Of a stretch of 64,000 bases of DNA, positions 1-64,000 are shown one piece after another; within the stretch, counting starts at the first letter, position 1, and every line of letters begins with the position of its first letter. The notes beneath the pieces are model-generated. The model did not search any database. It was not told the origin of the DNA and was given only the letters and a program-made list of their open reading frames with translations. The stretch covers positions 1,023,078 through 1,087,077 of the forward strand of contig JBFLYH010000002.1 of NCBI GenBank assembly GCA_040756875.1, in the 5' to 3' direction. The DNA is from a candidate division FCPU426 bacterium. Its GTDB lineage: Bacteria; Oederibacteriota; JAAXVQ01; JAUVAV01. A program made the position numbers and the translations under genes.

Positions 1-1
1 A

Positions 2-985
2 ATGCTGTTGTGGCTGGCCGTGACGCTCGCCCTGCCGGTCCTGAAATCCTTCCTGCACCTGCCTTCCGCGTCCCCCCTCCTGGCGGTCGGCGCCGCGATC
101 GTCCTGACGCTGATCACCCCGGTGCTGCGCGGTTTTCTGCAAGGCACTCAGCGTTTCCAGGCTTTGGGCTGGAACTTCTTTTTAGAGGGCGTGGGGCGTC
201 TGGCCTGGGGCGCACTGTTTCTGCTGGTGGGGTGGGGCGTCCTGGGCGCGGTCCTGGCCAGCGCCGCCGGCGCCTTGACGGCCGCGCTGATCGCCGTCTG
301 GCTGCTGGGCGCCGCAGCCAAGGGCCTGGACCGGAACGGCCCGGAGCAGCCGGCCGCCCGGACGTCGCTGGGGCTGCAGGATTACGGCTGGCTGGTGCTG
401 GTCACCATGGCCGCGTTTTTCGCCCTGTCCAACCTGGACGTGCTGATCGTCAAACACCTCTTTCCGCAGGCCGACGCCGGATATTATTCGGCCGGTTCTC
501 TGATCGGCAAGGCGTTTCTGTTCCTGCCCTACACCTTTGCCCAGGTCCTGTTTCCGAAAGCCAGCCGCCACCATGCCCTGGGCGAGAGCACCCTCTCCCT
601 GTTGAACCGCAGCCTGCTGTACACGGCCGCGGCCCTGCTGCTGGGGATGATTGCGGTCTACGCGCTGGCGCCGGTCCTGCTGTCGGTGCTGTTCGGGCCG
701 GAATACAACAATCCCACCACCCTGCGCATGATCCGCTATTTCGGCGCGGCCATGACGCCGCTGGCCCTGGTATACGTGATGATGCAGTACAGCCTGGCGC
801 TTAAAAACGCCGAGTTGTCCCTGCTGATGCTGGCGGATCTTCCGGTCTTCATTATCCTGCTCATGACTCTGCCCCGCAGCCTGGAAGGCGTACTCCTGGC
901 CATGGGCTTGAATTTCCTGATCCTGGCGGCGGCCGGCTACGCGGCCATCCGGGCCAAGGCGCAGCCCCTGGCCGCGAAAGCCTAG
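2..985 (+). CDS. Wzx/MATE-like oligosaccharide flippase (5'-truncated by the window edge)
   Basis: Many hydrophobic TM segments. LRGFLQG..F and D.L.VK.L....AGYYSA motifs are typical of polysaccharide flippases. Lies upstream of glycosyltransferases. Confidence 0.8.
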   Translation: MLLWLAVTLALPVLKSFLHLPSASPLLAVGAAIVLTLITPVLRGFLQGTQRFQALGWNFFLEGVGRLAWGALFLLVGWGVLGAVLASAAGALTAALIAVWLLGAAAKGLDRNGPEQPAARTSLGLQDYGWLVLVTMAAFFALSNLDVLIVKHLFPQADAGYYSAGSLIGKAFLFLPYTFAQVLFPKASRHHALGESTLSLLNRSLLYTAAALLLGMIAVYALAPVLLSVLFGPEYNNPTTLRMIRYFGAAMTPLALVYVMMQYSLALKNAELSLLMLADLPVFIILLMTLPRSLEGVLLAMGLNFLILAAAGYAAIRAKAQPLAAKA

Positions 986-998
986 AGGGAGGCGGCGC

Positions 999-1853
999 AT
1001 GGACCCCCTTCGCCCGCAGGATGCCGGCGTGGACGTCACCCTGGTCATTCCGGCTTATAATGTGGAAACCCGCATCGTGCCCCTGCTCCAGTCGGCCCGG
1101 GACCAGCAGGGAGCGAAGGTTGAGACCCTGGTGGTCGACGATGCGTCGACCGACCGCACGGCCGAGGTGGCCGAGCACTGGGGCGCGCGGGTCGTGCGCA
1201 ACGAGGTCAACCTGGACCGCTCGGAGGCCCGCAACGTGGGGGCCCGGGCGGCGCGGGGCAAATACATCTGGTTCATCGATTCGGACATGGAACTGACCCC
1301 GGGCATCGCGCAGGCGGCTTGGGAGGCCTGCGAACGCGAACAGCTGGACGGGCTGGTCATTCCGGAGCGCATCCGGCCGGCGAACCTGTGGGCCAAGAGC
1401 CGCAACCTGGAATTTATCATCAACGACAGCGACGAGGAGCGCTTTGTCCTGCGCTTCGTCCGCCGGGACTTCTTCCTGCAAACCAAGGGGTTCGACGCCA
1501 GCCTGATCGCGGCCGAGGATTACGACTACCACCGCCGCATGCTGGACCATGGCGCCCGTTACCGGCTGCTGACAGGCTGGCACGTCTGGCACCACGAGCT
1601 GACCTCCATGCGGCGGGTGCTGAAAAAGTACTATTACTACGGGCTGACCATGTCGCTGTACATCCGGCGGCACAAGCAGCTGGCCGTGCGGCAGTTCTCG
1701 TTTCCCCGGCGCGGCTACCTTAAGCGGCTGGACCTGCTGCTGGGCCATCCCTGGCTGACGGCGAGCCTTTTTTTCTTCAAGACCCTCCAGTACGCGGCCG
1801 GCTTGGCGGGCATTGTGATGGCCTGGCTGGGATGGGACCGGGCGAAAAAATGA
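999..1853 (+). CDS. Glycosyltransferase family 2
   Basis: VIPAYN, VVDDASTD, ARNVG, FIDSD (DxD) and EDYD motifs. GGAGG RBS upstream. Confidence 0.9.
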   Translation: MDPLRPQDAGVDVTLVIPAYNVETRIVPLLQSARDQQGAKVETLVVDDASTDRTAEVAEHWGARVVRNEVNLDRSEARNVGARAARGKYIWFIDSDMELTPGIAQAAWEACEREQLDGLVIPERIRPANLWAKSRNLEFIINDSDEERFVLRFVRRDFFLQTKGFDASLIAAEDYDYHRRMLDHGARYRLLTGWHVWHHELTSMRRVLKKYYYYGLTMSLYIRRHKQLAVRQFSFPRRGYLKRLDLLLGHPWLTASLFFFKTLQYAAGLAGIVMAWLGWDRAKK

Positions 1854-2995
1854 GGCCCGCGCCCGCGTATTTCATCGCCTGCCATATCGGAGACGACTAC
1901 GGACCGCAGTTCGCCCTGCGCAACCACCTGGTCAAGCGGCGGGCGTCGTTCGTGTTTGTCACCTGCCCGTTCGATTTCGCCCGGGTTCCGGCCGCGCGGC
2001 TCGAACGGTACGAACAGGGGCAGTGCGTGGAAACCGTCGTCGGGCACGCCAACCGGAGCAAAGGGGTGGTCAGCTGGGTCAAGGACGTGCTGTTCGTGCT
2101 GGCCGCGGGCTTGCGCTGGTGCGGGCGCCGGACCCAGTTCATCGGCATCAACAACCTGCACGCCTCGGTGGGGGTGTTGCTCCGCTGGCTGAAGCGCTGC
2201 CAAAGCGTGGTGTACTACATCGTGGACTACACGCCGCGGCGCTTTCCCTCGCGGGTGCTGAACCTGGTCTACCAGCGGCTGGCCCGGTTCGCGGGCCGGC
2301 ACGCGGATTGCCTGTGGGCCGTGTCGGAGCGGATCAAGCGGGTCTATACGGCCTGGGGGGCCGCGGAGCCGGCCAGCCTGGTGGTTCCCATCGGCCTGGA
2401 CCCCGAGGACATCAGCGTGGCCGAACCCGGCCAGGTGGAGCGCAACACGCTGGTGGTCGTCAGCACGCTCTTCGAGAACAAGGGGGTCCAGCTGGCCATC
2501 GAGGCGCTGCCGGCCCTGCCCGGGGCGCGGCTGAAAATCATCGGCGTGGGCCCGTACGCCGACGCCCTGCGCGGCCTGGCCCGGTCCCGGGAAGTGGAAG
2601 ACCGGGTGGCGTTCCTCGGGCATCTGGACCGCAAGGCGCTGTTCGCGGAGGTGGCGCGCAGCCGTATCGCCCTGGCGACGTACGTGGCCGACGCGGCCAA
2701 CTATTCCTACTACGCGGATTCAGCCAAGCCGAAGGAGTATCTGGCCTGCGGCGTGCCGACGGTCATTACCCGGGTGCCCTGGATCGCCGAACTTATTGCG
2801 GAAAAACCCATGGGTCTTGCGATAGAATATCGGGTCGAGGAACTGGTCGCGGCCTGCCGCCGCCTGTTCGAGGACGACGCCTTGTGGCGGACCTGCCGCG
2901 AGAACGCCCTGCGTTTCTCGCAGGGGCAGACCTGGGAGGCCATTTACGACGCGGCCCTGTCCCGGACCGGGGCCGGGCGCGGGAGGACGGCATGA
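1850..2995 (+). CDS. Glycosyltransferase family 4 (GT-B)
   Basis: KGVQLAIEA, IIGVGP, RVAFLG and K.KEYLACGVPTV motifs. Start taken at the ATGA overlap with the upstream stop (1850-1853) rather than the track's 1832. Confidence 0.85.
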   Translation: MRPAPAYFIACHIGDDYGPQFALRNHLVKRRASFVFVTCPFDFARVPAARLERYEQGQCVETVVGHANRSKGVVSWVKDVLFVLAAGLRWCGRRTQFIGINNLHASVGVLLRWLKRCQSVVYYIVDYTPRRFPSRVLNLVYQRLARFAGRHADCLWAVSERIKRVYTAWGAAEPASLVVPIGLDPEDISVAEPGQVERNTLVVVSTLFENKGVQLAIEALPALPGARLKIIGVGPYADALRGLARSREVEDRVAFLGHLDRKALFAEVARSRIALATYVADAANYSYYADSAKPKEYLACGVPTVITRVPWIAELIAEKPMGLAIEYRVEELVAACRRLFEDDALWRTCRENALRFSQGQTWEAIYDAALSRTGAGRGRTA

Positions 2996-3765
2996 ACCCG
3001 TTTAAACGGCTGCTCAAATGGTACGCGCCCATGGCCTTCGGCGACGGGTTGAACCGCTGCAATCAGCTGGCCCTGCGGCTGGCGCGGCGGGAGCCGTGGC
3101 AGCGGCTGCTGGATGTCGGCTGCGGTGACGGGGAACTGACCGCGAAATTCCTCGCGGGCGCGTCCGGCCGCCGGGCGGACGGCATCGAATACGTCGCCGC
3201 GCTGCACGAGGCGGCCGGACGGCGGGGGATCGCCTGCCGCAGCCTGGACGTCAACCTGCCGTGGACCGGCGTCGGCGATTCGGCCTACGACCTGGTGCTG
3301 TCCAGCCAGAACATCGAGCACGTGCACAACACGCGCCTGTACCTGGAGGAGTGCCGCCGCTGCCTGAAACCCGGGGGGAGGCTGCTGGTGCTGACCGAAA
3401 ACCTGGCCTCCTGGATCAACATCGGCGCGCTGCTGTTCGGGTGGCAGCCCTTCTCGACCACCAACATCGACGGCTGGAGCGTCGGCAATCCCTGCGTGTG
3501 GCACGCCGACGAGCCGAAGGACATGGCTTTCGTCGAGGAGCAGAAAAAGCACGGCGTGACCGGGACCACCGGCCACATCCGGGTGTGGACCCGCGCCGGC
3601 CTGGCGGATCTCCTGAAACGCGTGGGCTTTGAGGATGTCCGGCTCTACGGACGGGGGTATTTGCCGTTTTGGGGCTGGCTGTCGGACTGCCTGAGCGCGC
3701 TGGACGGCCGGCACAGCCATTTTCTCGTCGCCAGCGCCCGGAAGCCGGGCGGAGCGCCGGCCTAA
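2992..3765 (+). CDS. Class I SAM-dependent methyltransferase
   Basis: LLDVGCGDG motif I, YDLV..QNIEHV, LKPGG. Real start is the ATGA overlap at 2992 with a GGAGG RBS; the track's N-terminal extension to 2023 overlaps the GT4 gene. Confidence 0.85.
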   Translation: MNPFKRLLKWYAPMAFGDGLNRCNQLALRLARREPWQRLLDVGCGDGELTAKFLAGASGRRADGIEYVAALHEAAGRRGIACRSLDVNLPWTGVGDSAYDLVLSSQNIEHVHNTRLYLEECRRCLKPGGRLLVLTENLASWINIGALLFGWQPFSTTNIDGWSVGNPCVWHADEPKDMAFVEEQKKHGVTGTTGHIRVWTRAGLADLLKRVGFEDVRLYGRGYLPFWGWLSDCLSALDGRHSHFLVASARKPGGAPA

Positions 3766-3822
3766 GGCGGCCGGAAAGGCTCCGCAGCACGTCCATTCTG
3801 AAGCAAAGGGGGATGAACCCGC

Positions 3823-4791
3823 ATGCCTTCCCAGCCCCGCTCCGGAACGGCCAAACCCCGCTTGGTGGTGGTGGCGCCGTTCTACAATGAGCAGGAAGTG
3901 CTTCCCGAAACCGCCAAGCGTCTGACGGCGGTGCTTGACCAGTTGAAGCGGAAGGGGCGGATATCGCCCCAGAGCCACCTGCTGTTCGTGGACGACGGCA
4001 GCGAGGACGGCACCTGGAACCGGCTGAAAGAGCTGAAGAAGCGCCAGCCGTCCCTGGCCGCGCTGCGCCTATCGCGGAACTGCGGGCATCAGAACGCCTT
4101 GATGGCCGGATTGATGGCCGCGCGCACGCAAGCGGACTGCGTCATTTCCATCGACGGGGACCTGCAGCAGGACGAAAACGCGATCCCGGCGTTCGTGGAG
4201 AAGTACCGCGAGGGCTATGACCTCGTGTACGGCGTGCGCAAGAACCGGAGCACGGACTCGTTTTTCAAACGGGCGACCGCGGAGATATTCTACCGGTTCA
4301 TGCACATGCTGGGCGTGCGGGTGATCCGCAACCACGCGGATTACCGGCTGGCCAGCCGGCGGGCGCTCGACGCCCTGGCCGAGCACGGCGAGACCATGCT
4401 GTTCCTGCGGGGGATTTTCACCACCCTGGGGTTTAAAAGCACGGTCGTCTACCACGACGTGCGCGAACGGTACGCCGGCGCCTCGAAGTACTCGGTGCGC
4501 AAAATGATGTCCTTCGCGCTGAACGGCATCACCTCGTTCACGTTCAGCCCCATCCGCTTCGTGAGTTTTCTGGGGCTGGGAGTGGTCGCGGCCAGCATCG
4601 TGGTGGGCATCCTGACCTGGCTGCTGACCAAGCCCGGCCAGGTCATTGATTTTAAAATCATCCTGTTTTTCGCGATCTACTTCCTGGGCGGCGTGCAGCT
4701 GGTCTGCCTGGGCGTGATCGGCGAATACGTGGGCAAGGTGTACGTGGAAGTGAAGAAGCGCCCCAAATACATCGTCGCCGAGGAGTTCTGA
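3823..4791 (+). CDS. GT2 glycosyltransferase, GtrB/DPM1-like polyprenol-phosphate sugar synthase
   Basis: P.YNE, VDDGSED, LSRN.GHQ.AL, IDGDLQ, two C-terminal TM helices and GEYVGKVY.EVKKRP.Y. Confidence 0.9.
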   Translation: MPSQPRSGTAKPRLVVVAPFYNEQEVLPETAKRLTAVLDQLKRKGRISPQSHLLFVDDGSEDGTWNRLKELKKRQPSLAALRLSRNCGHQNALMAGLMAARTQADCVISIDGDLQQDENAIPAFVEKYREGYDLVYGVRKNRSTDSFFKRATAEIFYRFMHMLGVRVIRNHADYRLASRRALDALAEHGETMLFLRGIFTTLGFKSTVVYHDVRERYAGASKYSVRKMMSFALNGITSFTFSPIRFVSFLGLGVVAASIVVGILTWLLTKPGQVIDFKIILFFAIYFLGGVQLVCLGVIGEYVGKVYVEVKKRPKYIVAEEF

Positions 4792-4794
4792 TCC

Positions 4795-5433
4795 GTGCGT
4801 CCCATGGAGCGGTTGTACCTGGACCGGCTTTTCCGCCGGGTGGAGGGCTTGCTGGCGGCCGGCGGCCTGAGGCCGGGCGCCTCGGTGCTGGATATGGGCT
4901 GCGGCGTCGGCCTCGACGCGGAATATCTGCTGGAGCGCGGTTTTCAGGTCACGGGCCTGGATGTGGAGCGGCACGACGGCGACTGGAAGGCCCTGGCCGG
5001 CCGCGGCATCCGTTTTGAATGCGCTTCAGCCGAGGACCTGCCGTATCCGGACGACAGTTTCGACGCCGTGTGGATCAAGGACGCGCTGCACCACATGCAA
5101 CAGCCGGAACGGGCGCTGGCCGAAGCGCGCCGCGTGGCCAAGCCGGGCGGGCCGGTCATCGTGATCGAAGCCAACCGGTACAACCCGGTTTTTTACTTCC
5201 ACCTGACGCTGTTCGGCGGGCACCAGCACTTCTCGCGGCGCCGGTTCAGGCAATTGCTGGGCACGGCTGCGGGCGACTACGCCCTGGCCCGGGCCGAGAG
5301 CCGCTGCCTGCCCTGGGACGCCGCCTGGCTGCGGGCCCTGCTGGGCTGGTTCGAGGACCGGGTGGAAGGCTGTCCGCTCCTCGCGCCGTGGCTCACGTAT
5401 CAGATCGCAGTAATAAAAGGCGGGGCAGCATGA
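4795..5433 (+). CDS. Class I SAM-dependent methyltransferase
   Basis: VLDMGCGVG, AEDLPYPDDSFDAV, LHHM, RVAKPGG. Start is GTG 4795 or ATG 4804. Confidence 0.85.
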   Translation: MRPMERLYLDRLFRRVEGLLAAGGLRPGASVLDMGCGVGLDAEYLLERGFQVTGLDVERHDGDWKALAGRGIRFECASAEDLPYPDDSFDAVWIKDALHHMQQPERALAEARRVAKPGGPVIVIEANRYNPVFYFHLTLFGGHQHFSRRRFRQLLGTAAGDYALARAESRCLPWDAAWLRALLGWFEDRVEGCPLLAPWLTYQIAVIKGGAA

Positions 5434-6227
5434 AACATCGATGGCTGCGCGGGCTCTACCATTGGGCCTACCAGTTTGGCTGGGACGGTTTGCGCTGGCT
5501 GCAGGCCTGGCGGGGCCTGCCGGCGTTCCTGCGCAACCGGGCGCGCTTCAAGCGCCAGTGGAAACGAACTCCGTCTCCCTTTGCCTGGGGCAAGCTGAGG
5601 CCCTGCCCGGCCGACCGCTTTGCCGACGCCGGCCAGGCCCGCGGGCATTACTTCCACCAGGACCTGTGGGCAGCCCAGCGCCTCTTTGCCAACCAGCCGG
5701 ACCAGCACGTGGACGCCGGCTCGCGCGTGGACGGCTTCGTGGCGCACGTGGCCTCGTTCCGCGAACTCGAGGTCTGGGATCTGCGGCCCCAGCCCGGGCC
5801 CCTGCCGCGCAATCTCCGTTTCCGGCGGCAGGATCTGACCCAGCGGCCCTGGCCTTTGAACGGATACTGCGGCTCGCTCTCCTGCCTGAGCGTGCTCGAA
5901 CACCTGGGGCTGGGGCGCTACGGCGATGCCGTGGACCCGGAGGCTTATCTGGCCGGCTGGGAGAACCTGCACGCCGCGCTGAAACCTGGGGGGCGGCTGT
6001 ATTTCTCCGTGCCCATCGGGCCGGGCCGCATCGAGTTCGACGCGCACCGCGTGTTTGATTTGAGTTATTTGCTGCCGCTGATCGAGGAAAAATACCTCGT
6101 CGAAGCCCTGGCGTATGTGAACGACGAGGGCGATTTGGTGGAGCCGGCGGGCCGGGACCAAGGGGCGGAACGCGCCAGCTTCGGCTGCTGGTTCGGCTGC
6201 GGACTGTTTGTGTTGAAGAAAAAATAG
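5430..6227 (+). CDS. DUF268-like methyltransferase-fold protein of glycan loci
   Basis: HYFHQDLWAA, HVDAGSRVDGFVAHVASFR, SCL..LEHLGLGRYGD.VDP and F.AHRVF motifs. Start at the ATGA overlap at 5430. Confidence 0.8.
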   Translation: MKHRWLRGLYHWAYQFGWDGLRWLQAWRGLPAFLRNRARFKRQWKRTPSPFAWGKLRPCPADRFADAGQARGHYFHQDLWAAQRLFANQPDQHVDAGSRVDGFVAHVASFRELEVWDLRPQPGPLPRNLRFRRQDLTQRPWPLNGYCGSLSCLSVLEHLGLGRYGDAVDPEAYLAGWENLHAALKPGGRLYFSVPIGPGRIEFDAHRVFDLSYLLPLIEEKYLVEALAYVNDEGDLVEPAGRDQGAERASFGCWFGCGLFVLKKK

Positions 6228-6243
6228 GACTGCCAAGCTCAAG

Positions 6244-6271
6244 GTAGGGGCGTTCAATTGAACGCCCCTAC
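6244..6271. repeat. 28-bp perfect palindrome GTAGGGGCGTTCAATTGAACGCCCCTAC (GTAG-type REP-like), copy 1
   Basis: Read directly from the sequence; an identical copy lies at 30118-30145. Confidence 0.85.
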
Positions 6272-6304
6272 AAAACGAAAACCCACCGAAAGGAAGAAAC
6301 ATCC

Positions 6305-9046
6305 ATGTCCCGCGTTTCCTGGGGCGCCCTTAGCCTGGGCGCCCTTTTCCTGATCGGCCAGGTGGTGATACTGGCCGGAAATCCGCCGCTGGGAGGCGCT
6401 GCCAGCCTCCTGGCCGTGGCGCTCAGCCTCGGCTGGTGGCTGAAGCGTTCCGGCAAGCCCATTGCGCCCTGGGTCGCGGTGGCGGCCCTGGGCTGTGCGG
6501 CCTGGGCCCAGGCCCTGGTGAAAGCCGAGCCCAAGGACGCGCTGTGGCTGTTTATTTTGTCCGGCCTGCTGCTTTTTTTGGCCAAGCCCGCCGGGCTTGG
6601 CTGGAAAGAGGACGGCGCCGTGCCGTCCGGGCGAGCGCCCCTGGAAAAATGGGAACCCTGGTTTGTGCTGGGGTTGCTGGGGCTGGCAATAGTGACGCGC
6701 TTCGTACCGATCAACGGTTTTCCCTTTGGGTCCATCGCCGAGGAAGCCCAGCACGTGCCCGTGCTCGAGGGCGCCATGGCCAGCCAGGTTTACGTGCCGC
6801 ATTTCACGCACGGCAATATGGGCACACCCACCCTGATGAGCTACCTCGGCGCGGCCGCGTCCCGCGTTTTTGGCCGGCACATCAACAGCTACCGCATGGG
6901 CGTGGAGTTGTTCAGCGTCTTTTCCATCCTGGCCTTCTATTTCACAGCCCGGCGGGCAAGTTCGCCTTTCACGGCCGCGGTCACCAGCATCCTCTATTCG
7001 GTCTCCCTCTTGCACCTCACGCTCTCGCGGCGTTTTTATCCCTACATCGTGATTTTTTTACCCGTGGTCCTGGGCTGGGGGCTGTGGCTGGAGGGGCTGG
7101 CGCGCAGGCGCTGGTACTGGTTTTTCCTGGCCGGCCTGGCCGCGGGATTCAGCCTGCACGGCTATGAACCGGGCCGGGGTGTGTTTCTGATCTTTTTAGC
7201 CTGGGCTGCCTGGATGTGGCTGGCCCACCGCCCCCGCCGGATGGTGAAGGGACTCACCCCAGGGGACTCCCTGCAGCCGGCTTCGCCTGGCCCCGCCCTG
7301 CCCTCTGGCCGGGACTTCGCCCTGTTTTGGGTGGGGTTCCTCATAGTCGCCGGTCCGATTTTTTATCATATGAGCGTGCATTGGGACAATTACTGGCACT
7401 ATGTGGCCAGCAAGAACCCCAACCGCACGCAAACACTGGCTGCGTATGTCAAGCAGGTGTGGTCCTTGGTCGGCGTTTATGCGCACTTGTTCCAGGTTAA
7501 GAGCGACGGCAATTACACGATGTACACCACCTACCAGCCCCTGCTTGACCCAGTGACCAGCGCCCTGTTCGGGCTGAGCTTCTTTTTCGTGCTGGCCCGC
7601 GCCTGGCAGCCCATGCCTTCCTTTGTCCTGCTGTTCTTTTTCGCCGGCCTGGCGCCTGCGCTGATCGGCGGCGGGGAGGAGCATCCGACCGCCCGCCGCA
7701 CCTGCCTGGCCACCCCGGCCATCTATCTCATCATAGCCTTGGGCCTGGAGCGCCTGCGGCTGCTTTTCCGTCAGGGCCTGCCGTCCTGGGGGCGCAGGAT
7801 CTTGCTGGCCGCGGCTGTTTTCCTGACCGCGGGCGTGGCCGCCTATTCGCTGCATTACTACTTCTTCGTGTTCGGCGACTCGCCCGAGGCGCGGACCGGG
7901 TATTGCTGGCGCGGCTTGAAGATCGCCCAGGCCCTGGACGCCCATCCCAAGGCGTACAGCCGGCTGCAACCCCTGTTGTATCACGAACAGATTTGGGTGC
8001 TGGCCAAGCACCCCGGACAACCCGGGCTAGTGCCCACCCAGGAGGACCTGCTGGTGCTGGCGCCTGACCAGGACCAGCAGCTCTTTTTGGAAGGCTACAT
8101 GGAGCCGACCCTGCCGTTTTGGCGCTCCCAATTTCCCAACGCGCAGGTCACCGTTTACCGGGAGAAATATCCGGACCGGCCCTTTTGCGAGACCTGGCCG
8201 TACTTCAAACTGGGCACGGATCCCAACAATCCGGCCACGTACTTGATCCAGATCAACATTCCCAGGCAGGACGTGGCGTTTTTCCAAATGCTGGTGGACG
8301 CCACCACCGGACAGCACCTGCCGGTCTGGAATCCCGAGTTCGGAGCCGGACTGGTTCCCGGCCAGCGCCTGCGCCTGGCCGGCGCGGTGGTCACCCATCC
8401 TGGAGCGGTTTATTCCTGGAAACTGGGCTGGCTTGGCTGGCAAATAACCGTGGACAAAAAACCCGCGGAGTGGAGCCAAGACATCCCTCTGGACCAGGGC
8501 GTGCACTATTTCGAAATTTCCGGGCCGGTTCCTGCCGGCTGCGAGGGTCCGCTGCCCCTGGTGGTGCTGGAAAACGGCCGCAATGTGCAGCGCCTGGGGA
8601 GCGTGGTGGGGTTGCCCGCCAGGCAGGGCATGCTGGCCGAATACCGCAACAGTCCCAGCCGCTGGGACGGGCCGGCTGAGGTTACCAGCCAAAAGCTATT
8701 CGGCCAGGAGCGATTCTACAGCGTACCTCCGGGCTTTGGGCTGCCGTTGTCGGCGATTTACCGCTGCCGGCTGCAGGTGCCCGAGGACGGCGAGTATTCT
8801 TTCGAGACCAAGCATTTTTCGCGCTGCCGGCTGCTGCTCGACGGCCGCGAAGCTTTCAATAACTTCAACAATGTACAGGCGCCCGTGATCACGCCCATGG
8901 CCCTCGCCGCCGGCAAGCCGGTTGCGCTTGAAGCCCAGTTCATCGTCGAGGGCGAAACCCTGACCATGACTTTTCAGCTTTTTTACCGCCGTCCGGGCCA
9001 AAAACAGGCGCAATGGGTGCCCATGGAGTGGCTCCGGTTGCCTTGA
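6305..9046 (+). CDS. ArnT/PMT-like (GT-C fold) membrane glycosyltransferase with C-terminal PA14-like domain
   Basis: Multi-TM N-terminal half with an acidic EE loop after an early TM. C-terminus GMLAEY...LQVPEDGEYSF...RLLLDG resembles PA14. Architecture matches 27553-30093. Confidence 0.7.
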   Translation: MSRVSWGALSLGALFLIGQVVILAGNPPLGGAASLLAVALSLGWWLKRSGKPIAPWVAVAALGCAAWAQALVKAEPKDALWLFILSGLLLFLAKPAGLGWKEDGAVPSGRAPLEKWEPWFVLGLLGLAIVTRFVPINGFPFGSIAEEAQHVPVLEGAMASQVYVPHFTHGNMGTPTLMSYLGAAASRVFGRHINSYRMGVELFSVFSILAFYFTARRASSPFTAAVTSILYSVSLLHLTLSRRFYPYIVIFLPVVLGWGLWLEGLARRRWYWFFLAGLAAGFSLHGYEPGRGVFLIFLAWAAWMWLAHRPRRMVKGLTPGDSLQPASPGPALPSGRDFALFWVGFLIVAGPIFYHMSVHWDNYWHYVASKNPNRTQTLAAYVKQVWSLVGVYAHLFQVKSDGNYTMYTTYQPLLDPVTSALFGLSFFFVLARAWQPMPSFVLLFFFAGLAPALIGGGEEHPTARRTCLATPAIYLIIALGLERLRLLFRQGLPSWGRRILLAAAVFLTAGVAAYSLHYYFFVFGDSPEARTGYCWRGLKIAQALDAHPKAYSRLQPLLYHEQIWVLAKHPGQPGLVPTQEDLLVLAPDQDQQLFLEGYMEPTLPFWRSQFPNAQVTVYREKYPDRPFCETWPYFKLGTDPNNPATYLIQINIPRQDVAFFQMLVDATTGQHLPVWNPEFGAGLVPGQRLRLAGAVVTHPGAVYSWKLGWLGWQITVDKKPAEWSQDIPLDQGVHYFEISGPVPAGCEGPLPLVVLENGRNVQRLGSVVGLPARQGMLAEYRNSPSRWDGPAEVTSQKLFGQERFYSVPPGFGLPLSAIYRCRLQVPEDGEYSFETKHFSRCRLLLDGREAFNNFNNVQAPVITPMALAAGKPVALEAQFIVEGETLTMTFQLFYRRPGQKQAQWVPMEWLRLP

Positions 9047-9186
9047 CGATGAAAGACACCCCTCCCCAGGCATTATGGTGGGAGGGGTTAGAGGAGGAGA
9101 GTAACTGATGAAAATGGATATGCTCAAATTTAATTATGCATGGAAAATTTGGGCAACCCGGTCTAAATAAGCAGGAAGATAATCAT

Positions 9187-9297
9187 TCCCCCTCGCCCCG
9201 CGGGAGCGGGGAGAGGGTGGGGTGAGGGGTACAACTAATAAATCTGGGGATGACCCTCACCCTAGCCCTCTCCCTATTAGTAAGCAGGGAGAGGGGA
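9187..9297. repeat. Inverted doublet of the CCCTCTCCC..GGGAGAGGG / CCCTCACCC intergenic hairpin repeat family
   Basis: Unit 9187-9229 (cccctcgccccgc..gcggggagagggtggggtgagggg) faces unit 9254-9297 (ccctcaccctagccctctccct..agggagagggga). Degenerate relatives at about 9059-9099 and 30157-30197. Confidence 0.7.
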
Positions 9298-9324
9298 AGC
9301 GTTGTCTAAGATCCGGGAGATGGC

Positions 9325-12300
9325 ATGGTACTGCGCAAGCGGCAAAGCTCCATAACCCTGTTGCTTTCCTTATTATTAGTCATACCGCCCGGTACGCTGC
9401 AAGCCAAGAGCCAGCCCGAACCAACCGAGCCTTCCACCCGCCCTGAGCGCCTGACTCCCGAAATCGTCGTCCTGGTGCCGGATGTGCTGGATTCGGCCAA
9501 GACCTTAGCCAATGCCAGGCAGCGGTTGATCAAACGCGGCTTGAAATCCCGGGACGTGGTCGTGACCGCTGAACAGCCGGGGTTCAGTCGTTCGGGCGGG
9601 TTGGACCAGCAGGCGCGGCAGCTGGAAAAAATCCTGATTGATCTGAAAATCCGTCAGCCAAGCGCACGGTTGCACGTGGTCGGCAAGGGCAGCGGCGGCT
9701 TGGTGGTCCGGCAGTACCTGGCGAGGCAGGCGGGCCTCGGGCCACAGGCAGTGACCGTGGAAAGCGCGGTCGGCTTGGGCGTGCCGCACCACGGCCGCTG
9801 GTGGGCGGGCGTGGCCAGCAGCCTGGGCGCCAAGTCGCAGGCCCTGGCTGACCTGGCGCCGGGTTCTGCGTTTTTAAACCAGCTTAACCAGCCCATTGAA
9901 GCGCGCCGGGCCGAGGTCAGGCGCGTGCAGGGTGTGCTGGCCAGCCTGCGCCAGCCGAACCTGCGGGCCCAGGTCCGGGGCAAACTGTCAGCCATTGAAA
10001 GCCAGCAGGCGGACATACGCGAATCCGTGGAGCGGGCTCTGCACTTTCCACAGCGCGCCGCTTTGAGTCCTGATGACCAGAAACGCCGCCAGGAAGCGGA
10101 ACGGTTCAAGGCGAAACTCAACCGCCTTCCGGCCGCGGAAGCGCGGCACCAAGCCGCGTCCCTGGCCGCTGCCAGCCAGCGCCAGGTTCTGGCCGCGGAA
10201 AAATTCGCAGGACAATCCCTCCCTTGGCAGGCGCCGGCCCGGCAATCAACCCGTACGGCCGAAGAGGCCCTGGTTCGCGCCCAACAAACCCTGCTGGAAA
10301 AACTGTCCCAGCCCCAGGCCAAGTTGCCGGCCGGATTCCAGCCGCCGAAGACCCAAGCCCAGCCAGGGCAATGGCTTTCCGTTTTGCAGGCCCTGGAGCA
10401 CAGCAGCCAGGCTGCGGCTGAAAAAGCCGCCAGCCAGGCTGGCGGCCTGCAAAAACAATTCGCGTCCCTGGATTTCGAAGGGCTCGAAGCCCGTTTAAAA
10501 AACGCCGGCACGGAGGCAGCGGGGCGCCTGCCTGCCGACTTGCTGCAACTCAAGCCCCAGCACATGGCCAGGGACCTGGAGCGCGCCGCGCGCAAATATG
10601 AAACCGCGGCTGCGTTGGAAGCTGCCTGGCGGCAGAGCCAGGCCGGCAAAGAGCAGTGGCTCGATCAAGTGGAGCGGTTGACCCAGGTCGCGGCCAAACA
10701 GCAACTGGCCCGGGACCTGGCGGCGTACGCCGCAAAGGCCGGACTTGCGCCGGCCCGGCTGCGCGCCGGGGCGGCTGAGGCAGGGGATTTGCCCGAGCGC
10801 GCCCAGGCCGCGTACCGCGCGTGGCGCCAGAAGGAAGCCGCCCTGGACCAGGCTTTTGCCGCGGCCAAGGAACAGGGGTTGGAAACAATCGTCAAACCCG
10901 AGTTTTGGAAACTGCGCGAGCGGACGGCCCAGGTGGCTGAGCGCACCCACCAGGCGATTGCGCGCGACAGCCTAAAAGCCTGGGAAGGACTGGCAGCCCT
11001 GCGCCTGGGGCCCGCGGCCAAGGAACAGGCCATGTTCGCCCAGGCCACTGAGCACCGCCTTAACCGCGAACTGGCAGCCTGGAAGCAGGAACTGCTGAAG
11101 CCGGATTGGGAAGCGCGCTTTTCGCAGGCTGCCTCGGCCCTGAACCGCAGCCTGCCGGCGGCAGAACAGGCCGGAGCCTTGAAGCAGGCTTTAGTACAGC
11201 AGGCAGGCGCTTTGCAGTCGGCTTTGGCCGCTGTTCGTTCCGACCTGGCGGCGCGTGAGCGGCAAAGCGCCTGGGAGCGGTTGGCAGCTGACAGCCGACA
11301 GGCAGCTGCGCAGTTGCTGCAGCAACAAGCGGATCATGGCTTCGTGGCCGACGCCCTGGCTGCCGGCAATTTCCTGGCCGCCGGCAGAAAACAGGAACAG
11401 CAACGCCTGCTGGACCTGGTCAGGCAGAATGATCCGGCTGCCAGCCGTCAGGTGGCGGTGCTGGCCCAATTGGCGCTTCAGCGCCACGGGCTGCAGTCCA
11501 GGCTGCTGGAGACCGGCGGCCTGGATGCAGGGCCTGCCCCGCAGTTGCTGGAGCGGATCGCCGGGCAAGCCAAGGCCCTGGGGCTGAAGACCGCCCTGCC
11601 ACCCAAAGCAATGGAGCACCTGGCCCAGGCCCAGGAGGAGCGGCAAAACCGCTGGAAACAACTGAACACCAGCTGGAAGCGGCAGTGGTCGCAGGCTGTC
11701 CAGGAGGACCGCGAACGCAACCAGCCGGCCAAAGCCTGGTCAGCCTGCCAGGAGACAGTTGCCGTCAGCCGCAGCCTGGCTGTGCTGGAAGACTGCTCGG
11801 CCGCGCTTTCGCAAATGAAATCCTGGCGGGATATGGGAACCCAAGCCTCGGGCCAGCAAGGCCGCTGCCAGGTCCTGGAGCAGCAGTTGTCCGCTTGGCT
11901 GCAAACGTCCGGACTTGGCAGCCGGATCCCGGCCGTGCAATCAGCCGCAGCCGCGGCCCAGGAAAAATTTGCGCCCGCGGCCTGGCAAGCCATTCTCAGC
12001 CAGTGCGGCCAGAAGCAGGAACAGGCAAGCGCCAGACTGCAAAACTTGAGGCGCGAACTGGCCAGGCAGCCTGAATGGATTTTGCCGCAAGTCGCCGGAG
12101 TGTCGGAACAGCTGGCTCAGGCAGCCCAGGACCCCAGCCGGATCAAGGGCTTGTTGCTCGAAATTTCCGGCTTGCGCGAGCAAACCCAAAAACACCTGAC
12201 ACAGGCGCGGGAACAAACCCTGGAGGCGCTCTGGCCCGGACAGGGCAAGGGGAAAGCTTCGGCCCTGGGCCAGGAGTTGAATCAAGTTTTATCCAGCCTG

Positions 12301-15300
12301 CAGGACTACCGCCAGTTGAGCCGGATGAATGCCCAGGCTGATACCCTGCAAGACCTGCTGTCAGCGAAAGCGCTGTTGTGGCAGCAACAGAATCTGCAAG
12401 CCCAAGGGCTCGGAGCGGTCAAGACCCTCGAATCCCTGCTCGCCCAAACAGCCGGAATCCCGGGCAAACCCTCCGGGCAAGTCTTCAGCCAGATCACCGC
12501 CACCCTGAGCCTGATGCAAAAGCTGACTGCCAACCAGATGCAATCCGCGGGATTGCTGCCAGGCCTTATGGATCGGGAGTGCGGGATGCCGGCCAAAGCC
12601 GCGCTCCAAAAAGAATGGAGAGCCTGGCTGGACGGGCAGTTTTCCGCCCAGCAAGGCTTGGATTGGGCCGGCGGGCAGCTTCAATTAAGCACAGTGCTGT
12701 CAAACCCAGGGGCAGGCTGGCGGCAACAGACCAACGCCCTGGCCACTGGCATGCTGGAGAATCTGGTGGACCAGGCGGCTGAGCGCCAGATCAGCCTGGG
12801 CCTGGCTGAAGTGCAGCGCTTGAGCAACGAGGCGCGGGAACTGCTTTCAGCGCCTGTGCGCCAATTGCGCGCCGAACTGGGGCAATTGGGGCTGTTGGAC
12901 CCAAGGCAGGATCAGGGGCCGGGCCTGAGTATCGTGTCCTGGGCGCAGCATTTCGTGCAGCAGGGCGTGGCCCAGGGCGTGGCGCAGGCCCTGGCCAGCC
13001 TGGAGCGGACGCAGGCCCAGTTCAGCAACCGCCTGGAGCGGGGCCTGCTGGAACTCGCGCGCGCCCAGGCCACCATGGCGATCAATGCCCTGAGCGGCCA
13101 ATACGCGGGCCTGGCCGTTGAGGTGAAGCGCCTGTGGGAGGGCGTTGGGCCTGAGGCCGGCGAAGCGTTGAACCTGCAGGGATTGCTGAACGTGGCCCAG
13201 GACCAGGAGTTTCTGCAAACCTGGCAGGAAGATATCTTCAGCAAACTGGTGGCGGAGAATCCCTTGCAGGCTGACCTGGGACGGCTGGGCCAGGTTGCCT
13301 CCTCGCTTCAGGCTTTGATCGACCAGCCGGCCAGCCAGCTCGGCGACTGGCTGGTGAGGAGCGGAGTGAACCTGGGCGTGGAGCGGCTGCAGTCCCTGCA
13401 GGCCGAAGCCCAGAAGCTGCTGCACGAGGCTATGACCACGGGCGCGGTCAACGAGCTGCGGACGCGCCTGAATGCCGTTCTGCTCAAGTTGGACCAGGAA
13501 GCAGGCCGCTTGAGCCGTTATCTGGACCAGACCCTGGCCAAGCTTCCGTCCGGAGTGGTTCCCGCGGGCTTGCGGGACGCGCTGCGGGAATTGCGCGACC
13601 TGCCCGGCACCCTGGCTGCCGGGATCGACGGCCTCATGCAGGACGTGGAGAGTTACCTTGCCAACCAGGTGCTGCAGTCCGGATTTGACCGCCTGAACGC
13701 CATGCTCAACCAGTACGGCGGACAGGCGTCCTTGTGGGCCGTGGGCGCCAGGCTGCAATTGTCGCTGACCGAGATTTCCAGCCTGGGCCAAACCGCGGTG
13801 GCGCAGTTGGAAGTGTCCCTCGCGGATCTGGGGACCGGAAATCTGACCGGTTTGTGGGAAAACGTGGCAGCCGGGCTCTCGGATTTCGGCGGGAACCTTC
13901 TGAACCTGCTGCAGGATTTCGTGGCTAGCGCGAGCCCGGTGGATTTGGGCGGGTTTCTCAACATCACGGGCCTGGCTGATTCGCTGTGGGCCTCGGCCGG
14001 CGAAGTGCTGGGGCAATTCACGGGCCTGTTCGAGCTACAGGTGCCAATGGCCGGCGATTGGTGGCAGGCAGACGAGCTGTGGCAGCAGTTGTCCGGCATT
14101 TTCAATGCGGAGAACTGGCAGCTTGATTTCTATCAGGCTGCGGACGGGTTCCTGCGCAATATCAGCGAAAACCTGGAAAACCTGCTCAACTCGGGTCTGG
14201 CCTGGGTGAACGACCGCTGGACAGAATACATGAACCAGGCGCGGGAATACTGGGACATCCTGGCCGGCGGGCCTGGCCGGTGGTGGGATGAACTGGCCAG
14301 CGGCCGCTGGGACCAGAGCCTGGGCAACCTGATGACGCAATACCTGCCGCCTGAATACCAGCCTGCTGTGAGCGCCCTGCAGCAGGTGCGCCTGGCGTTC
14401 AACGCGGACTTTCAGCTGAGCGCGGAGTGGATTACGAACATTTTGGACAACTTAAGCGCCTACCTGAGCGAGGACGCGCGGGCCGTGTACCAGCAGGTGC
14501 GCGAGTTATATGATACGGGCAGCGAATATTATTCCGCTGGCAGCGACATCCTCAACGCCATTTCGAGCGGGGATGTCACCAGCGTGCTGACCAACATCAG
14601 CCGCCTGGGCAGGTTTCATTTCAACACCGGCGGACAGATGTACCAGTGGGGCAAAGGCCGGGCCAATAAAAAAGGGAAGTACGACGGCCAGGCCCTGTCG
14701 GCTGCCAGCGAGGAAGAAGTGCTGGCAGCGTACGTCAATGCCCTCCCAGCCAGCATGCGCGAACAGGCCCTGCGGATGCTGGAAAACGGAACCCTGCCCG
14801 GCAGTAATCCCGAACGCGAAATCGACGTCGCGGACTACGACCCGGACGTGGACGGCCAGCCAGCTGGCCCGGCAGCCTATGAAGCCGCCCAGGAAGCTGA
14901 CGCGTCTGCCACTTTGCCAGATGTAGCAGCCGCATCCGCTTCGGATCGTCACCCCGGCGTGCCTGAAGCCGGGGTCCAGGAGCAAACTCCCCCCCGCAGG
15001 TCCCCCTCTTTGCCAAAGAGGGGGCGGGGGGAGTTGGATAGTGGCTTAGGCGGGAACGACAGTCAAGGCTCAACAACCGATGAGGGTGATGCTTCTGCTG
15101 CCGGCACCCAGCCAGGCGGTGAAGGCGAATCCGGCCCCCCAGACCTCGGCCCGCCGCGCATGTCCGGCGTGCCCACCCCGCCGCCTGTAAAGCAGAGCTT
15201 GTTGGATAAGATGAAAAATGTATACACCAACCTAAATCCAGTTGGATTATCCAAGAACGCCGCCCAGGCTGCCGCACCCGATGGGGCTAAAAAGGTGTCG

Positions 15301-16104
15301 AAGAAAGCTAAAGAAGCTTTGAAAAAAGCAGCCGATAAAACAGCAACTATGGCTAAAAATGCCAAAGATAATCTGGGTATGACGGTAGATGCTTTCAATA
15401 ATACCAAGGGTTTGGATAAAAAAACCAGAATAGCTCAGGGTGTTGGGACAGGGGTGTTGTCAGGGGATTTATTGGACAATCCCGACCCTGCTTCATCTGA
15501 ATTCGATCCAGATGGCCCGGCTATTTTATATATCAATGGGATGAGAACGCCGAATGATAAAGCTGAAAAAGATCAAAAAGCTTTATTTGATAAATGTGGC
15601 TATAAAGTTGCGCGGGTTCAAAACAACTCAAGTTTGGAAGGCGCAGGCGACATTGCTCAAATAGCTGGTCAAGAACAGGGCAACATTGATATCACGGCAA
15701 TTCGCACGGCAGCTATGATTCGGAAAGGGCTTGAAAACCGTGATGAAATTTATGTGGTTGCGCACAGTCAGGGTACCAAAACATTTGAACAGGCATTGGC
15801 GCTATTAACCCCCGAAGAACGTAAGAAAATCAAGTTTCAAGGGTTTGGGGGAGAGCAGTATATTGATAAAAATAAATATGGATTGGCAAGTGCCCGTAAT
15901 GTGCGGCATGAAAAAGACCCTGTGCCAAAAGTCAATGACGCAAGGATAGGTAACAAAGATTGGGAAACCCTCGGGCATCAACCTGAAGTGAAACCGGGGA
16001 CAGAACCTGGGATTCTGGATTATCATGATTTTCGAAAGACTTATGTGGATAGCGTCGAATTGCCCGTTAATACGAACGCAACACGAAAGGAAGATGACCA
16101 ATGA
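9325..16104 (+). CDS. Large secreted polymorphic-toxin-like protein: degenerate N-terminal lipase fold, helical stalk, C-terminal alpha/beta-hydrolase
   Basis: 2259-aa ORF with a signal peptide (MVLRKR..LLLSLLLVIPPGTLQA). N-terminal VVGKGSGGLVVRQYL / GVPHHG / DLAPGSAFLNQLN. A/Q/L/E-rich coiled region. C-terminal YING..VVAHSQGT..DPVP..YHDF in AT-richer DNA. Confidence 0.7.
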   Translation: MVLRKRQSSITLLLSLLLVIPPGTLQAKSQPEPTEPSTRPERLTPEIVVLVPDVLDSAKTLANARQRLIKRGLKSRDVVVTAEQPGFSRSGGLDQQARQLEKILIDLKIRQPSARLHVVGKGSGGLVVRQYLARQAGLGPQAVTVESAVGLGVPHHGRWWAGVASSLGAKSQALADLAPGSAFLNQLNQPIEARRAEVRRVQGVLASLRQPNLRAQVRGKLSAIESQQADIRESVERALHFPQRAALSPDDQKRRQEAERFKAKLNRLPAAEARHQAASLAAASQRQVLAAEKFAGQSLPWQAPARQSTRTAEEALVRAQQTLLEKLSQPQAKLPAGFQPPKTQAQPGQWLSVLQALEHSSQAAAEKAASQAGGLQKQFASLDFEGLEARLKNAGTEAAGRLPADLLQLKPQHMARDLERAARKYETAAALEAAWRQSQAGKEQWLDQVERLTQVAAKQQLARDLAAYAAKAGLAPARLRAGAAEAGDLPERAQAAYRAWRQKEAALDQAFAAAKEQGLETIVKPEFWKLRERTAQVAERTHQAIARDSLKAWEGLAALRLGPAAKEQAMFAQATEHRLNRELAAWKQELLKPDWEARFSQAASALNRSLPAAEQAGALKQALVQQAGALQSALAAVRSDLAARERQSAWERLAADSRQAAAQLLQQQADHGFVADALAAGNFLAAGRKQEQQRLLDLVRQNDPAASRQVAVLAQLALQRHGLQSRLLETGGLDAGPAPQLLERIAGQAKALGLKTALPPKAMEHLAQAQEERQNRWKQLNTSWKRQWSQAVQEDRERNQPAKAWSACQETVAVSRSLAVLEDCSAALSQMKSWRDMGTQASGQQGRCQVLEQQLSAWLQTSGLGSRIPAVQSAAAAAQEKFAPAAWQAILSQCGQKQEQASARLQNLRRELARQPEWILPQVAGVSEQLAQAAQDPSRIKGLLLEISGLREQTQKHLTQAREQTLEALWPGQGKGKASALGQELNQVLSSLQDYRQLSRMNAQADTLQDLLSAKALLWQQQNLQAQGLGAVKTLESLLAQTAGIPGKPSGQVFSQITATLSLMQKLTANQMQSAGLLPGLMDRECGMPAKAALQKEWRAWLDGQFSAQQGLDWAGGQLQLSTVLSNPGAGWRQQTNALATGMLENLVDQAAERQISLGLAEVQRLSNEARELLSAPVRQLRAELGQLGLLDPRQDQGPGLSIVSWAQHFVQQGVAQGVAQALASLERTQAQFSNRLERGLLELARAQATMAINALSGQYAGLAVEVKRLWEGVGPEAGEALNLQGLLNVAQDQEFLQTWQEDIFSKLVAENPLQADLGRLGQVASSLQALIDQPASQLGDWLVRSGVNLGVERLQSLQAEAQKLLHEAMTTGAVNELRTRLNAVLLKLDQEAGRLSRYLDQTLAKLPSGVVPAGLRDALRELRDLPGTLAAGIDGLMQDVESYLANQVLQSGFDRLNAMLNQYGGQASLWAVGARLQLSLTEISSLGQTAVAQLEVSLADLGTGNLTGLWENVAAGLSDFGGNLLNLLQDFVASASPVDLGGFLNITGLADSLWASAGEVLGQFTGLFELQVPMAGDWWQADELWQQLSGIFNAENWQLDFYQAADGFLRNISENLENLLNSGLAWVNDRWTEYMNQAREYWDILAGGPGRWWDELASGRWDQSLGNLMTQYLPPEYQPAVSALQQVRLAFNADFQLSAEWITNILDNLSAYLSEDARAVYQQVRELYDTGSEYYSAGSDILNAISSGDVTSVLTNISRLGRFHFNTGGQMYQWGKGRANKKGKYDGQALSAASEEEVLAAYVNALPASMREQALRMLENGTLPGSNPEREIDVADYDPDVDGQPAGPAAYEAAQEADASATLPDVAAASASDRHPGVPEAGVQEQTPPRRSPSLPKRGRGELDSGLGGNDSQGSTTDEGDASAAGTQPGGEGESGPPDLGPPRMSGVPTPPPVKQSLLDKMKNVYTNLNPVGLSKNAAQAAAPDGAKKVSKKAKEALKKAADKTATMAKNAKDNLGMTVDAFNNTKGLDKKTRIAQGVGTGVLSGDLLDNPDPASSEFDPDGPAILYINGMRTPNDKAEKDQKALFDKCGYKVARVQNNSSLEGAGDIAQIAGQEQGNIDITAIRTAAMIRKGLENRDEIYVVAHSQGTKTFEQALALLTPEERKKIKFQGFGGEQYIDKNKYGLASARNVRHEKDPVPKVNDARIGNKDWETLGHQPEVKPGTEPGILDYHDFRKTYVDSVELPVNTNATRKEDDQ
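14948..15060. repeat. Nested palindromic repeat element inserted in-frame in the 2259-aa gene
   Basis: Outer element gtcaccccggc..gccggggtccag ... tggatagtggcttaggcgggaacgac encloses an approximately 51-bp palindrome at 14985-15035 (core ccccctctttg-c-caaagaggggg). Confidence 0.6.
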
Positions 16105-16601
16105 CCACCGAAAAAAAACTTGCTATAGTTGGGATAGTTGCCCTATGCGGGCTTATAGTATTTCAAATATGGTCACATGGCACAACCAAGACTATTAATG
16201 ATGATCCAATATACGGGAAATTAGTTGGAAAAACATATGAAACAAGAACAGATTTGTATTTATCTCAAGATCGCCAGTCTGCCAATTATTCAATTAAAAT
16301 TCCGGGAGTCTTATATCCTGAAATAAAAGAAATAAAAGAGTATCCGCATGGTACTGCGCACAATATTATTCACAAATTAATTCCTTCTAAAACTAGAATT
16401 AAAATTAGCAATGTTGTTTTAACTAACGTGCCTTTCCGAGGGACAGACCTCTGGCTGAAAGCCAGATTTGAAGACTCAAGCATTTATGAAGGAGAAGTTG
16501 ATGCTACATTTATCTCCGACTTTAGCAGCTATCACGAAAAAATGGATTCCAAATACGTCACCGAAATCACGCCTGAGGGGGAACCGGTTAATGCCAAATA
16601 A
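16101..16601 (+). CDS. Small membrane-anchored protein, candidate cognate immunity protein
   Basis: 166 aa with one N-terminal TM. ATGA overlap with the upstream gene's stop. AT-rich like the hydrolase tip. No family recognised. Confidence 0.6.
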   Translation: MTTEKKLAIVGIVALCGLIVFQIWSHGTTKTINDDPIYGKLVGKTYETRTDLYLSQDRQSANYSIKIPGVLYPEIKEIKEYPHGTAHNIIHKLIPSKTRIKISNVVLTNVPFRGTDLWLKARFEDSSIYEGEVDATFISDFSSYHEKMDSKYVTEITPEGEPVNAK

Positions 16602-17532
16602 AACCAAAATATTCTTTGCCAGTCTTTGCTGCCTTATTCCTTTAACTGCCTGCTTGCAACAGGATAAAATAGTCAACAAGCTCGCTGGTATCTACGATGG
16701 CCTTAGTTACACTTCCCCTTATGGCTTCTTCTCCACGCACCTCAAGGATTGGGCAGATCTCAAAAGCGTAAAAGACGGCCAGGAAAACAACGGCGCCACA
16801 ATGGTGCTGAACTTTCAGGATAAATCCATGAACGAATATCAAATCGCAGCTTCTTTGGCTAATCCGGAGCTCAATGCCCACGACTTGGTCACCCGCATGG
16901 TGGCCAAAGGACAGGCAGAAGGCAAGAACGTGGTGGCAGCCACCACGGCTGACGGCGAGGAATGCCTGATGGCCCAATCCCTGCTGAAAGAAAAAGATTC
17001 AGACAAGGGCTATGCGCTGATGACGGTCATTTTTCTACGAAAAGGCACGATATTCGATTTAGGCATCAAAACCCACCCGGAAAAGGAACCGGAAAAAGCC
17101 GCGGAGTTGGCCAAACAGTGCTTCCGGGATCTATGGAACCGGTCGGCCTTGCGCGGGCAAGTGCAGGATTTTGAAAAATATCCCGAAGATATTGATCCCC
17201 GCGTGCCGGTGGTTACCCTGGCAGCCGGCCGGGTGGCTGTGGAAATGGGACTGGAAGCAGTGATTGAACGGGGCAAGAAGGCAATTGTCAGGATAATAGG
17301 CAAGGGCAGTGAAGGGCCGATGACCTTGAGCCTGGGCATTGCCGCCAAAGAGAACGAAATCATCACGACTGAAGCAGTATCCAGCAAAGCCAATGACATG
17401 AAGACCGTAAGCCAGATGCAGAGCGAGTTCTATCGCAAATTCGGCGAAGCAGTTGCTGCCGAGCAACTCACTATAAACCGTTCCAATGCCTTTGACCCGG
17501 ACCTTGCGCAATTGCCGGTAAAGGGGAAATAG
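16591..17532 (+). CDS. Hypothetical lipoprotein
   Basis: MPNKTKIFFASLCCLIPLTAC lipobox (LTAC). Start moved from the track's 16468 to ATG 16591, which has a GAGGGGG RBS-like sequence. Confidence 0.7.
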   Translation: MPNKTKIFFASLCCLIPLTACLQQDKIVNKLAGIYDGLSYTSPYGFFSTHLKDWADLKSVKDGQENNGATMVLNFQDKSMNEYQIAASLANPELNAHDLVTRMVAKGQAEGKNVVAATTADGEECLMAQSLLKEKDSDKGYALMTVIFLRKGTIFDLGIKTHPEKEPEKAAELAKQCFRDLWNRSALRGQVQDFEKYPEDIDPRVPVVTLAAGRVAVEMGLEAVIERGKKAIVRIIGKGSEGPMTLSLGIAAKENEIITTEAVSSKANDMKTVSQMQSEFYRKFGEAVAAEQLTINRSNAFDPDLAQLPVKGK

Positions 17533-17624
17533 GGCCGGTTTTGTATGACAATTACAGCACTGAATGAGATAAAATAAACTCAATTTTATTCGCTGCTGCA
17601 AGTCAAAATGATATCCTTCAAAGG

Positions 17625-18218
17625 ATGATGATTATGCCGAGAAAAACCATTGTGGTTTTTATAATGGCCTTTTTTACATCTTTCCCGCTCCATGCCGCCA
17701 CTTCCGACCAGCATGGTCTGGAGCCAGTGGTTGTCAATGCCGGGGGATCGACCCTTTCCGGCAATGGCCGGCAGTTACTGGATTCCATAGGCGAATCCAT
17801 TATTAACCAAACCTGGGGAAGCTCCTTCTCGATCCAAGCCGGTTTTTTCAGCGATTATTTTATTCTGCCTCCCACGCCGACCGTAACTCCCACGGTAACA
17901 GCCACCAGCACGCCCATACGCGGTTTTGGCGGAGAATTGCTGAGCGAATCATGGGTTTATGCCGCCCCCAATCCTATCCGGGGATTTCGCGCCAATATCG
18001 TCTATCACCTGGCTGAACCGGCGGAAGTGGAGATCAAGGTATTTACGGTCAACAATGACCTGGTTATTTCCAAGCATTGGGATAATGTTGCGGCTGGCGA
18101 AAACCATTGGTATTGGAACACCTCAGGAATATCCAATGGGGTATATTTGCTGTTGGTTAAAGCCAAGGGGCAGGGCAGGAGCACGATTATAAAGAAAAAA
18201 ATCGCATTAGTGCATTGA
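17625..18218 (+). CDS. Small secreted protein with Thr/Pro linker and T9SS-CTD/FlgD-Ig-like C-terminal domain
   Basis: Signal peptide; GG..LSG...LLDSIGE...IQAGF domain; PTPTVTPTVTAT linker; YAAPNP...W...SNGVYLLLV...KKIALVH tail. Confidence 0.7.
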   Translation: MMIMPRKTIVVFIMAFFTSFPLHAATSDQHGLEPVVVNAGGSTLSGNGRQLLDSIGESIINQTWGSSFSIQAGFFSDYFILPPTPTVTPTVTATSTPIRGFGGELLSESWVYAAPNPIRGFRANIVYHLAEPAEVEIKVFTVNNDLVISKHWDNVAAGENHWYWNTSGISNGVYLLLVKAKGQGRSTIIKKKIALVH

Positions 18219-18225
18219 TATAATA

Positions 18226-18255
18226 ATTCCCCTCCTGTCCAGCAGGGAGGGGAAT
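18226..18255. other. 10-bp-stem intergenic hairpin (attcccctcc / ggaggggaat)
   Basis: Perfect inverted arms at 18226-18235 and 18246-18255 just after the stop codon; no U-tract. Confidence 0.5.
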
Positions 18256-18316
18256 GTAGAAGAAAGGGAAGGGGCCAAGTACGTAAACCATTTGTAGTTT
18301 AAACAGGAGGCGGGAA

Positions 18317-19150
18317 ATGAAAAAGATAGCAGGAGTATTGGCAGTATTGCTCGGTCTTTCAGCGCAAATAGCGCTGGCGGACATTCCGGGAACCATCAAT
18401 TACCAAGGCCGGCTGACAGATACTGCCGGTAATCCGGTGGCAAACGGAACGTATGGGGTAACCTTTGCGCTGCATTACACGGCCGAAGGCAACAGCCCAA
18501 CAGGTTGGAGCGAAGTGCAAAACGTGGAAACAAAAGGTGGATATTTTATTATTGCCCTGGGCAGCCAGAACTCGCTGAGTGGCTTGGGTTTCAATTACCC
18601 GTATTATTTGGAGATCCATGTTGCAGGTGACGCCCAATCCATGAGCCCAAGGCAGCTTCTGAGCAGTGTGCCGTATGCCATGAGGGCGAGGGAAGCTACG
18701 CATGCTACTGCGGCCGATAGTGCTACAACTGCGAATAACGCGAGCAATCTAGGCGGGTTTGCTGCAAATACTTTTATTAGGAATATTGCAAATTCAGTAT
18801 CTAATACAAACCTTCAATCAGGTTCAGTTACGCAGGACAAGGCGCAGTTCGCACCAGCGGTTTCTTTCAATGGCGCATTAATATCTTATCCGAAAATAGC
18901 AGCTGGTTATATTGATACCAATGAAAGCGGGGAAGCTAATGTCGCTTTTTCGGGGATTACTTTTTCTCAGCCTCCGGTAATATCATGTGTTATATATCAT
19001 ACCAATCCCGCTTATATCAATCCATCGGTCGTTACAATCGAGAGCGTCTATTCGACGGGGTTTTACGCTAGATCATGGTATCAGAATGGGTCCGGCACAC
19101 ATGTCCAGACGGGGCCACTTAGGTTTTCGTATATTGCTATTGGACAATAA
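18317..19150 (+). CDS. Secreted fibre/adhesin-like protein (INYQGRL...SVPYA family) with beta-rich C-terminal tip
   Basis: Signal peptide ending ALA; IPGTINYQGRLTD; PRQLLSSVPYA; A/T-rich stalk; F..PP.I...TGF...FSYIAIGQ tip. AGGAGG RBS. Confidence 0.65.
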   Translation: MKKIAGVLAVLLGLSAQIALADIPGTINYQGRLTDTAGNPVANGTYGVTFALHYTAEGNSPTGWSEVQNVETKGGYFIIALGSQNSLSGLGFNYPYYLEIHVAGDAQSMSPRQLLSSVPYAMRAREATHATAADSATTANNASNLGGFAANTFIRNIANSVSNTNLQSGSVTQDKAQFAPAVSFNGALISYPKIAAGYIDTNESGEANVAFSGITFSQPPVISCVIYHTNPAYINPSVVTIESVYSTGFYARSWYQNGSGTHVQTGPLRFSYIAIGQ

Positions 19151-19159
19151 ACAATAATT

Positions 19160-21055
19160 ATGAAATTGAATTCAACTGACATTAAGTATTGGGAAATACT
19201 ATTTTGGGGTCTGGTGTTACTCAGCTTAAAAACATACGCCGTTCCTGTGACTCCTGGGTTGGATCCGTCGTGGAACTTGGGCATGAATTTAATTTCTGCC
19301 TATGGAATTCAATGCGGCAAAGAAGTGTTTTTCAATTATGGACCACTTTTCCCATTAATCAACCTGTTGCCAGTAAATCCAATTTATGAAACATGGGTAA
19401 TCATCACCTGTCTCATTCAGGGGATATTTTTCTATAGCATTTGGTCGTTAGTTAAAAATAATGATGCAAAAACACGGGAGTATACTGTTGGTGGAATCAT
19501 ATTCCTTCTTCTAATTAGTTCGTCAGTTGGGATTGAAAACATATTAGTATTCACACCAATAATCTGCTTGCTCAATTATCACGAGAACGACAAAGCTAGA
19601 TGGCTCTGGATTGCCGCGGGAGTTACTTCGATATCTGCGTTAACGAAGACTATTCCGGGTTTGTGTGGATTTGGAGCGGTTGTTTTATATAGCATTTACA
19701 GGATTATTACCGATAGAAACGGGAGTTGGAAAATAGGCATTTTTGGCACAATATTAATCTATCTCACGATGTGGTTGCTTATTTATCGTGATTTCGGCGG
19801 GGTGATTGGTTATTGGAAAGGTGCCTTGGAATTATCATCGGGTTTTTCGACGGCAATGGCTTTGTATTCAAACAATGATTGGGTTTTCTTGGGGCTTTTT
19901 GTGTTATCTCTTGTGGTGATGCCATGGCTATTAAAGAACTCAAAGATATGGTTGCTTTTTTTACTGGCGTCGCCAATGATATTTTATGAATGGAAGCATG
20001 GAATTGTACGTCAATGTGCCCCAAGCATCGCATCTGCGATCGTATTTATGTATACATTTACATTGTTTATAGCGATCTATTATTTTGTTCAGAAACGACG
20101 TGTAACTTGCAAATTAACGGTTATTTTACTGCCACTGATATTTTTATCTGTTTTTTATCAAAGAACGTATCACGAGTCTTGGTTGACTGTGCTCCAATAC
20201 TCTATATTCCAGCCTATACATCAAATGCAAAGGCATCTACTGATAAATTGGCCAAATAAAAGCAAAACGTTAAAGGAGTCTCGACGGAATGTAGAAAGAT
20301 ACGCGGTTGATAAAATAGTGCGAGATAAAATTGGCAGTGAAACTGTTGACTGTTATCCTTGGGAAGTAACATATATATTCGCTAATGATTTTAAATGGAA
20401 ACCACGGCCAGTATTTCAAGCTTATACAACATATACTCCGTGGTTACAAAAGCAAAACGCCGAATACCATCGATCAAAAACATCGGCTCGTTATTTACTC
20501 TGGCATTATGATCACGAAGATGAACCGTTTATTAGCGGAAAGGGATTGGTGGAGATTGACAATAAATACTTATTGAACACCGAACCCGCCGCATTATATC
20601 AAATAATCAGTATTTATTCGCCGGTTTATCAAAGTGAAAGATTGATATTGTTTGAAAAAAGCGAAGAAAATAGCATTCGAAGGGTAATCGAGAATAACAA
20701 ATATGAAGCCAAATGGGGTGAGTGGATTGCCGTATCCACAAATCCTGGTGAAATTATTCGAGCGCAAATAAATGTAAAGAGGCATTTAATAGGACAAATA
20801 CGGAAGTTTCTATATAAAGACGGCGATTGCCATATTTATTATAAAACGGATGAAAATGAAGAAATCAAATACAGATTGAATATATTAAATGCGTCTGAAG
20901 GTATTTGGGTTTCCCCTTTGATAAACAAAATGGACAAACCCAACGATGGCAGACATATTAAAGAAATAAAATTGGTTAAATCGCCTAATACGTATTTTGA
21001 AGACCTATACTCAATTCGTTGGGAACGAATAATTATTCAAAAGAGAGACTTGTGA
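19160..21055 (+). CDS. Polytopic membrane protein, putative GT-C-like glycan-modifying enzyme
   Basis: GLDPSW and FNYGPL motifs, roughly 10 TM segments, then a soluble domain with PRPVFQAY. Strongly AT-rich DNA. Confidence 0.55.
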   Translation: MKLNSTDIKYWEILFWGLVLLSLKTYAVPVTPGLDPSWNLGMNLISAYGIQCGKEVFFNYGPLFPLINLLPVNPIYETWVIITCLIQGIFFYSIWSLVKNNDAKTREYTVGGIIFLLLISSSVGIENILVFTPIICLLNYHENDKARWLWIAAGVTSISALTKTIPGLCGFGAVVLYSIYRIITDRNGSWKIGIFGTILIYLTMWLLIYRDFGGVIGYWKGALELSSGFSTAMALYSNNDWVFLGLFVLSLVVMPWLLKNSKIWLLFLLASPMIFYEWKHGIVRQCAPSIASAIVFMYTFTLFIAIYYFVQKRRVTCKLTVILLPLIFLSVFYQRTYHESWLTVLQYSIFQPIHQMQRHLLINWPNKSKTLKESRRNVERYAVDKIVRDKIGSETVDCYPWEVTYIFANDFKWKPRPVFQAYTTYTPWLQKQNAEYHRSKTSARYLLWHYDHEDEPFISGKGLVEIDNKYLLNTEPAALYQIISIYSPVYQSERLILFEKSEENSIRRVIENNKYEAKWGEWIAVSTNPGEIIRAQINVKRHLIGQIRKFLYKDGDCHIYYKTDENEEIKYRLNILNASEGIWVSPLINKMDKPNDGRHIKEIKLVKSPNTYFEDLYSIRWERIIIQKRDL

Positions 21056-21193
21056 CAATAATTCTTCTGATGAATCCCACTTTTACGCTCGCTCTTGGTA
21101 TCAACCAAACAATGACCGCTTCCAACAGAAGGGACCGATTTATTTTTGGTGGATAGCCGTCGGCAAAAGGTGAAAACCGAAAGGACGAAAGGC

Positions 21194-22195
21194 ATGAAGC
21201 GGATTATTGTTGGTATAATAGGATTAATGATGCTCGTCATATGTATTCGCGGGTTTTGGTATTATCCATTGTTTCGAAAACCGCCTATTTTGGAAATGAT
21301 CTCCGACGTCCCGTGTAATATTCCTTATATAAAACTTAAAAATCAAAAAGGTATTTTAAAAAGATATTTTGTTGTTATTGGCGATAAAAAGGCTTCCTTT
21401 CCAGATGCGGGGCAAAAAGGCTGGTCAGAATGGGCAAGTAGTCATGAGATATATATCGATAGCGTGAAAAATTGGATAAAGGTATTCATTGATGAAAAGT
21501 GGTTGATATTCAGAAAAAAAACAGCGTACCTATTCTACCAGCAACCTGGCGGGTTCAATCAATACACAGTATTATTCCGTCATAGATATCAGGGTGACAA
21601 TGAAAAACTTAAAAATAAATACAATATTTATTTTATAGGGGATAGCATCACCCGGGGATTGTATGCGATAAATGAAAGCAATAGTTATTCAGCGCTAGTG
21701 AACGCGAAAGCGGGCATGAAAGGTACGCCTGTAAAATATGCAATTAAAGGGATTGGGATTAGTGACATAGATAAAACTCAAATATTATCGGATTTAACTA
21801 AAAATCAGCCAGAATTAATTATTATCGAGTTGGGTACAAATGATTGGAAGGAAATGGATATAGAGAAATTCAAAAGGAAGTATGAGTCAATGCTCTCGGC
21901 GATAGTCGAAAACGCCAAAGGGACGAAGACAGTTTTACTTGGCCTTTGGGGTGGCTATAAAGCTCTGCCATATGACGCTGTCATTTATGATATAGCGAAG
22001 CACTATCAATATGAATATGTATATTTGGAAGATATTTATGAGGAAAGCGAATATCATAATGAGGAAAACACCGCAACTTCTTTTGGACCTGCCGACTTTT
22101 ACCATCCGTCAGATAAAGGTCATAGGGAAATTGCTAATAGGGTTATATCGGCGATTGTATCGCTTGAAAATAAGCCTTCGCAAGTTCAACGATGA
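21194..22195 (+). CDS. SGNH/GDSL hydrolase (possible O-acetyl esterase/transferase) with N-terminal anchor
   Basis: FIGDSIT (block I), ELGTND (block III), DFYHPS (block V). ATG 21194 directly precedes the hydrophobic anchor. Confidence 0.85.
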   Translation: MKRIIVGIIGLMMLVICIRGFWYYPLFRKPPILEMISDVPCNIPYIKLKNQKGILKRYFVVIGDKKASFPDAGQKGWSEWASSHEIYIDSVKNWIKVFIDEKWLIFRKKTAYLFYQQPGGFNQYTVLFRHRYQGDNEKLKNKYNIYFIGDSITRGLYAINESNSYSALVNAKAGMKGTPVKYAIKGIGISDIDKTQILSDLTKNQPELIIIELGTNDWKEMDIEKFKRKYESMLSAIVENAKGTKTVLLGLWGGYKALPYDAVIYDIAKHYQYEYVYLEDIYEESEYHNEENTATSFGPADFYHPSDKGHREIANRVISAIVSLENKPSQVQR

Positions 22196-22484
22196 AGTAC
22201 AGCACTTAACGAGCTGGAGATCTCCGCGCTATAACAGCTACCATACAGATTAAGAAAAAGGTTTGCATTTGGTAAATTAGCCAGATAAAAGAAGATAAAT
22301 GTGCTGACAATTAAAGGAAAAGTGCTGTCACTGCGCTTGCGTAATATAATATAAACCAATTTAGTTAATAAAAAATGCGATTATCACTCGGTTCAATAGA
22401 TTACTAAACTACCTATTATTTCCTGGAACCCACTCCAATAAAAATATTAGAATAAGCTGGCATTTTAATGGTCCGGGAGAACCA

Positions 22485-24020
22485 ATGGACGTGAAATCCT
22501 GGCTTGAAAAAAACGGGAAATGGGCTGGGTGGGCGGGTTTGGCTGCACTTGGGGTGGTGATGGTGCTGATCCGTATGCACTTTGTCGCCGAACCCCTGGA
22601 GCGCAATTACACGGGCTGGGCCTACATCGCCCATCAACTGCTTGCCGGCGAACGTCTCTATACCGACCTTTGGGACATCAAGCCGCCTGGGATTCATATT
22701 CTTTATGTGTTGGGGCATATGCTGTGGGGTTACAAAGCTTCTGCGCTGGTGTATTTGGGCATGCTCCCGGCCCTGGCCTCGCTGCTGCTCATCTACTTTA
22801 TCTTGAATCGCATCTCCAACCGCGCGCTTGCTTTGCTGGGATCGTCGTTTTGGGCCTTGGCTGCCAATGCCCTCCAACTCCAGGGGAACATGCCTGCCAG
22901 CGAGGTATTCATCAATGCCTTTAATCTGTTGGCTATCTGGGGTCTGGTTGAATACTTTTATAAGAAGAACCTCCTCTATCTGTGGCTGGCTGGCGCGGGC
23001 ATGGCGTTTTCATCCTATATCAAGATGCACGCCTTATTCCCGTTTTTACTGTTCTGCCTGTATATCCTTGGGAACAACCTGAAAGATAAAGAACGCCCCT
23101 GGCTTTCAACCACGCTGCGCGAATATATTGCGTTCTCAGTACCCAGCCTGGTTCTGTGGCTGGGGACGTTCGCTTATTTCTACCTGCAACACCGCTTTGC
23201 TGATTTTTACGGAACCGTGTTTGTCGAAATCAGCGGCCACGCGGGCAATATCTTCGGGAACTTTTTCAGATATTTGACGCACAAAAGCCTGTTGCTGCCC
23301 GGATTCATGGTTGAAGTCAAAATCCTGGTGTTGTTTACCTTAGGCTGGGCGTTGCTCAGCTTGGGCGACGCGAAGCCCACGGTGGTCGGCCGTCGGTTTT
23401 GGTTCGTGGTGCTGCTGGGGGAATGCCTTTCTTTGAGCAGCGCGCAGCAATTCTTTGCTTCATATTATCTGCTCTTGCTGCCAGGCATGGTCATTTGCTC
23501 GGTTTTGTTTGTCCGGGAAGTGTTTGAGTTGCTGAAGACCCAATCAGCTCCGGCGCGCTGGCGGATCACGGGGGTTTTGGCTGCGGTCGTCCTTGCCTAC
23601 CTTGGGGCCTATCAAATCAGAGCTTTGAGTCTGACCATGGAACAGGTCACCCGGCTCAAATACAACAGCCTGGAATTCGAACATGCCCGCACTCTGGGTG
23701 AAATCGTCAAAGGCCTGACCCGGCCCGGGGATCTGGTCAGCGGATATTTTTCCAACCCTTCGCTGTACTTCTACAGCGGCCGCAAATGCGCCACCCGGGC
23801 GATATTTTTCGCGCCCAGCACGCAAGTTTTGGTCACACCCGAGGACAGGACCCGCCAGTATTATCAAGACCTGGTTGCCCGTCCACCCGCGGTTTTTGTC
23901 TGGGCCACTTCCTACGGCGACATCAACGGGAGCATGGTCGGGCCGTTTATACATGATAATTATCAATTGGTGCAGCAATATATGTATTATGATATTTATC
24001 AACGAAAACGGGCGGATTAA
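22485..24020 (+). CDS. ArnT/GT39-like membrane glycosyltransferase
   Basis: LYTDLWDIKPPG motif and many TM helices. Confidence 0.75.
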   Translation: MDVKSWLEKNGKWAGWAGLAALGVVMVLIRMHFVAEPLERNYTGWAYIAHQLLAGERLYTDLWDIKPPGIHILYVLGHMLWGYKASALVYLGMLPALASLLLIYFILNRISNRALALLGSSFWALAANALQLQGNMPASEVFINAFNLLAIWGLVEYFYKKNLLYLWLAGAGMAFSSYIKMHALFPFLLFCLYILGNNLKDKERPWLSTTLREYIAFSVPSLVLWLGTFAYFYLQHRFADFYGTVFVEISGHAGNIFGNFFRYLTHKSLLLPGFMVEVKILVLFTLGWALLSLGDAKPTVVGRRFWFVVLLGECLSLSSAQQFFASYYLLLLPGMVICSVLFVREVFELLKTQSAPARWRITGVLAAVVLAYLGAYQIRALSLTMEQVTRLKYNSLEFEHARTLGEIVKGLTRPGDLVSGYFSNPSLYFYSGRKCATRAIFFAPSTQVLVTPEDRTRQYYQDLVARPPAVFVWATSYGDINGSMVGPFIHDNYQLVQQYMYYDIYQRKRAD

Positions 24021-24083
24021 CGGCCCGCTGAGGCAAAAGCAAACCGGCGGCATTCATCCCTCCATCAGGAGCCTTGATTTCCC

Positions 24084-25721
24084 GTGAATTCCTGGTCCAA
24101 GCAAACATCTCCGGAACGTCTGGCATTATGGGCGCTGGTTCTGGCCGCGCTAGCCGTGCGCCTGGGACTGGCCTGGCAGCCCCTGGAACGGCTGCTAGTG
24201 ATGACGGTCTCGGACGATATGTTCTACTACCTCAAGCTGGCGCAGAACTGGGTGGCCGGCCTGGGCGTGACCTTCGACGGCCAGAACCCCACCAATGGCT
24301 TCCATCCGCTGTTTTTCCTCGCGGCTGCCGCGCTGTTCAAGGCAGGGGCCGGCCAGGAAGCAGCCGTCCATTTGCTGCTGATGGTTTCCTCCCTCTGCGG
24401 GTTGGGGACCGCGTGGCTGATCCGGCATTTGGTTCTCAGAATAACCAACGAAGCGTTCCTCGGCCTGCTGGGGTTCGCGCTTTATGCCTTCAACCCGTTT
24501 GCCCTGGCCCTGGAATTCAACGGCCTGGAAACCGCGCTTTACGGGATGCTGCTGATGGCGACTCTGGTTGCTTACCTGGACGTGCGGCAGCAGCCTGCGG
24601 TCAGATGGCCCCGCTGGTTGGGCGTGGGGGCCCTGGCGGGCTTGACGTTTCTGGCGCGGACCGAGGGTATCTTTCTGCCCGCGGTAATGGTCCTGGACTT
24701 TGCCTGGCTGGCGCTGCGAAAACGCCTGCCGGCCGGGCATTGGCAGGGGCTCGGCCTGGGACTGCTGGCAGGCCTGGCCGTGGCTTCGCCCTGGCTCATT
24801 TGGAACCTCGCCCAGTTCGGCACCATTGAACAGGCCTCGGGCAAAATATTTCCCCTGCGCGCGCAGCTGATTCTGGAGCGGACCCTGGGGCGCCTGCCCG
24901 GCTTGGGCGATCATGTCCAATCAGCGCTCAGGAGTTTGGCCTGGAACATTTACATTCTCGCCAGCATGCTGCTGGGAATTCCATATACCGCGTCGAAACG
25001 CGTCGTGCTGTTTTTCGCGGTAGTGCCGGCCTTGGCAGCAGGGTATTTGCTGGGCCGCGGCCGCGGCCAGAAGCAGGCGGGTAGGGCAATGGATTCCCTG
25101 GCGCCGGCCCTGGGATATATCGCGCTGTTGTTCGCCTATTATTCCTTCTACCACCGGGCCTCCCACTGGCGCTATTTTTACTCATTGCTGCTGGTTTTGA
25201 TCCCCACGGGCGCTGCGCTGCTGGCCGGCTGGAAGGACAGCCTGGGAGCGACCGCTTTCCGGCGTTTCGCGGGTTTGGGGGCACTGGTTGTCTATCTTCT
25301 GGCCGCGTCCTGGATCTTGATTGTCCGCGAGCCCAGCTTCCCGCATCAAGCCCGCATGGCCCAGGCCGCGCACTGGATGAAGCAGAACCTGCCCGGAGAA
25401 GCCCGCATCGGCGCGTTCAACGCGGGCATCATGGGCTATTTCAGCGGCCGCCGGGTGGTCAATTTGGACGGGGTGGTGAACAACGCCATGCCCGAAGTGA
25501 TCATCAACCGCAGGCTGGACGGCTATATCCAATCCGAACACCTGACCCATGTGTGCGATTCGCCGGAAGCAGTGGAACTGTATTTCCGGCTTTTCGCGGA
25601 ACACCCGCCGCAGGACCTGCTGGTCGAGGAGCAGGTTTTCGGAGATCCTGTTCATGCGCCCGGCCAGGCGGTCAGCGTGTACCGGATCAAGCAGGATCAG
25701 CCTGCGGCCGGCGGCCAATAA
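24084..25721 (+). CDS. GT-C-like membrane glycosyltransferase
   Basis: SDDMFYY acidic loop, TNGFHPL, NGLET, LARTEG, NAG..GYFSG..VVNLDGVVN. Polytopic. Confidence 0.7.
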   Translation: MNSWSKQTSPERLALWALVLAALAVRLGLAWQPLERLLVMTVSDDMFYYLKLAQNWVAGLGVTFDGQNPTNGFHPLFFLAAAALFKAGAGQEAAVHLLLMVSSLCGLGTAWLIRHLVLRITNEAFLGLLGFALYAFNPFALALEFNGLETALYGMLLMATLVAYLDVRQQPAVRWPRWLGVGALAGLTFLARTEGIFLPAVMVLDFAWLALRKRLPAGHWQGLGLGLLAGLAVASPWLIWNLAQFGTIEQASGKIFPLRAQLILERTLGRLPGLGDHVQSALRSLAWNIYILASMLLGIPYTASKRVVLFFAVVPALAAGYLLGRGRGQKQAGRAMDSLAPALGYIALLFAYYSFYHRASHWRYFYSLLLVLIPTGAALLAGWKDSLGATAFRRFAGLGALVVYLLAASWILIVREPSFPHQARMAQAAHWMKQNLPGEARIGAFNAGIMGYFSGRRVVNLDGVVNNAMPEVIINRRLDGYIQSEHLTHVCDSPEAVELYFRLFAEHPPQDLLVEEQVFGDPVHAPGQAVSVYRIKQDQPAAGGQ

Positions 25722-25744
25722 CCCGCAATCAGGAAGGAGAATCT

Positions 25745-26314
25745 ATGCGGCGTTTCGTAATTCTGGGAGCGATGATCATGCTGGTCGGGTGCCAGCGGAT
25801 GGTTTCTTTGCCCGGTGACTTCAAACTGGAGACCTTCAAACGCTGGGAGGTCAAACGGCAGGCGAAATTCATTAATTCCCTCCAGCCCGAGGCCAAACGC
25901 GCTTTTCTGAGGATTCTCATGCCCAACGGTTATTTTAATATCGAGGAAAACGAGGTTAAATTCCTCGGCGGCGAAGTGTTCGTGTGCGACTTCAAGAAGG
26001 ACGTGGGCGGTTATGCGGGCGATCCGGGGCCGGACGGACGGTTCAATTATATCCTGGGACGCTGGCGCCTGATTTTCGACGAGCTGATTCTGCTCAACCC
26101 CCGGAGCGATGAAAACATCCATTTCATGGGCAAGGAACTGATATTGGACAATTCTTCCTACACGGCCGAGGACAATTCGGGCCTGCTGGTGCTGATTTTT
26201 ACGATCATGAAATCATCGCGCATGGAGAACTACGGGGAAATCCCGCTGGTGTTTCTGCCCAACCCCGTGGAATCTCCGGCCATCGCAGATTATACCAAGC
26301 AACTGGGGAACTGA
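25745..26314 (+). CDS. Hypothetical lipoprotein
   Basis: MRRFVILGAMIMLVGC lipobox; AAGGAG RBS before ATG 25745. Confidence 0.7.
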   Translation: MRRFVILGAMIMLVGCQRMVSLPGDFKLETFKRWEVKRQAKFINSLQPEAKRAFLRILMPNGYFNIEENEVKFLGGEVFVCDFKKDVGGYAGDPGPDGRFNYILGRWRLIFDELILLNPRSDENIHFMGKELILDNSSYTAEDNSGLLVLIFTIMKSSRMENYGEIPLVFLPNPVESPAIADYTKQLGN

Positions 26315-26393
26315 ATCAGAGCCTTCCTGCTGGATGATCCCAATTGAATATGTTATGCTATGGCCATTTTATAAGCCCTGGAAAGGTACCTGC

Positions 26394-27563
26394 ATGCCCA
26401 AATCCTCCAAATCCCGTCCGGCCCGGACCGCTGCGCCGGTCCGCTACGTCAACATCGCCGCCCAACACCGCGCTTTGAGACCCGCGTTGCTGCGGGCCAT
26501 GGACCGGGTGATCCAGGACGGGCATTTCATCCTCGGGCCTGAAACCCAGGCCCTGGAAAAAGAGCTGGCCGGCCGCTGCAGGGCCGGGTACGCCCTGGGC
26601 GTCAACTCCGGAACCGACGCGCTGGTGCTGGCGTTGCGCAGCCTCAACATCGGGCCTGGCCACGAAGTGATCGTGCCGGACTTCACTTTCGTCGCCACGG
26701 CCAGCGCCGTGCTCCTGGTCGGCGCCACGCCGGTGCTGGCGGACGTGGAGCCGGGCACACTGACCCTGGACCCGGCCCAGGCCGCGGCCAAAGTGACGCC
26801 GCGCACGCGCGCGCTGATCCCGGTGCACCTCTACGGGCAGGCCGCGGACATGACGCGGCTGCTGAAGCTGGCGGCGGAGAAAAAACTGGCGGTGGTGGAA
26901 GACGCGGCCCAGGCCCTGGGCGCCACCTGGCAGGGCCGGCCCGTGGGCGCGCTGGGCGATGCGGGCTGCCTGTCGTTTTATCCCACCAAAAACCTGGGCG
27001 GAATGGGCGACGGCGGCATGCTGCTGACCAACCGGCCCGATCTGGCCGCCAGGCTGAAACGCCTGCGGGACCACGGCTCGGACAAGAAATACATTCACGA
27101 GGAACTCGGCCTTAACTCCCGCCTGGACGAGATCCAGTCCGCCGTGCTGCGGATCAAGCTTAAAAAACTGGAGGCCTGGCACAAGCGCCGCCGGGCCATT
27201 GCGAACCAATATTTCCGCGCCTGGCAGGATCTGCCGCTCGTGCTGCCCAAACCCCGCCCGGGCGCGGAGCACGTGTACCACCAATTCACCATCCAGACCC
27301 CCCGCCGCGACGAACTGCAGCGCCACCTTGCGGCCCTGGGCATCAGCACGGGAGTGCACTATCCCATGCCCCTGCATTGCCAACCCCTGCTTTCGGGCCT
27401 CCCCTCGGCTTCGGCCGCCTTTCCGGTGAGCGAACGGGCTGCAAAGGAAATTCTCTGCCTGCCCGTTTTTCCGGAACTGAAGGAGGCGGAAGTCAAGCGC
27501 GTGATCCACGGAGTCCGGCTATTCTTCGTGGCCGAGACGGAGACCGGCAAGCATGGCCGTTAG
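26394..27563 (+). CDS. DegT/DnrJ/EryC1/StrS family PLP-dependent sugar aminotransferase
   Basis: NSGTDAL, PVHLYGQ, EDAAQA, SFYPTKNLG..GDGG (PLP lysine), NSRLDEIQ. Confidence 0.93.
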   Translation: MPKSSKSRPARTAAPVRYVNIAAQHRALRPALLRAMDRVIQDGHFILGPETQALEKELAGRCRAGYALGVNSGTDALVLALRSLNIGPGHEVIVPDFTFVATASAVLLVGATPVLADVEPGTLTLDPAQAAAKVTPRTRALIPVHLYGQAADMTRLLKLAAEKKLAVVEDAAQALGATWQGRPVGALGDAGCLSFYPTKNLGGMGDGGMLLTNRPDLAARLKRLRDHGSDKKYIHEELGLNSRLDEIQSAVLRIKLKKLEAWHKRRRAIANQYFRAWQDLPLVLPKPRPGAEHVYHQFTIQTPRRDELQRHLAALGISTGVHYPMPLHCQPLLSGLPSASAAFPVSERAAKEILCLPVFPELKEAEVKRVIHGVRLFFVAETETGKHGR

Positions 27564-30093
27564 ACGACGCTCCCCGCGGCGGTCTGCTCCCGCCTGGCGG
27601 GAAAAGATCGCCGGGTTCTATCATTTGACCCAACCCGGCTGGCTGGGCCTGGCCGTGGTCCTGGCCTGGATGGGGCAGGACGCTTTCGCCGGCCGCCATC
27701 TCGCGGTCGGCCTTGTTTGGTGGCTGGCGGCCATGGTCCTGGCCGGCAGCGCCTACTGGCGCCAGCCCGACCGCATTGACTCCGAAAAAAACCTGACGCC
27801 CAGACTGGAGGGCTGGATCCTGGCGGCGGTCGTGGCCGTCGCGGCCGTGGTCCGCTGGTGGCACCTGGCGGACATTCCGCACGGCTACCATTTCGACGAG
27901 GCCATGAACGCACTCATCGGCCTGCAAATGCTCCAGGACCCCGCCTATGTCCCGATTTTCGGCCCTCCGGACGCGCCCCTGCCCACGCTGTACCATTACT
28001 ACAATTTGATTGCCCTCAAGCTCGGCGGCATCAGCGCCTATGCCACCAAGTGGGTGCCGGCCATGGCCGGCACGGCCACGGTGGCGGTCTTTTATTTTCT
28101 GGCCCGCAGGGTGGTCTCGCGGCCCGTGGCCCTGGCCGCGGCTTTGCTGCTGGCGCTGATGCGCTGGCACATCAATTTTTCGCGCATCAACTACGTGGGC
28201 ATTCTCACGCCCCTGTTTGCGGCCTCGGCCGGGTATTTCCTCCTGCGCGGCCTGGAGACGAAAAACCGCTGGCACATGGCCTGGTCCGGGCTCTCGGTCT
28301 CCCTGGGGCTTTACACGTATTACGCCTCCAACCTGGTGCCGTTCGTGCTGGGGCCCTACCTGGCGCTGCAGCTGGTGTGGGACCGGGACTTCCTGCGGCG
28401 GCAGTGGCAGGGCCTGCTGTTTTTCCTGGGCGTGTCCCTGGCGGTGTTCGCGCCCCTGGGCATCTTCGCCCTGACCGAGCCGCAGCGCTTTTTCGTGCGC
28501 AACCAGCAGGTGCTGATCTTCAACCACGTCCCGCCCGAACAGGCCGTGTCCGCGTTTTGGAACAACGTCAAGACCACGCTGCTCATGTTCAATTATTTCG
28601 GCGACTGCAACGGCCGCCACAACCTGCCCGAAACGCCCATGCTCGATCCGGTGACCGGCGTGCTTTTCGGCCTGGGCCTGGCCTGGAGCCTGGCGCACCT
28701 GCACCGGCCGCACGCCTTTTTGGCCGTGTGGTGGTTCCTGGTGGCCCTGGTGCCGGGGTTCCTGACCATCGAAGCGCCGCAGGGCTACCGCTGCATCGGC
28801 GCGATCGTGCCTGTGGCCCTGCTCGCGGCGATCGGGTTGGAACGCCTGTGGCAGGCGGCAAAAGATTTGGTCACCGGCACTCGCGTGAGCCGCTGGTTGT
28901 GGCTGGCGCTCCCGCTGCTCCTGGCGTGGATCGGCGTGCACAACGTGGGCATTTATTTCGGGCGCCAGGCCAATCATACGGCCTGCTGGTCCGAATTCAA
29001 CGCGGCCGAGGCGGGCATGGGCTGGCACCTGGCAAAACTCGGCCCCCGCACGCACGCGTACATTTCCGCCGGGTCGTACAACTATCCCACCATCCGCTTT
29101 TTGGCCCAGGCGGCGCTGGATTCCGAACCCTTCCAGCTCATCCACTCCCTGCCCTCGAACGATCCGGGCGACAAGGACCTGAGTTACCTGCTCCTGCCGA
29201 TCCACGACGGCGCGCTGGAACTGCTGCGCTTCTACTATCCGGGCGGCAAGGAAACCGCGCACCGCAGCCCCTTTGATTTCACGCTTTTTACCTCCTACGA
29301 GGTCAGCCGCCAGGAAGTGCTGGCCAACCGGGGCCTGGCCGGAATTTATCTGGGCGCGGAAGGGAAACGGAAGGAAGTCCGGACGGTTTTTCCTTTCCGT
29401 CCCGCTTCCTTGGAGATGAGCGGGCCGGTCACGGCGAAATGGGAGGGGAGCCTGCGTTTTCCAAATTCAGGCCGCTACCTGCTGCGCCTGGAAGGCGCTG
29501 CGACGGCTCGGATTTACCTGGACGGCCGCCTGCTGGGTTCGGAAGGTGTGGCTGCCGCCGAGGGCTGGCATCGGCTGAGCGTGTCTGCCACGCTGTCCGG
29601 CGAGCGCGCGGTTGCGCTGTATTGGCGGCGGGACAGCGCGGCCGCCCCCTGGAATTTGGTGCCGGACTGGTCGCTTTCGCCCAAAACCGAAGTGCACGGC
29701 CTGACCGGGGCCTATTTCCGCACCACGGATTGGAGCGGTGACCCGCTGTTCAGGCGCGTGGACCCGCTGCTGTCGCTTTTGGGCCACGACTTTTCGCTCT
29801 CCGCGCCTTTTTCCGTGCGCTGGGAGGGAACGATCAACGCGCCGCGCGACGGCCATTATCTTTTTGAGGTATTATCCAACGAAGCCGCCTGGTTGTATAT
29901 TGACGGCAAACTGGCGGTCGCCAACGAGGAAGCCGACCGCACCAGCCAGTCGACGATCCGCCTCGCCGCCGGTCCGCACGCCATCCGCATTGACTACCAG
30001 AAAAAAGCCGGCGCCTACCCCCGCCTAGTGCTGTCCTGGCAAGCGCCCGGACAGGCCAAGACCAAACTTCCGTTCACCGTCCTGTCGCCGTAG
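27553..30093 (+). CDS. ArnT/PMT-like (GT39) membrane glycosyltransferase fused to PA14 domains
   Basis: P.GYHFDEA motif, multi-TM core, then two PA14-like units (W.GSLRFP.SGRY...LDG; GLTGAYF...FSVRWEGTINAP.DGHY.F...LYIDG...GPH.IRIDY). Confidence 0.85.
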   Translation: MAVRRRSPRRSAPAWREKIAGFYHLTQPGWLGLAVVLAWMGQDAFAGRHLAVGLVWWLAAMVLAGSAYWRQPDRIDSEKNLTPRLEGWILAAVVAVAAVVRWWHLADIPHGYHFDEAMNALIGLQMLQDPAYVPIFGPPDAPLPTLYHYYNLIALKLGGISAYATKWVPAMAGTATVAVFYFLARRVVSRPVALAAALLLALMRWHINFSRINYVGILTPLFAASAGYFLLRGLETKNRWHMAWSGLSVSLGLYTYYASNLVPFVLGPYLALQLVWDRDFLRRQWQGLLFFLGVSLAVFAPLGIFALTEPQRFFVRNQQVLIFNHVPPEQAVSAFWNNVKTTLLMFNYFGDCNGRHNLPETPMLDPVTGVLFGLGLAWSLAHLHRPHAFLAVWWFLVALVPGFLTIEAPQGYRCIGAIVPVALLAAIGLERLWQAAKDLVTGTRVSRWLWLALPLLLAWIGVHNVGIYFGRQANHTACWSEFNAAEAGMGWHLAKLGPRTHAYISAGSYNYPTIRFLAQAALDSEPFQLIHSLPSNDPGDKDLSYLLLPIHDGALELLRFYYPGGKETAHRSPFDFTLFTSYEVSRQEVLANRGLAGIYLGAEGKRKEVRTVFPFRPASLEMSGPVTAKWEGSLRFPNSGRYLLRLEGAATARIYLDGRLLGSEGVAAAEGWHRLSVSATLSGERAVALYWRRDSAAAPWNLVPDWSLSPKTEVHGLTGAYFRTTDWSGDPLFRRVDPLLSLLGHDFSLSAPFSVRWEGTINAPRDGHYLFEVLSNEAAWLYIDGKLAVANEEADRTSQSTIRLAAGPHAIRIDYQKKAGAYPRLVLSWQAPGQAKTKLPFTVLSP

Positions 30094-30106
30094 GCACGAT
30101 CTGGAA

Positions 30107-30156
30107 ATATTTATTTTGTAGGGGCGTTCAATTGAACGCCCCTACAAAATAAATAT
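30107..30156. repeat. 50-bp perfect palindrome containing REP-like copy 2; likely bidirectional terminator between convergent genes
   Basis: atatttatttt + GTAGGGGCGTTCAATTGAACGCCCCTAC + aaaataaatat, between the stops at 30093 (+) and 30232 (-). Confidence 0.8.
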
Positions 30157-30231
30157 CCTTTCGCCCTGCGTCAGCGGGCGAGGGTGCGGGCGAGGGGGAC
30201 TCCCAACGACAGTGCTTTGAAACCATGCGTC

Positions 30232-31689
30232 CTACCCAGCGCTACTTTTGTAAGCCTGTTTGTCCGAGTGGTCTTTGAGGAAGATCCGGGTCACCAGGGC
30301 CTGCAGGCCGTTCCACAGGCGCAGGAGATTGCGCGGGTGGCGCAGGAGCATGCCCAGGTAGCCCAGGAGCACGCGCGGCCGGAAGTAGAAGCGCCGGTAG
30401 GCCAGCTTGGAATAGGCCTCCAGGTCCTGGGCCGTGAGGCCGTGGGGGATGAAGGACGGGTACTGCAGATTCATCTTGCTCCAGGTCCGGTCAAAGGTTC
30501 CGTACTGGTCGGCGATCTCGTAGGCCGGAGTGCCGGGCAGGGGCGTGAAAGTCGTGAAGTGGAAGTCGTCCAGGGGCAGGCGCAGCAGGAAGTCCAGGGT
30601 CTGGCGGATGGTGTCGTGGGTTTCCCGCATGTGCCCGATCATGAAAAATCCGCGCGTGCGCAGGCCGGCCTGTTTGGTCGCGACCAGCGTGCGCTCGATC
30701 TGCTCCAGGGTCACGTGCTTGCGGATGAAATCCAGGATCAGCTGGGAGCCGCTCTCCACGCCGTAGCTGACCTGCCAGCAGCCCGCCTTTTTCATGAGCC
30801 GGAACAGCTCCGGATTGCCCTGGTCCACCCGCGAATAGCAGGACCAGGTCAGGTCGATCTTTTCGTCGAGCAGGGTGCGGCAGACGGCCTCCACCCGCTC
30901 GGGATGGAAAAGAAAGTTATCGTCGTAGAGGCTGAGGTCGCGCAGGCCGTAGTGCTTGACCAGGTGCCGGATGAGCTTCAGCACGTACTCCGCGCTGAAA
31001 CAGCGCAGGTACCCGTGGATGGACTTGCTGTTGCAGAACAGGCAGTTACCCACGCAGCCGCGCGAGGTCACGATGGTGGTGGAAGGCAGGCGCAGGTAGG
31101 AAGGCGCCGAGGGGCGGTAGCGCCGGACCACGTCCGGCACCAGGTCCCAGGCCGGCAGGGGCAGGACGTCCAGGTCCTTGATCAGCGCCTGTTTGGGCGT
31201 GCGCACCAGGTCGCCCTCGCGGCGGAAAATGATTCCGTTCACGCCGCCGAGGTCCGCGCCCGCGTCCAGGGCCCGAAGCAGGGCGACCACGCTGACTTCC
31301 GCCTCGCCGATCACGCCCAGGTCGAAGCCCGGGAAACGGCGCAGGGTCTCCTCGGGCACGGAACTGAGGTGCGCGCCGCCGACGATGATGGGCAGCGAAG
31401 GCGCCTGCCGCTTGATCAGGTCCGCCAGTTCGGCGGTGCGGTCAATGGAGACCGTGACCGTGGTGATGCCGAGGTAATCCGGCTTGGCGGCCAGCACGCG
31501 CTCCGCGGTTTCAGGGAGGCCGAGGCCGTCGATGGCCGCGTCCAGGATTTCCACCGCATAGCCGGCTTCGCGCGCCACGGCGGCCACGCTCAGCAGGCCG
31601 TAGGGCAGGGAGCGGGCCGTGGCTTTGGCCAGGGCGCCGGAGCGCTCGACTTCGGAAAGCGGGGGATTAAGCAGCAAAAATTTTTTCAT
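30232..31689 (-). CDS. Cobalamin-binding radical SAM protein
   Basis: N-terminal B12-binding fold (PYGLLSVAA, GGAH), TSRGCVGNCLFC (CxxxCxxC), DDNF, GVESGSQ. Start taken at MKKFLLL. Confidence 0.92.
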   Translation of the reverse strand: MKKFLLLNPPLSEVERSGALAKATARSLPYGLLSVAAVAREAGYAVEILDAAIDGLGLPETAERVLAAKPDYLGITTVTVSIDRTAELADLIKRQAPSLPIIVGGAHLSSVPEETLRRFPGFDLGVIGEAEVSVVALLRALDAGADLGGVNGIIFRREGDLVRTPKQALIKDLDVLPLPAWDLVPDVVRRYRPSAPSYLRLPSTTIVTSRGCVGNCLFCNSKSIHGYLRCFSAEYVLKLIRHLVKHYGLRDLSLYDDNFLFHPERVEAVCRTLLDEKIDLTWSCYSRVDQGNPELFRLMKKAGCWQVSYGVESGSQLILDFIRKHVTLEQIERTLVATKQAGLRTRGFFMIGHMRETHDTIRQTLDFLLRLPLDDFHFTTFTPLPGTPAYEIADQYGTFDRTWSKMNLQYPSFIPHGLTAQDLEAYSKLAYRRFYFRPRVLLGYLGMLLRHPRNLLRLWNGLQALVTRIFLKDHSDKQAYKSSAG

Positions 31690-31820
31690 GCGTTGTGTCC
31701 GTTTCCTATCCAATCCCAGGCCGGTGGTATGTTCGCCGAAACGGCCTCAAGGCTTCCGGTATTTGCAGTTCGGATCCGGAAAAGATACCCGGAGCAGGGA
31801 ATTCCAGAGCTGAAAAATGA

Positions 31821-31850
31821 TTGACCTATTTTATTATTTCAGCTTACAAT
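31821..31850 (+). promoter_or_regulatory. Putative sigma70 promoter for the epimerase-heptose operon
   Basis: TTGACC-N18-TACAAT in the AT-rich divergent intergenic region. Confidence 0.5.
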
Positions 31851-31978
31851 CAGCAAGCTCTGAAATACATTGGGGATAAAAACCCTTTGGTTTTAACTCC
31901 AACAAACACAATGAAAAGCGTTTGTAGGCCGCGGCCGGTCCGGCCGCGGTGCTGCTTTTTTTAGGCAGGAGCACTCGA

Positions 31979-32959
31979 GTGGCTGATTCCAACACCACGA
32001 CCTACTTCATCGCCGGCGGCGCGGGCTTCATCGGCAGCCACATGGTCTTGCAGTTGCTCGCCGAGGAGCCGGACTGCCGCGTCGTTGTTTACGACAATTT
32101 TTCCTCCGGACAGCGCGCCTACCTGGAGCCTGCGGCCAAGGACCCGCGCCTGCGGGTGGTGGCGGCTGATCTGAAGGATGCGGCCAGCCTGGCCAAGGCC
32201 ATGGACGGCTGCCAGGTGGTGTACCACTTCGCCTCCAACCCGGATATCGCGCGCGCGGCGACCGAGCCGGGCGTGGATTTTTGGGAAGGCACGTATCTCA
32301 CGCACCAGGTGCTCGAGGCCGCGCGCGCAGCCGGCGCGCGCCGCGTGCTCTACGCCTCGGGCAGCGGCGTGTACGGCGACGCGGGCCGCAAACGCCTGGC
32401 CGAGGATTATCCCTACAAACTCCCGGTGTCCACCTACGGCGCCAGCAAGCTGGCCGGCGAGTCCCTGCTTTGCAGCTATTGCCACATGTTCGGCCTCGCG
32501 GGCAGCAGTTTCCGCTTCGCCAACGTAGTCGGCCCGCGCCAGACGCACGGCGTGGGGTTCGATTTTTTGCGCAAACTGCGGGCCAACCCGAAGGAGCTGG
32601 AGATTTTGGGCGACGGCACCCAATCCAAGCCCTACATCGACGTGACCGACGTGCTCAGCGCCCTGCGGCTGGTGGAGCGCCGACAAACCGGGGGCTATCA
32701 ATATTATAACGTCGCCACGCCGGACGCGGTGACCGTGAAAGCCATCGCCGACCTGGCCGTGGCGGCCCTGGGGCTCGCGGGCGTCCGCTACCGCTTCACC
32801 GGCGGGCCGCGCGGGTGGCAGGGCGACGTGCCCGTGGTGAGGCTCGATGCGCGCAAACTGCGGGCCTTGGGCTGGCGGCCGCGCTATTCCTCGGCCGAGG
32901 CGGTCAGGCGCTCCCTGCAGGCCATGGCCAACGCGGAGACGGACAGGAGGCAGGCATGA
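31979..32959 (+). CDS. NAD-dependent epimerase/dehydratase (extended SDR)
   Basis: GGAGFIGSH, YGASK, RFANVVGP. GTG start with AGGAG RBS. Confidence 0.9.
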   Translation: MADSNTTTYFIAGGAGFIGSHMVLQLLAEEPDCRVVVYDNFSSGQRAYLEPAAKDPRLRVVAADLKDAASLAKAMDGCQVVYHFASNPDIARAATEPGVDFWEGTYLTHQVLEAARAAGARRVLYASGSGVYGDAGRKRLAEDYPYKLPVSTYGASKLAGESLLCSYCHMFGLAGSSFRFANVVGPRQTHGVGFDFLRKLRANPKELEILGDGTQSKPYIDVTDVLSALRLVERRQTGGYQYYNVATPDAVTVKAIADLAVAALGLAGVRYRFTGGPRGWQGDVPVVRLDARKLRALGWRPRYSSAEAVRRSLQAMANAETDRRQA

Positions 32960-33942
32960 TCATTTCACGCGCGCCGGTGCGCCTTTCCCTGGGAGGCGGG
33001 GGCACGGACCTGCCCTCGTACTACCGCCAGCACGGCGGCTTCCTGGTGGCCGCGGCCATCGACAAATACATTTATATCATGGCGGACAAGCGCTTCCAGC
33101 CCTCGATCCGCCTGTCGTATTCGAAGACCGAAATCGTGGACCGCGTGGACGAGATCCAGCATCCCCTGTTCCGCGAGGGTCTGCGCTACGCGGGCGTGGA
33201 GCGCCAGATCGAATTGATCTCCCTGGCCGAAGTGCCGGCCAACTGCGGCCTGGGCACGTCCTCCACCTTTGCCGTGGCCCTGCTCAACGCCCTATTCGAA
33301 TTCCGCCGGCAGCGCGTGCCGCGGCAGGAACTGGCCGAAGCCGCCTGCCGCCTCGAGATGGAGATCCTCAAGGAACCCATCGGCAAGCAGGACCAGTACG
33401 TGGCGGCGTTCGGCGGCCTGAACGCCTACTGGTTCGACCCGGACGGCACGGTGCGCGTGGAGCCCGTGGCCATACGGCCCGAGAACCTGCGCGAGCTGCA
33501 GAACAACCTGCTGCTGTTCTACCTCAACCGAGAGCGCGACGCCCGCACGGTGCTGGCGGACCAGGACCGCAAGAGCCGGACCGGCGACGCGCCGACCCTG
33601 GAGCGGCTGCACCGCATCAAGGAGATCGGCCTGGCCACGAAGAAACTGTTGGAGGACGGGAGCCGGCTCGACGCGTTCGGCGAGCTGATGCACGAACACT
33701 GGCTGACCAAGCGGGGGCTGTCCGACAAAATTTCGGATTCCTTCATCGACGAAGCCTATGACACGGCCCGGCGCCACGGCGCCCTGGGCGGCAAAGTCGT
33801 GGGCGCGGGCGGCGGCGGGTTCCTGCTGCTGTATTGCCCGAAAGAGAAATCCAAGCTGGTCGGGGCCTTGCAGCCCCTGGGTTTGGAACCCATGTGGTTC
33901 GGATTCGCGGCCGAAGGCGCGCGGGTCGGTTTTTACAGTTGA
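32956..33942 (+). CDS. hddA: D-glycero-alpha-D-manno-heptose-7-phosphate kinase (GHMP family)
   Basis: RAPVRLSLGGGGTD, GLGTSS, IGKQDQY..AFGG, GGKVVGAGGGGF; clustered with gmhA/gmhB. Confidence 0.8.
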   Translation: MIISRAPVRLSLGGGGTDLPSYYRQHGGFLVAAAIDKYIYIMADKRFQPSIRLSYSKTEIVDRVDEIQHPLFREGLRYAGVERQIELISLAEVPANCGLGTSSTFAVALLNALFEFRRQRVPRQELAEAACRLEMEILKEPIGKQDQYVAAFGGLNAYWFDPDGTVRVEPVAIRPENLRELQNNLLLFYLNRERDARTVLADQDRKSRTGDAPTLERLHRIKEIGLATKKLLEDGSRLDAFGELMHEHWLTKRGLSDKISDSFIDEAYDTARRHGALGGKVVGAGGGGFLLLYCPKEKSKLVGALQPLGLEPMWFGFAAEGARVGFYS

Positions 33943-33953
33943 GCGGCGGCCGG

Positions 33954-34670
33954 ATGATTCCGCCAACTGATCCCGACCTGGCCGCGGCCTGGGACGATGT
34001 GCACCGGTATTCGCCCGCGCCCAGGCACCGCCGCCGGCTGCTGGGACGCCTGCTGAGCCCGTTGCCCTTTGACTCGCTGTTGGACGTGGGCTGCGGCCAG
34101 CCGTACCTGCTAGAGGAATGGCGGCGGCGGGGGAAGCGCGTGGCCGGCTGCGACGTTTCACCGCAAGTCATCGAGGAAAACCGGCGGCGCCTGCCGGACG
34201 CGCAGTTTGCGGTGGTGGACATCAACCGCGCCGCATTTCCCGGCCGGCAGCGCTTTGACCTGGTGGTGGCGAGCGAAGTGCTGGAGCACCTGGACGACTG
34301 GCGCGCCGGCCTCGAAAACTGCTGCGCCATGTCGCAGCGCTTTATCGTGGTCACCGTGCCCGCCGGGCCGCGGTACGCCATCGATAAAATGGTGGGGCAC
34401 CGCCGGCATTTCGCCGGGCCGGAGCTGGCGGAAGCGCTCGGCCGCCTGGGGTTCCGGATCGTGCGCATGCGGCGGTGGGGGTTTCCCCTGCACACGCTGT
34501 ACAAGTGGCTGATCAACAGCATCGCGCCCGAACGCATGTACCGCAGCTTCGGCGCCTCGCGCTACGGCTGGGGCCAGAAAGCGGCCTCGCAGTTGCTGTA
34601 CGGGCTGTTTTTCATCAACGATTGGTTTCCGTGGGGGCAGCAGTTGCTGCTGCTGGCGGAACGCAAGTAA
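33954..34670 (+). CDS. Class I SAM-dependent methyltransferase
   Basis: LLDVGCG, FDLVVASEVLEHL, VTVP, D..VGHRRH. Confidence 0.85.
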   Translation: MIPPTDPDLAAAWDDVHRYSPAPRHRRRLLGRLLSPLPFDSLLDVGCGQPYLLEEWRRRGKRVAGCDVSPQVIEENRRRLPDAQFAVVDINRAAFPGRQRFDLVVASEVLEHLDDWRAGLENCCAMSQRFIVVTVPAGPRYAIDKMVGHRRHFAGPELAEALGRLGFRIVRMRRWGFPLHTLYKWLINSIAPERMYRSFGASRYGWGQKAASQLLYGLFFINDWFPWGQQLLLLAERK

Positions 34671-34672
34671 GG

Positions 34673-34808
34673 GGAGGCAGGGGCATTTCCACTCTCCGCC
34701 TCAGGCCATCGATGGATTGAGTTCGGATTCGGAGATCCAATCCGAATCCGAACAAAATCTTTTTAAAGGGTTGGCTAGGAGGCGGGTCCTGGAAATGCCC
34801 CTGCCTCC
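34673..34808. other. 136-bp nested inverted-repeat element (MITE-like or structured RNA)
   Basis: 19-bp perfect terminal IR (34673-34691/34790-34808), 7-bp inner stem (34696-34702/34779-34785), 13-bp apical stem (34721-34733/34741-34753). Confidence 0.7.
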
Positions 34809-34811
34809 AAG

Positions 34812-36014
34812 ATGAAAAAAGGAAAAAATATGACGAAGAAACCGCGCGTGTCCATCGTGGTGCCGGCGCTGAACGAGGAGATCACCATCGGCGAGTTCGT
34901 CGACTGGTGCAAGGAAGGCCTGCGCCGCGCCCGCGTGACCGGCGAAATTTTGATCATCGACAGCTCCACGGACCGCACCCCGCGCATCGCCGCGGCGCAC
35001 GGCGCCCGGGTCGTCAAGGTGTCCAAGCGCGGGCTGGGGCAGGCGTATATCGACGCCTTGCCGCACATCCGCGGGGAGTACGTGATCATGGGCGACTGCG
35101 ACCTGACCTATGACTTCCGCGAGATCGGCGCGTTTGTCCGCAAGCTCGAGGAGGGCTTCGAGTTCGTGATCGGCAGCCGCCTGCGCGGCCGCATCGAGCC
35201 GGGCGCCATGCCCGGCCTGCACCGCTACTTCGGCACGCCGCTCACCACCTGGATCCTCAATTCCATGTACGGCTCGCACTACAGCGACATCCATTGCGGC
35301 CTGCGGGCCATGCGCACGGACGCCTTGCGGCGCCTGCACCTGGAATCCAGGTCGTGGGAGTACGCCTCGGAGATGGTGCTCAAGGCGGCCCAGTTGAAGT
35401 TGAAGACCGCCGAGATCCCGATCGCTTTTTACAAGGACCGGGAGGGCCGGGCCAGCCACCACAAGCGATCGGGCTGGCTGTCGCCCTGGCTGGCCGGCTG
35501 GATCAATTTGAAGGTCATGTTTCTGTACTTCCCGAGCTTCTTTCTCAAGGGGCCGGGCGCGGCCGGCCTGGTCCTGGGGCTGCTGTTGTTCGCCCTTCTG
35601 GCCTTGGGAGCCACCCCGCTCCGCCTGGGTCCGCTGGCCTTGTCCGTGCACAGCATGTTTCTCGCCATCACCCTGGCTGTGGTGGGGTATGCCGCGTTCC
35701 AGATGAGCGTGCTGGCGGAAATGATCCTGCAGGTGAACCCGGAGCGCACGGAGCGCTATATCCGCTTTTTCGCCTACAACCGGGGGGTCCTGGCCGGCGT
35801 GCTGCTGGTGGCCGCGGGCCTGTTCCTGCTGGTGGATTTCAGCTGGGAGTACGTGCAGAACGGTTTCACGCTGCGGGTCATTTCCAAAAGCGCGCTGGCC
35901 GGCCTGTTGAGCCTGATTCTGGGGTTCCAGACCTTTACGTTTACCCTGGTGGTCCAACTCCTGGCCGCCAAACTGGCTCTGCCTGAACCCGCAAAGACGG
36001 GGGCGCGCCCATGA
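34812..36014 (+). CDS. GT2 glycosyltransferase (DPM-synthase-like) with C-terminal TM helices
   Basis: VSIVVPALNEE, GDCDLTYD, GSRL.G.I..GAMP, HCGLRA, EYASEM. Start is 34812 or 34830. Confidence 0.88.
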   Translation: MKKGKNMTKKPRVSIVVPALNEEITIGEFVDWCKEGLRRARVTGEILIIDSSTDRTPRIAAAHGARVVKVSKRGLGQAYIDALPHIRGEYVIMGDCDLTYDFREIGAFVRKLEEGFEFVIGSRLRGRIEPGAMPGLHRYFGTPLTTWILNSMYGSHYSDIHCGLRAMRTDALRRLHLESRSWEYASEMVLKAAQLKLKTAEIPIAFYKDREGRASHHKRSGWLSPWLAGWINLKVMFLYFPSFFLKGPGAAGLVLGLLLFALLALGATPLRLGPLALSVHSMFLAITLAVVGYAAFQMSVLAEMILQVNPERTERYIRFFAYNRGVLAGVLLVAAGLFLLVDFSWEYVQNGFTLRVISKSALAGLLSLILGFQTFTFTLVVQLLAAKLALPEPAKTGARP

Positions 36015-36742
36015 ACCTGCCTCCGCTCGCGATCCTGGCCGGCGGCCTGGCCACGCGCCTGCAGGCTGAAACCGAGCGGACGCCGAAATCGCTCCTGCAG
36101 GTGGCTGGCAAACCGTTCATCGACCACCAGCTCGAGCAACTGGCCGGCCAGGGCGTAGAGCGGGTGTTGGTTTGCACCGGGCATCTGGGCGAAGCCATCG
36201 AGCGCCATGTGGGCGACGGCCGCGCCTTCGGCTTGTCCGTGGAATACTCCCGGGACGGCGAGCGCCTGCTGGGCACGGCCGGCGCGCTGCACAAAGCGCT
36301 GCCCCGGTTGGATGATATTTTTTTCGTGCTCTACGGCGATTCCTACCTGGACGTGAACCTGGCGGAGGTGTACGGCTTTTTCCGCTCCACCGGAAAACTC
36401 GGCCTGATGACCGTGCACGAAAATCAGAACCGTTGGGACCGCAGCAATGTCGTGTACCGAGTCGGGCACATCATCCGTTACGACAAACAGAACCCGGACC
36501 CGGAAATGACCTACATCGATTACGGATTGAGCCTTTTCAGGCGGGAGGCTTTCGCCGACACCCCGGAATCGGGCGTCGAGGATTTGAGCGAGGTGTTCCG
36601 GCGGCTGGTGGCGCGCGGAGAGCTGCTGGGGTATCCGGCGGCGCGGCGTTTTTACGAAATCGGCTCGCCCCAGGGCCTGGCCGAAACCCGGGCCTATCTG
36701 GAAGGCCTGCGGGAAGGGGGAGACACGCATGGAAACGGGTGA
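36011..36742 (+). CDS. hddC: Sugar-phosphate nucleotidyltransferase, probable heptose-1-phosphate guanylyltransferase
   Basis: ILAGGLATRL..PKSLL.VAGKPF, LGTAGAL, YGDSY, FYEIGS. Specificity inferred from gene context. Confidence 0.7.
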   Translation: MNLPPLAILAGGLATRLQAETERTPKSLLQVAGKPFIDHQLEQLAGQGVERVLVCTGHLGEAIERHVGDGRAFGLSVEYSRDGERLLGTAGALHKALPRLDDIFFVLYGDSYLDVNLAEVYGFFRSTGKLGLMTVHENQNRWDRSNVVYRVGHIIRYDKQNPDPEMTYIDYGLSLFRREAFADTPESGVEDLSEVFRRLVARGELLGYPAARRFYEIGSPQGLAETRAYLEGLREGGDTHGNG

Positions 36743-37334
36743 ATACATCGACCGCTATCTGCAGGACGCGGGCGAGATCATCGCGCGCCTGGACCGTACG
36801 GCCGTGCGCCGGACCCTGGACGTGCTGGTCAAGCTGAAGCAGCGGCAGGGCCGCCTGTTCATCCTGGGAGTGGGCGGCGGCGCAGGGCACGCTTCGCACG
36901 CGGTGAACGACTTCCGGAAGATCGCCGGCATCGAGGCCTACGCGCCCACGGACAATGTCTCCGAACTCACGGCCCGCATCAACGATGAAGGGTGGGAGAA
37001 CGTATTTCTGCGCTGGCTGGAGGGCAGCCGGCTGGGCCCGCAGGACGCGCTGCTGGTCTTTTCCGTGGGCGGCGGTAGCCTGGAGAAGCAGGTCAGCACG
37101 AACCTGGTCCAGGCCCTGCGTCTGGCCCAGGTGCGGGGCGCGCGTATCATCGGCATTGTGGGGCGGGACGGCGGGTTCACCGCCCAGGTCGCGGACGCGG
37201 TGGTCGTGATCCCCACGGTGAACGCGGCGACCATCACCCCCCACACGGAGGCTTTCCAGGCCGTGATCTGGCACCTTCTGGTTTCGCATCCGGAGCTCAA
37301 GGCTCATGAAATGAAATGGGAGTCCCTGCCCTGA
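36729..37334 (+). CDS. gmhA: SIS-domain phosphoheptose isomerase (GmhA-like)
   Basis: G.GGGAGHASHAVNDF, TARIND.GW, G.DGG, PHTE....WH. Confidence 0.8.
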   Translation: METGEYIDRYLQDAGEIIARLDRTAVRRTLDVLVKLKQRQGRLFILGVGGGAGHASHAVNDFRKIAGIEAYAPTDNVSELTARINDEGWENVFLRWLEGSRLGPQDALLVFSVGGGSLEKQVSTNLVQALRLAQVRGARIIGIVGRDGGFTAQVADAVVVIPTVNAATITPHTEAFQAVIWHLLVSHPELKAHEMKWESLP

Positions 37335-37918
37335 TGCCCCGCGCCGTGTTTCTCGACCGGGACGGCGTGCTCAACCGTCTGGTATTCAATCCCGTGACGA
37401 AACGCCACGAGTCGCCGCACGTGCCGCAGGACTTCGCGCTCCTGCCCGGCGTGCTGGACGAGGTCGAACGCCTGCAGGCCGCGGGGTATATGCTCTTTCT
37501 GGTTTCCAACCAGCCCAGTTACGCGCTCGGCAAGACCACCATGGAGAACATCCGCGCCATCCACCAGTTGCTGGAAACGGCGTTCCAGGCGCGGGGGATC
37601 CGCTTTCAGGAGTATTACTACTGCTTCCACCATCCCGAGGGCGTGGTGCCGGATTACACGGCGGATTGCGAATGCCGCAAGCCCAAACCTTACTTCATTT
37701 TGAAAGCCAGGGACGAATTCGACCTGGACCTGGGGAAGTGCTGGCTGGTGGGCGACCAGGATTCGGACGTGCTCTGCGGCCGGGCGTCCGGCGTCCGCAC
37801 CATTCTGGTGGCCGAACCCGACTCGGCCGCGCGGCGCGGGCAAAGCGAACCTGATTTCCACGCCGCCACGCTTGGCCGGGCGGTGGACATCATCCTGGAA
37901 GACGGAGGCACGGCGTGA
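37334..37918 (+). CDS. gmhB: Heptose bisphosphate phosphatase (HAD-IIIA)
   Basis: FLDRDGVLN, VSNQ, C.HHP...CECRKP, VGD..SD. Confidence 0.9.
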   Translation: MPRAVFLDRDGVLNRLVFNPVTKRHESPHVPQDFALLPGVLDEVERLQAAGYMLFLVSNQPSYALGKTTMENIRAIHQLLETAFQARGIRFQEYYYCFHHPEGVVPDYTADCECRKPKPYFILKARDEFDLDLGKCWLVGDQDSDVLCGRASGVRTILVAEPDSAARRGQSEPDFHAATLGRAVDIILEDGGTA

Positions 37919-38634
37919 TTCCGGACCTGCGGCGGCTCAAGATCAAATTGTTCGCGGACGGCGCGGACCTCAAGGCCATGGGTGAGGCCTACCGGTCCGG
38001 GTTGATCAGCGGCTTCACCACCAACCCGACCCTGATGCGCAAGGCCGGGGTGGCGGATTACGCCGCGTTCGCCCGCCAGGCCCTGGCCCTGATTCCGGAC
38101 CTGCCGATTTCGTTCGAGGTGTTTTCCGACGAGTTTGCCGACATGGAGCGCCAGGCCCGGTTGATCGCGGCCTGGGGCCCGAACGTCAACGTCAAGATTC
38201 CGGTCACGAATACGCGCGGCGAATTTTCCGGGCCCCTGCTGGAGCGGCTCACGGCCGAGGGCGTCAGCGTCAATGTCACGGCCTGCGCTTCGCTGGAGCA
38301 GGTGAAAGCCGTGGCGCCCCGGCTGGCCAAGCGCACGGCCAGCATCGTATCAGTGTTCGCCGGCCGGGTGGCGGATACAGGGCGCGATCCCATACCCCTG
38401 ATGAAGGCCGCCAAGCGCGTCCTCCGCTCCCGGCCCGCCTGCCGGCTGCTGTGGGCGAGCCCGCGGGAGGTCCTCAACATATTCCAGGCTGAAGCCAGCG
38501 GCTGCGACATCATCACGTTGACCCCGGACATCCAGAAAAAACTGGGGTTGATCGGGCGCGGCCTGGAGGACGTCTCTTTGGATACCGTGAAGATGTTCGA
38601 CCAGGACGCCAAAGCCGCAGGCTTTACGCTTTAA
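37915..38634 (+). CDS. tal: Transaldolase (short type)
   Basis: LFADGAD, GFTTNPTLMRK, VKIP (Schiff-base Lys), SVFAGR.AD, LLWAS.RE. Confidence 0.85.
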   Translation: MIPDLRRLKIKLFADGADLKAMGEAYRSGLISGFTTNPTLMRKAGVADYAAFARQALALIPDLPISFEVFSDEFADMERQARLIAAWGPNVNVKIPVTNTRGEFSGPLLERLTAEGVSVNVTACASLEQVKAVAPRLAKRTASIVSVFAGRVADTGRDPIPLMKAAKRVLRSRPACRLLWASPREVLNIFQAEASGCDIITLTPDIQKKLGLIGRGLEDVSLDTVKMFDQDAKAAGFTL

Positions 38635-38667
38635 AGAGAAACGTTTTTCATGGACCTCACGGAGGCG

Positions 38668-38747
38668 GTCATTGCGAGGACCAGAGGGACGAAGCAATCT
38701 GGACGGTCAAGAACGCGATTGCTTCACAAGAGAACGCTCGCAATGAC
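38668..38747. repeat. GTCATTGCGAG..GAAGCAATC..GATTGCTTC..CTCGCAATGAC palindromic intergenic repeat
   Basis: Terminal IR gtcattgcgag/ctcgcaatgac and inner IR gaagcaatc/gattgcttc, after the tal stop codon. Confidence 0.75.
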
Positions 38748-38774
38748 TGCAAGCGGAGCGAGGGGATAATTCGC

Positions 38775-39812
38775 ATGAGTCTGATTAAAAAGAAGAGATT
38801 CTGGCTGGGATTGGCCGTCACTGCGGTCCTGCTTTACCTGGTGTTCCGCCAGGTGGACTGGGCCGAGCTGCTCCAGGCGCTCAGGGACGCGCAGTACGGC
38901 TGGCTGGTCCCGGCCTTGGCGGTGTATTTATTCGGATACTGGCTGAGGGCCGTGCGCTGGAGCTACCTCCTGAATTCGGTGAAGCCCCTCTCCTGGCAGA
39001 ACCTGTTTCCGCCGCTGATCCTGGGGTTCATGGCCAACAACGTGCTGCCTGCCCGCGCGGGCGAGTTCGTTCCCGCCTACGTGGTGGGCAAGCGCGAGGG
39101 CGTGTCCAAGGCCTCGGTGTTCGCCACCATGATCATGCAGCGCGCCTTCGACGGCCTGGTCATGGTGCTGCTGGCCGGAGTGGTCCTGGCCCTGTTCCAG
39201 GTGCCGCGCACGCCGGCCAACGCCAGTTTCGTGGACCTGGTCAACACCGTGGTCGACCTCACCACGCTCCTGTTCATCGTGCTGTTCGCCGTGCTGTTCG
39301 CGCTCATCACCTGGAAAGAGCGGGCCGTGGCGGTGCTCAACCGCGTCCTGCGCATCCTGCCCGCGGGCCTGCAGCCGCGGGTTTCCCGCCTGGCCTCGTC
39401 GTTCATCTCGGGCCTGGCTGGATTGCGCAACCGCAAAGACAGCCTGCTGGCCTTCCTGTTCTCCCTGCTGGCCTGGCTGTGCGAAAGCGCGGCCTATTAT
39501 TTCGTGCTGCTGGCTTTTTCCCTGCACCTGCCGCTGTACGCGGCGGTCATGTTGATGGCCGTGGTCAACCTGGGCATCATGCTGCCTTCCTCCCCGGGCT
39601 ATGTGGGGCCGTTCGAATTTTTCGGCGTGAGCACCCTCCGCTTCTTCGGCGTCGACAAAAGTATATCCTTGCCCTGCATTCTGGTGATTCACGCCCTCAT
39701 CTGGCTGCCCATCACGCTGTGGGGATTGTATTACATGTGGACGTGGAAGCTCTCCTTCCACGAGATCGAAGACACGGCGGAACGGAATGCGCCGGAAACC
39801 GGAGCGAACTGA
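38775..39812 (+). CDS. Lysylphosphatidylglycerol synthase TM domain / flippase-like protein (UPF0104)
   Basis: LRAVRW..LL, N.VLPARAGE, R.FDGL, PSSPGYVG.FE; multi-TM. Confidence 0.85.
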   Translation: MSLIKKKRFWLGLAVTAVLLYLVFRQVDWAELLQALRDAQYGWLVPALAVYLFGYWLRAVRWSYLLNSVKPLSWQNLFPPLILGFMANNVLPARAGEFVPAYVVGKREGVSKASVFATMIMQRAFDGLVMVLLAGVVLALFQVPRTPANASFVDLVNTVVDLTTLLFIVLFAVLFALITWKERAVAVLNRVLRILPAGLQPRVSRLASSFISGLAGLRNRKDSLLAFLFSLLAWLCESAAYYFVLLAFSLHLPLYAAVMLMAVVNLGIMLPSSPGYVGPFEFFGVSTLRFFGVDKSISLPCILVIHALIWLPITLWGLYYMWTWKLSFHEIEDTAERNAPETGAN

Positions 39813-41210
39813 ATGCGGATCGGAATTGTAGGCGCCGGCTTGACCGGCTTGGCGGCCGGGCGGGCCCTGGCCCGAGCCGGACACCAGGTGGTGGTGGCCG
39901 AACAGGCACCCGAACCGGGCGGGCTGGCCGGGACGTTTGCCTATGGCGGCACGCGGCTGGAAATGTTCTACCACCACATTTTCACCACGGACCTGGAAAC
40001 GATCCGCTTCATCCGCGACCTGGGCCTGTCGGACCGGCTCCTCTGGCGCGAGACGCCCATGGGCATCTACTCCCAGGGGCGCCTGCAAAAGTTCGCCACG
40101 CCCTGGGACCTGCTGAGGTTCAGGCCGCTTTCGCCGGCCAACCGGCTGCGGTTCGGGCTCTGCATCCTCTACCTGTCGCGCGTGAAGCGCTGGCGTGGGT
40201 ACGAGCAAGTCCGCGCCAAGGACTGGATTTTGCGCGCCTTCGGCCAACAGGCCTGGGACGTGATTTGGGGCCCCCTGCTGCACGGAAAATTCGGCGACTA
40301 TGCGAACGACATCGGCATGCCCTGGTTTTATTCGCGCATCCACACCCGCGCCGGAAGCAGGGAACAGGGCATGATGAAGGAAAGCCTGGGCTACCTGCAG
40401 GGGAGCTTCCAGGTGCTGCATGAAGCCCTGGCGGCGGAGATCACGGCCCGCGGCGGCCGCGTCCGCTGCGGGGAGAGCGTGCGTTCGCTGATCGTGGAGC
40501 AGGGACGGGTCGCCGGCTGGCGCACCTCCCGCGGCCGGGAACGGCTCGATGCGGTGCTGGCCACCCAGGCGCCGCCGGCCTTGTGGCCCATGCTGCCCGC
40601 GAACCTCGGCGGCGATTATTGGGACCGGCTGCGGCAAGTGGAGTACCTGGGCAACGTGTGCGCGGTCCTCACCCTGAAACGCTCGCTGTCGCCCATTTAT
40701 TGGATGAACGTGCCTGACCTGGCCAGCCCGTTCATCGCGGTGATCGAGCACACCAATTTCATCCGGCCCGAGACCTACGGCGGGCGGCACGTACTCTACC
40801 TTTCCAGCTACGTGCCAACCAGACATCCCCGGTACCGGGCCGGGGACGACGCGGTGCTGCACGAATTCTACGCCTACCTGTCGCGCGTCGTGCCGGGCTT
40901 CGAGCCTTCGGACGTCCTGGAAACGCGCGTGTTCCGGGCCCCCTACGCCCAACCCGTGATCAGGACCGGGTTCGGCGAGCGGCTGGTGCCGCACCCGGCG
41001 CCGCTTTCCGGATTGTTTCTGGCCAACATGGCCCAAATCTATCCGGAGGACCGGGGCATGAGCTACAGCCTTCGGCTCGGCCTCCGCGTGGCGCAGGACA
41101 TATTGAAGTATGAGCCACCGGCGGCCGTTCCGGCTGCCCGGAGGACTGCGCGCATAAAAATCAAACTGAAGGACCAAGGAGGCAAAGCACGTGTCAAAAG
41201 CAGACGCTAA
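39813..41210 (+). CDS. FAD-dependent oxidoreductase (protoporphyrinogen oxidase/amine oxidase-like, glycan-locus type)
   Basis: GAGLTGLAA, GGLAG, FYHHIF, IYPEDRG. Confidence 0.85.
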   Translation: MRIGIVGAGLTGLAAGRALARAGHQVVVAEQAPEPGGLAGTFAYGGTRLEMFYHHIFTTDLETIRFIRDLGLSDRLLWRETPMGIYSQGRLQKFATPWDLLRFRPLSPANRLRFGLCILYLSRVKRWRGYEQVRAKDWILRAFGQQAWDVIWGPLLHGKFGDYANDIGMPWFYSRIHTRAGSREQGMMKESLGYLQGSFQVLHEALAAEITARGGRVRCGESVRSLIVEQGRVAGWRTSRGRERLDAVLATQAPPALWPMLPANLGGDYWDRLRQVEYLGNVCAVLTLKRSLSPIYWMNVPDLASPFIAVIEHTNFIRPETYGGRHVLYLSSYVPTRHPRYRAGDDAVLHEFYAYLSRVVPGFEPSDVLETRVFRAPYAQPVIRTGFGERLVPHPAPLSGLFLANMAQIYPEDRGMSYSLRLGLRVAQDILKYEPPAAVPAARRTARIKIKLKDQGGKARVKSRR

Positions 41211-41913
41211 ACCCCAGCCGCTGCCGCGGCTGGATATTTCTGCGTTTTTCCCGGCCTACAACGAGGCCGACAATCTCGAGGCGCTGACCCGCCGCACGGC
41301 CGAAACCCTGGCCCGGGTCGCCGGCCGCTGGGAAATCATCATCGTGGACGACGGTTCCCGCGACCACACGCCCGAAGTGGCGCGCAAGCTCGCCGCGGAG
41401 ATTCCCCAGGTCCGCTACCTGCGCCACGAGCGCAACCAGGGCTACGGCGGCGCGGTGAAAACCGGCCTGCGGGAAGCGAAACTCGAGTGGATTTTTTTCA
41501 CGGACGGCGACGGCCAGTTCGACACGCGGGAACTGGAGCGGCTGCTTCCGGCCGCGGCGGCGGCGGATTTCGTGGCCGGATACCGCCTGAAGCGCCGCGA
41601 CCCGTTCATGCGCCTGCTCAACGCCTGGGCCTGGGGCACCATGGTGCGCACGCTGTTCGGCCTTTCCGTCCGCGACATCGACTGCGCCTTCAAACTCTTC
41701 CGGCGGCGCGTGGTGGACCAGGTGGAGTTCAAGGCCAGCGGCGCCATGATTTCCACGGAACTCCTGGCGCGCGCGAAAAAGGCCGGTTACCGCTTCGCCC
41801 AGGTGGGGGTCAACCATTACCCGCGCACGGCCGGCACCCAGACCGGAGCCAAGCTCTCGGTCATCGCCCGCGCCTTCCGCGAACTGTTCAAGCTGTACCG
41901 CGAACTGAAATGA
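41191..41913 (+). CDS. GT2 glycosyltransferase (DPM/DPG-synthase-like)
   Basis: PAYNE, VDDGSRD, N.GYG.A, FTDGDGQFD, DIDCAFKLF. Confidence 0.9.
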   Translation: MSKADAKPQPLPRLDISAFFPAYNEADNLEALTRRTAETLARVAGRWEIIIVDDGSRDHTPEVARKLAAEIPQVRYLRHERNQGYGGAVKTGLREAKLEWIFFTDGDGQFDTRELERLLPAAAAADFVAGYRLKRRDPFMRLLNAWAWGTMVRTLFGLSVRDIDCAFKLFRRRVVDQVEFKASGAMISTELLARAKKAGYRFAQVGVNHYPRTAGTQTGAKLSVIARAFRELFKLYRELK

Positions 41914-41932
41914 CCGGAGCCTAGGAGCTGCC

Positions 41933-42658
41933 ATGGTCCGCTCCATTTCGAAAAACCGTCTGGTCCGCAATATTTTCACCAAACTTGCGGACGCTTACGA
42001 CCAGGTGGAGCCTGCCCTGACCTTCGGCCGGGGGGATGCCTGGCGGTTGCGTGCGGTCCAGCAGGCGCGTTTGACCAAACCGCACCGCATTCTCGACGCC
42101 TGCTCGGGCATTGGCCACATGTCGCGGCAGCTGGCCAACAGCTTCGGGCCCCAGACCCATATCGTGGCCGTTGATTTCTGCCCGGCCATGGTGGCCGTGG
42201 CCAAGCAGAAACTCCGCGTCCACCATCTGCACCGCCGCGTGGAATTCAAGACCGAAAATGTCGAGATCATGCCATTTCCCGACGAATTTTTCGACGCGGT
42301 GTTCCTCAGCTTCGGCTTGCGGTTCGTGTCCGACATCCGGACCGTGCTGCGGGAGTGCCAGCGGGTCTTGCGGCGCGGCCGCCCGCTCGTGGTCCTGGAA
42401 TTGGCGGCCCCGCGCCAGCCGCTTAGGTTGCCGATCCAGATCTACCGCGAGTTCCTTTTCCCGTTTGTGGGACAGTGGCAAACCAAGCTGTCGAGGGTCC
42501 TGCTCCATCCGTTGCACGATTCCCTGCGGCATTTCCCGGACGCGGACAAGCTGAGCCGGATGCTGATCAGGGCCGGCTTCGACGAGGTTGAATATCAACG
42601 CCTGGGCGGCGGCGTGGCCACGCTGCATCGCGCCGTCAAACCCGGCGAAGCGGAATGA
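41933..42658 (+). CDS. ubiE: Ubiquinone/menaquinone biosynthesis methyltransferase (UbiE/MenG family)
   Basis: V..IF...A..YD.....TFG....WR, LDACSGIG, PFPDEFFDAV..SFGLR.V.D, L..S...FP, GGVATLH. Confidence 0.75.
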   Translation: MVRSISKNRLVRNIFTKLADAYDQVEPALTFGRGDAWRLRAVQQARLTKPHRILDACSGIGHMSRQLANSFGPQTHIVAVDFCPAMVAVAKQKLRVHHLHRRVEFKTENVEIMPFPDEFFDAVFLSFGLRFVSDIRTVLRECQRVLRRGRPLVVLELAAPRQPLRLPIQIYREFLFPFVGQWQTKLSRVLLHPLHDSLRHFPDADKLSRMLIRAGFDEVEYQRLGGGVATLHRAVKPGEAE

Positions 42659-42736
42659 TCAGCGCCGCAGAAAAAGACGCATGAAAATCCGCCCAAGGCG
42701 GTCTAAATAACAAACCCCTGTTCATGGAGGATAATC

Positions 42737-43675
42737 ATGTTGAAAAGAACAAGCATCGCCTTATGTCTGGCCCTGCTCGCGGCAAACGCCGCGCAGGCGG
42801 ACGGCAACAACTACGGATCAGCGGCGTATTGGACGCAGGGCGCCGGCAGCCGGGCCGCGGGCATGGGCGGCGCCTTCGTGGCGCTGGCCGACGACGCCAC
42901 AGCCGGGTATTGGAACCCGGCCGGCCTGGGGCAGATGGACCTCTATCTCTACCAGGCGGCGCTGCAGTACGTCTTTCTGCAGGATCAAATGAGTTCCAGT
43001 TATCTCTCCTATTCCTTCCAGTTGCCGGAAATCGGGGCTTTCTCGCTTTCCTGGATTAATTTTTCCATCAGCGGGCTGGAAGGCCGCGACGACCTGGGTG
43101 CTGTCACCGAGACGTTCGGCAGCAGCGAGAACACCATTTGGGCGAGTTATGGCCGCAAAGTGTATGAGTGGGTGAAGGGGCTGTCCCTGGGCGCCAGCCT
43201 CAAGTTTTTACACCACGGCATCGGCGAATTCCAGGCCGTGGGGCACGGCTTGGACGTGGGGGCGTTGTGGCAGCCGTTTCTGCAATGGGACCACACGGTG
43301 GGTCTGAACGTGCAAAACCTGTTTCAGCGAGTATATTGGCAGACCGGCGAAAACACCCTGGATCCCTCGCTGGTAAACGCCAAACTGGGCGTCGCCTTGA
43401 AATTTTTCCCCTCCCAGGAGGAAGTGTATTTCAACCACCTGATCACGGCCGTGGATCTGGAATTCGGCGAGTATTACCGTTTTGCCTACCGCCTGGGAGC
43501 CGAATATTGGTACCAGGCCAGCCTGGGATTGAGGGCCGGGTTCTCGGGCCAGGAAGTCACTTTTGGCGCTTCCTACCGGCCCGAATACTATGAGGTGGAT
43601 TACGCATTTCTCTACGATCTCTCCGAACTGGGCCGTCACCAGCACCGCGTCACGCTCTTACTGCGGTTTAAATAG
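42737..43675 (+). CDS. PorV/PorQ-like outer-membrane beta-barrel
   Basis: Signal peptide; GAGSRAAGMGGAFVALADDATAGYWNPAGL plug motif; DYAF...LG..HR.TL..RF C-terminus. Confidence 0.8.
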   Translation: MLKRTSIALCLALLAANAAQADGNNYGSAAYWTQGAGSRAAGMGGAFVALADDATAGYWNPAGLGQMDLYLYQAALQYVFLQDQMSSSYLSYSFQLPEIGAFSLSWINFSISGLEGRDDLGAVTETFGSSENTIWASYGRKVYEWVKGLSLGASLKFLHHGIGEFQAVGHGLDVGALWQPFLQWDHTVGLNVQNLFQRVYWQTGENTLDPSLVNAKLGVALKFFPSQEEVYFNHLITAVDLEFGEYYRFAYRLGAEYWYQASLGLRAGFSGQEVTFGASYRPEYYEVDYAFLYDLSELGRHQHRVTLLLRFK

Positions 43676-43712
43676 GGTTTTTCCGGGTTCGGACGCCTTT
43701 GGCCTATTGACC

Positions 43713-43741
43713 TTGAGCCAGCCTGTAAAATAAGCTATACT
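43713..43741 (+). promoter_or_regulatory. Putative sigma70 promoter
   Basis: TTGAGC-N17-TATACT ending about 30 bp upstream of ATG 43771. Confidence 0.5.
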
Positions 43742-43770
43742 GAAAGTATTCAACCGAAGAGGGGCTGGGT

Positions 43771-44790
43771 ATGTCTTCAAGGCGTTGCCGATACATCCTC
43801 GCGGGATTGCTGGCCGGCTGGTTTTGTGCCGGCGGAGCGCAGGCCGAAGAGCTGATCCTGAACGGCCAGTTTGAAATCACGAGCGGCGGCGGCATACCGA
43901 ACTGGGTGACCGGCGCGAGTCCGGCTGCTTTTTATCCCACCCAACATTTGGGCGTCATTCACCACACCGGAGTCACGAACACCGCCGTGGTGGCGCCGGG
44001 CAACAGCCTGGGCGGCTACACCAATTCCTACATTTCCCAATACGTGGCCGTGCCGAGGGATGCCCTGGGCGCGACTATAACCGCTTATTACCAGTGGTTT
44101 GTGACCTATATTTTCGGGACCCAGCTCTATGCCGACGCCACCTTTGGCGGCGTCCAGCTTTTGCGGGAGCAGGGCAACGGGTTTCTGGTCCAGCCCACGC
44201 CCACGCCCGGATGGACGCGGATCGACAAATACATCAATTTGAGCACCTATGGCGGCCAGAACGTCCAACTGGTTTTTCGCGCCTATGACGACGGCATTTC
44301 GGACGCCAATTTCATCCGCGTGGACGATGTGACCTTGGACGTGATCACTGCCACGAGGACCAACACCCCCACCATCACGCCTACCCCGACCATTACGCCG
44401 ACCTATACCATCAGCCCCACCTGGAGCGCGACGTCGACGATGACGCCGACCTATACCATCACCCCGACCATTTCTCCCACCTCCACCATCACGCCCTATG
44501 CCGTGCCCGGCGGGGATGCGGTGGCTTTTCCCAACCCCGCGGCCGGAAACAGCGTAACCTTTATGTATTCACTCGGCGAACCTTCGGACATCAGCGTGGA
44601 TGTCTACAATCTGCTGGGCTTGAAGGCGGCCCACCTGGAAGACAAGAATCAACCGGGGCTCATCAACCGGAAAACCACCTGGGACATCAGCCGGGTGGCT
44701 CCGGGTGTCTACCTTTACCAGGTGACGGCCAGGACCCAGAGCGGGCAAGTGACCAAGACCAAGTTCAAGCGCCTGGTCATCACCAAGTGA
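43771..44790 (+). CDS. Secreted protein: jelly-roll-like domain, Thr/Pro repeat linker, T9SS-CTD-like tail
   Basis: Signal peptide (AQA); LILNGQFE...VDDV; about 50-aa TPT repeat; AFPNP...VYNLLG...WD....APGVYLY...KRLVITK. Confidence 0.75.
   Translation: MSSRRCRYILAGLLAGWFCAGGAQAEELILNGQFEITSGGGIPNWVTGASPAAFYPTQHLGVIHHTGVTNTAVVAPGNSLGGYTNSYISQYVAVPRDALGATITAYYQWFVTYIFGTQLYADATFGGVQLLREQGNGFLVQPTPTPGWTRIDKYINLSTYGGQNVQLVFRAYDDGISDANFIRVDDVTLDVITATRTNTPTITPTPTITPTYTISPTWSATSTMTPTYTITPTISPTSTITPYAVPGGDAVAFPNPAAGNSVTFMYSLGEPSDISVDVYNLLGLKAAHLEDKNQPGLINRKTTWDISRVAPGVYLYQVTARTQSGQVTKTKFKRLVITK
44347..44496 (+). repeat. Coding Thr/Pro hexapeptide-like tandem repeat
   Basis: TATRTNTPTITPTPTITPTYTISPTWSATSTMTPTYTITPTISPTSTITP. 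Confidence 0.8.
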
Positions 44791-44812
44791 TTCCGCGACC
44801 GACGGGAAGCCT

Positions 44813-46630
44813 ATGCGCAAACCATTTTGCCTGCTGACCATTCTGTGCCTCTGTCCCGGCCTGCTGGGTGCTGCTGAAACGGAGCAAACCTATCCTTACA
44901 GCCGTTTGGCTTTGCCGGAGCTTCAATTGGGGGTAGGCGCGCGGTCCACGGCCATGGGTGGCGCCCAGGCTGCGCTCGTTTCCGGCGTATCCAGCCTCTA
45001 CGGCAACCCGGCCGGGCTGGGGTATTTGACCGTTCCTGAAGCCGAATTCATCCATCATACCTGGATACAGGACATCAATCAGGAAACGCTGCTTTTCGGC
45101 CTGCCCATCGTCAAACAGCTAAGCCTGGCAGCCGGGCTCAGCTATCTGGGGCTGGGCACGCTCGAACCCACCGGTATCACGTCGGACGGCGAGTTGGTCC
45201 TCAAAGACGGGAAAATCAATCTGAGCATGATCGGCGTGAGCTTGGGACAGGGCTGGCGGATCACTCCCCAGCTCTCCGCGGGCGCCGCGTTGCGGTTCTA
45301 TTTGCAGGAGTTGGGGGACGCCCAGCCTATGACGGTTTTGGCGGACCTGGGCGGACTCTACGCCTTGTCGCCGGAACTCATGTTGGGGCTCTCGGTTTCC
45401 CAATTGGGCCTGGGAGTGGGTGGGTATTCCCTGCCCATGGCCATGCGCGTAGGCGGGGCATACAATTGGGCTTTGCAGCGCGACCACCTGCTTCGGCCGG
45501 TTTTGGACGTAGAGTTGCTGCTGGCCGCGCCGGAAGCATCGTGGATTCACGCCGGCGTGGAGTATCAGCTCTACGAAGTGCTGTTGATCCGCTTGGGGTA
45601 TCAATTCACCGCTGCGCCCGGGCCGTCCGGGCTGACCGGATTGACCGCCGGCCTGGGGCTGAATCTGAGCCAGTGGACCCTGGGGTACACCGCCTCGCCG
45701 CAGGGCGACCTGGGGTTGTCCCACCGCCTGTCCATCGGGCTCAAATTCGGGAACTTTTCTACTCCGCAGGGAAAGTCCAAAACCAAAGCGCGGAAACAAG
45801 ATGCATCCGAGCGGGCCCCCAATCTGCCCAATCTTGAATACCCGGCCATTCCCTCCTTCACGCCCCGCCAAGGGTCCTCGCTGACGCAGGAGGAAGCGGC
45901 CATGCGGTCGCTGTTGAAAGAGAACCTGCGCGTTGACACCAAGGTCGCCCGGGTGCCCGGCGGGACGGCGGCCCAGCGGGAAGTCGTCTTCCTGGTGCGC
46001 CGGATGTCCGGTCCCCGCATCGTTAAGTGGAAGCTGGAGCTGTCGGACCCGAGTGGAAAGCCGCTGCACAGCCTGACTGGGGAAGGAATGCCGGACAAAA
46101 TCCAGTGGGATGGCAAGAACGCGAAAGGCCAAGCCGTCGAAGATCTCACCGGGGTGCGTTACGAATTGACCTTGACGGACGTGAACAACCAGAGTGAATC
46201 GCAAAGCGGGCGCATCGGCGTGAGTTCCGAAGGCACGCTGCCGGCCGCCAAGGGCGCGGAGCAAAAAGGCGGCGACTTCGTGGACAGCCGCGAATTCGGG
46301 CCGATCTTGTTCGAACGGGGCCGGTCGGAAATTTCCGGCTCCGCGGCCAAACTGATCGCCGAGGCGGCGAAATTCATCCGGGACCACCCCAACAGCAAGG
46401 TCTTTATCGCGGGCTACGCGGACGCCATGGAAGAAGGGCAGCAGAAACTGTTTCTATCCAAAAGCCGGGCTGAAGCCGTGGCGCGTTATTTGACCGCCTA
46501 TCATAAAGTACCCATTTCCAGGATACTGGTCCGCGGCCGGGGCGACAAAGAGCCCGCGGGCAACACCCTCGATCCGGATGAGCGTTACCGCAACCGGCGG
46601 GTGGTGATCACGGTGAAGGGGAGACAGTAG
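44813..46630 (+). CDS. PorV/PorQ-like barrel fused to an Ig-like domain and an OmpA peptidoglycan-binding domain
   Basis: GARSTAMGGA...NPAGL; GDLG.SHR.S; W.LEL.....WDGK..Y.LTL.D; F..G.S.I...I.GYAD...LS..RAEAV..YL...GRG...P...NRRV.I. Confidence 0.8.
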   Translation: MRKPFCLLTILCLCPGLLGAAETEQTYPYSRLALPELQLGVGARSTAMGGAQAALVSGVSSLYGNPAGLGYLTVPEAEFIHHTWIQDINQETLLFGLPIVKQLSLAAGLSYLGLGTLEPTGITSDGELVLKDGKINLSMIGVSLGQGWRITPQLSAGAALRFYLQELGDAQPMTVLADLGGLYALSPELMLGLSVSQLGLGVGGYSLPMAMRVGGAYNWALQRDHLLRPVLDVELLLAAPEASWIHAGVEYQLYEVLLIRLGYQFTAAPGPSGLTGLTAGLGLNLSQWTLGYTASPQGDLGLSHRLSIGLKFGNFSTPQGKSKTKARKQDASERAPNLPNLEYPAIPSFTPRQGSSLTQEEAAMRSLLKENLRVDTKVARVPGGTAAQREVVFLVRRMSGPRIVKWKLELSDPSGKPLHSLTGEGMPDKIQWDGKNAKGQAVEDLTGVRYELTLTDVNNQSESQSGRIGVSSEGTLPAAKGAEQKGGDFVDSREFGPILFERGRSEISGSAAKLIAEAAKFIRDHPNSKVFIAGYADAMEEGQQKLFLSKSRAEAVARYLTAYHKVPISRILVRGRGDKEPAGNTLDPDERYRNRRVVITVKGRQ

Positions 46631-47987
46631 CCGGCTGAGGAGGTTGTTCGTCCGCCGGCTGCTCCTGTGGCGGGACCGTCAGGAACACGCGTTTGGCGAA
46701 ATAAGAAGCCGAAGAATAGGTGGCCTCTGCGATCAATTCGAGGCGGGCGCCGCGCGCAGCTTCCGGTAGGCGCCAGGGAATGAGGTGGGCTCCCGAGTCG
46801 AGCCATTGCTTCCGGCACAGCTCGACGGTTTTCGGCGAGCGGTCCGGCTGGGCGATCACGGTCATCCAGGCCGGCTCAGTCAGCCAAAACGTTACTTCCA
46901 GCAACCCCGGAACCGCCGGATGGCGGGTGGCCCGGGCCTGCTGAATGTCCGCGCCGATCCAGAAATAATGCGCACCCCCGGCCTCGGCGACGAACACCTG
47001 GCCGAAGTGGCGGTGAATGGCGATTCCCGTCGGGTGGATGAAGCGGCCGTCGCCCTGGCCAGGTTCTCCGAAGGCGGCCAAATAACGTAAATGACGGTCA
47101 AATTTGTGAAGCCGGGAAAGAGCCGGATCAGTGACCCAAAGGTTTTCGTAAAAATCAAGGTCCATCCAGGCCAGGGAGTGCGGGCGGTTTTCCGGCGGCA
47201 TCTGGTCAAGGGTCAGCGAACGCTGTACGTGGCCGCGGGGATCCAGGCGCAACAGGCGCGTTCCCTCCCGGTCGCAGACGAAAATATAATCGTCATGGTA
47301 AAAGGACCAGGTCTCGCGGCTGTCCGCCACGGCGATGGCCGTAGGTCCTTGCAGGCGTTCCCCGGCCGGAAGCTGGGGCCCCAGGGTTTCAAGCCAGCGC
47401 CCCTCCGGATCGTAGATCACGATCCGGTCCAGGCCCCGGTCGGTCGCGTACAGGCGGTTTTGCGAATCGAGCGCCAGCCCCCACGGCTGGTTCCAGCCGT
47501 CCGGAGGAGCCTCCAGCTGGCCGGCCGGCTCCAGCCGACGGTCTTTGGGCGTGAAAATGAAGATCTGCCGCCGGGCCGGGTCCGCAACGAACAGCGTTCC
47601 ATCCGCGCGCAAGGCGACGCCGGTGGGGGCGCCGGGCGGCTGACTGCCGCCGATGACTTCCAGATGGAACAGGTCGGGATTGTATATCAGGTTGCCGCGG
47701 CCGGTGTTGGCGCCCGCGATGGTCAACAGGAATTCCGGCCCGGCTTCCTGGTCCGAACCGCGCGTAAGCAGCAGTTGGCAGGCCAAATCCTCGGGATGAT
47801 CAAGAACGGTCCGCTGGCCGATGAACAAGGCGAGAAGTTCGGGCGTGCCGCGGTGAATGCCGAAAGGCGTGTGCCAAAAGGGCGGATAGACCAGGGTGGT
47901 GGGCTTGGATTCGATGAGTTCGGGTTCCGCCCAGGCCGGGGTGAGGCAGAGGCAGCAGCACAGGGCTGACCAGGCAAGGAGACGCAT
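46608..47987 (-). CDS. Secreted NHL-repeat beta-propeller protein with C-terminal FlgD-like Ig domain
   Basis: Signal peptide (AWA); P.GVA..DG.LFVAD, QPWGLALD....YATD, G..G.GDG.F..PTGIA; F.LTEPA.....G.H.I.W tail. Confidence 0.75.
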   Translation of the reverse strand: MRLLAWSALCCCLCLTPAWAEPELIESKPTTLVYPPFWHTPFGIHRGTPELLALFIGQRTVLDHPEDLACQLLLTRGSDQEAGPEFLLTIAGANTGRGNLIYNPDLFHLEVIGGSQPPGAPTGVALRADGTLFVADPARRQIFIFTPKDRRLEPAGQLEAPPDGWNQPWGLALDSQNRLYATDRGLDRIVIYDPEGRWLETLGPQLPAGERLQGPTAIAVADSRETWSFYHDDYIFVCDREGTRLLRLDPRGHVQRSLTLDQMPPENRPHSLAWMDLDFYENLWVTDPALSRLHKFDRHLRYLAAFGEPGQGDGRFIHPTGIAIHRHFGQVFVAEAGGAHYFWIGADIQQARATRHPAVPGLLEVTFWLTEPAWMTVIAQPDRSPKTVELCRKQWLDSGAHLIPWRLPEAARGARLELIAEATYSSASYFAKRVFLTVPPQEQPADEQPPQPATVSPSP

Positions 47988-48058
47988 GGTTCTGTGGTAA
48001 CATGCGGGGCTGCGGCTGTCAATCCCTTGACTGGATATGCAAAGGGGTGCAAAAGACG

Positions 48059-48865
48059 ATGCTCAGACAACCCGCGGTAGCGGGAATGTTTTATGAGCAA
48101 AACCCGGAAATGCTGCGCGACAATTTGGCGGAGCTGTGGCCCTCCCCCCGGCCGGAGACGGTCGCGGCCATTGGGGCCATGACGCCCCATGCCGGCTACA
48201 TGTATTCAGGCCGCACGGCGGCCAAGGTGTATGCGCGGCTGAATCCGGCCGAGGTGGTGATCCTGCTGGGGCCCAACCATACCGGCCGGGGCTGGCCGAT
48301 GGCCGTGTCCCACGCCGAAGCCTGGGCCACGCCGCTCGGCCGGGTGCCGGTGGACCGCGACCTGACCGGTGGCTTGTTGCGCGAATGCCGTCTGGTGAAG
48401 GCCGATGATGCGGCGCACGAACGCGAACATGCGTTGGAAGTCCAGCTGCCGTTTCTGCAACAAGCGTTTGGACGTTTCTCGATTGTGGCCGTGGCTCTCG
48501 GCACCGATGAATTTGCTCCACTCCAGGAATTGGGGCTGGTTTTGGCGCAACTGATCCGGTCGGACGCCAGACGCTGTCTGCTGCTGGCGTCGTCGGACAT
48601 GAATCATTTTGCCACTCTGACGCGGACCAAGGACCTGGACCACAAGGCGCTGCAGCAGGTGCTGAGCCGCAATCCGCAGGGGCTGCTGGAAACCGTGGCC
48701 CGGGAGCGGATTTCGATGTGCGGTGCGATTGCCGCTGCGGTGATGCTGGTCGCCGCCGCGGAACTGGGGGCGGACAAGGCCGAACTGGTGGATTACACCA
48801 CCTCGGCGGAAACGTCGGGGGACGCGCACAGAGTGGTCGGCTATGCCGGCGTCATCGTGCGTTAG
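48059..48865 (+). CDS. amrB: AmmeMemoRadiSam system protein B (MEMO1 family)
   Basis: RQPAVAG.FY, PHAGYMYSG, GPNH, W.TPLG, EH.LEVQLPFLQ, SSDMNH, SMCG, VVGYA. Confidence 0.92.
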   Translation: MLRQPAVAGMFYEQNPEMLRDNLAELWPSPRPETVAAIGAMTPHAGYMYSGRTAAKVYARLNPAEVVILLGPNHTGRGWPMAVSHAEAWATPLGRVPVDRDLTGGLLRECRLVKADDAAHEREHALEVQLPFLQQAFGRFSIVAVALGTDEFAPLQELGLVLAQLIRSDARRCLLLASSDMNHFATLTRTKDLDHKALQQVLSRNPQGLLETVARERISMCGAIAAAVMLVAAAELGADKAELVDYTTSAETSGDAHRVVGYAGVIVR

Positions 48866-48882
48866 GAGGGAAGGAGGCGCCA

Positions 48883-49221
48883 ATGGAGTTGTGCGTGCTA
48901 TTCATCACGGTTCCGAATGCCGAGGTCGGGGAGCGCGTGGCCCGCGCCCTGGTTGAGGAGCGGCTGGCCGCCTGCGTGAACCGCGTTCCCGGCCTGACCT
49001 CGATCTACCGCTGGCAGGGCAAAATCGAATGCGATCCCGAGGAGTTGCTGGTGGTGAAGACCCGCCAGTCCTTGGTGCCGGAGCTGGCGGCGCGCGTGCA
49101 GGCATTGCATCCCTACCAAGTACCCGAAGTCATCGCCCTGCCGATCGTGGCCGGCCTCCCTTCCTACCTGGACTGGGTCGCCGCTGAAACCCGCGACGGC
49201 AGCCAGAGGCCATCCGCGTGA
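48883..49221 (+). CDS. cutA: Divalent-cation tolerance protein CutA
   Basis: LVEERLAACVN, SIYRWQG, HPY.VPE.IALP, YLDW; AAGGAGG RBS. Confidence 0.92.
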   Translation: MELCVLFITVPNAEVGERVARALVEERLAACVNRVPGLTSIYRWQGKIECDPEELLVVKTRQSLVPELAARVQALHPYQVPEVIALPIVAGLPSYLDWVAAETRDGSQRPSA

Positions 49222-51317
49222 GCAAGCGCCGAACCGCTTCTATGCGGCATTCATCGTTTGTCCGGGCGCTGCAGACTGCACCCGATCTGCCACAGTTGGG
49301 AAAGGCGCTGGCAGCCGAGTGCCGGCAGCTTTCAGGCGCGCGGGCGGCCTGGTGCCTGCTGTTGTCCGAAGATGAACAGGCGCCCGTACTGCTTGGCGGT
49401 CCCGGCCGATCTACGGTTCCTCCCATTCTCCCGGAGGGGATAGCTGCCTGGGTCCTGGAACGGCAGCAAAGCCTTAAACTTCAGCCCCGGCCGGTGCCGG
49501 TATTTCAGGTTCAACCGCAAGGCCGGCTAGCCGGGTTCCGTGCCTGCCGCGAATCACGATCGCTCCATAAACGCCTGCAGCAAGACCTGGCCTGGATGGC
49601 TCCCGCCTGTCTTTCGCAGGCGTTGTTGTGGCTGCCGCTGACGGCGAACGCGCTTTTGATTCTATGCCGCCCCGCCTGGACCGAGGCCAGCCTGGAGGCA
49701 CTGGGGCCGGCGCTGGAATTGGGGCGCCTGGCCTGGACCATGCTGGAGCGGCGGCATCAGCTAGAGCAACATGCACGGCAGACCGCGGCTGCCTCCGAAA
49801 TCGCGCAAAACTTGAGCGCCACCCTGGAGCTGGACATCCTGTTGCGGTTGATCATCCTGGAAATAACGAAGACCATGCGCTGCCAAGCCGGTGACATTTG
49901 GCTCAAACCCGACAAACGGCCACAGCCGGTTTTCCGCACCGGCTTGGGAATCAGCACGGCCGCCCGGGGCAGGCTGATGGCCGGCAACCGGACCCAACAG
50001 GCGCTTGAATCCGGGGAGCCGGTTTGGATTGAAGATGTTGCCGCGCGCACGGACCTTGACCAGCGGATGCTTAACCAGGAAGGGATCGCCGGCCTGGCTG
50101 TAATCCCGCTGAAGGTGAAAAGCAGGGCCATCGGCGTCCTGCATCTCTTCGCCAAGCGGCCGCGTTTTTTTTCGCAGGCCGAACGCCAGCTGATCAAGAC
50201 TCTTGCCAGCCAGGCTGCGCTGGCCATCGAAAACGCGCGACTGTTCGAGGAGACCAAGCGCCGGGCGCAGGAACTGCTGGCATTGTACGAAGTAGCCCAG
50301 TTGCTGAGCGAAATCTCCAATGTCAACCTGGCGCTGAAGCAAATCATCGAGCGGGTGAGCGAACTGTTGAACGTGGAAAAATGCTGGTTCTTGTTATGGA
50401 ACGAAGCCTCCGGTGTTTTGACCGCCCACCCGTCCGCCGTCGGCCTGGACGAGGAGCAGATTGCGGACCTGCGGCTGCGAGCCGATACGCAGGGCGTTTC
50501 CGCCCAGGTTTTCCGCACCGGCCAAACCGCGGTTTACAATACCGCGCAGGAGGAAGCGTCGGTCCGGGAGGAATTCGGCCGCCGGTTTCAATTGCGCACG
50601 CTCCTAGCCGTCGGTCTGCGGCATCAGGACGCCAATCTGGGCGTGTTTCTGGCGGCCAACAAGCGGGGCGAGGCCGTGTTCGACGGCAATGATGTGCGGC
50701 TGTTCCGGACCCTGGCTTCGGAGGCGGCGGTGGTGATCCAGAACGCGCGGCTGTATGCGCGGTTGCGGCGAAGTTATTTTTCCATGGTGCAGATGATCGC
50801 CGAACTGGTGGACGCCCACGAACCATATCCGGCGGGCCATTCCGAAAGAGTGGCCAACTATGCGGCGGCCATGGCCCTGCAAATGGGCCTGGGGAACGAA
50901 GAAGTCGAGAAAATCCGCATGGCCGGCCGTTTGCACGACTTGGGCAAACTCAAGCTGGCCGCGGTTTCCAAGTCGGAAATGGACCGCCATCCCGAAGTCG
51001 GCGTAGGAATGCTGGAGCATGTGGAATTTCCCTGGGAGATTACCCCGCTGATCCGCCATCACCATGAGACCTATGACGGCCAGGGATATCCGGACAGATT
51101 GCGGGGCGAAGCCATTCCTTTGGGGGCGCGCATCATCGCGGTGGCTGACGCGCTGGACATCCTCACCAATGGCGCCGACGACCAGCCGGGGCAGCGCACG
51201 CCTGCGCAGTCGTATCAGGAGATCACCGCTCAGGCGGGTTCGCGTTTTGACCCTGAGGTGGTCAAAGCCTTGGGTGAGATTTGGCCGGGATTATTCAGGT
51301 TGGAAGAAAAGGGTTGA
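49218..51317 (+). CDS. Multi-GAF sensor with HD-GYP (cyclic-dinucleotide phosphodiesterase-type) output domain
   Basis: Two clear GAF domains ending AIENARLF and IQNARLY; GHSERV, LHDLGK, HHE.YDG.GYP, GARIIAVAD, FDP.VV. Confidence 0.85.
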   Translation: MSKRRTASMRHSSFVRALQTAPDLPQLGKALAAECRQLSGARAAWCLLLSEDEQAPVLLGGPGRSTVPPILPEGIAAWVLERQQSLKLQPRPVPVFQVQPQGRLAGFRACRESRSLHKRLQQDLAWMAPACLSQALLWLPLTANALLILCRPAWTEASLEALGPALELGRLAWTMLERRHQLEQHARQTAAASEIAQNLSATLELDILLRLIILEITKTMRCQAGDIWLKPDKRPQPVFRTGLGISTAARGRLMAGNRTQQALESGEPVWIEDVAARTDLDQRMLNQEGIAGLAVIPLKVKSRAIGVLHLFAKRPRFFSQAERQLIKTLASQAALAIENARLFEETKRRAQELLALYEVAQLLSEISNVNLALKQIIERVSELLNVEKCWFLLWNEASGVLTAHPSAVGLDEEQIADLRLRADTQGVSAQVFRTGQTAVYNTAQEEASVREEFGRRFQLRTLLAVGLRHQDANLGVFLAANKRGEAVFDGNDVRLFRTLASEAAVVIQNARLYARLRRSYFSMVQMIAELVDAHEPYPAGHSERVANYAAAMALQMGLGNEEVEKIRMAGRLHDLGKLKLAAVSKSEMDRHPEVGVGMLEHVEFPWEITPLIRHHHETYDGQGYPDRLRGEAIPLGARIIAVADALDILTNGADDQPGQRTPAQSYQEITAQAGSRFDPEVVKALGEIWPGLFRLEEKG

Positions 51318-51322
51318 AAAAC

Positions 51323-52258
51323 CTATGTTTTCAAGAGCTGACGGATAGCGGCCGCTACATGGGCGGCATCTATACCGTATTTCGCGAATAACTCTTCCGG
51401 TTCTCCGGATTCTCCGAACACATCCTGTACCCCGAGCCGGCGGAAAGGAACCGCTGCGCTCGCCTCGGCCAATACTTCGGCCACCGCGCTGCCCAAGCCG
51501 CCGATCACCGTGTGCTCCTCGACCGTAACCAGAGCCCTGGTTTCCTGGGCCGCCGACAGCACGGCCTCGCGGTCAATGGGCTTGACGGTATGCAGGTTGA
51601 TGACCCGCGCGGAGATCCCGTCCCGGGCCAGCTGTTCGGCCGCCCGCAGGGCTTCCACCACCGTCGTGCCGCAGGCGATAATGGCCGCATCGCGGCCCGG
51701 TTTCAACACCTGGGCCCGGCCCAGCACGAAGGGCTGGTCGGAAATGATGTCTTCGACTTTGGGGCGGCCCAGCCGCAGGTACGCCGGTCCCTCGTGCTGG
51801 TACAAGGCCTTGGTCGCTGCCGCGGCCTGAGGTCCGTCGGCCGGCACCACCACGGTGAAGTTGGGCATAATGCGCATCAAGGCCATGTCTTCAATGGCCT
51901 GGTGGGAGGCGCCGTCAGGACCGACCGACAAGCCGGCATGGCTGGCCGCGATTTTGACGTTGAGGTTGGGGAAGGCGATGGAATTGCGGACCTGGTCGTA
52001 GGCCCGGGCGGTGGCAAAGACCGCAAAGGTCGATGCGAAAGGTTTTTTTCCGCACGTGGCGATGCCGGCCGCCCAGCCGATCAGATTTTGTTCGGCCACG
52101 CCCAGATTGTAGAAGCGTTCGGGATATTTGGCGGCGAATAAATTGGTCTTGGTCGAACAGGACAGATCCGCGTCCAGCACGATCAGGTCGTCGTGCTGGG
52201 CGCCCAGTTCAACCAGGGCCTTTCCGTAGGCCTCGCGGGTTGCGATTTTCTCACCCAT
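51323..52258 (-). CDS. Transketolase, C-terminal subunit
   Basis: LDADL..ST, GVAEQN, G.DGASHQ..ED, GPAYLRL.R, VEEH...GGLGS. Confidence 0.93.
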   Translation of the reverse strand: MGEKIATREAYGKALVELGAQHDDLIVLDADLSCSTKTNLFAAKYPERFYNLGVAEQNLIGWAAGIATCGKKPFASTFAVFATARAYDQVRNSIAFPNLNVKIAASHAGLSVGPDGASHQAIEDMALMRIMPNFTVVVPADGPQAAAATKALYQHEGPAYLRLGRPKVEDIISDQPFVLGRAQVLKPGRDAAIIACGTTVVEALRAAEQLARDGISARVINLHTVKPIDREAVLSAAQETRALVTVEEHTVIGGLGSAVAEVLAEASAAVPFRRLGVQDVFGESGEPEELFAKYGIDAAHVAAAIRQLLKT

Positions 52259-52297
52259 GCGCCGGCTCCTTCGCTGCGCGAACGCCAGGATGACGGG

Positions 52298-53131
52298 TCA
52301 TTTCAACTCGTCCAAGGCCTGGCAGACTTGTTCCTGGTCCGGCGCGATGCCGTGCCAGCATGCTTGGTTTTCCGTGAACGACACGCCTTTGCCCTTTACG
52401 GTCTGTGCGATGATTACGCTGGGGCGTTGGGTTTCCGCGCGCGCGACTTCCAGGGCGGCGAGCAGTTGCCGGTAATCATGGCCGTTGGCGGGAATAACAT
52501 TCCAGCCGAACGCCCGCCATTTCTCGTCCAGGGGATCCGTGTTCATCACCGAGCAGGTTTCACCGTCGATCTGCAGGCCGTTCCGGTCGATGACGGCGCA
52601 AAGGTTGCCCAGCCGGTGGTGCGCGGCGCTCATGGCCGCCTCCCAAACCTGGCCTTCGTTCAACTCCCCGTCTCCGAGCAGGACGTACACCCGGTAGGCC
52701 GCCCGACGGGCGGCGTCGAAGGCCATGGCCGCCATACCGCAGCCCACGGACAAACCCTGGCCGAGCGAACCAGTGGACATTTCCACGCCCGGCGTCTTAT
52801 TCATGTCCGGATGCCCTTGCAGGATGGAATTCAGCTTGCGCAGCGTGCGCAGATGGTCGGGCGAGAAAAAACCGCTGCGCGCCAGCACGGCGTACAACGC
52901 CGGTGCCGCGTGTCCCTTGGAGAGGATGAAGCGGTCTCGTTGCGGCCATTTCGGATTGGCGGGATCATAACGCAGTTCGGCCGTAAACAGCGTGGCTAAA
53001 ATATCCGCGCAGGACAGCGAGCCGCCCGTATGGCCGGAGCCGGCCGCGCCGAGCATCTCGACGATATCCCTTCGCAGGGTCAGGGCCAGTTTGGCGATGG
53101 CCGCGGGATCGCGTTGCAGGGTGGAAACCAA
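52298..53131 (-). CDS. Transketolase, N-terminal (TPP-binding) subunit
   Basis: SGH.GGSLS, RDRFILSKGH, LQGHP, STGSLGQG, GDGELNEG; TTG start with AGGAGG RBS. Confidence 0.93.
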   Translation of the reverse strand: MVSTLQRDPAAIAKLALTLRRDIVEMLGAAGSGHTGGSLSCADILATLFTAELRYDPANPKWPQRDRFILSKGHAAPALYAVLARSGFFSPDHLRTLRKLNSILQGHPDMNKTPGVEMSTGSLGQGLSVGCGMAAMAFDAARRAAYRVYVLLGDGELNEGQVWEAAMSAAHHRLGNLCAVIDRNGLQIDGETCSVMNTDPLDEKWRAFGWNVIPANGHDYRQLLAALEVARAETQRPSVIIAQTVKGKGVSFTENQACWHGIAPDQEQVCQALDELK

Positions 53132-53283
53132 CGAAAAACCTCCTGAAAATATGCGGTGAATCGTACTAAACCCCTCGGGGCTTTGTCAAGCTTTAAAACC
53201 CGTATTCAGGAAAAAGACCCGGCGCAGGACCGGAGTATGTTGATAACTACGATAAAAAACGGACCGCATGCTATAATCCAAAA

Positions 53284-54954
53284 ATGACGTTGCCCATGCC
53301 ACGGACATTTTGGACCCAGGTGGCCGCAGCCGCCTTGGCCGGAGGCCTCTTGGCCCTTTCCTTTCCCAACGGCCTTTGGCCGCGGCTGGGCCAGGCTCCA
53401 GGCTGGCTGGCTTGGGTGGCGTTGGTGCCTTTTCTGCTGGCATGGCGCGATGCCAACTGGCCCCGGTGCTTTGCGCTGGGCTGGCTGCTCGGATTCGTTT
53501 ATTTCTACACGATGATTTCCTGGCTGCCTCTCATCAACCGCGATACCAATGTTGATAACGCCATTGGCAGGATCATATTCGCTTTTTTAGGAGGCCTCTA
53601 CTTCGGCCTGTTCAGTTTTTCGGCCAAGGCGGTGACAGACCGTTTGCAGTGGCCTTCAGCGGTCGTCGTACCTTTGGCTTGGGTGGCATGGGAATATGTG
53701 AGGGGCCAAATCATTATTGGAGGCTGGCCCTGGGGCAGTCTGGGCCATACCCAGTACGGCACTCCGCTGGTCCGTCAAGTGGCGGCTGTTGCTGGCGTCA
53801 GCGGAGTCTCCTATTGGGTCATGGCCGCGAATGCTGTTTTGGCGAGCGGCTGGTCGAGGAATTGGGCCGAACCGCTGCGGTGTTCAGTCAAGGATGCATT
53901 CCGGCGTCCGGGGTTGGCCGCCATGGTTCTGTTGCTGGCAGCGGGCTGGCTTTATCTTCTGGCACGCTGCACAGTGGAAGCGAGGGCATTTGCCCGGCAA
54001 CCCGCCCCGCCGTTGCACCTGGCGCTCCTGCAGGGCAACCTCAATACGGACCAGCGCTGGGATCAAGCCTACAAGGAAAACGTCTTCGCCCGCATGGAAC
54101 CGCTGCATCGGCAGGCAGCGGCTACGCATCCGGACCTCGTCATTTGGGCGGAGTCCTGTTTTCCGGGCATCTTGGAATACGAACCGGAAAAGGCCTGGGA
54201 GGACCGGCTGCGGTCGTTGATCAGGGAAGCGGGCGTACCGACGCTTCTGACCAGCAATGAATATCAGCCGACGCATCTGCTCGAAGGCCCGCGCTTTCAT
54301 CACTACAACAGCGCCTTTCTGCTCGGCGCCCAAGGCGAGACCCTGGGGCGTTACCGCAAGATCAGGCTGGTGCCGGGCGGCGAATACATCCCCTGGGAAT
54401 GGATGAAGCGCTTTTTAAAGAGCGTAGTGCGCGAACCTATCCCTGTGGATTTCGAATCCGGCGAAGAATATGAACCGCTGCAGCTGGGCGGCCCAAACGG
54501 CACTTGGCGGTTTTCGCCGTTGATCTGTTATGAGGACCAGTTCGAGGAACTGGGATATCAGCTGGCCAAAAACGGCGCGCGGTTTTTCTGCTCTATGTCC
54601 AACGATGCCTGGGCAGGGCACTCGGCCATGAGCAGCCAACGCACGGCCATGGCGGTTTTTTTAGCCATCGAACACAGGGCGTATATGCCCAGGGCATCCA
54701 TGACCGGCCCAACGACGGTGATTGATCCCTGGGGTAAAATAAGCTCTGCTTTGCCTTTCTTCACATCTGGTATGAAAACCGCCACCATCCACCCCGCGGA
54801 CTTCACTACCTTTTTTTCCCGGTATGGCAATTTGATTCCCTTCATCATAACCATCGTGTTTGGGTTCCTGATGATCATCAGCTGTTTGCCCAGGCGATTG
54901 GGCGCAGGAAATTTACCCCGCGCGGAAAATTCTCACCACCAACGACCGGTTTGA
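53284..54954 (+). CDS. lnt: Apolipoprotein N-acyltransferase
   Basis: GGWPW..LG.TQ, QGN, WAES (Glu), YNS, Y.K..LVP.GEY.P (Lys), ICYED (Cys), NDAW; N-terminal TMs. Confidence 0.92.
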   Translation: MTLPMPRTFWTQVAAAALAGGLLALSFPNGLWPRLGQAPGWLAWVALVPFLLAWRDANWPRCFALGWLLGFVYFYTMISWLPLINRDTNVDNAIGRIIFAFLGGLYFGLFSFSAKAVTDRLQWPSAVVVPLAWVAWEYVRGQIIIGGWPWGSLGHTQYGTPLVRQVAAVAGVSGVSYWVMAANAVLASGWSRNWAEPLRCSVKDAFRRPGLAAMVLLLAAGWLYLLARCTVEARAFARQPAPPLHLALLQGNLNTDQRWDQAYKENVFARMEPLHRQAAATHPDLVIWAESCFPGILEYEPEKAWEDRLRSLIREAGVPTLLTSNEYQPTHLLEGPRFHHYNSAFLLGAQGETLGRYRKIRLVPGGEYIPWEWMKRFLKSVVREPIPVDFESGEEYEPLQLGGPNGTWRFSPLICYEDQFEELGYQLAKNGARFFCSMSNDAWAGHSAMSSQRTAMAVFLAIEHRAYMPRASMTGPTTVIDPWGKISSALPFFTSGMKTATIHPADFTTFFSRYGNLIPFIITIVFGFLMIISCLPRRLGAGNLPRAENSHHQRPV

Positions 54955-55074
54955 AAGATTATCCTTGTTTTTAAGGTATTTTTTTCATTAGCTGGATTAT
55001 AAGCAGGTTTTTTTACCAAACCGCAGGACATTCAAAGAAAACCCTTGTAAATCAAAGGTAAAAACCAGGTCGCT

Positions 55075-55106
55075 TTTTTGACTCGGTCAAAAACCGGTGA
55101 TATACT
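55075..55106 (+). promoter_or_regulatory. sigma70 promoter of the giant gene with an overlapping palindromic operator candidate
   Basis: TTGACT (55078-55083)-N17-TATACT (55101-55106). TTTTTGAC-tcg-GTCAAAAA (55075-55093) overlaps the -35 box. Confidence 0.7.
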
Positions 55107-55276
55107 TAAGCTGAAATTTATTAAACTGGCATTTAATGTGCCGAAAAAGAAAGTTGTTACATATATGTCTGCGTCATTGAACAAATGCCAGCATCACCCG
55201 GCATGGTCCGGGTTGAAAGATAGATCGAATAGCCAAGAAGGTCGGGCGGACCGCTTGGTTTAATGAGGTGAGGACA

Positions 55277-58200
55277 ATGAAAACCATTACCCAGTTCTGG
55301 TCACAAGCAGCCATCCTGAGCCGGCAATTATGGCGTGTGGCACGGGAACGGCACCGAAAAGTCATTTCCCTGGTGCTGGCCATGATCTTCGTCTTTACCA
55401 TGACCGGTATGGATACGATCCTCGCCTATGGTTTCGACAACAACCGCCACGAAAACTACGATCAGCAAAACGACCTGCTTCCGCCCGCCAATCCCTTGGA
55501 ACAAGCCCAACCGGACGCTTTCATTTCCGTCAATGCGCCCACGGATAAAAAGGCCGATGTGGCGGACACCCGCCTCAACGTGCTCAAAGCCGAATACGGC
55601 GACCTGCTTTCCACAGTGTCCCTGCAAACCGTAGCCGAAAAAACGCTCGCCGGTGTAAGCGTGGACACGGCTTTGAAATGGGTGGCTGAAGTCGTGGCGC
55701 CCAAAGGCGAGCAACCGGCCGGCACCCAACCTGAGGAGGAGACGACCGAACAACCGGCTGTGGATCCCTCGCTGCTGGCGGATGTAGCCACCACCAGCCA
55801 GGGGCCGTTGAGTCTCAGTCTTAATCTGGACGGATTGAGCGGCAAAGGACGCCTGAGCGACGAGACCGATCTGGCACAACTGCCGATTCCGGCTGAAATG
55901 TTACCCAAGGAAATAACGCCAAGCGAACAGCCCGAAACCGTGGAACCGGCAGCTGTAGCCCAGGAGACGCAGCCGTCCGCGCAGCCGCTGGAGGCCGGGC
56001 TGCCAAAGGTCGACGAGAGCGCGAAACCGGAGCAGCCGGTCGAGGGCGGCCAGTTGCCTGAAATTCAAGTGGTGGAGCAACCGAAGGATCAAGGCGGGGA
56101 AACGAAGGTTACGGAGACCGAGGAGACGGAGAAAAAGAACAATGCCGAAACGTCTCTGGCGGACCTGACCAAGCAGTTTCTGGCGCTTTTGGGCATGAAC
56201 GACAAGTTGAAAGAGGACACCGCGGCCAAGACCGAAGAGACCAAGCTGCCCGAGGAAACAACGGAAACGGGAAGCAAGGAAACCGTTCTGCCGGAAGACG
56301 CCCAGGCGAAGAAAGACGGAACCGAGACCCTTGCCGAAGGGGAAGAGAAGCCTAAGACCGAGGTCGAACAGCCGGCGGCGGAGGAAAAACCCGAGGGCGA
56401 AGAAAAGGTGGCCAAGGAGGAAAAGGAGGAGGACGGCGAACAGCCGGCCGAGGACAAGGACAACGAAGGGGATGAAAAACGGGCCGAATTGCCTGACCAG
56501 GTGCTGCGTCTGCTGGGCTTGGGGGAGAAGGATAAAGAGACGGAGAAGGACACGGAAGTCGAGGGACCGGACAGCCTGGAAGATTTCTTCGCCTTGCTGG
56601 GCGACGAAGAACGCAAAGAAGACGGGGAGACGTCCTCGAAGGAAGTGGACCTGGATGTGGATGCCTTGCTTGACGAACTCAATGCCCAGGGCATCGAGCC
56701 GCCCAAAGAAATCGATGAGCCGGCATCCATGCTGGCGGATTTGGTAGACCGCCCCCAGACCGAAGAAAAACCCGAAGAGACCTTGCTGCCTGAGACCGAG
56801 CAGCCAGTGGAAAACACGGATACCGTGCTTACGGATGATACGGAAATCGCCCTGGTGGGTCCGGAAGCCGGAATGGTGGAGGAAGAGAAAGAACCCAAAG
56901 AAACCGAGGGGACCGCGCCCACCGAAAACAAACCGGAAGAGACCGATGGCGTGGAAGCTGCGAGCATCCATGCCCTGCCGGATGTGACACAACTGCGCCA
57001 GGAAGCGCTGTTGGTGAACATCCTGGGCACGGATGCGACCCAACAACCGGAAACGAATCTGGCGGCCGAGGTCAGCGACGCCTTCAAGCGCGGCGCATCC
57101 ATGATCTTGGGCCCGGACGCCAATTTGCCGGAGTCTTTATCGCCTGCAACCACCCAGCTGGAGCCGGCAGGCGTTTCAGAGGCGACGCTGCCTGCCACGG
57201 TGGGTACCATCCCGCAGGTTTTCATCGAACAAATCAGCGCCAACCTGACCGCTGCCGACGAACAGGGGGCGGCAGCCACCCAGGCGGGTCCAGAGGACAT
57301 TCGCGGCACCCGTTCGAGCGCCCTGGCGGATCTCTTGAATGTATCCGAGGATGAATCACGAGTTCCCACGGCGCCCGGCGTCATCATCAACCAACAGAGC
57401 ACAGACAGGACTCCGGATTATTGGGCCGGCGGTTCGGCCTGGGACATCGCGCGCATTTACGGCCACCCCGAACAGCCGGAACAGGAAAACCCGGATCCCG
57501 AATGTACGGATTTCCTGGGCCTGGCCATTGTCATGTTCATTTTCCAGGGCCCAAAAGCTATGATGGACTTCTTCCAGAACCCCAGCCTGGAAACCTTCAT
57601 GGAAATGTTCATGATTCTTACTGATCCGGTGTATTACATCTACAAGATCGTGGATGCCTTGATCAATTTCAGCTGGGATACCATGCAGGAGTTCGGTGAA
57701 TTCGCCAATTCGCCGTTCGGCAAGCTCTTCATGTTCATCATATCCGTGGTCCTGACGATTTTCACGTGCGGGTCAGCGGCCCCGATCCTCATCGCGCTCA
57801 TCATCCTGATTGAACTCATTCAGACATTCGTGCCTTTGCCTAAATGGCTGGATATTGCGCTCTCAATCGTCAAAGCGGCCTTGGGCGGATGGGCCAGCGC
57901 CATTAAAGATACTTTCAAGCAAGCCATCACGGAAGTGGTGAAAAATGTCATCCAAGCTATATCCGATTTGATTAAAACCTTAACCAAGGATGTTTTGAAA
58001 GCGATTATCAAAGCGGTTTTGAAAGAAACCATCGTTCAAATTTTACAGGAAGTCCTGCCCGAGGACCTTTTGTTCTATATGCCTTTGATCAGCATTATGG
58101 CCGATTGGCTGGCCGCCGGCTTGACGGAAATGTTCATGGGTGAGGACGGCAAAGGCTTTACGGATGGTTTTGTCAAAGCCTTCAAGCAGTCATTCAATAT

Positions 58201-61200
58201 TACGCCGGAAACGTTCTCGACCTTTACAGGATTTGTAAAATTCATGACTTCCCCGGCCATGCGGGCCGGGTTGGCTTTCTTGATACAGTCTTTGTTTGTT
58301 AACAGTGGAGAGGAAAACGGTGCCAAGGCCGCCCAGGACCGCCGGGCTGGCGCGATTTGGGGCGCGATGGCCAGCGGGTTCTTGGGGTGGGTGGATGCCA
58401 GCGTCAGCACGCGCATTCCGCTGACGTTTATGCAGCAGGTCGGCATGTTCCTGTTCAATTTTGTTCGTCCGGTGGTGGCCAAGACCGTATCCACCATTGT
58501 CAGCCAGTATGCTCCATCCGATTCGAACGGTGGCGCCAAATGGGGAGACAACCAGAAGTATTTCGTGGCCAATACCTGGGGTACCATCGCCGAACGGATG
58601 GTTCCCGGCTATCAAGTTGATCAGAGCGGAGCCCGTTGGTCCTGGCTGCCCACGGAAATAGCGTCCGTTTTTTCCAGTGATTCCATGTCCTCTGGCAATG
58701 CTTCCACAGCGGCAGGAAGCATGGGCGACAGCAAAGGGATTCAGGGCGCTTCTGCAGGTCAAGCGGGATTCCTGAACGGCGTCCAGGCGGCCGAGCAACT
58801 GGGGCCGGCAAACAGCGAGGTTCAGCAAGCTGAGATGCCGGCTAAAGTCGAAGCCCAATCGCCTATTTCAACGGACAGCCATGCAGTAAAAGAGGAATCC
58901 GAGATTACCGAGAGCGAATCGCCTTTCAACGAGATGGAACAGCAACTCAATTTGGGCCAGGAAATCCAAAATCCGAATCAAAATGCTCCGCAACAACAGC
59001 AACAAAATCTGGAACAGCAGCGCTCGGCCAGCGGCCTGCCTAAGCAGACCGAAGAGAAAAAGGCTGAAGCGCCTTCCCGTAGCGAACAGCAAATACAGCA
59101 GCAGCAACCCAAGCAACAGCCGGAGAAACAGCCTGAAAAATTGGAAACACCCTATGAGCAGCCGCAATACAACCAGCAGGAATCCCTTCCCGACAACAAT
59201 AATAATGAGCGTGAGGAATTAAACAGCCCCAGCTTGGATAACAGCAACCGGGACAACGAGATGGAAGTCCCGCAGGACCCGATGCAGGAAGTCAAGGACT
59301 TGAAACTGCCCGGGGCGCACATGCCTCAAAAGGGAGAGCTTAAGCAAGGCGACGAGCTCGAGCGCCTGGATGAAATTAAAACGCCGAAGGGGAGCACCGT
59401 GGAGAAGACGGCTTCCGAGGCATTGAACGACGGCAATGGACAGGGAGACGGAAACGGGCAAGGCGGAGGCAACGGCGCGGGTCAAGGGGATAATGGGGTG
59501 GAAGCTTACCAGGGTGTGACTCAAAATATGCAAATGAACCTGAGCCAGCACCGCGAGCAATTGGAAACCATGAAACAGACCGGTGAATTGCCGGCCAAAT
59601 TTGCTCCGGCTGAGAATTCGACGGTGCGAACCGCCACTTTAGCGTCGGACAGCATCCCCACGGATTCGGCGTTGGGGCAGGTGGTGGAAAACCTAACCCG
59701 CGAGGGCAGCTTGCCCTATGGCGGCGACTTCAATTTGAAAGTTGAGACCTTCCAAAATCAAGCCGGCAATCAAATCATGGCTGTGAGCAGCATCGACGCG
59801 TCCACCGGACAAACTCAGCTTCTGGCTCTGACCGAAAAAATCGGAAATGAGCACATTACCACCACTTTCCGCGAGAACACGGAAGGGCCGGGGGCCGTGG
59901 CAAACGTGTATGCCGGCGACCAGAAGGGCGATGCGCTGATGGCCAATGATTTCGCCATCCCGGATTTGGATGTTAAACGGGGATTGGGCGAATTGACCAA
60001 AGGGAGCGGACTAAGCGGCCGGGAACAAGCCAAAGCCGGCGGCGAGCGCCTTCTGGAAGGTGATCAATTGGAAGAAACCGGAGAGACGTCGCGAGGTTCT
60101 GACCGCAACCGTCCGGGCGAGAACAAGGACCAAGACGCCATGGCAGCCGGGGCGTTTAAAGGTGGAAAAGGTTCGGGTCCTGGGGGAGAGAACAGCGGAA
60201 AGGCGGAGGGATGGAACCAGGGTTCGGACGCTACATTATATAAAGGCGAGAATGGCGGGTTGGAAGTGAAAGGTAGCATGGATGCCCTCAAGCAGGTCAT
60301 GGATGCCAGCGGTCAGGTGGACCTGAGCAAACTCTCGGGCCGGCAAAATGCGGATGGCACTATGACATACGAAGCGCCGGGTGTTCAGATCACGGCCACG
60401 CCGGCGGCATTGAATGAGGCCACTGCCGGGGGGAGCAGTCTGGATATGAGCCGGCTGCAGCCGGTGGCAGGTGAGCAGCTTCCTGCAACGCTCACAAACA
60501 ACGACGGATTGGATATCCGGGGCAGCCCGCAAGCATTGGACAAGCTGAAGGACGCCAACGGCCAGTTGGATCTCAAGCAATTCTCAGCTCAGACCATGAA
60601 GGACGGCACGGTGAAACTGCAGGGGCCGGAAGGCGTGGAAATTTCAGGCACGCCGGATGCCCTGGCCAAGGCTGCTGGCAAGGAAAACCAGTTGGACCTG
60701 GGAAAATTCCAACCGAAGTCATCAGAGGCCCAAGCAGGGAAAACCACGGTGACCGAACCGCCCAAGAACTTCGAGGCGCCTCCGGCCGAGCAGAACGATA
60801 AAGCTGTAGGCGAAGGCACCAGCCTGATCAGTTCGAACAAGGAGATCGACCCCTCGCGCCGCGATGTCAAAATGAGCGAACAGGAAGGGCCGCGTCCTGC
60901 CACTCCGGACAAGCCCCAGGAAATAACCTCGGGCCAGGTGGAAGTTCCCAAAAAGTACAATTTGTTCCAAACCGCCATGGCCAAGCTTTTCACCTTGGGC
61001 AGTTGGGAACCGGGGACCACAATGGCCACGACCTACACCTTCGAGGTGGACGGCCGCACTGTCTCTATGCAGTTTGTTCCCGAAAGAACGGGATCAGGCA
61101 ATGCGGTAGGCAGCATGGATGTTAAAGGAAGCGACGGCGAAACGTATAAAGTCACCCTGGGGAGCAATGGCGAGGTAACGGGTGTCATGCAATACGTGGT

Positions 61201-64000
61201 GGCTGGCGGCTTCTGGAAAGGCACGCTGGCCCTACGGCCCGTGGGCGGCAACGAGGCGTTTGCGTTCAATGAATGGGGCGAAATGGACCGCCTCTACACT
61301 AAAAATGCGGACGGATCGTGGACCCTTTCCAAGGAGCGCAAATACACGCAGGATGCACAGGGGCGCTGGGTCGGCGCCATGATCGATGCGAACGTGGCCG
61401 GCCAGTTGAGCAAGGATGAATTGCGGAACCTGATTCTGGCCATGAATGCGGATCCCGCGGTGTTGGCGCAAAACCGCAGTTACCAGGATTACCTGAAGGA
61501 CCTGAAACTCACCCCCGGCACAGCTGAATACGATGCCAAATTGAAGGAACTGGCTTTGCCGCTCGGTCTTTCCGCCATCCAGCAGGCCCAATCGTACGTG
61601 AACCAACTGCTTTCGCAGGGCGCGACTGGATCGAAACTGGAGTCGGCTTACCGCACCCTGGCGTTGGCCGAGCAGAAGGTATATTCCCTGGATCAAACGA
61701 AGGTGAACTTCGCATCGCTGGTCGAGCATGCCCGTTTGAGCCAGGACGCGCCTCTAATGTTGAAAGCCGCGGATTACCAGTTGTCCCAGGGCGATAAATC
61801 CGGGGCGGTTGTCACGCTTCAAGCTGCGCTGACATCGCTGCGGAATTTGCCTCCGACGCCGCTGACGATGGACCAGGCCTTGCGGGGGCTGGAGCTGCTG
61901 CAACAAGCGGGGCAGACTGAGACTCAGGTCTATCAAACCACGCTGACGTTTGTCGAAAACCAGCTCAAAGTGTCTGCCTTGACGCCCCTGACCCTGTCCC
62001 AATCACTGCGGCTGAACGAGGTGGCGGGCAGTGCCGTGGTGTCGGACGAACGCCTTATGCAATTGCGGAACGCGGTGGAGTCCGTGGTCAACGACAACCA
62101 GGCGAAAATCAAGGCAGGCAGCAGCTATACGGTGCAGGGATTCGGTGTGATCAGCAAAAGTGCGACCGGCGACGTGACGGTGCAGACGCAGGTGTCCGAA
62201 GACACGGCGGCCTCGATCACCTTTAAGGCGGTGAAAGAGGAGCGGCCGTTTGAGCCGGCCGGGCGGTTGGAAATGGAGCAGGTAGTAGTGGTCGACAACC
62301 TGGGAGTGCTGCAGATGTTCGCCGCGCAGCCCGAGGGATTTGCCCTGACCACGGTCGGCTTGACAAAGACCGTTACCATCGGCAACAAAACCTTCACCAC
62401 CAGGATTCTCAGCGATATCAATAACACCACCGGCCAGGCTGCCGGTACGATCAAAGTGGACGACAAGATCTATTCCGTGCGGGTCAATCTGGAAACCGGG
62501 GACGTGCAGGTGAAGCTGGAAGCGGAAAAGCCCGCGGGCAAACTGGACTTGTCCGCCTGGAATCGTGCGCGCCTGACGTTTGTCAATGGCGAGGCGTATT
62601 TTACGATCAACGGAAAGACGGAAAAAGCACAGGTGATTAATCAGGTTACAGCCGAACAGCTGCAGCAACTGAATGTTCCGGCCAACCAGGCCAAGGTCAT
62701 TGCCGACCTGCTGAAGGGCCGGAGCGGATACCTGGCCTCGGACGGAACGATATTCGTCGGAACGCAGCAGGAAATTGAAGCGGGAAATTATTTTGTCGCA
62801 GGCCGCAACCAATTCGGCACCAATCAAAACGACCTGGGATATTTGGCGAAATTTGTGGATGGCAATTTGCAGCGCGTTGATTTGTCGGACGGGAAAATCA
62901 TCTCGGTTCTGAGCAAAGACCTGAGCCGATACACGGTGACGCAATACAGCGAGGACGGGAAACGGGTGGCGGTTTCGCTGTATGAAAAAAGTGCGCTGGT
63001 GGGGACCAAACTGATCCTGCGTGATATCAATAACGTCGCGCTTCTCTATGATGCCAAAGGCCAATTGACGCAGGCCAGCCGGGAGAGCCTGCGGCATCTC
63101 CAGGCCCAAGGGGTGCAGTTCAACGAGGTTCAGGGCGGCTTTACCCTGCGGTACAAGGACCAGGAGTCGGCGTTCACGGCGAACGGGCGGCCGCTGGCGA
63201 CCGGCAACAAGGAACAGGGGGCGGGCGAAGGCGGGAGCAAAGAAGGCACCTCGGAGCAGCAGAAGAGCGGGACAAGTTCGCAGCAGACGCTGGAATTCTT
63301 CGACCAGCAGGCAATAACCTTGAACATCGCCAGTTACAAGGATCCGGATGGCATCCGGATCAAGACCAACAACTTTGAGTATACCACGATCACGGTGCAG
63401 GCCTCGACCAACGGAGAAGTGACCAAGGTCGTGCTAAAAAGCACGGTTACGGCCCAGGTCACACAGCGCATTGTGTCGAATGACAGCCAAACCATGACCG
63501 AGACCGGGCGATTCCGGAACTCAGGCGAGCTGGAAAAGGGCACGCGGCATTTGGTGGCCTCCAAACTCACCCAGACGGACGATAAAACCGGCCAGACAAT
63601 AACGCGTACCAATGTGGATAGCTTGAGTGAGATAGAGGATGGCAAAGAGAAAAGCAATCGCATGACGTTTGAGCTGGAAGAACTCAGGAATCAGGCGGGT
63701 AATCTCATCCGCATGGTGGAACGCGGCGAGTATATCAGCAAGATGGTCGGCGGAAAACTCGAAACACATCTGGAAAACGGCCGCGTACAGGAATGGGGCA
63801 GCGGGACCATCAATGGCGTTCAATACACAAATTACCACACCACGACAAACATCGTAAACGGCGAGCAGAGACTAGAATCGATGACGTTCGCCCGCGCGGA
63901 AAGCATGGAAAACGGCGTCAAGCGCGTCATCACCAACGGACGGTACCAGGGATTCTACAACGAAGCCGCGAAAAAATGGGACGTCAAGCTGCAAAGCGGG
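55277..64000 (+). CDS. Giant secreted protein, at least 2908 aa, 3'-truncated by the window edge (absent from the ORF track)
   Basis: ATG 55277 after gaggtgagga. Reads MKTITQFWSQ..RHRKVISLVLAMIFVFTMTG.. and is still open at the end (..EAAKKWDVKLQSG). The track lists no closed ORF in this frame past 55277, as expected if no stop occurs. Confidence 0.9.
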   Translation, partial: MKTITQFWSQAAILSRQLWRVARERHRKVISLVLAMIFVFTMTGMDTILAYGFDNNRHENYDQQNDLLPPANPLEQAQPDAFISVNAPTDKKADVADTRLNVLKAEYGDLLSTVSLQTVAEKTLAGVSVDTALKWVAEVVAPKGEQPAGTQPEEETTEQPAVDPSLLADVATTSQGPLSLSLNLDGLSGKGRLSDETDLAQLPIPAEMLPKEITPSEQPETVEPAAVAQETQPSAQPLEAGLPKVDESAKPEQPVEGGQLPEIQVVEQPKDQGGETKVTETEETEKKNNAETSLADLTKQFLALLGMNDKLKEDTAAKTEETKLPEETTETGSKETVLPEDAQAKKDGTETLAEGEEKPKTEVEQPAAEEKPEGEEKVAKEEKEEDGEQPAEDKDNEGDEKRAELPDQVLRLLGLGEKDKETEKDTEVEGPDSLEDFFALLGDEERKEDGETSSKEVDLDVDALLDELNAQGIEPPKEIDEPASMLADLVDRPQTEEKPEETLLPETEQPVENTDTVLTDDTEIALVGPEAGMVEEEKEPKETEGTAPTENKPEETDGVEAASIHALPDVTQLRQEALLVNILGTDATQQPETNLAAEVSDAFKRGASMILGPDANLPESLSPATTQLEPAGVSEATLPATVGTIPQVFIEQISANLTAADEQGAAATQAGPEDIRGTRSSALADLLNVSEDESRVPTAPGVIINQQSTDRTPDYWAGGSAWDIARIYGHPEQPEQENPDPECTDFLGLAIVMFIFQGPKAMMDFFQNPSLETFMEMFMILTDPVYYIYKIVDALINFSWDTMQEFGEFANSPFGKLFMFIISVVLTIFTCGSAAPILIALIILIELIQTFVPLPKWLDIALSIVKAALGGWASAIKDTFKQAITEVVKNVIQAISDLIKTLTKDVLKAIIKAVLKETIVQILQEVLPEDLLFYMPLISIMADWLAAGLTEMFMGEDGKGFTDGFVKAFKQSFNITPETFSTFTGFVKFMTSPAMRAGLAFLIQSLFVNSGEENGAKAAQDRRAGAIWGAMASGFLGWVDASVSTRIPLTFMQQVGMFLFNFVRPVVAKTVSTIVSQYAPSDSNGGAKWGDNQKYFVANTWGTIAERMVPGYQVDQSGARWSWLPTEIASVFSSDSMSSGNASTAAGSMGDSKGIQGASAGQAGFLNGVQAAEQLGPANSEVQQAEMPAKVEAQSPISTDSHAVKEESEITESESPFNEMEQQLNLGQEIQNPNQNAPQQQQQNLEQQRSASGLPKQTEEKKAEAPSRSEQQIQQQQPKQQPEKQPEKLETPYEQPQYNQQESLPDNNNNEREELNSPSLDNSNRDNEMEVPQDPMQEVKDLKLPGAHMPQKGELKQGDELERLDEIKTPKGSTVEKTASEALNDGNGQGDGNGQGGGNGAGQGDNGVEAYQGVTQNMQMNLSQHREQLETMKQTGELPAKFAPAENSTVRTATLASDSIPTDSALGQVVENLTREGSLPYGGDFNLKVETFQNQAGNQIMAVSSIDASTGQTQLLALTEKIGNEHITTTFRENTEGPGAVANVYAGDQKGDALMANDFAIPDLDVKRGLGELTKGSGLSGREQAKAGGERLLEGDQLEETGETSRGSDRNRPGENKDQDAMAAGAFKGGKGSGPGGENSGKAEGWNQGSDATLYKGENGGLEVKGSMDALKQVMDASGQVDLSKLSGRQNADGTMTYEAPGVQITATPAALNEATAGGSSLDMSRLQPVAGEQLPATLTNNDGLDIRGSPQALDKLKDANGQLDLKQFSAQTMKDGTVKLQGPEGVEISGTPDALAKAAGKENQLDLGKFQPKSSEAQAGKTTVTEPPKNFEAPPAEQNDKAVGEGTSLISSNKEIDPSRRDVKMSEQEGPRPATPDKPQEITSGQVEVPKKYNLFQTAMAKLFTLGSWEPGTTMATTYTFEVDGRTVSMQFVPERTGSGNAVGSMDVKGSDGETYKVTLGSNGEVTGVMQYVVAGGFWKGTLALRPVGGNEAFAFNEWGEMDRLYTKNADGSWTLSKERKYTQDAQGRWVGAMIDANVAGQLSKDELRNLILAMNADPAVLAQNRSYQDYLKDLKLTPGTAEYDAKLKELALPLGLSAIQQAQSYVNQLLSQGATGSKLESAYRTLALAEQKVYSLDQTKVNFASLVEHARLSQDAPLMLKAADYQLSQGDKSGAVVTLQAALTSLRNLPPTPLTMDQALRGLELLQQAGQTETQVYQTTLTFVENQLKVSALTPLTLSQSLRLNEVAGSAVVSDERLMQLRNAVESVVNDNQAKIKAGSSYTVQGFGVISKSATGDVTVQTQVSEDTAASITFKAVKEERPFEPAGRLEMEQVVVVDNLGVLQMFAAQPEGFALTTVGLTKTVTIGNKTFTTRILSDINNTTGQAAGTIKVDDKIYSVRVNLETGDVQVKLEAEKPAGKLDLSAWNRARLTFVNGEAYFTINGKTEKAQVINQVTAEQLQQLNVPANQAKVIADLLKGRSGYLASDGTIFVGTQQEIEAGNYFVAGRNQFGTNQNDLGYLAKFVDGNLQRVDLSDGKIISVLSKDLSRYTVTQYSEDGKRVAVSLYEKSALVGTKLILRDINNVALLYDAKGQLTQASRESLRHLQAQGVQFNEVQGGFTLRYKDQESAFTANGRPLATGNKEQGAGEGGSKEGTSEQQKSGTSSQQTLEFFDQQAITLNIASYKDPDGIRIKTNNFEYTTITVQASTNGEVTKVVLKSTVTAQVTQRIVSNDSQTMTETGRFRNSGELEKGTRHLVASKLTQTDDKTGQTITRTNVDSLSEIEDGKEKSNRMTFELEELRNQAGNLIRMVERGEYISKMVGGKLETHLENGRVQEWGSGTINGVQYTNYHTTTNIVNGEQRLESMTFARAESMENGVKRVITNGRYQGFYNEAAKKWDVKLQSG

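Follow-up and report, generated by a model that had tools for sequence, protein, structure and literature searches.

The gene at positions 9325 to 16104 of the window, the window being the whole stretch of 64,000 nucleotides that was analysed, encodes on the plus strand a protein of 2259 amino acids, and it raises the question of whether this long, predicted secreted protein serves as the carrier of a toxin and, if so, whether the carrier is one that has been described before. The source organism is an uncultured groundwater bacterium. In relatives, the same stalk is shared with other putative toxins that are followed by matching candidate protective genes, so that the protein looks like a new toxin carrier, and we consider it likely that the locus represents a polymorphic toxin–immunity system on a previously undescribed carrier. 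From the sequences we infer toxicity, an esterase activity and protection by the product of the first downstream gene, imm1.

Layout of the gene and the constant part of the carrier

The features of the locus are collected in Table 1. The sequence-only reading had described a helical carrier led by a signal peptide, a Trp-rich stretch and an acidic, Pro-rich linker, followed by a break in base composition and a stop codon running into the start of a small gene, and each of these was recovered by the analysis. The carrier N-terminus, MVLRKRQSSITLLLSLLLVIPPGTLQA, is the sole hydrophobic window of the protein (Kyte-Doolittle >1.2) and has an equivalent basic-plus-hydrophobic leader in all nine aligned homologue N-termini; it reads as a Sec signal peptide, with a cleavage site that is likewise a predicted one. 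When counted per 150-residue block, residues 151–1350 contain 12–26% Ala, 8–16% Gln and 8–18% Leu, Trp reaches up to 6% in residues 1501–1650, and residues 1801–1950 consist of 12% Pro, 13% Gly and 16% Asp plus Glu. The G+C content falls from 0.646 (9325–15150) to 0.452 (15151–16104) and further to 0.369 (16101–16601), the value for the genome being 0.602, and a parallel fall at the same place (0.677, 0.438 and 0.366) is seen in G001, a genome of the same genus. The TGA stop codon of the carrier overlaps the ATG of the following gene (CAATGACC) in the form of ATGA, and the 3' end of that gene in turn overlaps the ATG of the next.

Table 1. Coordinates of the carrier features and downstream genes in the window
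Feature	Position	Strand	Residues and basis
Predicted Sec signal peptide	9325–9405	+	1–27, ...TLQA/KS; sole hydrophobic window
N-terminal domain, alpha/beta-hydrolase-like	9457–9924	+	about 45–200; weak Pfam matches, elbow in 9/9
Ala/Gln/Leu/Glu-rich stalk, poorly conserved	9925–12762	+	about 201–1146; composition, windowed identity
Conserved C-terminal stalk module, Trp/Gly-rich core	12763–14814	+	1147–1830
Acidic, Pro/Gly-rich variable linker	14815–15141	+	about 1831–1939
Junction motif DLGPPRMSGVPTPP	15142–15183	+	1940–1953; boundary of constant and exchangeable part
Lys/Ala-rich pre-toxin linker, type 1	15184–15426	+	1954–2034
Tip A, minimal alpha/beta-hydrolase domain (putative toxin)	15427–16104	+	2035–2259
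Tip A triad (predicted)	Ser2148 15766–15768; Asp2198 15916–15918; His2234 16024–16026	+	conservation, model
imm1, candidate cognate immunity protein, 166 aa	16101–16601	+	ATGA overlap, homologues beside tip
imm2, 313-aa lipoprotein, coupled translationally to imm1	16591–17532	+	lipobox LTAC

The sequence-only reading had overlooked the conserved alpha/beta-hydrolase-like domain that lies behind the leader. Its Pfam matches are weak and below the cut-offs (Palm_thioest, E 0.0018; Hydrolase_4, E 0.0051), its nucleophile elbow reads K-G-[ST]-G-G in 9/9 homologues, with Gly in place of Ser, and the domain is probably non-catalytic. Residues 101–200 form the second best conserved block of the protein (73% identity to G001 and 35–41% to other genera), and the highest identity is reached at residues 1601–1700 (78% and 32–57%, respectively), within a module in which many Trp, Gly and Pro columns of the homologue alignment are invariant. 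Between the two, residues about 201–1146 have a windowed identity of 37–64% to G001 and 11–26% to other genera, have no match in any library searched, and would be helical as judged by their composition. AlphaFold2 modelled residues 1147–2010 entirely as helices with a mean pLDDT of 44, because of which the fold of this part is not assignable; the label "stalk" thus refers to helices predicted for 1147–2010 at that pLDDT and to composition elsewhere. The linker at about 1831–1939 aligns poorly and differs in length among the homologues.

The comparison of homologues shows a constant part consisting of a predicted signal peptide, the N-terminal domain without a nucleophile Ser, ~950 variable residues and a Trp/Gly-rich module of ~700 residues. 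That this architecture might be undescribed, as had been suggested from the sequence, agrees with the lack of any match for the carrier in Pfam, NCBIfam, PHROGs, PDB and the ESM Atlas. Within PHROGs, the window protein and the G008 protein returned 0 families, and the G011 protein had a single match (E 0.0086), the family concerned having no assigned function.

Tip A, its companions and the exchangeable cassette

The C-terminal tip of the window protein, referred to here as tip A, contains the motif AHSQG (15760–15774) together with DPVP and YHDF, which had been read as a plausible Ser-Asp-His triad, and both the structural model and conservation bear this out. The model of the last 225 residues (pLDDT 90.1) is a minimal alpha/beta hydrolase, in which the Ser follows the strand 108–113 in a strand-Ser-helix elbow, the Asp comes after 155–161 and the His after 180–182. 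The top structural matches are all alpha/beta hydrolases, comprising lipases, cutinases and carboxylesterases/esterases with Z scores of 10–11.7, the best ones being the lipase 6nkc_B (Z 11.7, rmsd 3.2, 147 aligned) and the cutinase 4oyl_A (Z 11.2), and the results of Foldseek were concordant (cutinase and Bacillus LipA, E about 2e-4). In its modelled fold, elbow and placement of Asp and His, tip A corresponds to the alpha/beta-hydrolase superfamily, the members of which have many activities, so that its substrate is not fixed by the fold match; a Pfam search at E<=10 returned no family apart from two chance hits. The Ser is invariant in 58/58 tip-A sequences, at least 90% of which keep H-S-Q-G, Asp and His, and all three triad residues are invariant across 33 long tip-A proteins.

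Among 1.84 billion proteins, 196 representatives at E<=1e-3 are related to tip A. Of the 150 homologues listed, 140 have the domain at their very C-terminus, among them 51 of the 57 with at least 500 residues, and comparison shows that it also ends RHS and CdiA-type toxins of other phyla: of the 33 long carriers scanned, 10 contain RHS repeats and one contains TPS plus Fil_haemagg_2 (CdiA-type), with DUF6531, Ntox10 and RES being found in 2 each. Among the 151 proteins fetched (P0007 and the 150 listed tip homologues), the window-type stalk occurs in P0007 only. Contigs from sludge, biogas and digester sources span tip A plus imm1 (15323–16652 or 15323–16207) at about 89–91% identity.

The imm1 protein has one hydrophobic segment, at residues 3–28, which would form an N-terminal membrane anchor, and a predicted extracytoplasmic body. 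A homologue is found directly after the tip in G001, and tip-adjoining homologues are present in 3/3 loci of other phyla (tblastn E 3e-13, 4e-7 and 1e-6), namely L031–L033, which belong to Elusimicrobiota and one Melainabacteria-like genome; in L032 and L033 the imm1 homologue lies right after the tip, and in L031 two paralogues flank it. This comparison shows imm1 co-travelling with the domain across phyla. The start of the second downstream gene, placed earlier at TTG 16468, has to be revised, as ATG 16591 is the most likely one and yields the lipoprotein imm2. The latter has no Pfam match and no relatives by tblastn in L031–L033. Identity between the window and G001 amounts to 55% for the stalk, 47% for the tip, 26% for imm1 and 80% for imm2, and these rates of divergence would fit a toxin–immunity arms race. 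It has to be noted that imm2 exceeds even the putative toxin in its degree of conservation.

Among 99 genomes of the phylum, nine, all of them from one order, were found to contain the carrier, with matches to the module 1147–1830. It had been proposed to search for homologues of the stalk apart from the tip, and these homologues indeed differ in their C-termini and downstream genes; no single C-terminus is shared among them, and the stalk matches no tape-measure, SMC or other family. Four tip types occur across three genera (g1, g2 and g3): tip A in the window and G001, tip B in G008, G002, G010 and G003a, tip B' in G003b and tip C in G003c, with the homologues of G004, G011 and G013 running into contig ends before the tip. 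The downstream gene changes accordingly, being the anchored protein of 163–166 residues plus the lipoprotein after tip A, a protein of 108–111 residues with three hydrophobic segments after tip B, a divergent 108-residue version of the latter after tip B', and a lipoprotein of 181 residues after tip C. Each of the four partner types is predicted to be anchored in the membrane, embedded in it or a lipoprotein, with no cytosolic one among them. Tips B, B' and C belong to no recognisable toxin family, and their putative toxin nature follows from their position and from the co-varying small gene.

The motif DLGPPRxGxPxPP, in which P1944, G1948, P1950 and P1953 are invariant in 6/6 full-length homologues, marks where the constant part gives way to the exchangeable one. 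The alignment of homologue stalks stops at this motif, and the drop in G+C begins there in two genomes (the window and G001). As the comparison shows, the exchangeable cassette extends from this motif onward and comprises a pre-toxin linker, a tip and the immunity gene or genes. The type 1 linker is shared by the window and G001 and occurs twice in G003, and a type 2 linker with LKEGAKTWxDPRR repeats is present in G004, G003c and three g2 genomes; all four pairings of linker types 1 and 2 with tips A and B were observed. In G003, three tips lie behind near-identical junctions, two of these tips beginning at contig ends, and an island of ~160 nt over the junction is 86–92% identical among three loci with differing tips. 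G003-like DNA contains two stalks with 97.5% identity along 1142 nt, beyond which they lead into different tips, and L029 joins one G003 tip to a second stalk copy. The G+C drop at the junction, the combinations of linkers and tips, and the near-identical stalks with divergent tips are signs of recombination, and new tips may be gained by recombination at the conserved junction. No spare tip cassette was found in G000 or G001, each of which has one copy.

Export, delivery and competing readings

In the model proposed here, the carrier would be exported via Sec, following which the N-terminal domain would hold or organise it at the cell surface, allowing the long helical stalk to offer the tip to neighbouring bacteria. 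Tip A would act as an esterase or lipase in the target periplasm or on target membranes, and imm1, by blocking the tip on the extracytoplasmic side, would shield the producing cell and its kin. A bolder version of this model, which is possible yet doubtful, regards the stalk family as a delivery device of its own, i.e., as a Sec-exported helical "spear" of ~1900 residues that is contact-dependent and independent of T5SS, T6SS, T7SS, Rhs shells and phage-like machines. The same joint claim, to be taken as a whole with the same reserve, includes fixation to the producer by the hydrolase-like domain without a nucleophile, and a Trp/Gly module that breaches or docks onto the outer membrane of the neighbour and passes the tip to the periplasm. 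No gene for a partner transporter adjoins the carrier gene.

Colicins likewise have a long helical body that ends in a killing domain, and their immunity gene follows immediately. An alternative, which we regard as unlikely, is that the protein is a very large, colicin- or pyocin-like bacteriocin that is released via a type II secretin, vesicles or lysis, its stalk being responsible for receptor binding and translocation and its tip being the killing domain. The two secretin genes of the genome and the fact that no contact-dependent machinery was found in it are in keeping with release, as is the colicin-like layout. The membrane-embedded partner of tip B recalls the immunity proteins against pore-formers. 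However, colicins are not known to have signal peptides, and the present protein is three to four times their size; it matched neither colicin nor pyocin domains, no lysis gene is evident downstream, and the gene, unlike those of colicins and S-type pyocins, is a chromosomal one in a glycan locus. The conserved N-terminal domain suits anchoring as well as receptor binding. The bacteriocin differs from the polymorphic toxin system on a new carrier in the delivery step only.

The surroundings of the gene bear on a second alternative, that of a housekeeping envelope protein, structural or glycan-associated, whose C-terminal esterase remodels the cell's own lipids or glycans with the small proteins as regulators or assembly partners. 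The carrier is neighboured by glycosyltransferases and a surface-fibre pair in a conserved surface-glycan locus (GT2, PMT_2 of GT-C type, DegT and PA14), the context is similar in related genomes, the gene is present as a single copy in the genome, and imm2 is conserved to the extent given above, all of which fit such a protein. Yet a housekeeping enzyme would not give way to unrelated domains in sister genera, its catalytic domain would not be common to RHS and CdiA-type toxins, and the foreign G+C shared by the tip and its partner gene, as well as the presence of the partner beside the domain in other phyla, where the carriers are different ones, also argue against this reading, which we consider improbable. 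It is most improbable that the protein derives from a phage, as the remnant of a prophage or tailocin that resembles a tape-measure protein or was associated with the tail and has a lytic tip, for although tape-measure proteins are long, helical and Ala/Gln/Leu/Glu-rich, some with enzymatic domains, and the ESM Atlas contains weak, sub-threshold viral look-alikes (0.79–0.81), none of the 3 stalks searched matched a PHROGs tape-measure family, the protein has a predicted signal peptide, glycan and surface genes surround it with no phage genes nearby, and the chromosomal position is conserved between G000 and G001.

Relation to known toxin systems

Polymorphic toxins are recognised by a constant part with variable C-terminal domains, by a downstream gene that changes with the toxin domain, and by toxin domains that are common to other trafficking types, and the sequences of this family, with four tips in three genera, co-varying partners, and tip A also found on RHS (10/33) and TPS (1/33) carriers, display all three. 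Sec-dependent polymorphic toxins with lineage-specific N-terminal domains are an already described category, examples of which are MafB of Neisseria, the Microscilla-N toxins and the APD1/APD2 effectors (Zhang et al. 2012, PMC3482391), so what is new is the carrier, the principle being known already. In common with these examples as described there, the present family has a signal peptide, a lineage-restricted constant N-domain proposed to serve in surface anchoring or clustering, variable C-terminal toxins, an immunity gene directly downstream, and no T5SS, T6SS or T7SS signature. Membership in the MafB family was rejected, as Pfam gives no MAFB_N (DUF1020) or other named domain, the N-domain is weakly alpha/beta-hydrolase-like, and there is no MafA-like partner gene upstream. 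The constant part is also far larger than in the MafB group (~1900 residues), has a second conserved module just before the tip, consists of predicted helices throughout 1147–2010 with a helix-favouring composition earlier, and is restricted to a single order within an uncultured phylum.

With respect to the tip, the table entry for Tox-ABhydrolase-2 in the same source gives the motif string NG, [DE], [KR], HSxG, D, H, with T2SS, T5SS, T6SS, FilH and RHS repeats as carriers and Imm-SUKH as immunity (PMC3482391). Compared with this entry, tip A fits with I-N-G, D/E, HSQG, Asp2198 and His2234, and the RHS and TPS carriers found for it agree with those listed. It differs in that the candidate immunity protein is of an unnamed anchored or lipoprotein family of ~160 residues, not Imm-SUKH, and in that the taxa listed in the entry do not include this phylum, Elusimicrobiota or Melainabacteria.

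Tip A shares with the T6SS Tle/Tli pairs a serine-hydrolase toxin with a GxSxG-like elbow (AHSQG), an adjoining periplasm-facing candidate immunity protein and a predicted target in the envelope. A T6SS Tle effector was nevertheless rejected, as there is no Tle Pfam match at E<=10 and neither sheath (PF05943) nor Hcp (PF05638) genes were found in the 100%-complete genome, the E. coli control being positive; unlike Tle, tip A is a minimal hydrolase of ~200 residues fused to a predicted Sec-exported carrier. With CdiA and Rhs the family shares a constant carrier, a short boundary motif, C-terminal putative toxins that vary and a candidate immunity gene specific to each, as well as the tip domain, and we take the role of DLGPPRxGxPxPP to resemble that of VENN in CdiA and PxxxxDPxGL in Rhs. 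Both CdiA/two-partner secretion and Rhs/YD-repeat toxins were rejected as assignments, since the carrier matched none of the TPS, Fil_haemagg, RHS (RHS_repeat) and PAAR domains looked for, and it is predicted to be alpha-helical (as modelled for 1147–2010), in contrast to a beta-helix or YD shell.

Polymorphic toxins are classed according to carrier, and with each of these a mechanism of secretion or delivery has come to light. The present family adds one putative toxin–immunity pair, tip A and imm1, that has no family in Pfam, and three further putative toxin tips outside the recognisable toxin families, each paired with a membrane protein or a lipoprotein, and its conserved junction motif could be used for searching metagenomes for more cassettes. 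Here, the carrier has no match in the libraries searched, and the principle is backed by swapped tips, co-varying immunity genes and a tip that is common to RHS and CdiA-type toxins; an unmatched carrier with a principle supported by comparison makes for a defined, testable entry into the competition of uncultured diderms without a T6SS.

Features of the locus, in window coordinates
Feature	Position	Strand	Description
PMT_2/PA14 gene	6305-9046		large membrane protein; PMT_2 (GT-C glycosyltransferase) and C-terminal PA14
Carrier with tip A	9325-16104	+	2259 aa; junction motif at residues 1940-1953
AHSQG motif	15760-15774	+	within tip A (residues 2035-2259)
imm1	16101-16601		candidate immunity protein, 166 aa
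imm2	16591-17532		coupled lipoprotein, 313 aa
Gene pair	17625-19150		197-aa protein and 277-aa fibre-like protein; low G+C
Four-gene stretch	17625-22195		G+C 0.41 (genome 0.60); includes a 631-aa protein without Pfam match
GDSL-type gene	21146-22195		GDSL-type lipase/acylhydrolase
PMT_2/PA14 gene	27553-30093		large membrane protein; PMT_2 (GT-C glycosyltransferase) and C-terminal PA14
Giant ORF	55268 to 64000 and beyond		no stop for at least 20 kb (>6600 codons)

Gene organization and probable exchange of the C-terminal tip

The only hydrophobic window of the 2259-aa protein lies at its N-terminus, which is probably a Sec signal peptide. It is followed by a body in which Ala, Gln and Leu are abundant (residues 151-1350), by a stretch with up to 6% Trp (residues 1501-1650) and by an acidic region with 12% Pro and 13% Gly (residues 1801-1950), and these residue counts agree with the helical-type body, Trp-rich stretch and acidic/Pro linker that the sequence-only reading had described. 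That reading had also placed an abrupt switch to AT-rich DNA at about 15200, and G+C indeed falls from 0.646 up to about 15150 to 0.452 in the remainder of the ORF and 0.369 in imm1, the candidate immunity gene, the genome average being 0.602. The AHSQG motif sits where it had been reported, the claimed overlap of the toxin stop with the start of a small AT-rich gene takes the form of an ATGA shared with imm1, and the lack of RHS/YD, FHA, VgrG, PAAR and LXG signatures is upheld by Pfam, which likewise finds no TPS domain in the protein. The 3' end of imm1 in turn overlaps the ATG (16591) of imm2, the gene for a lipoprotein, and because of these successive stop/start overlaps the three genes are translationally coupled. 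In three low-G+C relatives (loci L010, L011 and L007 of genomes G008, G002 and G003) the stalk gene, i.e. the part encoding the constant portion of the carrier, has a G+C of 0.50 vs 0.35-0.39 in the surroundings, so that its own composition stands out there; the tips have 0.41 and the immunity genes 0.29-0.31.

The homology between stalks stops at the motif DLGPPRxG[IV]P[TM]PP, in which P1944, G1948, P1950 and P1953 are invariant in six of six sequences and at which the drop in G+C starts. Behind this junction, the sequences fall into four tip types, each with a partner gene of its own; homologous stalks with different C-termini and downstream genes are what the sequence-only reading had named as confirmation of polymorphism. 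Tip A is found in the window and in G001 from the same genus (47% identical to each other) and is followed by a 163-166-aa protein anchored once at its N-terminus and then by a 311-313-aa lipoprotein. Tip B, present in G008, G002, G010 and one locus of G003 (G003a), is accompanied by an overlapping gene whose 108-111-aa product has three hydrophobic segments; tip B' (G003b) shares 27-30% identity with B and has a divergent partner of the same kind, and tip C (G003c) is paired with a 181-aa lipoprotein. The carriers of G004, G011 and G013 are truncated by contig ends before the tip. A Pfam scan of seven alternative C-termini gave nothing above chance, and a search of tip B against proteins of 404-2000 aa returned no match; an ESM Atlas lead for tip B, a "putative RNAase" with a score of 0.86, was not taken as evidence.

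Two kinds of pre-toxin linker precede the tips: type 1 is that of the window, of G001 and of two G003 loci, type 2 that of G004, G003c and three genomes of genus g2. Linker type does not follow tip type: tip A is paired with type 1 in the window and with type 2 in the homologue P0009, whose first 100 residues match the G004 linker (E 3e-14), and tip B is paired with type 2 in genus g2 and with type 1 in G003a. Furthermore, the G003-like metagenome contig L029 has a stalk that matches the tip-C-bearing stalk at 97.5% identity along 1142 nt, then diverges and runs on, at 100% identity, into the linker preceding tip B. The three G003 loci share 86-92% identity across an island of about 160 nt that spans the junction motif. 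The shared stalks and junction, the mixed linker-tip pairings and the divergence within L029 bear the hallmarks of tip exchange by recombination. It has to be noted that at positions 1589-1596 of L029 the linker runs, with 8 nt of overlap, into the far end of the tip-B cassette in reverse complement (compared with the G003 contig L013), so that the tip and immunity gene face the stalk gene, whose ORF stops directly after the linker. This join could reflect either a chimeric assembly or a genuine inversion. It has no flanking inverted repeat and is taken here as a possible chimera, not as evidence for an invertible switch.

Tip A and its candidate immunity protein

The last 225-330 aa of the protein have no sequence match in Pfam, NCBIfam or PDB. 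An exhaustive phmmer search of 1.84 billion representative proteins yielded 196 relatives of tip A at E<=1e-3, 91 at E<=1e-10 and 8 at E<=1e-30. Among the matches listed, lengths range from 89 to 3481 aa, and in 140 of 150 no more than 40 residues separate the end of the domain from the C-terminus, as in 51 of the 57 listed relatives of at least 500 aa. Pfam scans of 33 long carriers detected RHS repeats in 10, TPS with haemagglutinin repeats in one, and DUF6531, Ntox10, RES and a teneurin-type YD shell in two each; P0010, the first scanned, had no match. The tip A domain is thus one that other bacteria place on polymorphic-toxin carriers of the classical kinds. None of the 33 long proteins deviates at the AHSQG Ser, the DxVP Asp or the C-terminal His; a set of 58 shorter relatives likewise has no exception at the Ser, with H, Q, G, Asp and His conserved in 90% or more. 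An AlphaFold2 model from a 58-sequence alignment (pLDDT 90.1, pTM 0.88) places the Ser in a strand-Ser-helix elbow. Its best PDB matches by Foldseek are cutinases, dienelactone hydrolases and Bacillus lipase A (E ~2e-4, TM 0.35-0.5), and an independent aligner gave Z 11.7 to the rumen lipase 6nkc_B (rmsd 3.2, 147 aligned) and Z 10-11 to cutinases, carboxylesterases and thioesterases. Conservation, model and fold matches together identify tip A as a minimal alpha/beta hydrolase whose Ser2148-Asp2198-His2234 triad is intact, in line with the triad that had been proposed from the sequence. The table of Zhang et al. 2012 (PMC3482391) contains a "Tox-AB hydrolase2" with motifs NG, [DE], [KR], HSxG, D and H, borne by T2SS, T5SS and T6SS carriers with FilH and RHS repeats; the motifs and carriers given in this table fit tip A.

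The link between tip A and imm1 recurs beyond this family. When species-representative genomes were scanned with one narrow pattern from a 12-sequence tip alignment, 333 pattern matches yielded four loci, namely G001, two Elusimicrobiota and one Candidatus Obscuribacterium. By tblastn, each of the three loci other than G001 has an imm1 relative next to the tip: directly after it in L032 (E 3e-13) and L033 (E 4e-7), and just upstream in L031 (E 1e-6), where the ORF after the tip is a paralogue of the upstream imm1 relative (46% identical, E 1e-50). The six imm1-type proteins can be aligned along their length and share the motifs GK-Y-T, FP and a C-terminal KF..EYVEE; each carries a leader or lipobox. 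Identity between the window and G001 is 55% for the stalk, 47% for the tip and 26% for imm1, which fits rapid co-evolution of tip and imm1 and does not account for imm2, at 80% more conserved than any of the three; tblastn found no imm2 relative beside the tip in the three other-phyla loci. Complex prediction for tip A and mature imm1 scored 0.01, which is no evidence on binding either way. In biogas, sludge and digester sequencing runs, contigs match 15323-16207 or 15323-16652 with an identity of about 89-91%; the sludge and digester contigs leave most of the stalk (12800-14890) without cover at 85% likeness, a gap that proves nothing. One covering run is an RNA library and is not proof of transcription, and a pile-up at 14893-15053 is made up of short unrelated contigs on a low-complexity stretch.

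Distribution and architecture of the carrier

The carrier gene is present in a single copy in its genome. Matches were found in 10 of 41 related genomes, this one counted, with full or near-full genes of 2234-2459 codons in G001, G002, G004, G008 and G011; G005 matches the N-terminal part only, with two N-terminal copies on different contigs. Across the phylum, the conserved C-terminal stalk module occurs in 9 of 99 genomes, this one again counted (6/10 in f1, 2/4 in f2, 0/84 in the other 21 families). A metagenome scan confirmed one locus among 293 pattern matches. Word-indexed searches with residues 1-1900 or a six-sequence profile returned the query and P0007 only and missed the 25-37% identical relatives found by genome search, so that they say little on distribution.

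Conservation peaks in the N-terminal domain and in residues 1500-1800. All nine aligned N-termini consist of a signal-peptide-like leader followed by an alpha/beta-hydrolase-like domain, for which Pfam matches are weak and below cut-offs; its nucleophile elbow reads K-G-[ST]-G-G in all nine, with Gly in the Ser position, suggesting a non-catalytic domain. The stalk has no significant match in Pfam, NCBIfam or PHROGs, and its best scores against PDB profiles (E 0.069) and the ESM Atlas (0.82, under the 0.9 lead level) leave it without a match to a known family such as tape-measure or SMC proteins, a possibility that the sequence-only reading had raised against itself. An AlphaFold2 model of residues 1147-2010 from nine sequences is all-helical and, at pLDDT 43.9, unreliable.

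Neighbourhood, delivery and relation to known systems

The carrier gene is surrounded by genes for GT2 and PMT_2 (GT-C) glycosyltransferases, a DegT aminotransferase and PA14 proteins. The two PMT_2/PA14 genes that bracket the locus have counterparts at the same positions in G001, where imm2 and the DegT gene are separated by other genes for which tblastn found no counterpart at this place in the window. In the pair directly after the immunity genes, the 197-aa protein has a weak match to Por_Secre_tail, the T9SS C-terminal domain; paralogues of the pair occur at several other places in the genome, including C2:499354-500699. On L013 the tip-B cassette is followed by a homologous pair, and in genus g2 a fibre-like homologue stands after the cassette. 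In the giant ORF from 55268, on the same contig, a hydrophobic segment at the N-terminus is accompanied by long stretches rich in Glu, Pro, Thr and Lys; the first 2910 aa are without a Pfam match, and the ORF is unrelated to the carrier, with no BLASTP similarity to the 2259-aa protein.

Searches of the 100%-complete genome found neither the T6SS sheath (PF05943) nor Hcp (PF05638), the E. coli control being positive; the genome encodes two secretins. Searches for SprA_N and ShlB gave no match and were uninformative, their controls being without match too. By the tests run, the carrier does not belong to the Tle, CdiA, Rhs, MafB, colicin or tape-measure proteins. The nearest described category is that of Sec-dependent polymorphic toxins with lineage-specific N-terminal domains, for which section 37 of the 2012 survey (PMC3482391) names MafB-N, Microscilla-N and APD1/2. 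The carrier differs from this group in that it has none of these domains, in that its constant part exceeds them in size by an order of magnitude, and in that it is predicted to be all helices where modelled (residues 1147-2010). Neither the literature searched, which falls short of a full check, nor the passages of the survey consulted describe such a carrier.

A constant carrier, a junction motif, a variable C-terminal toxin and a cognate immunity protein are the principle of polymorphic toxin systems, and the locus is quite probably one; any specific picture of how the carrier delivers its tips deserves much lower confidence. Since each of the four immunity types is either extracytoplasmic or a membrane protein, the tips would act in the periplasm or membranes of the target.
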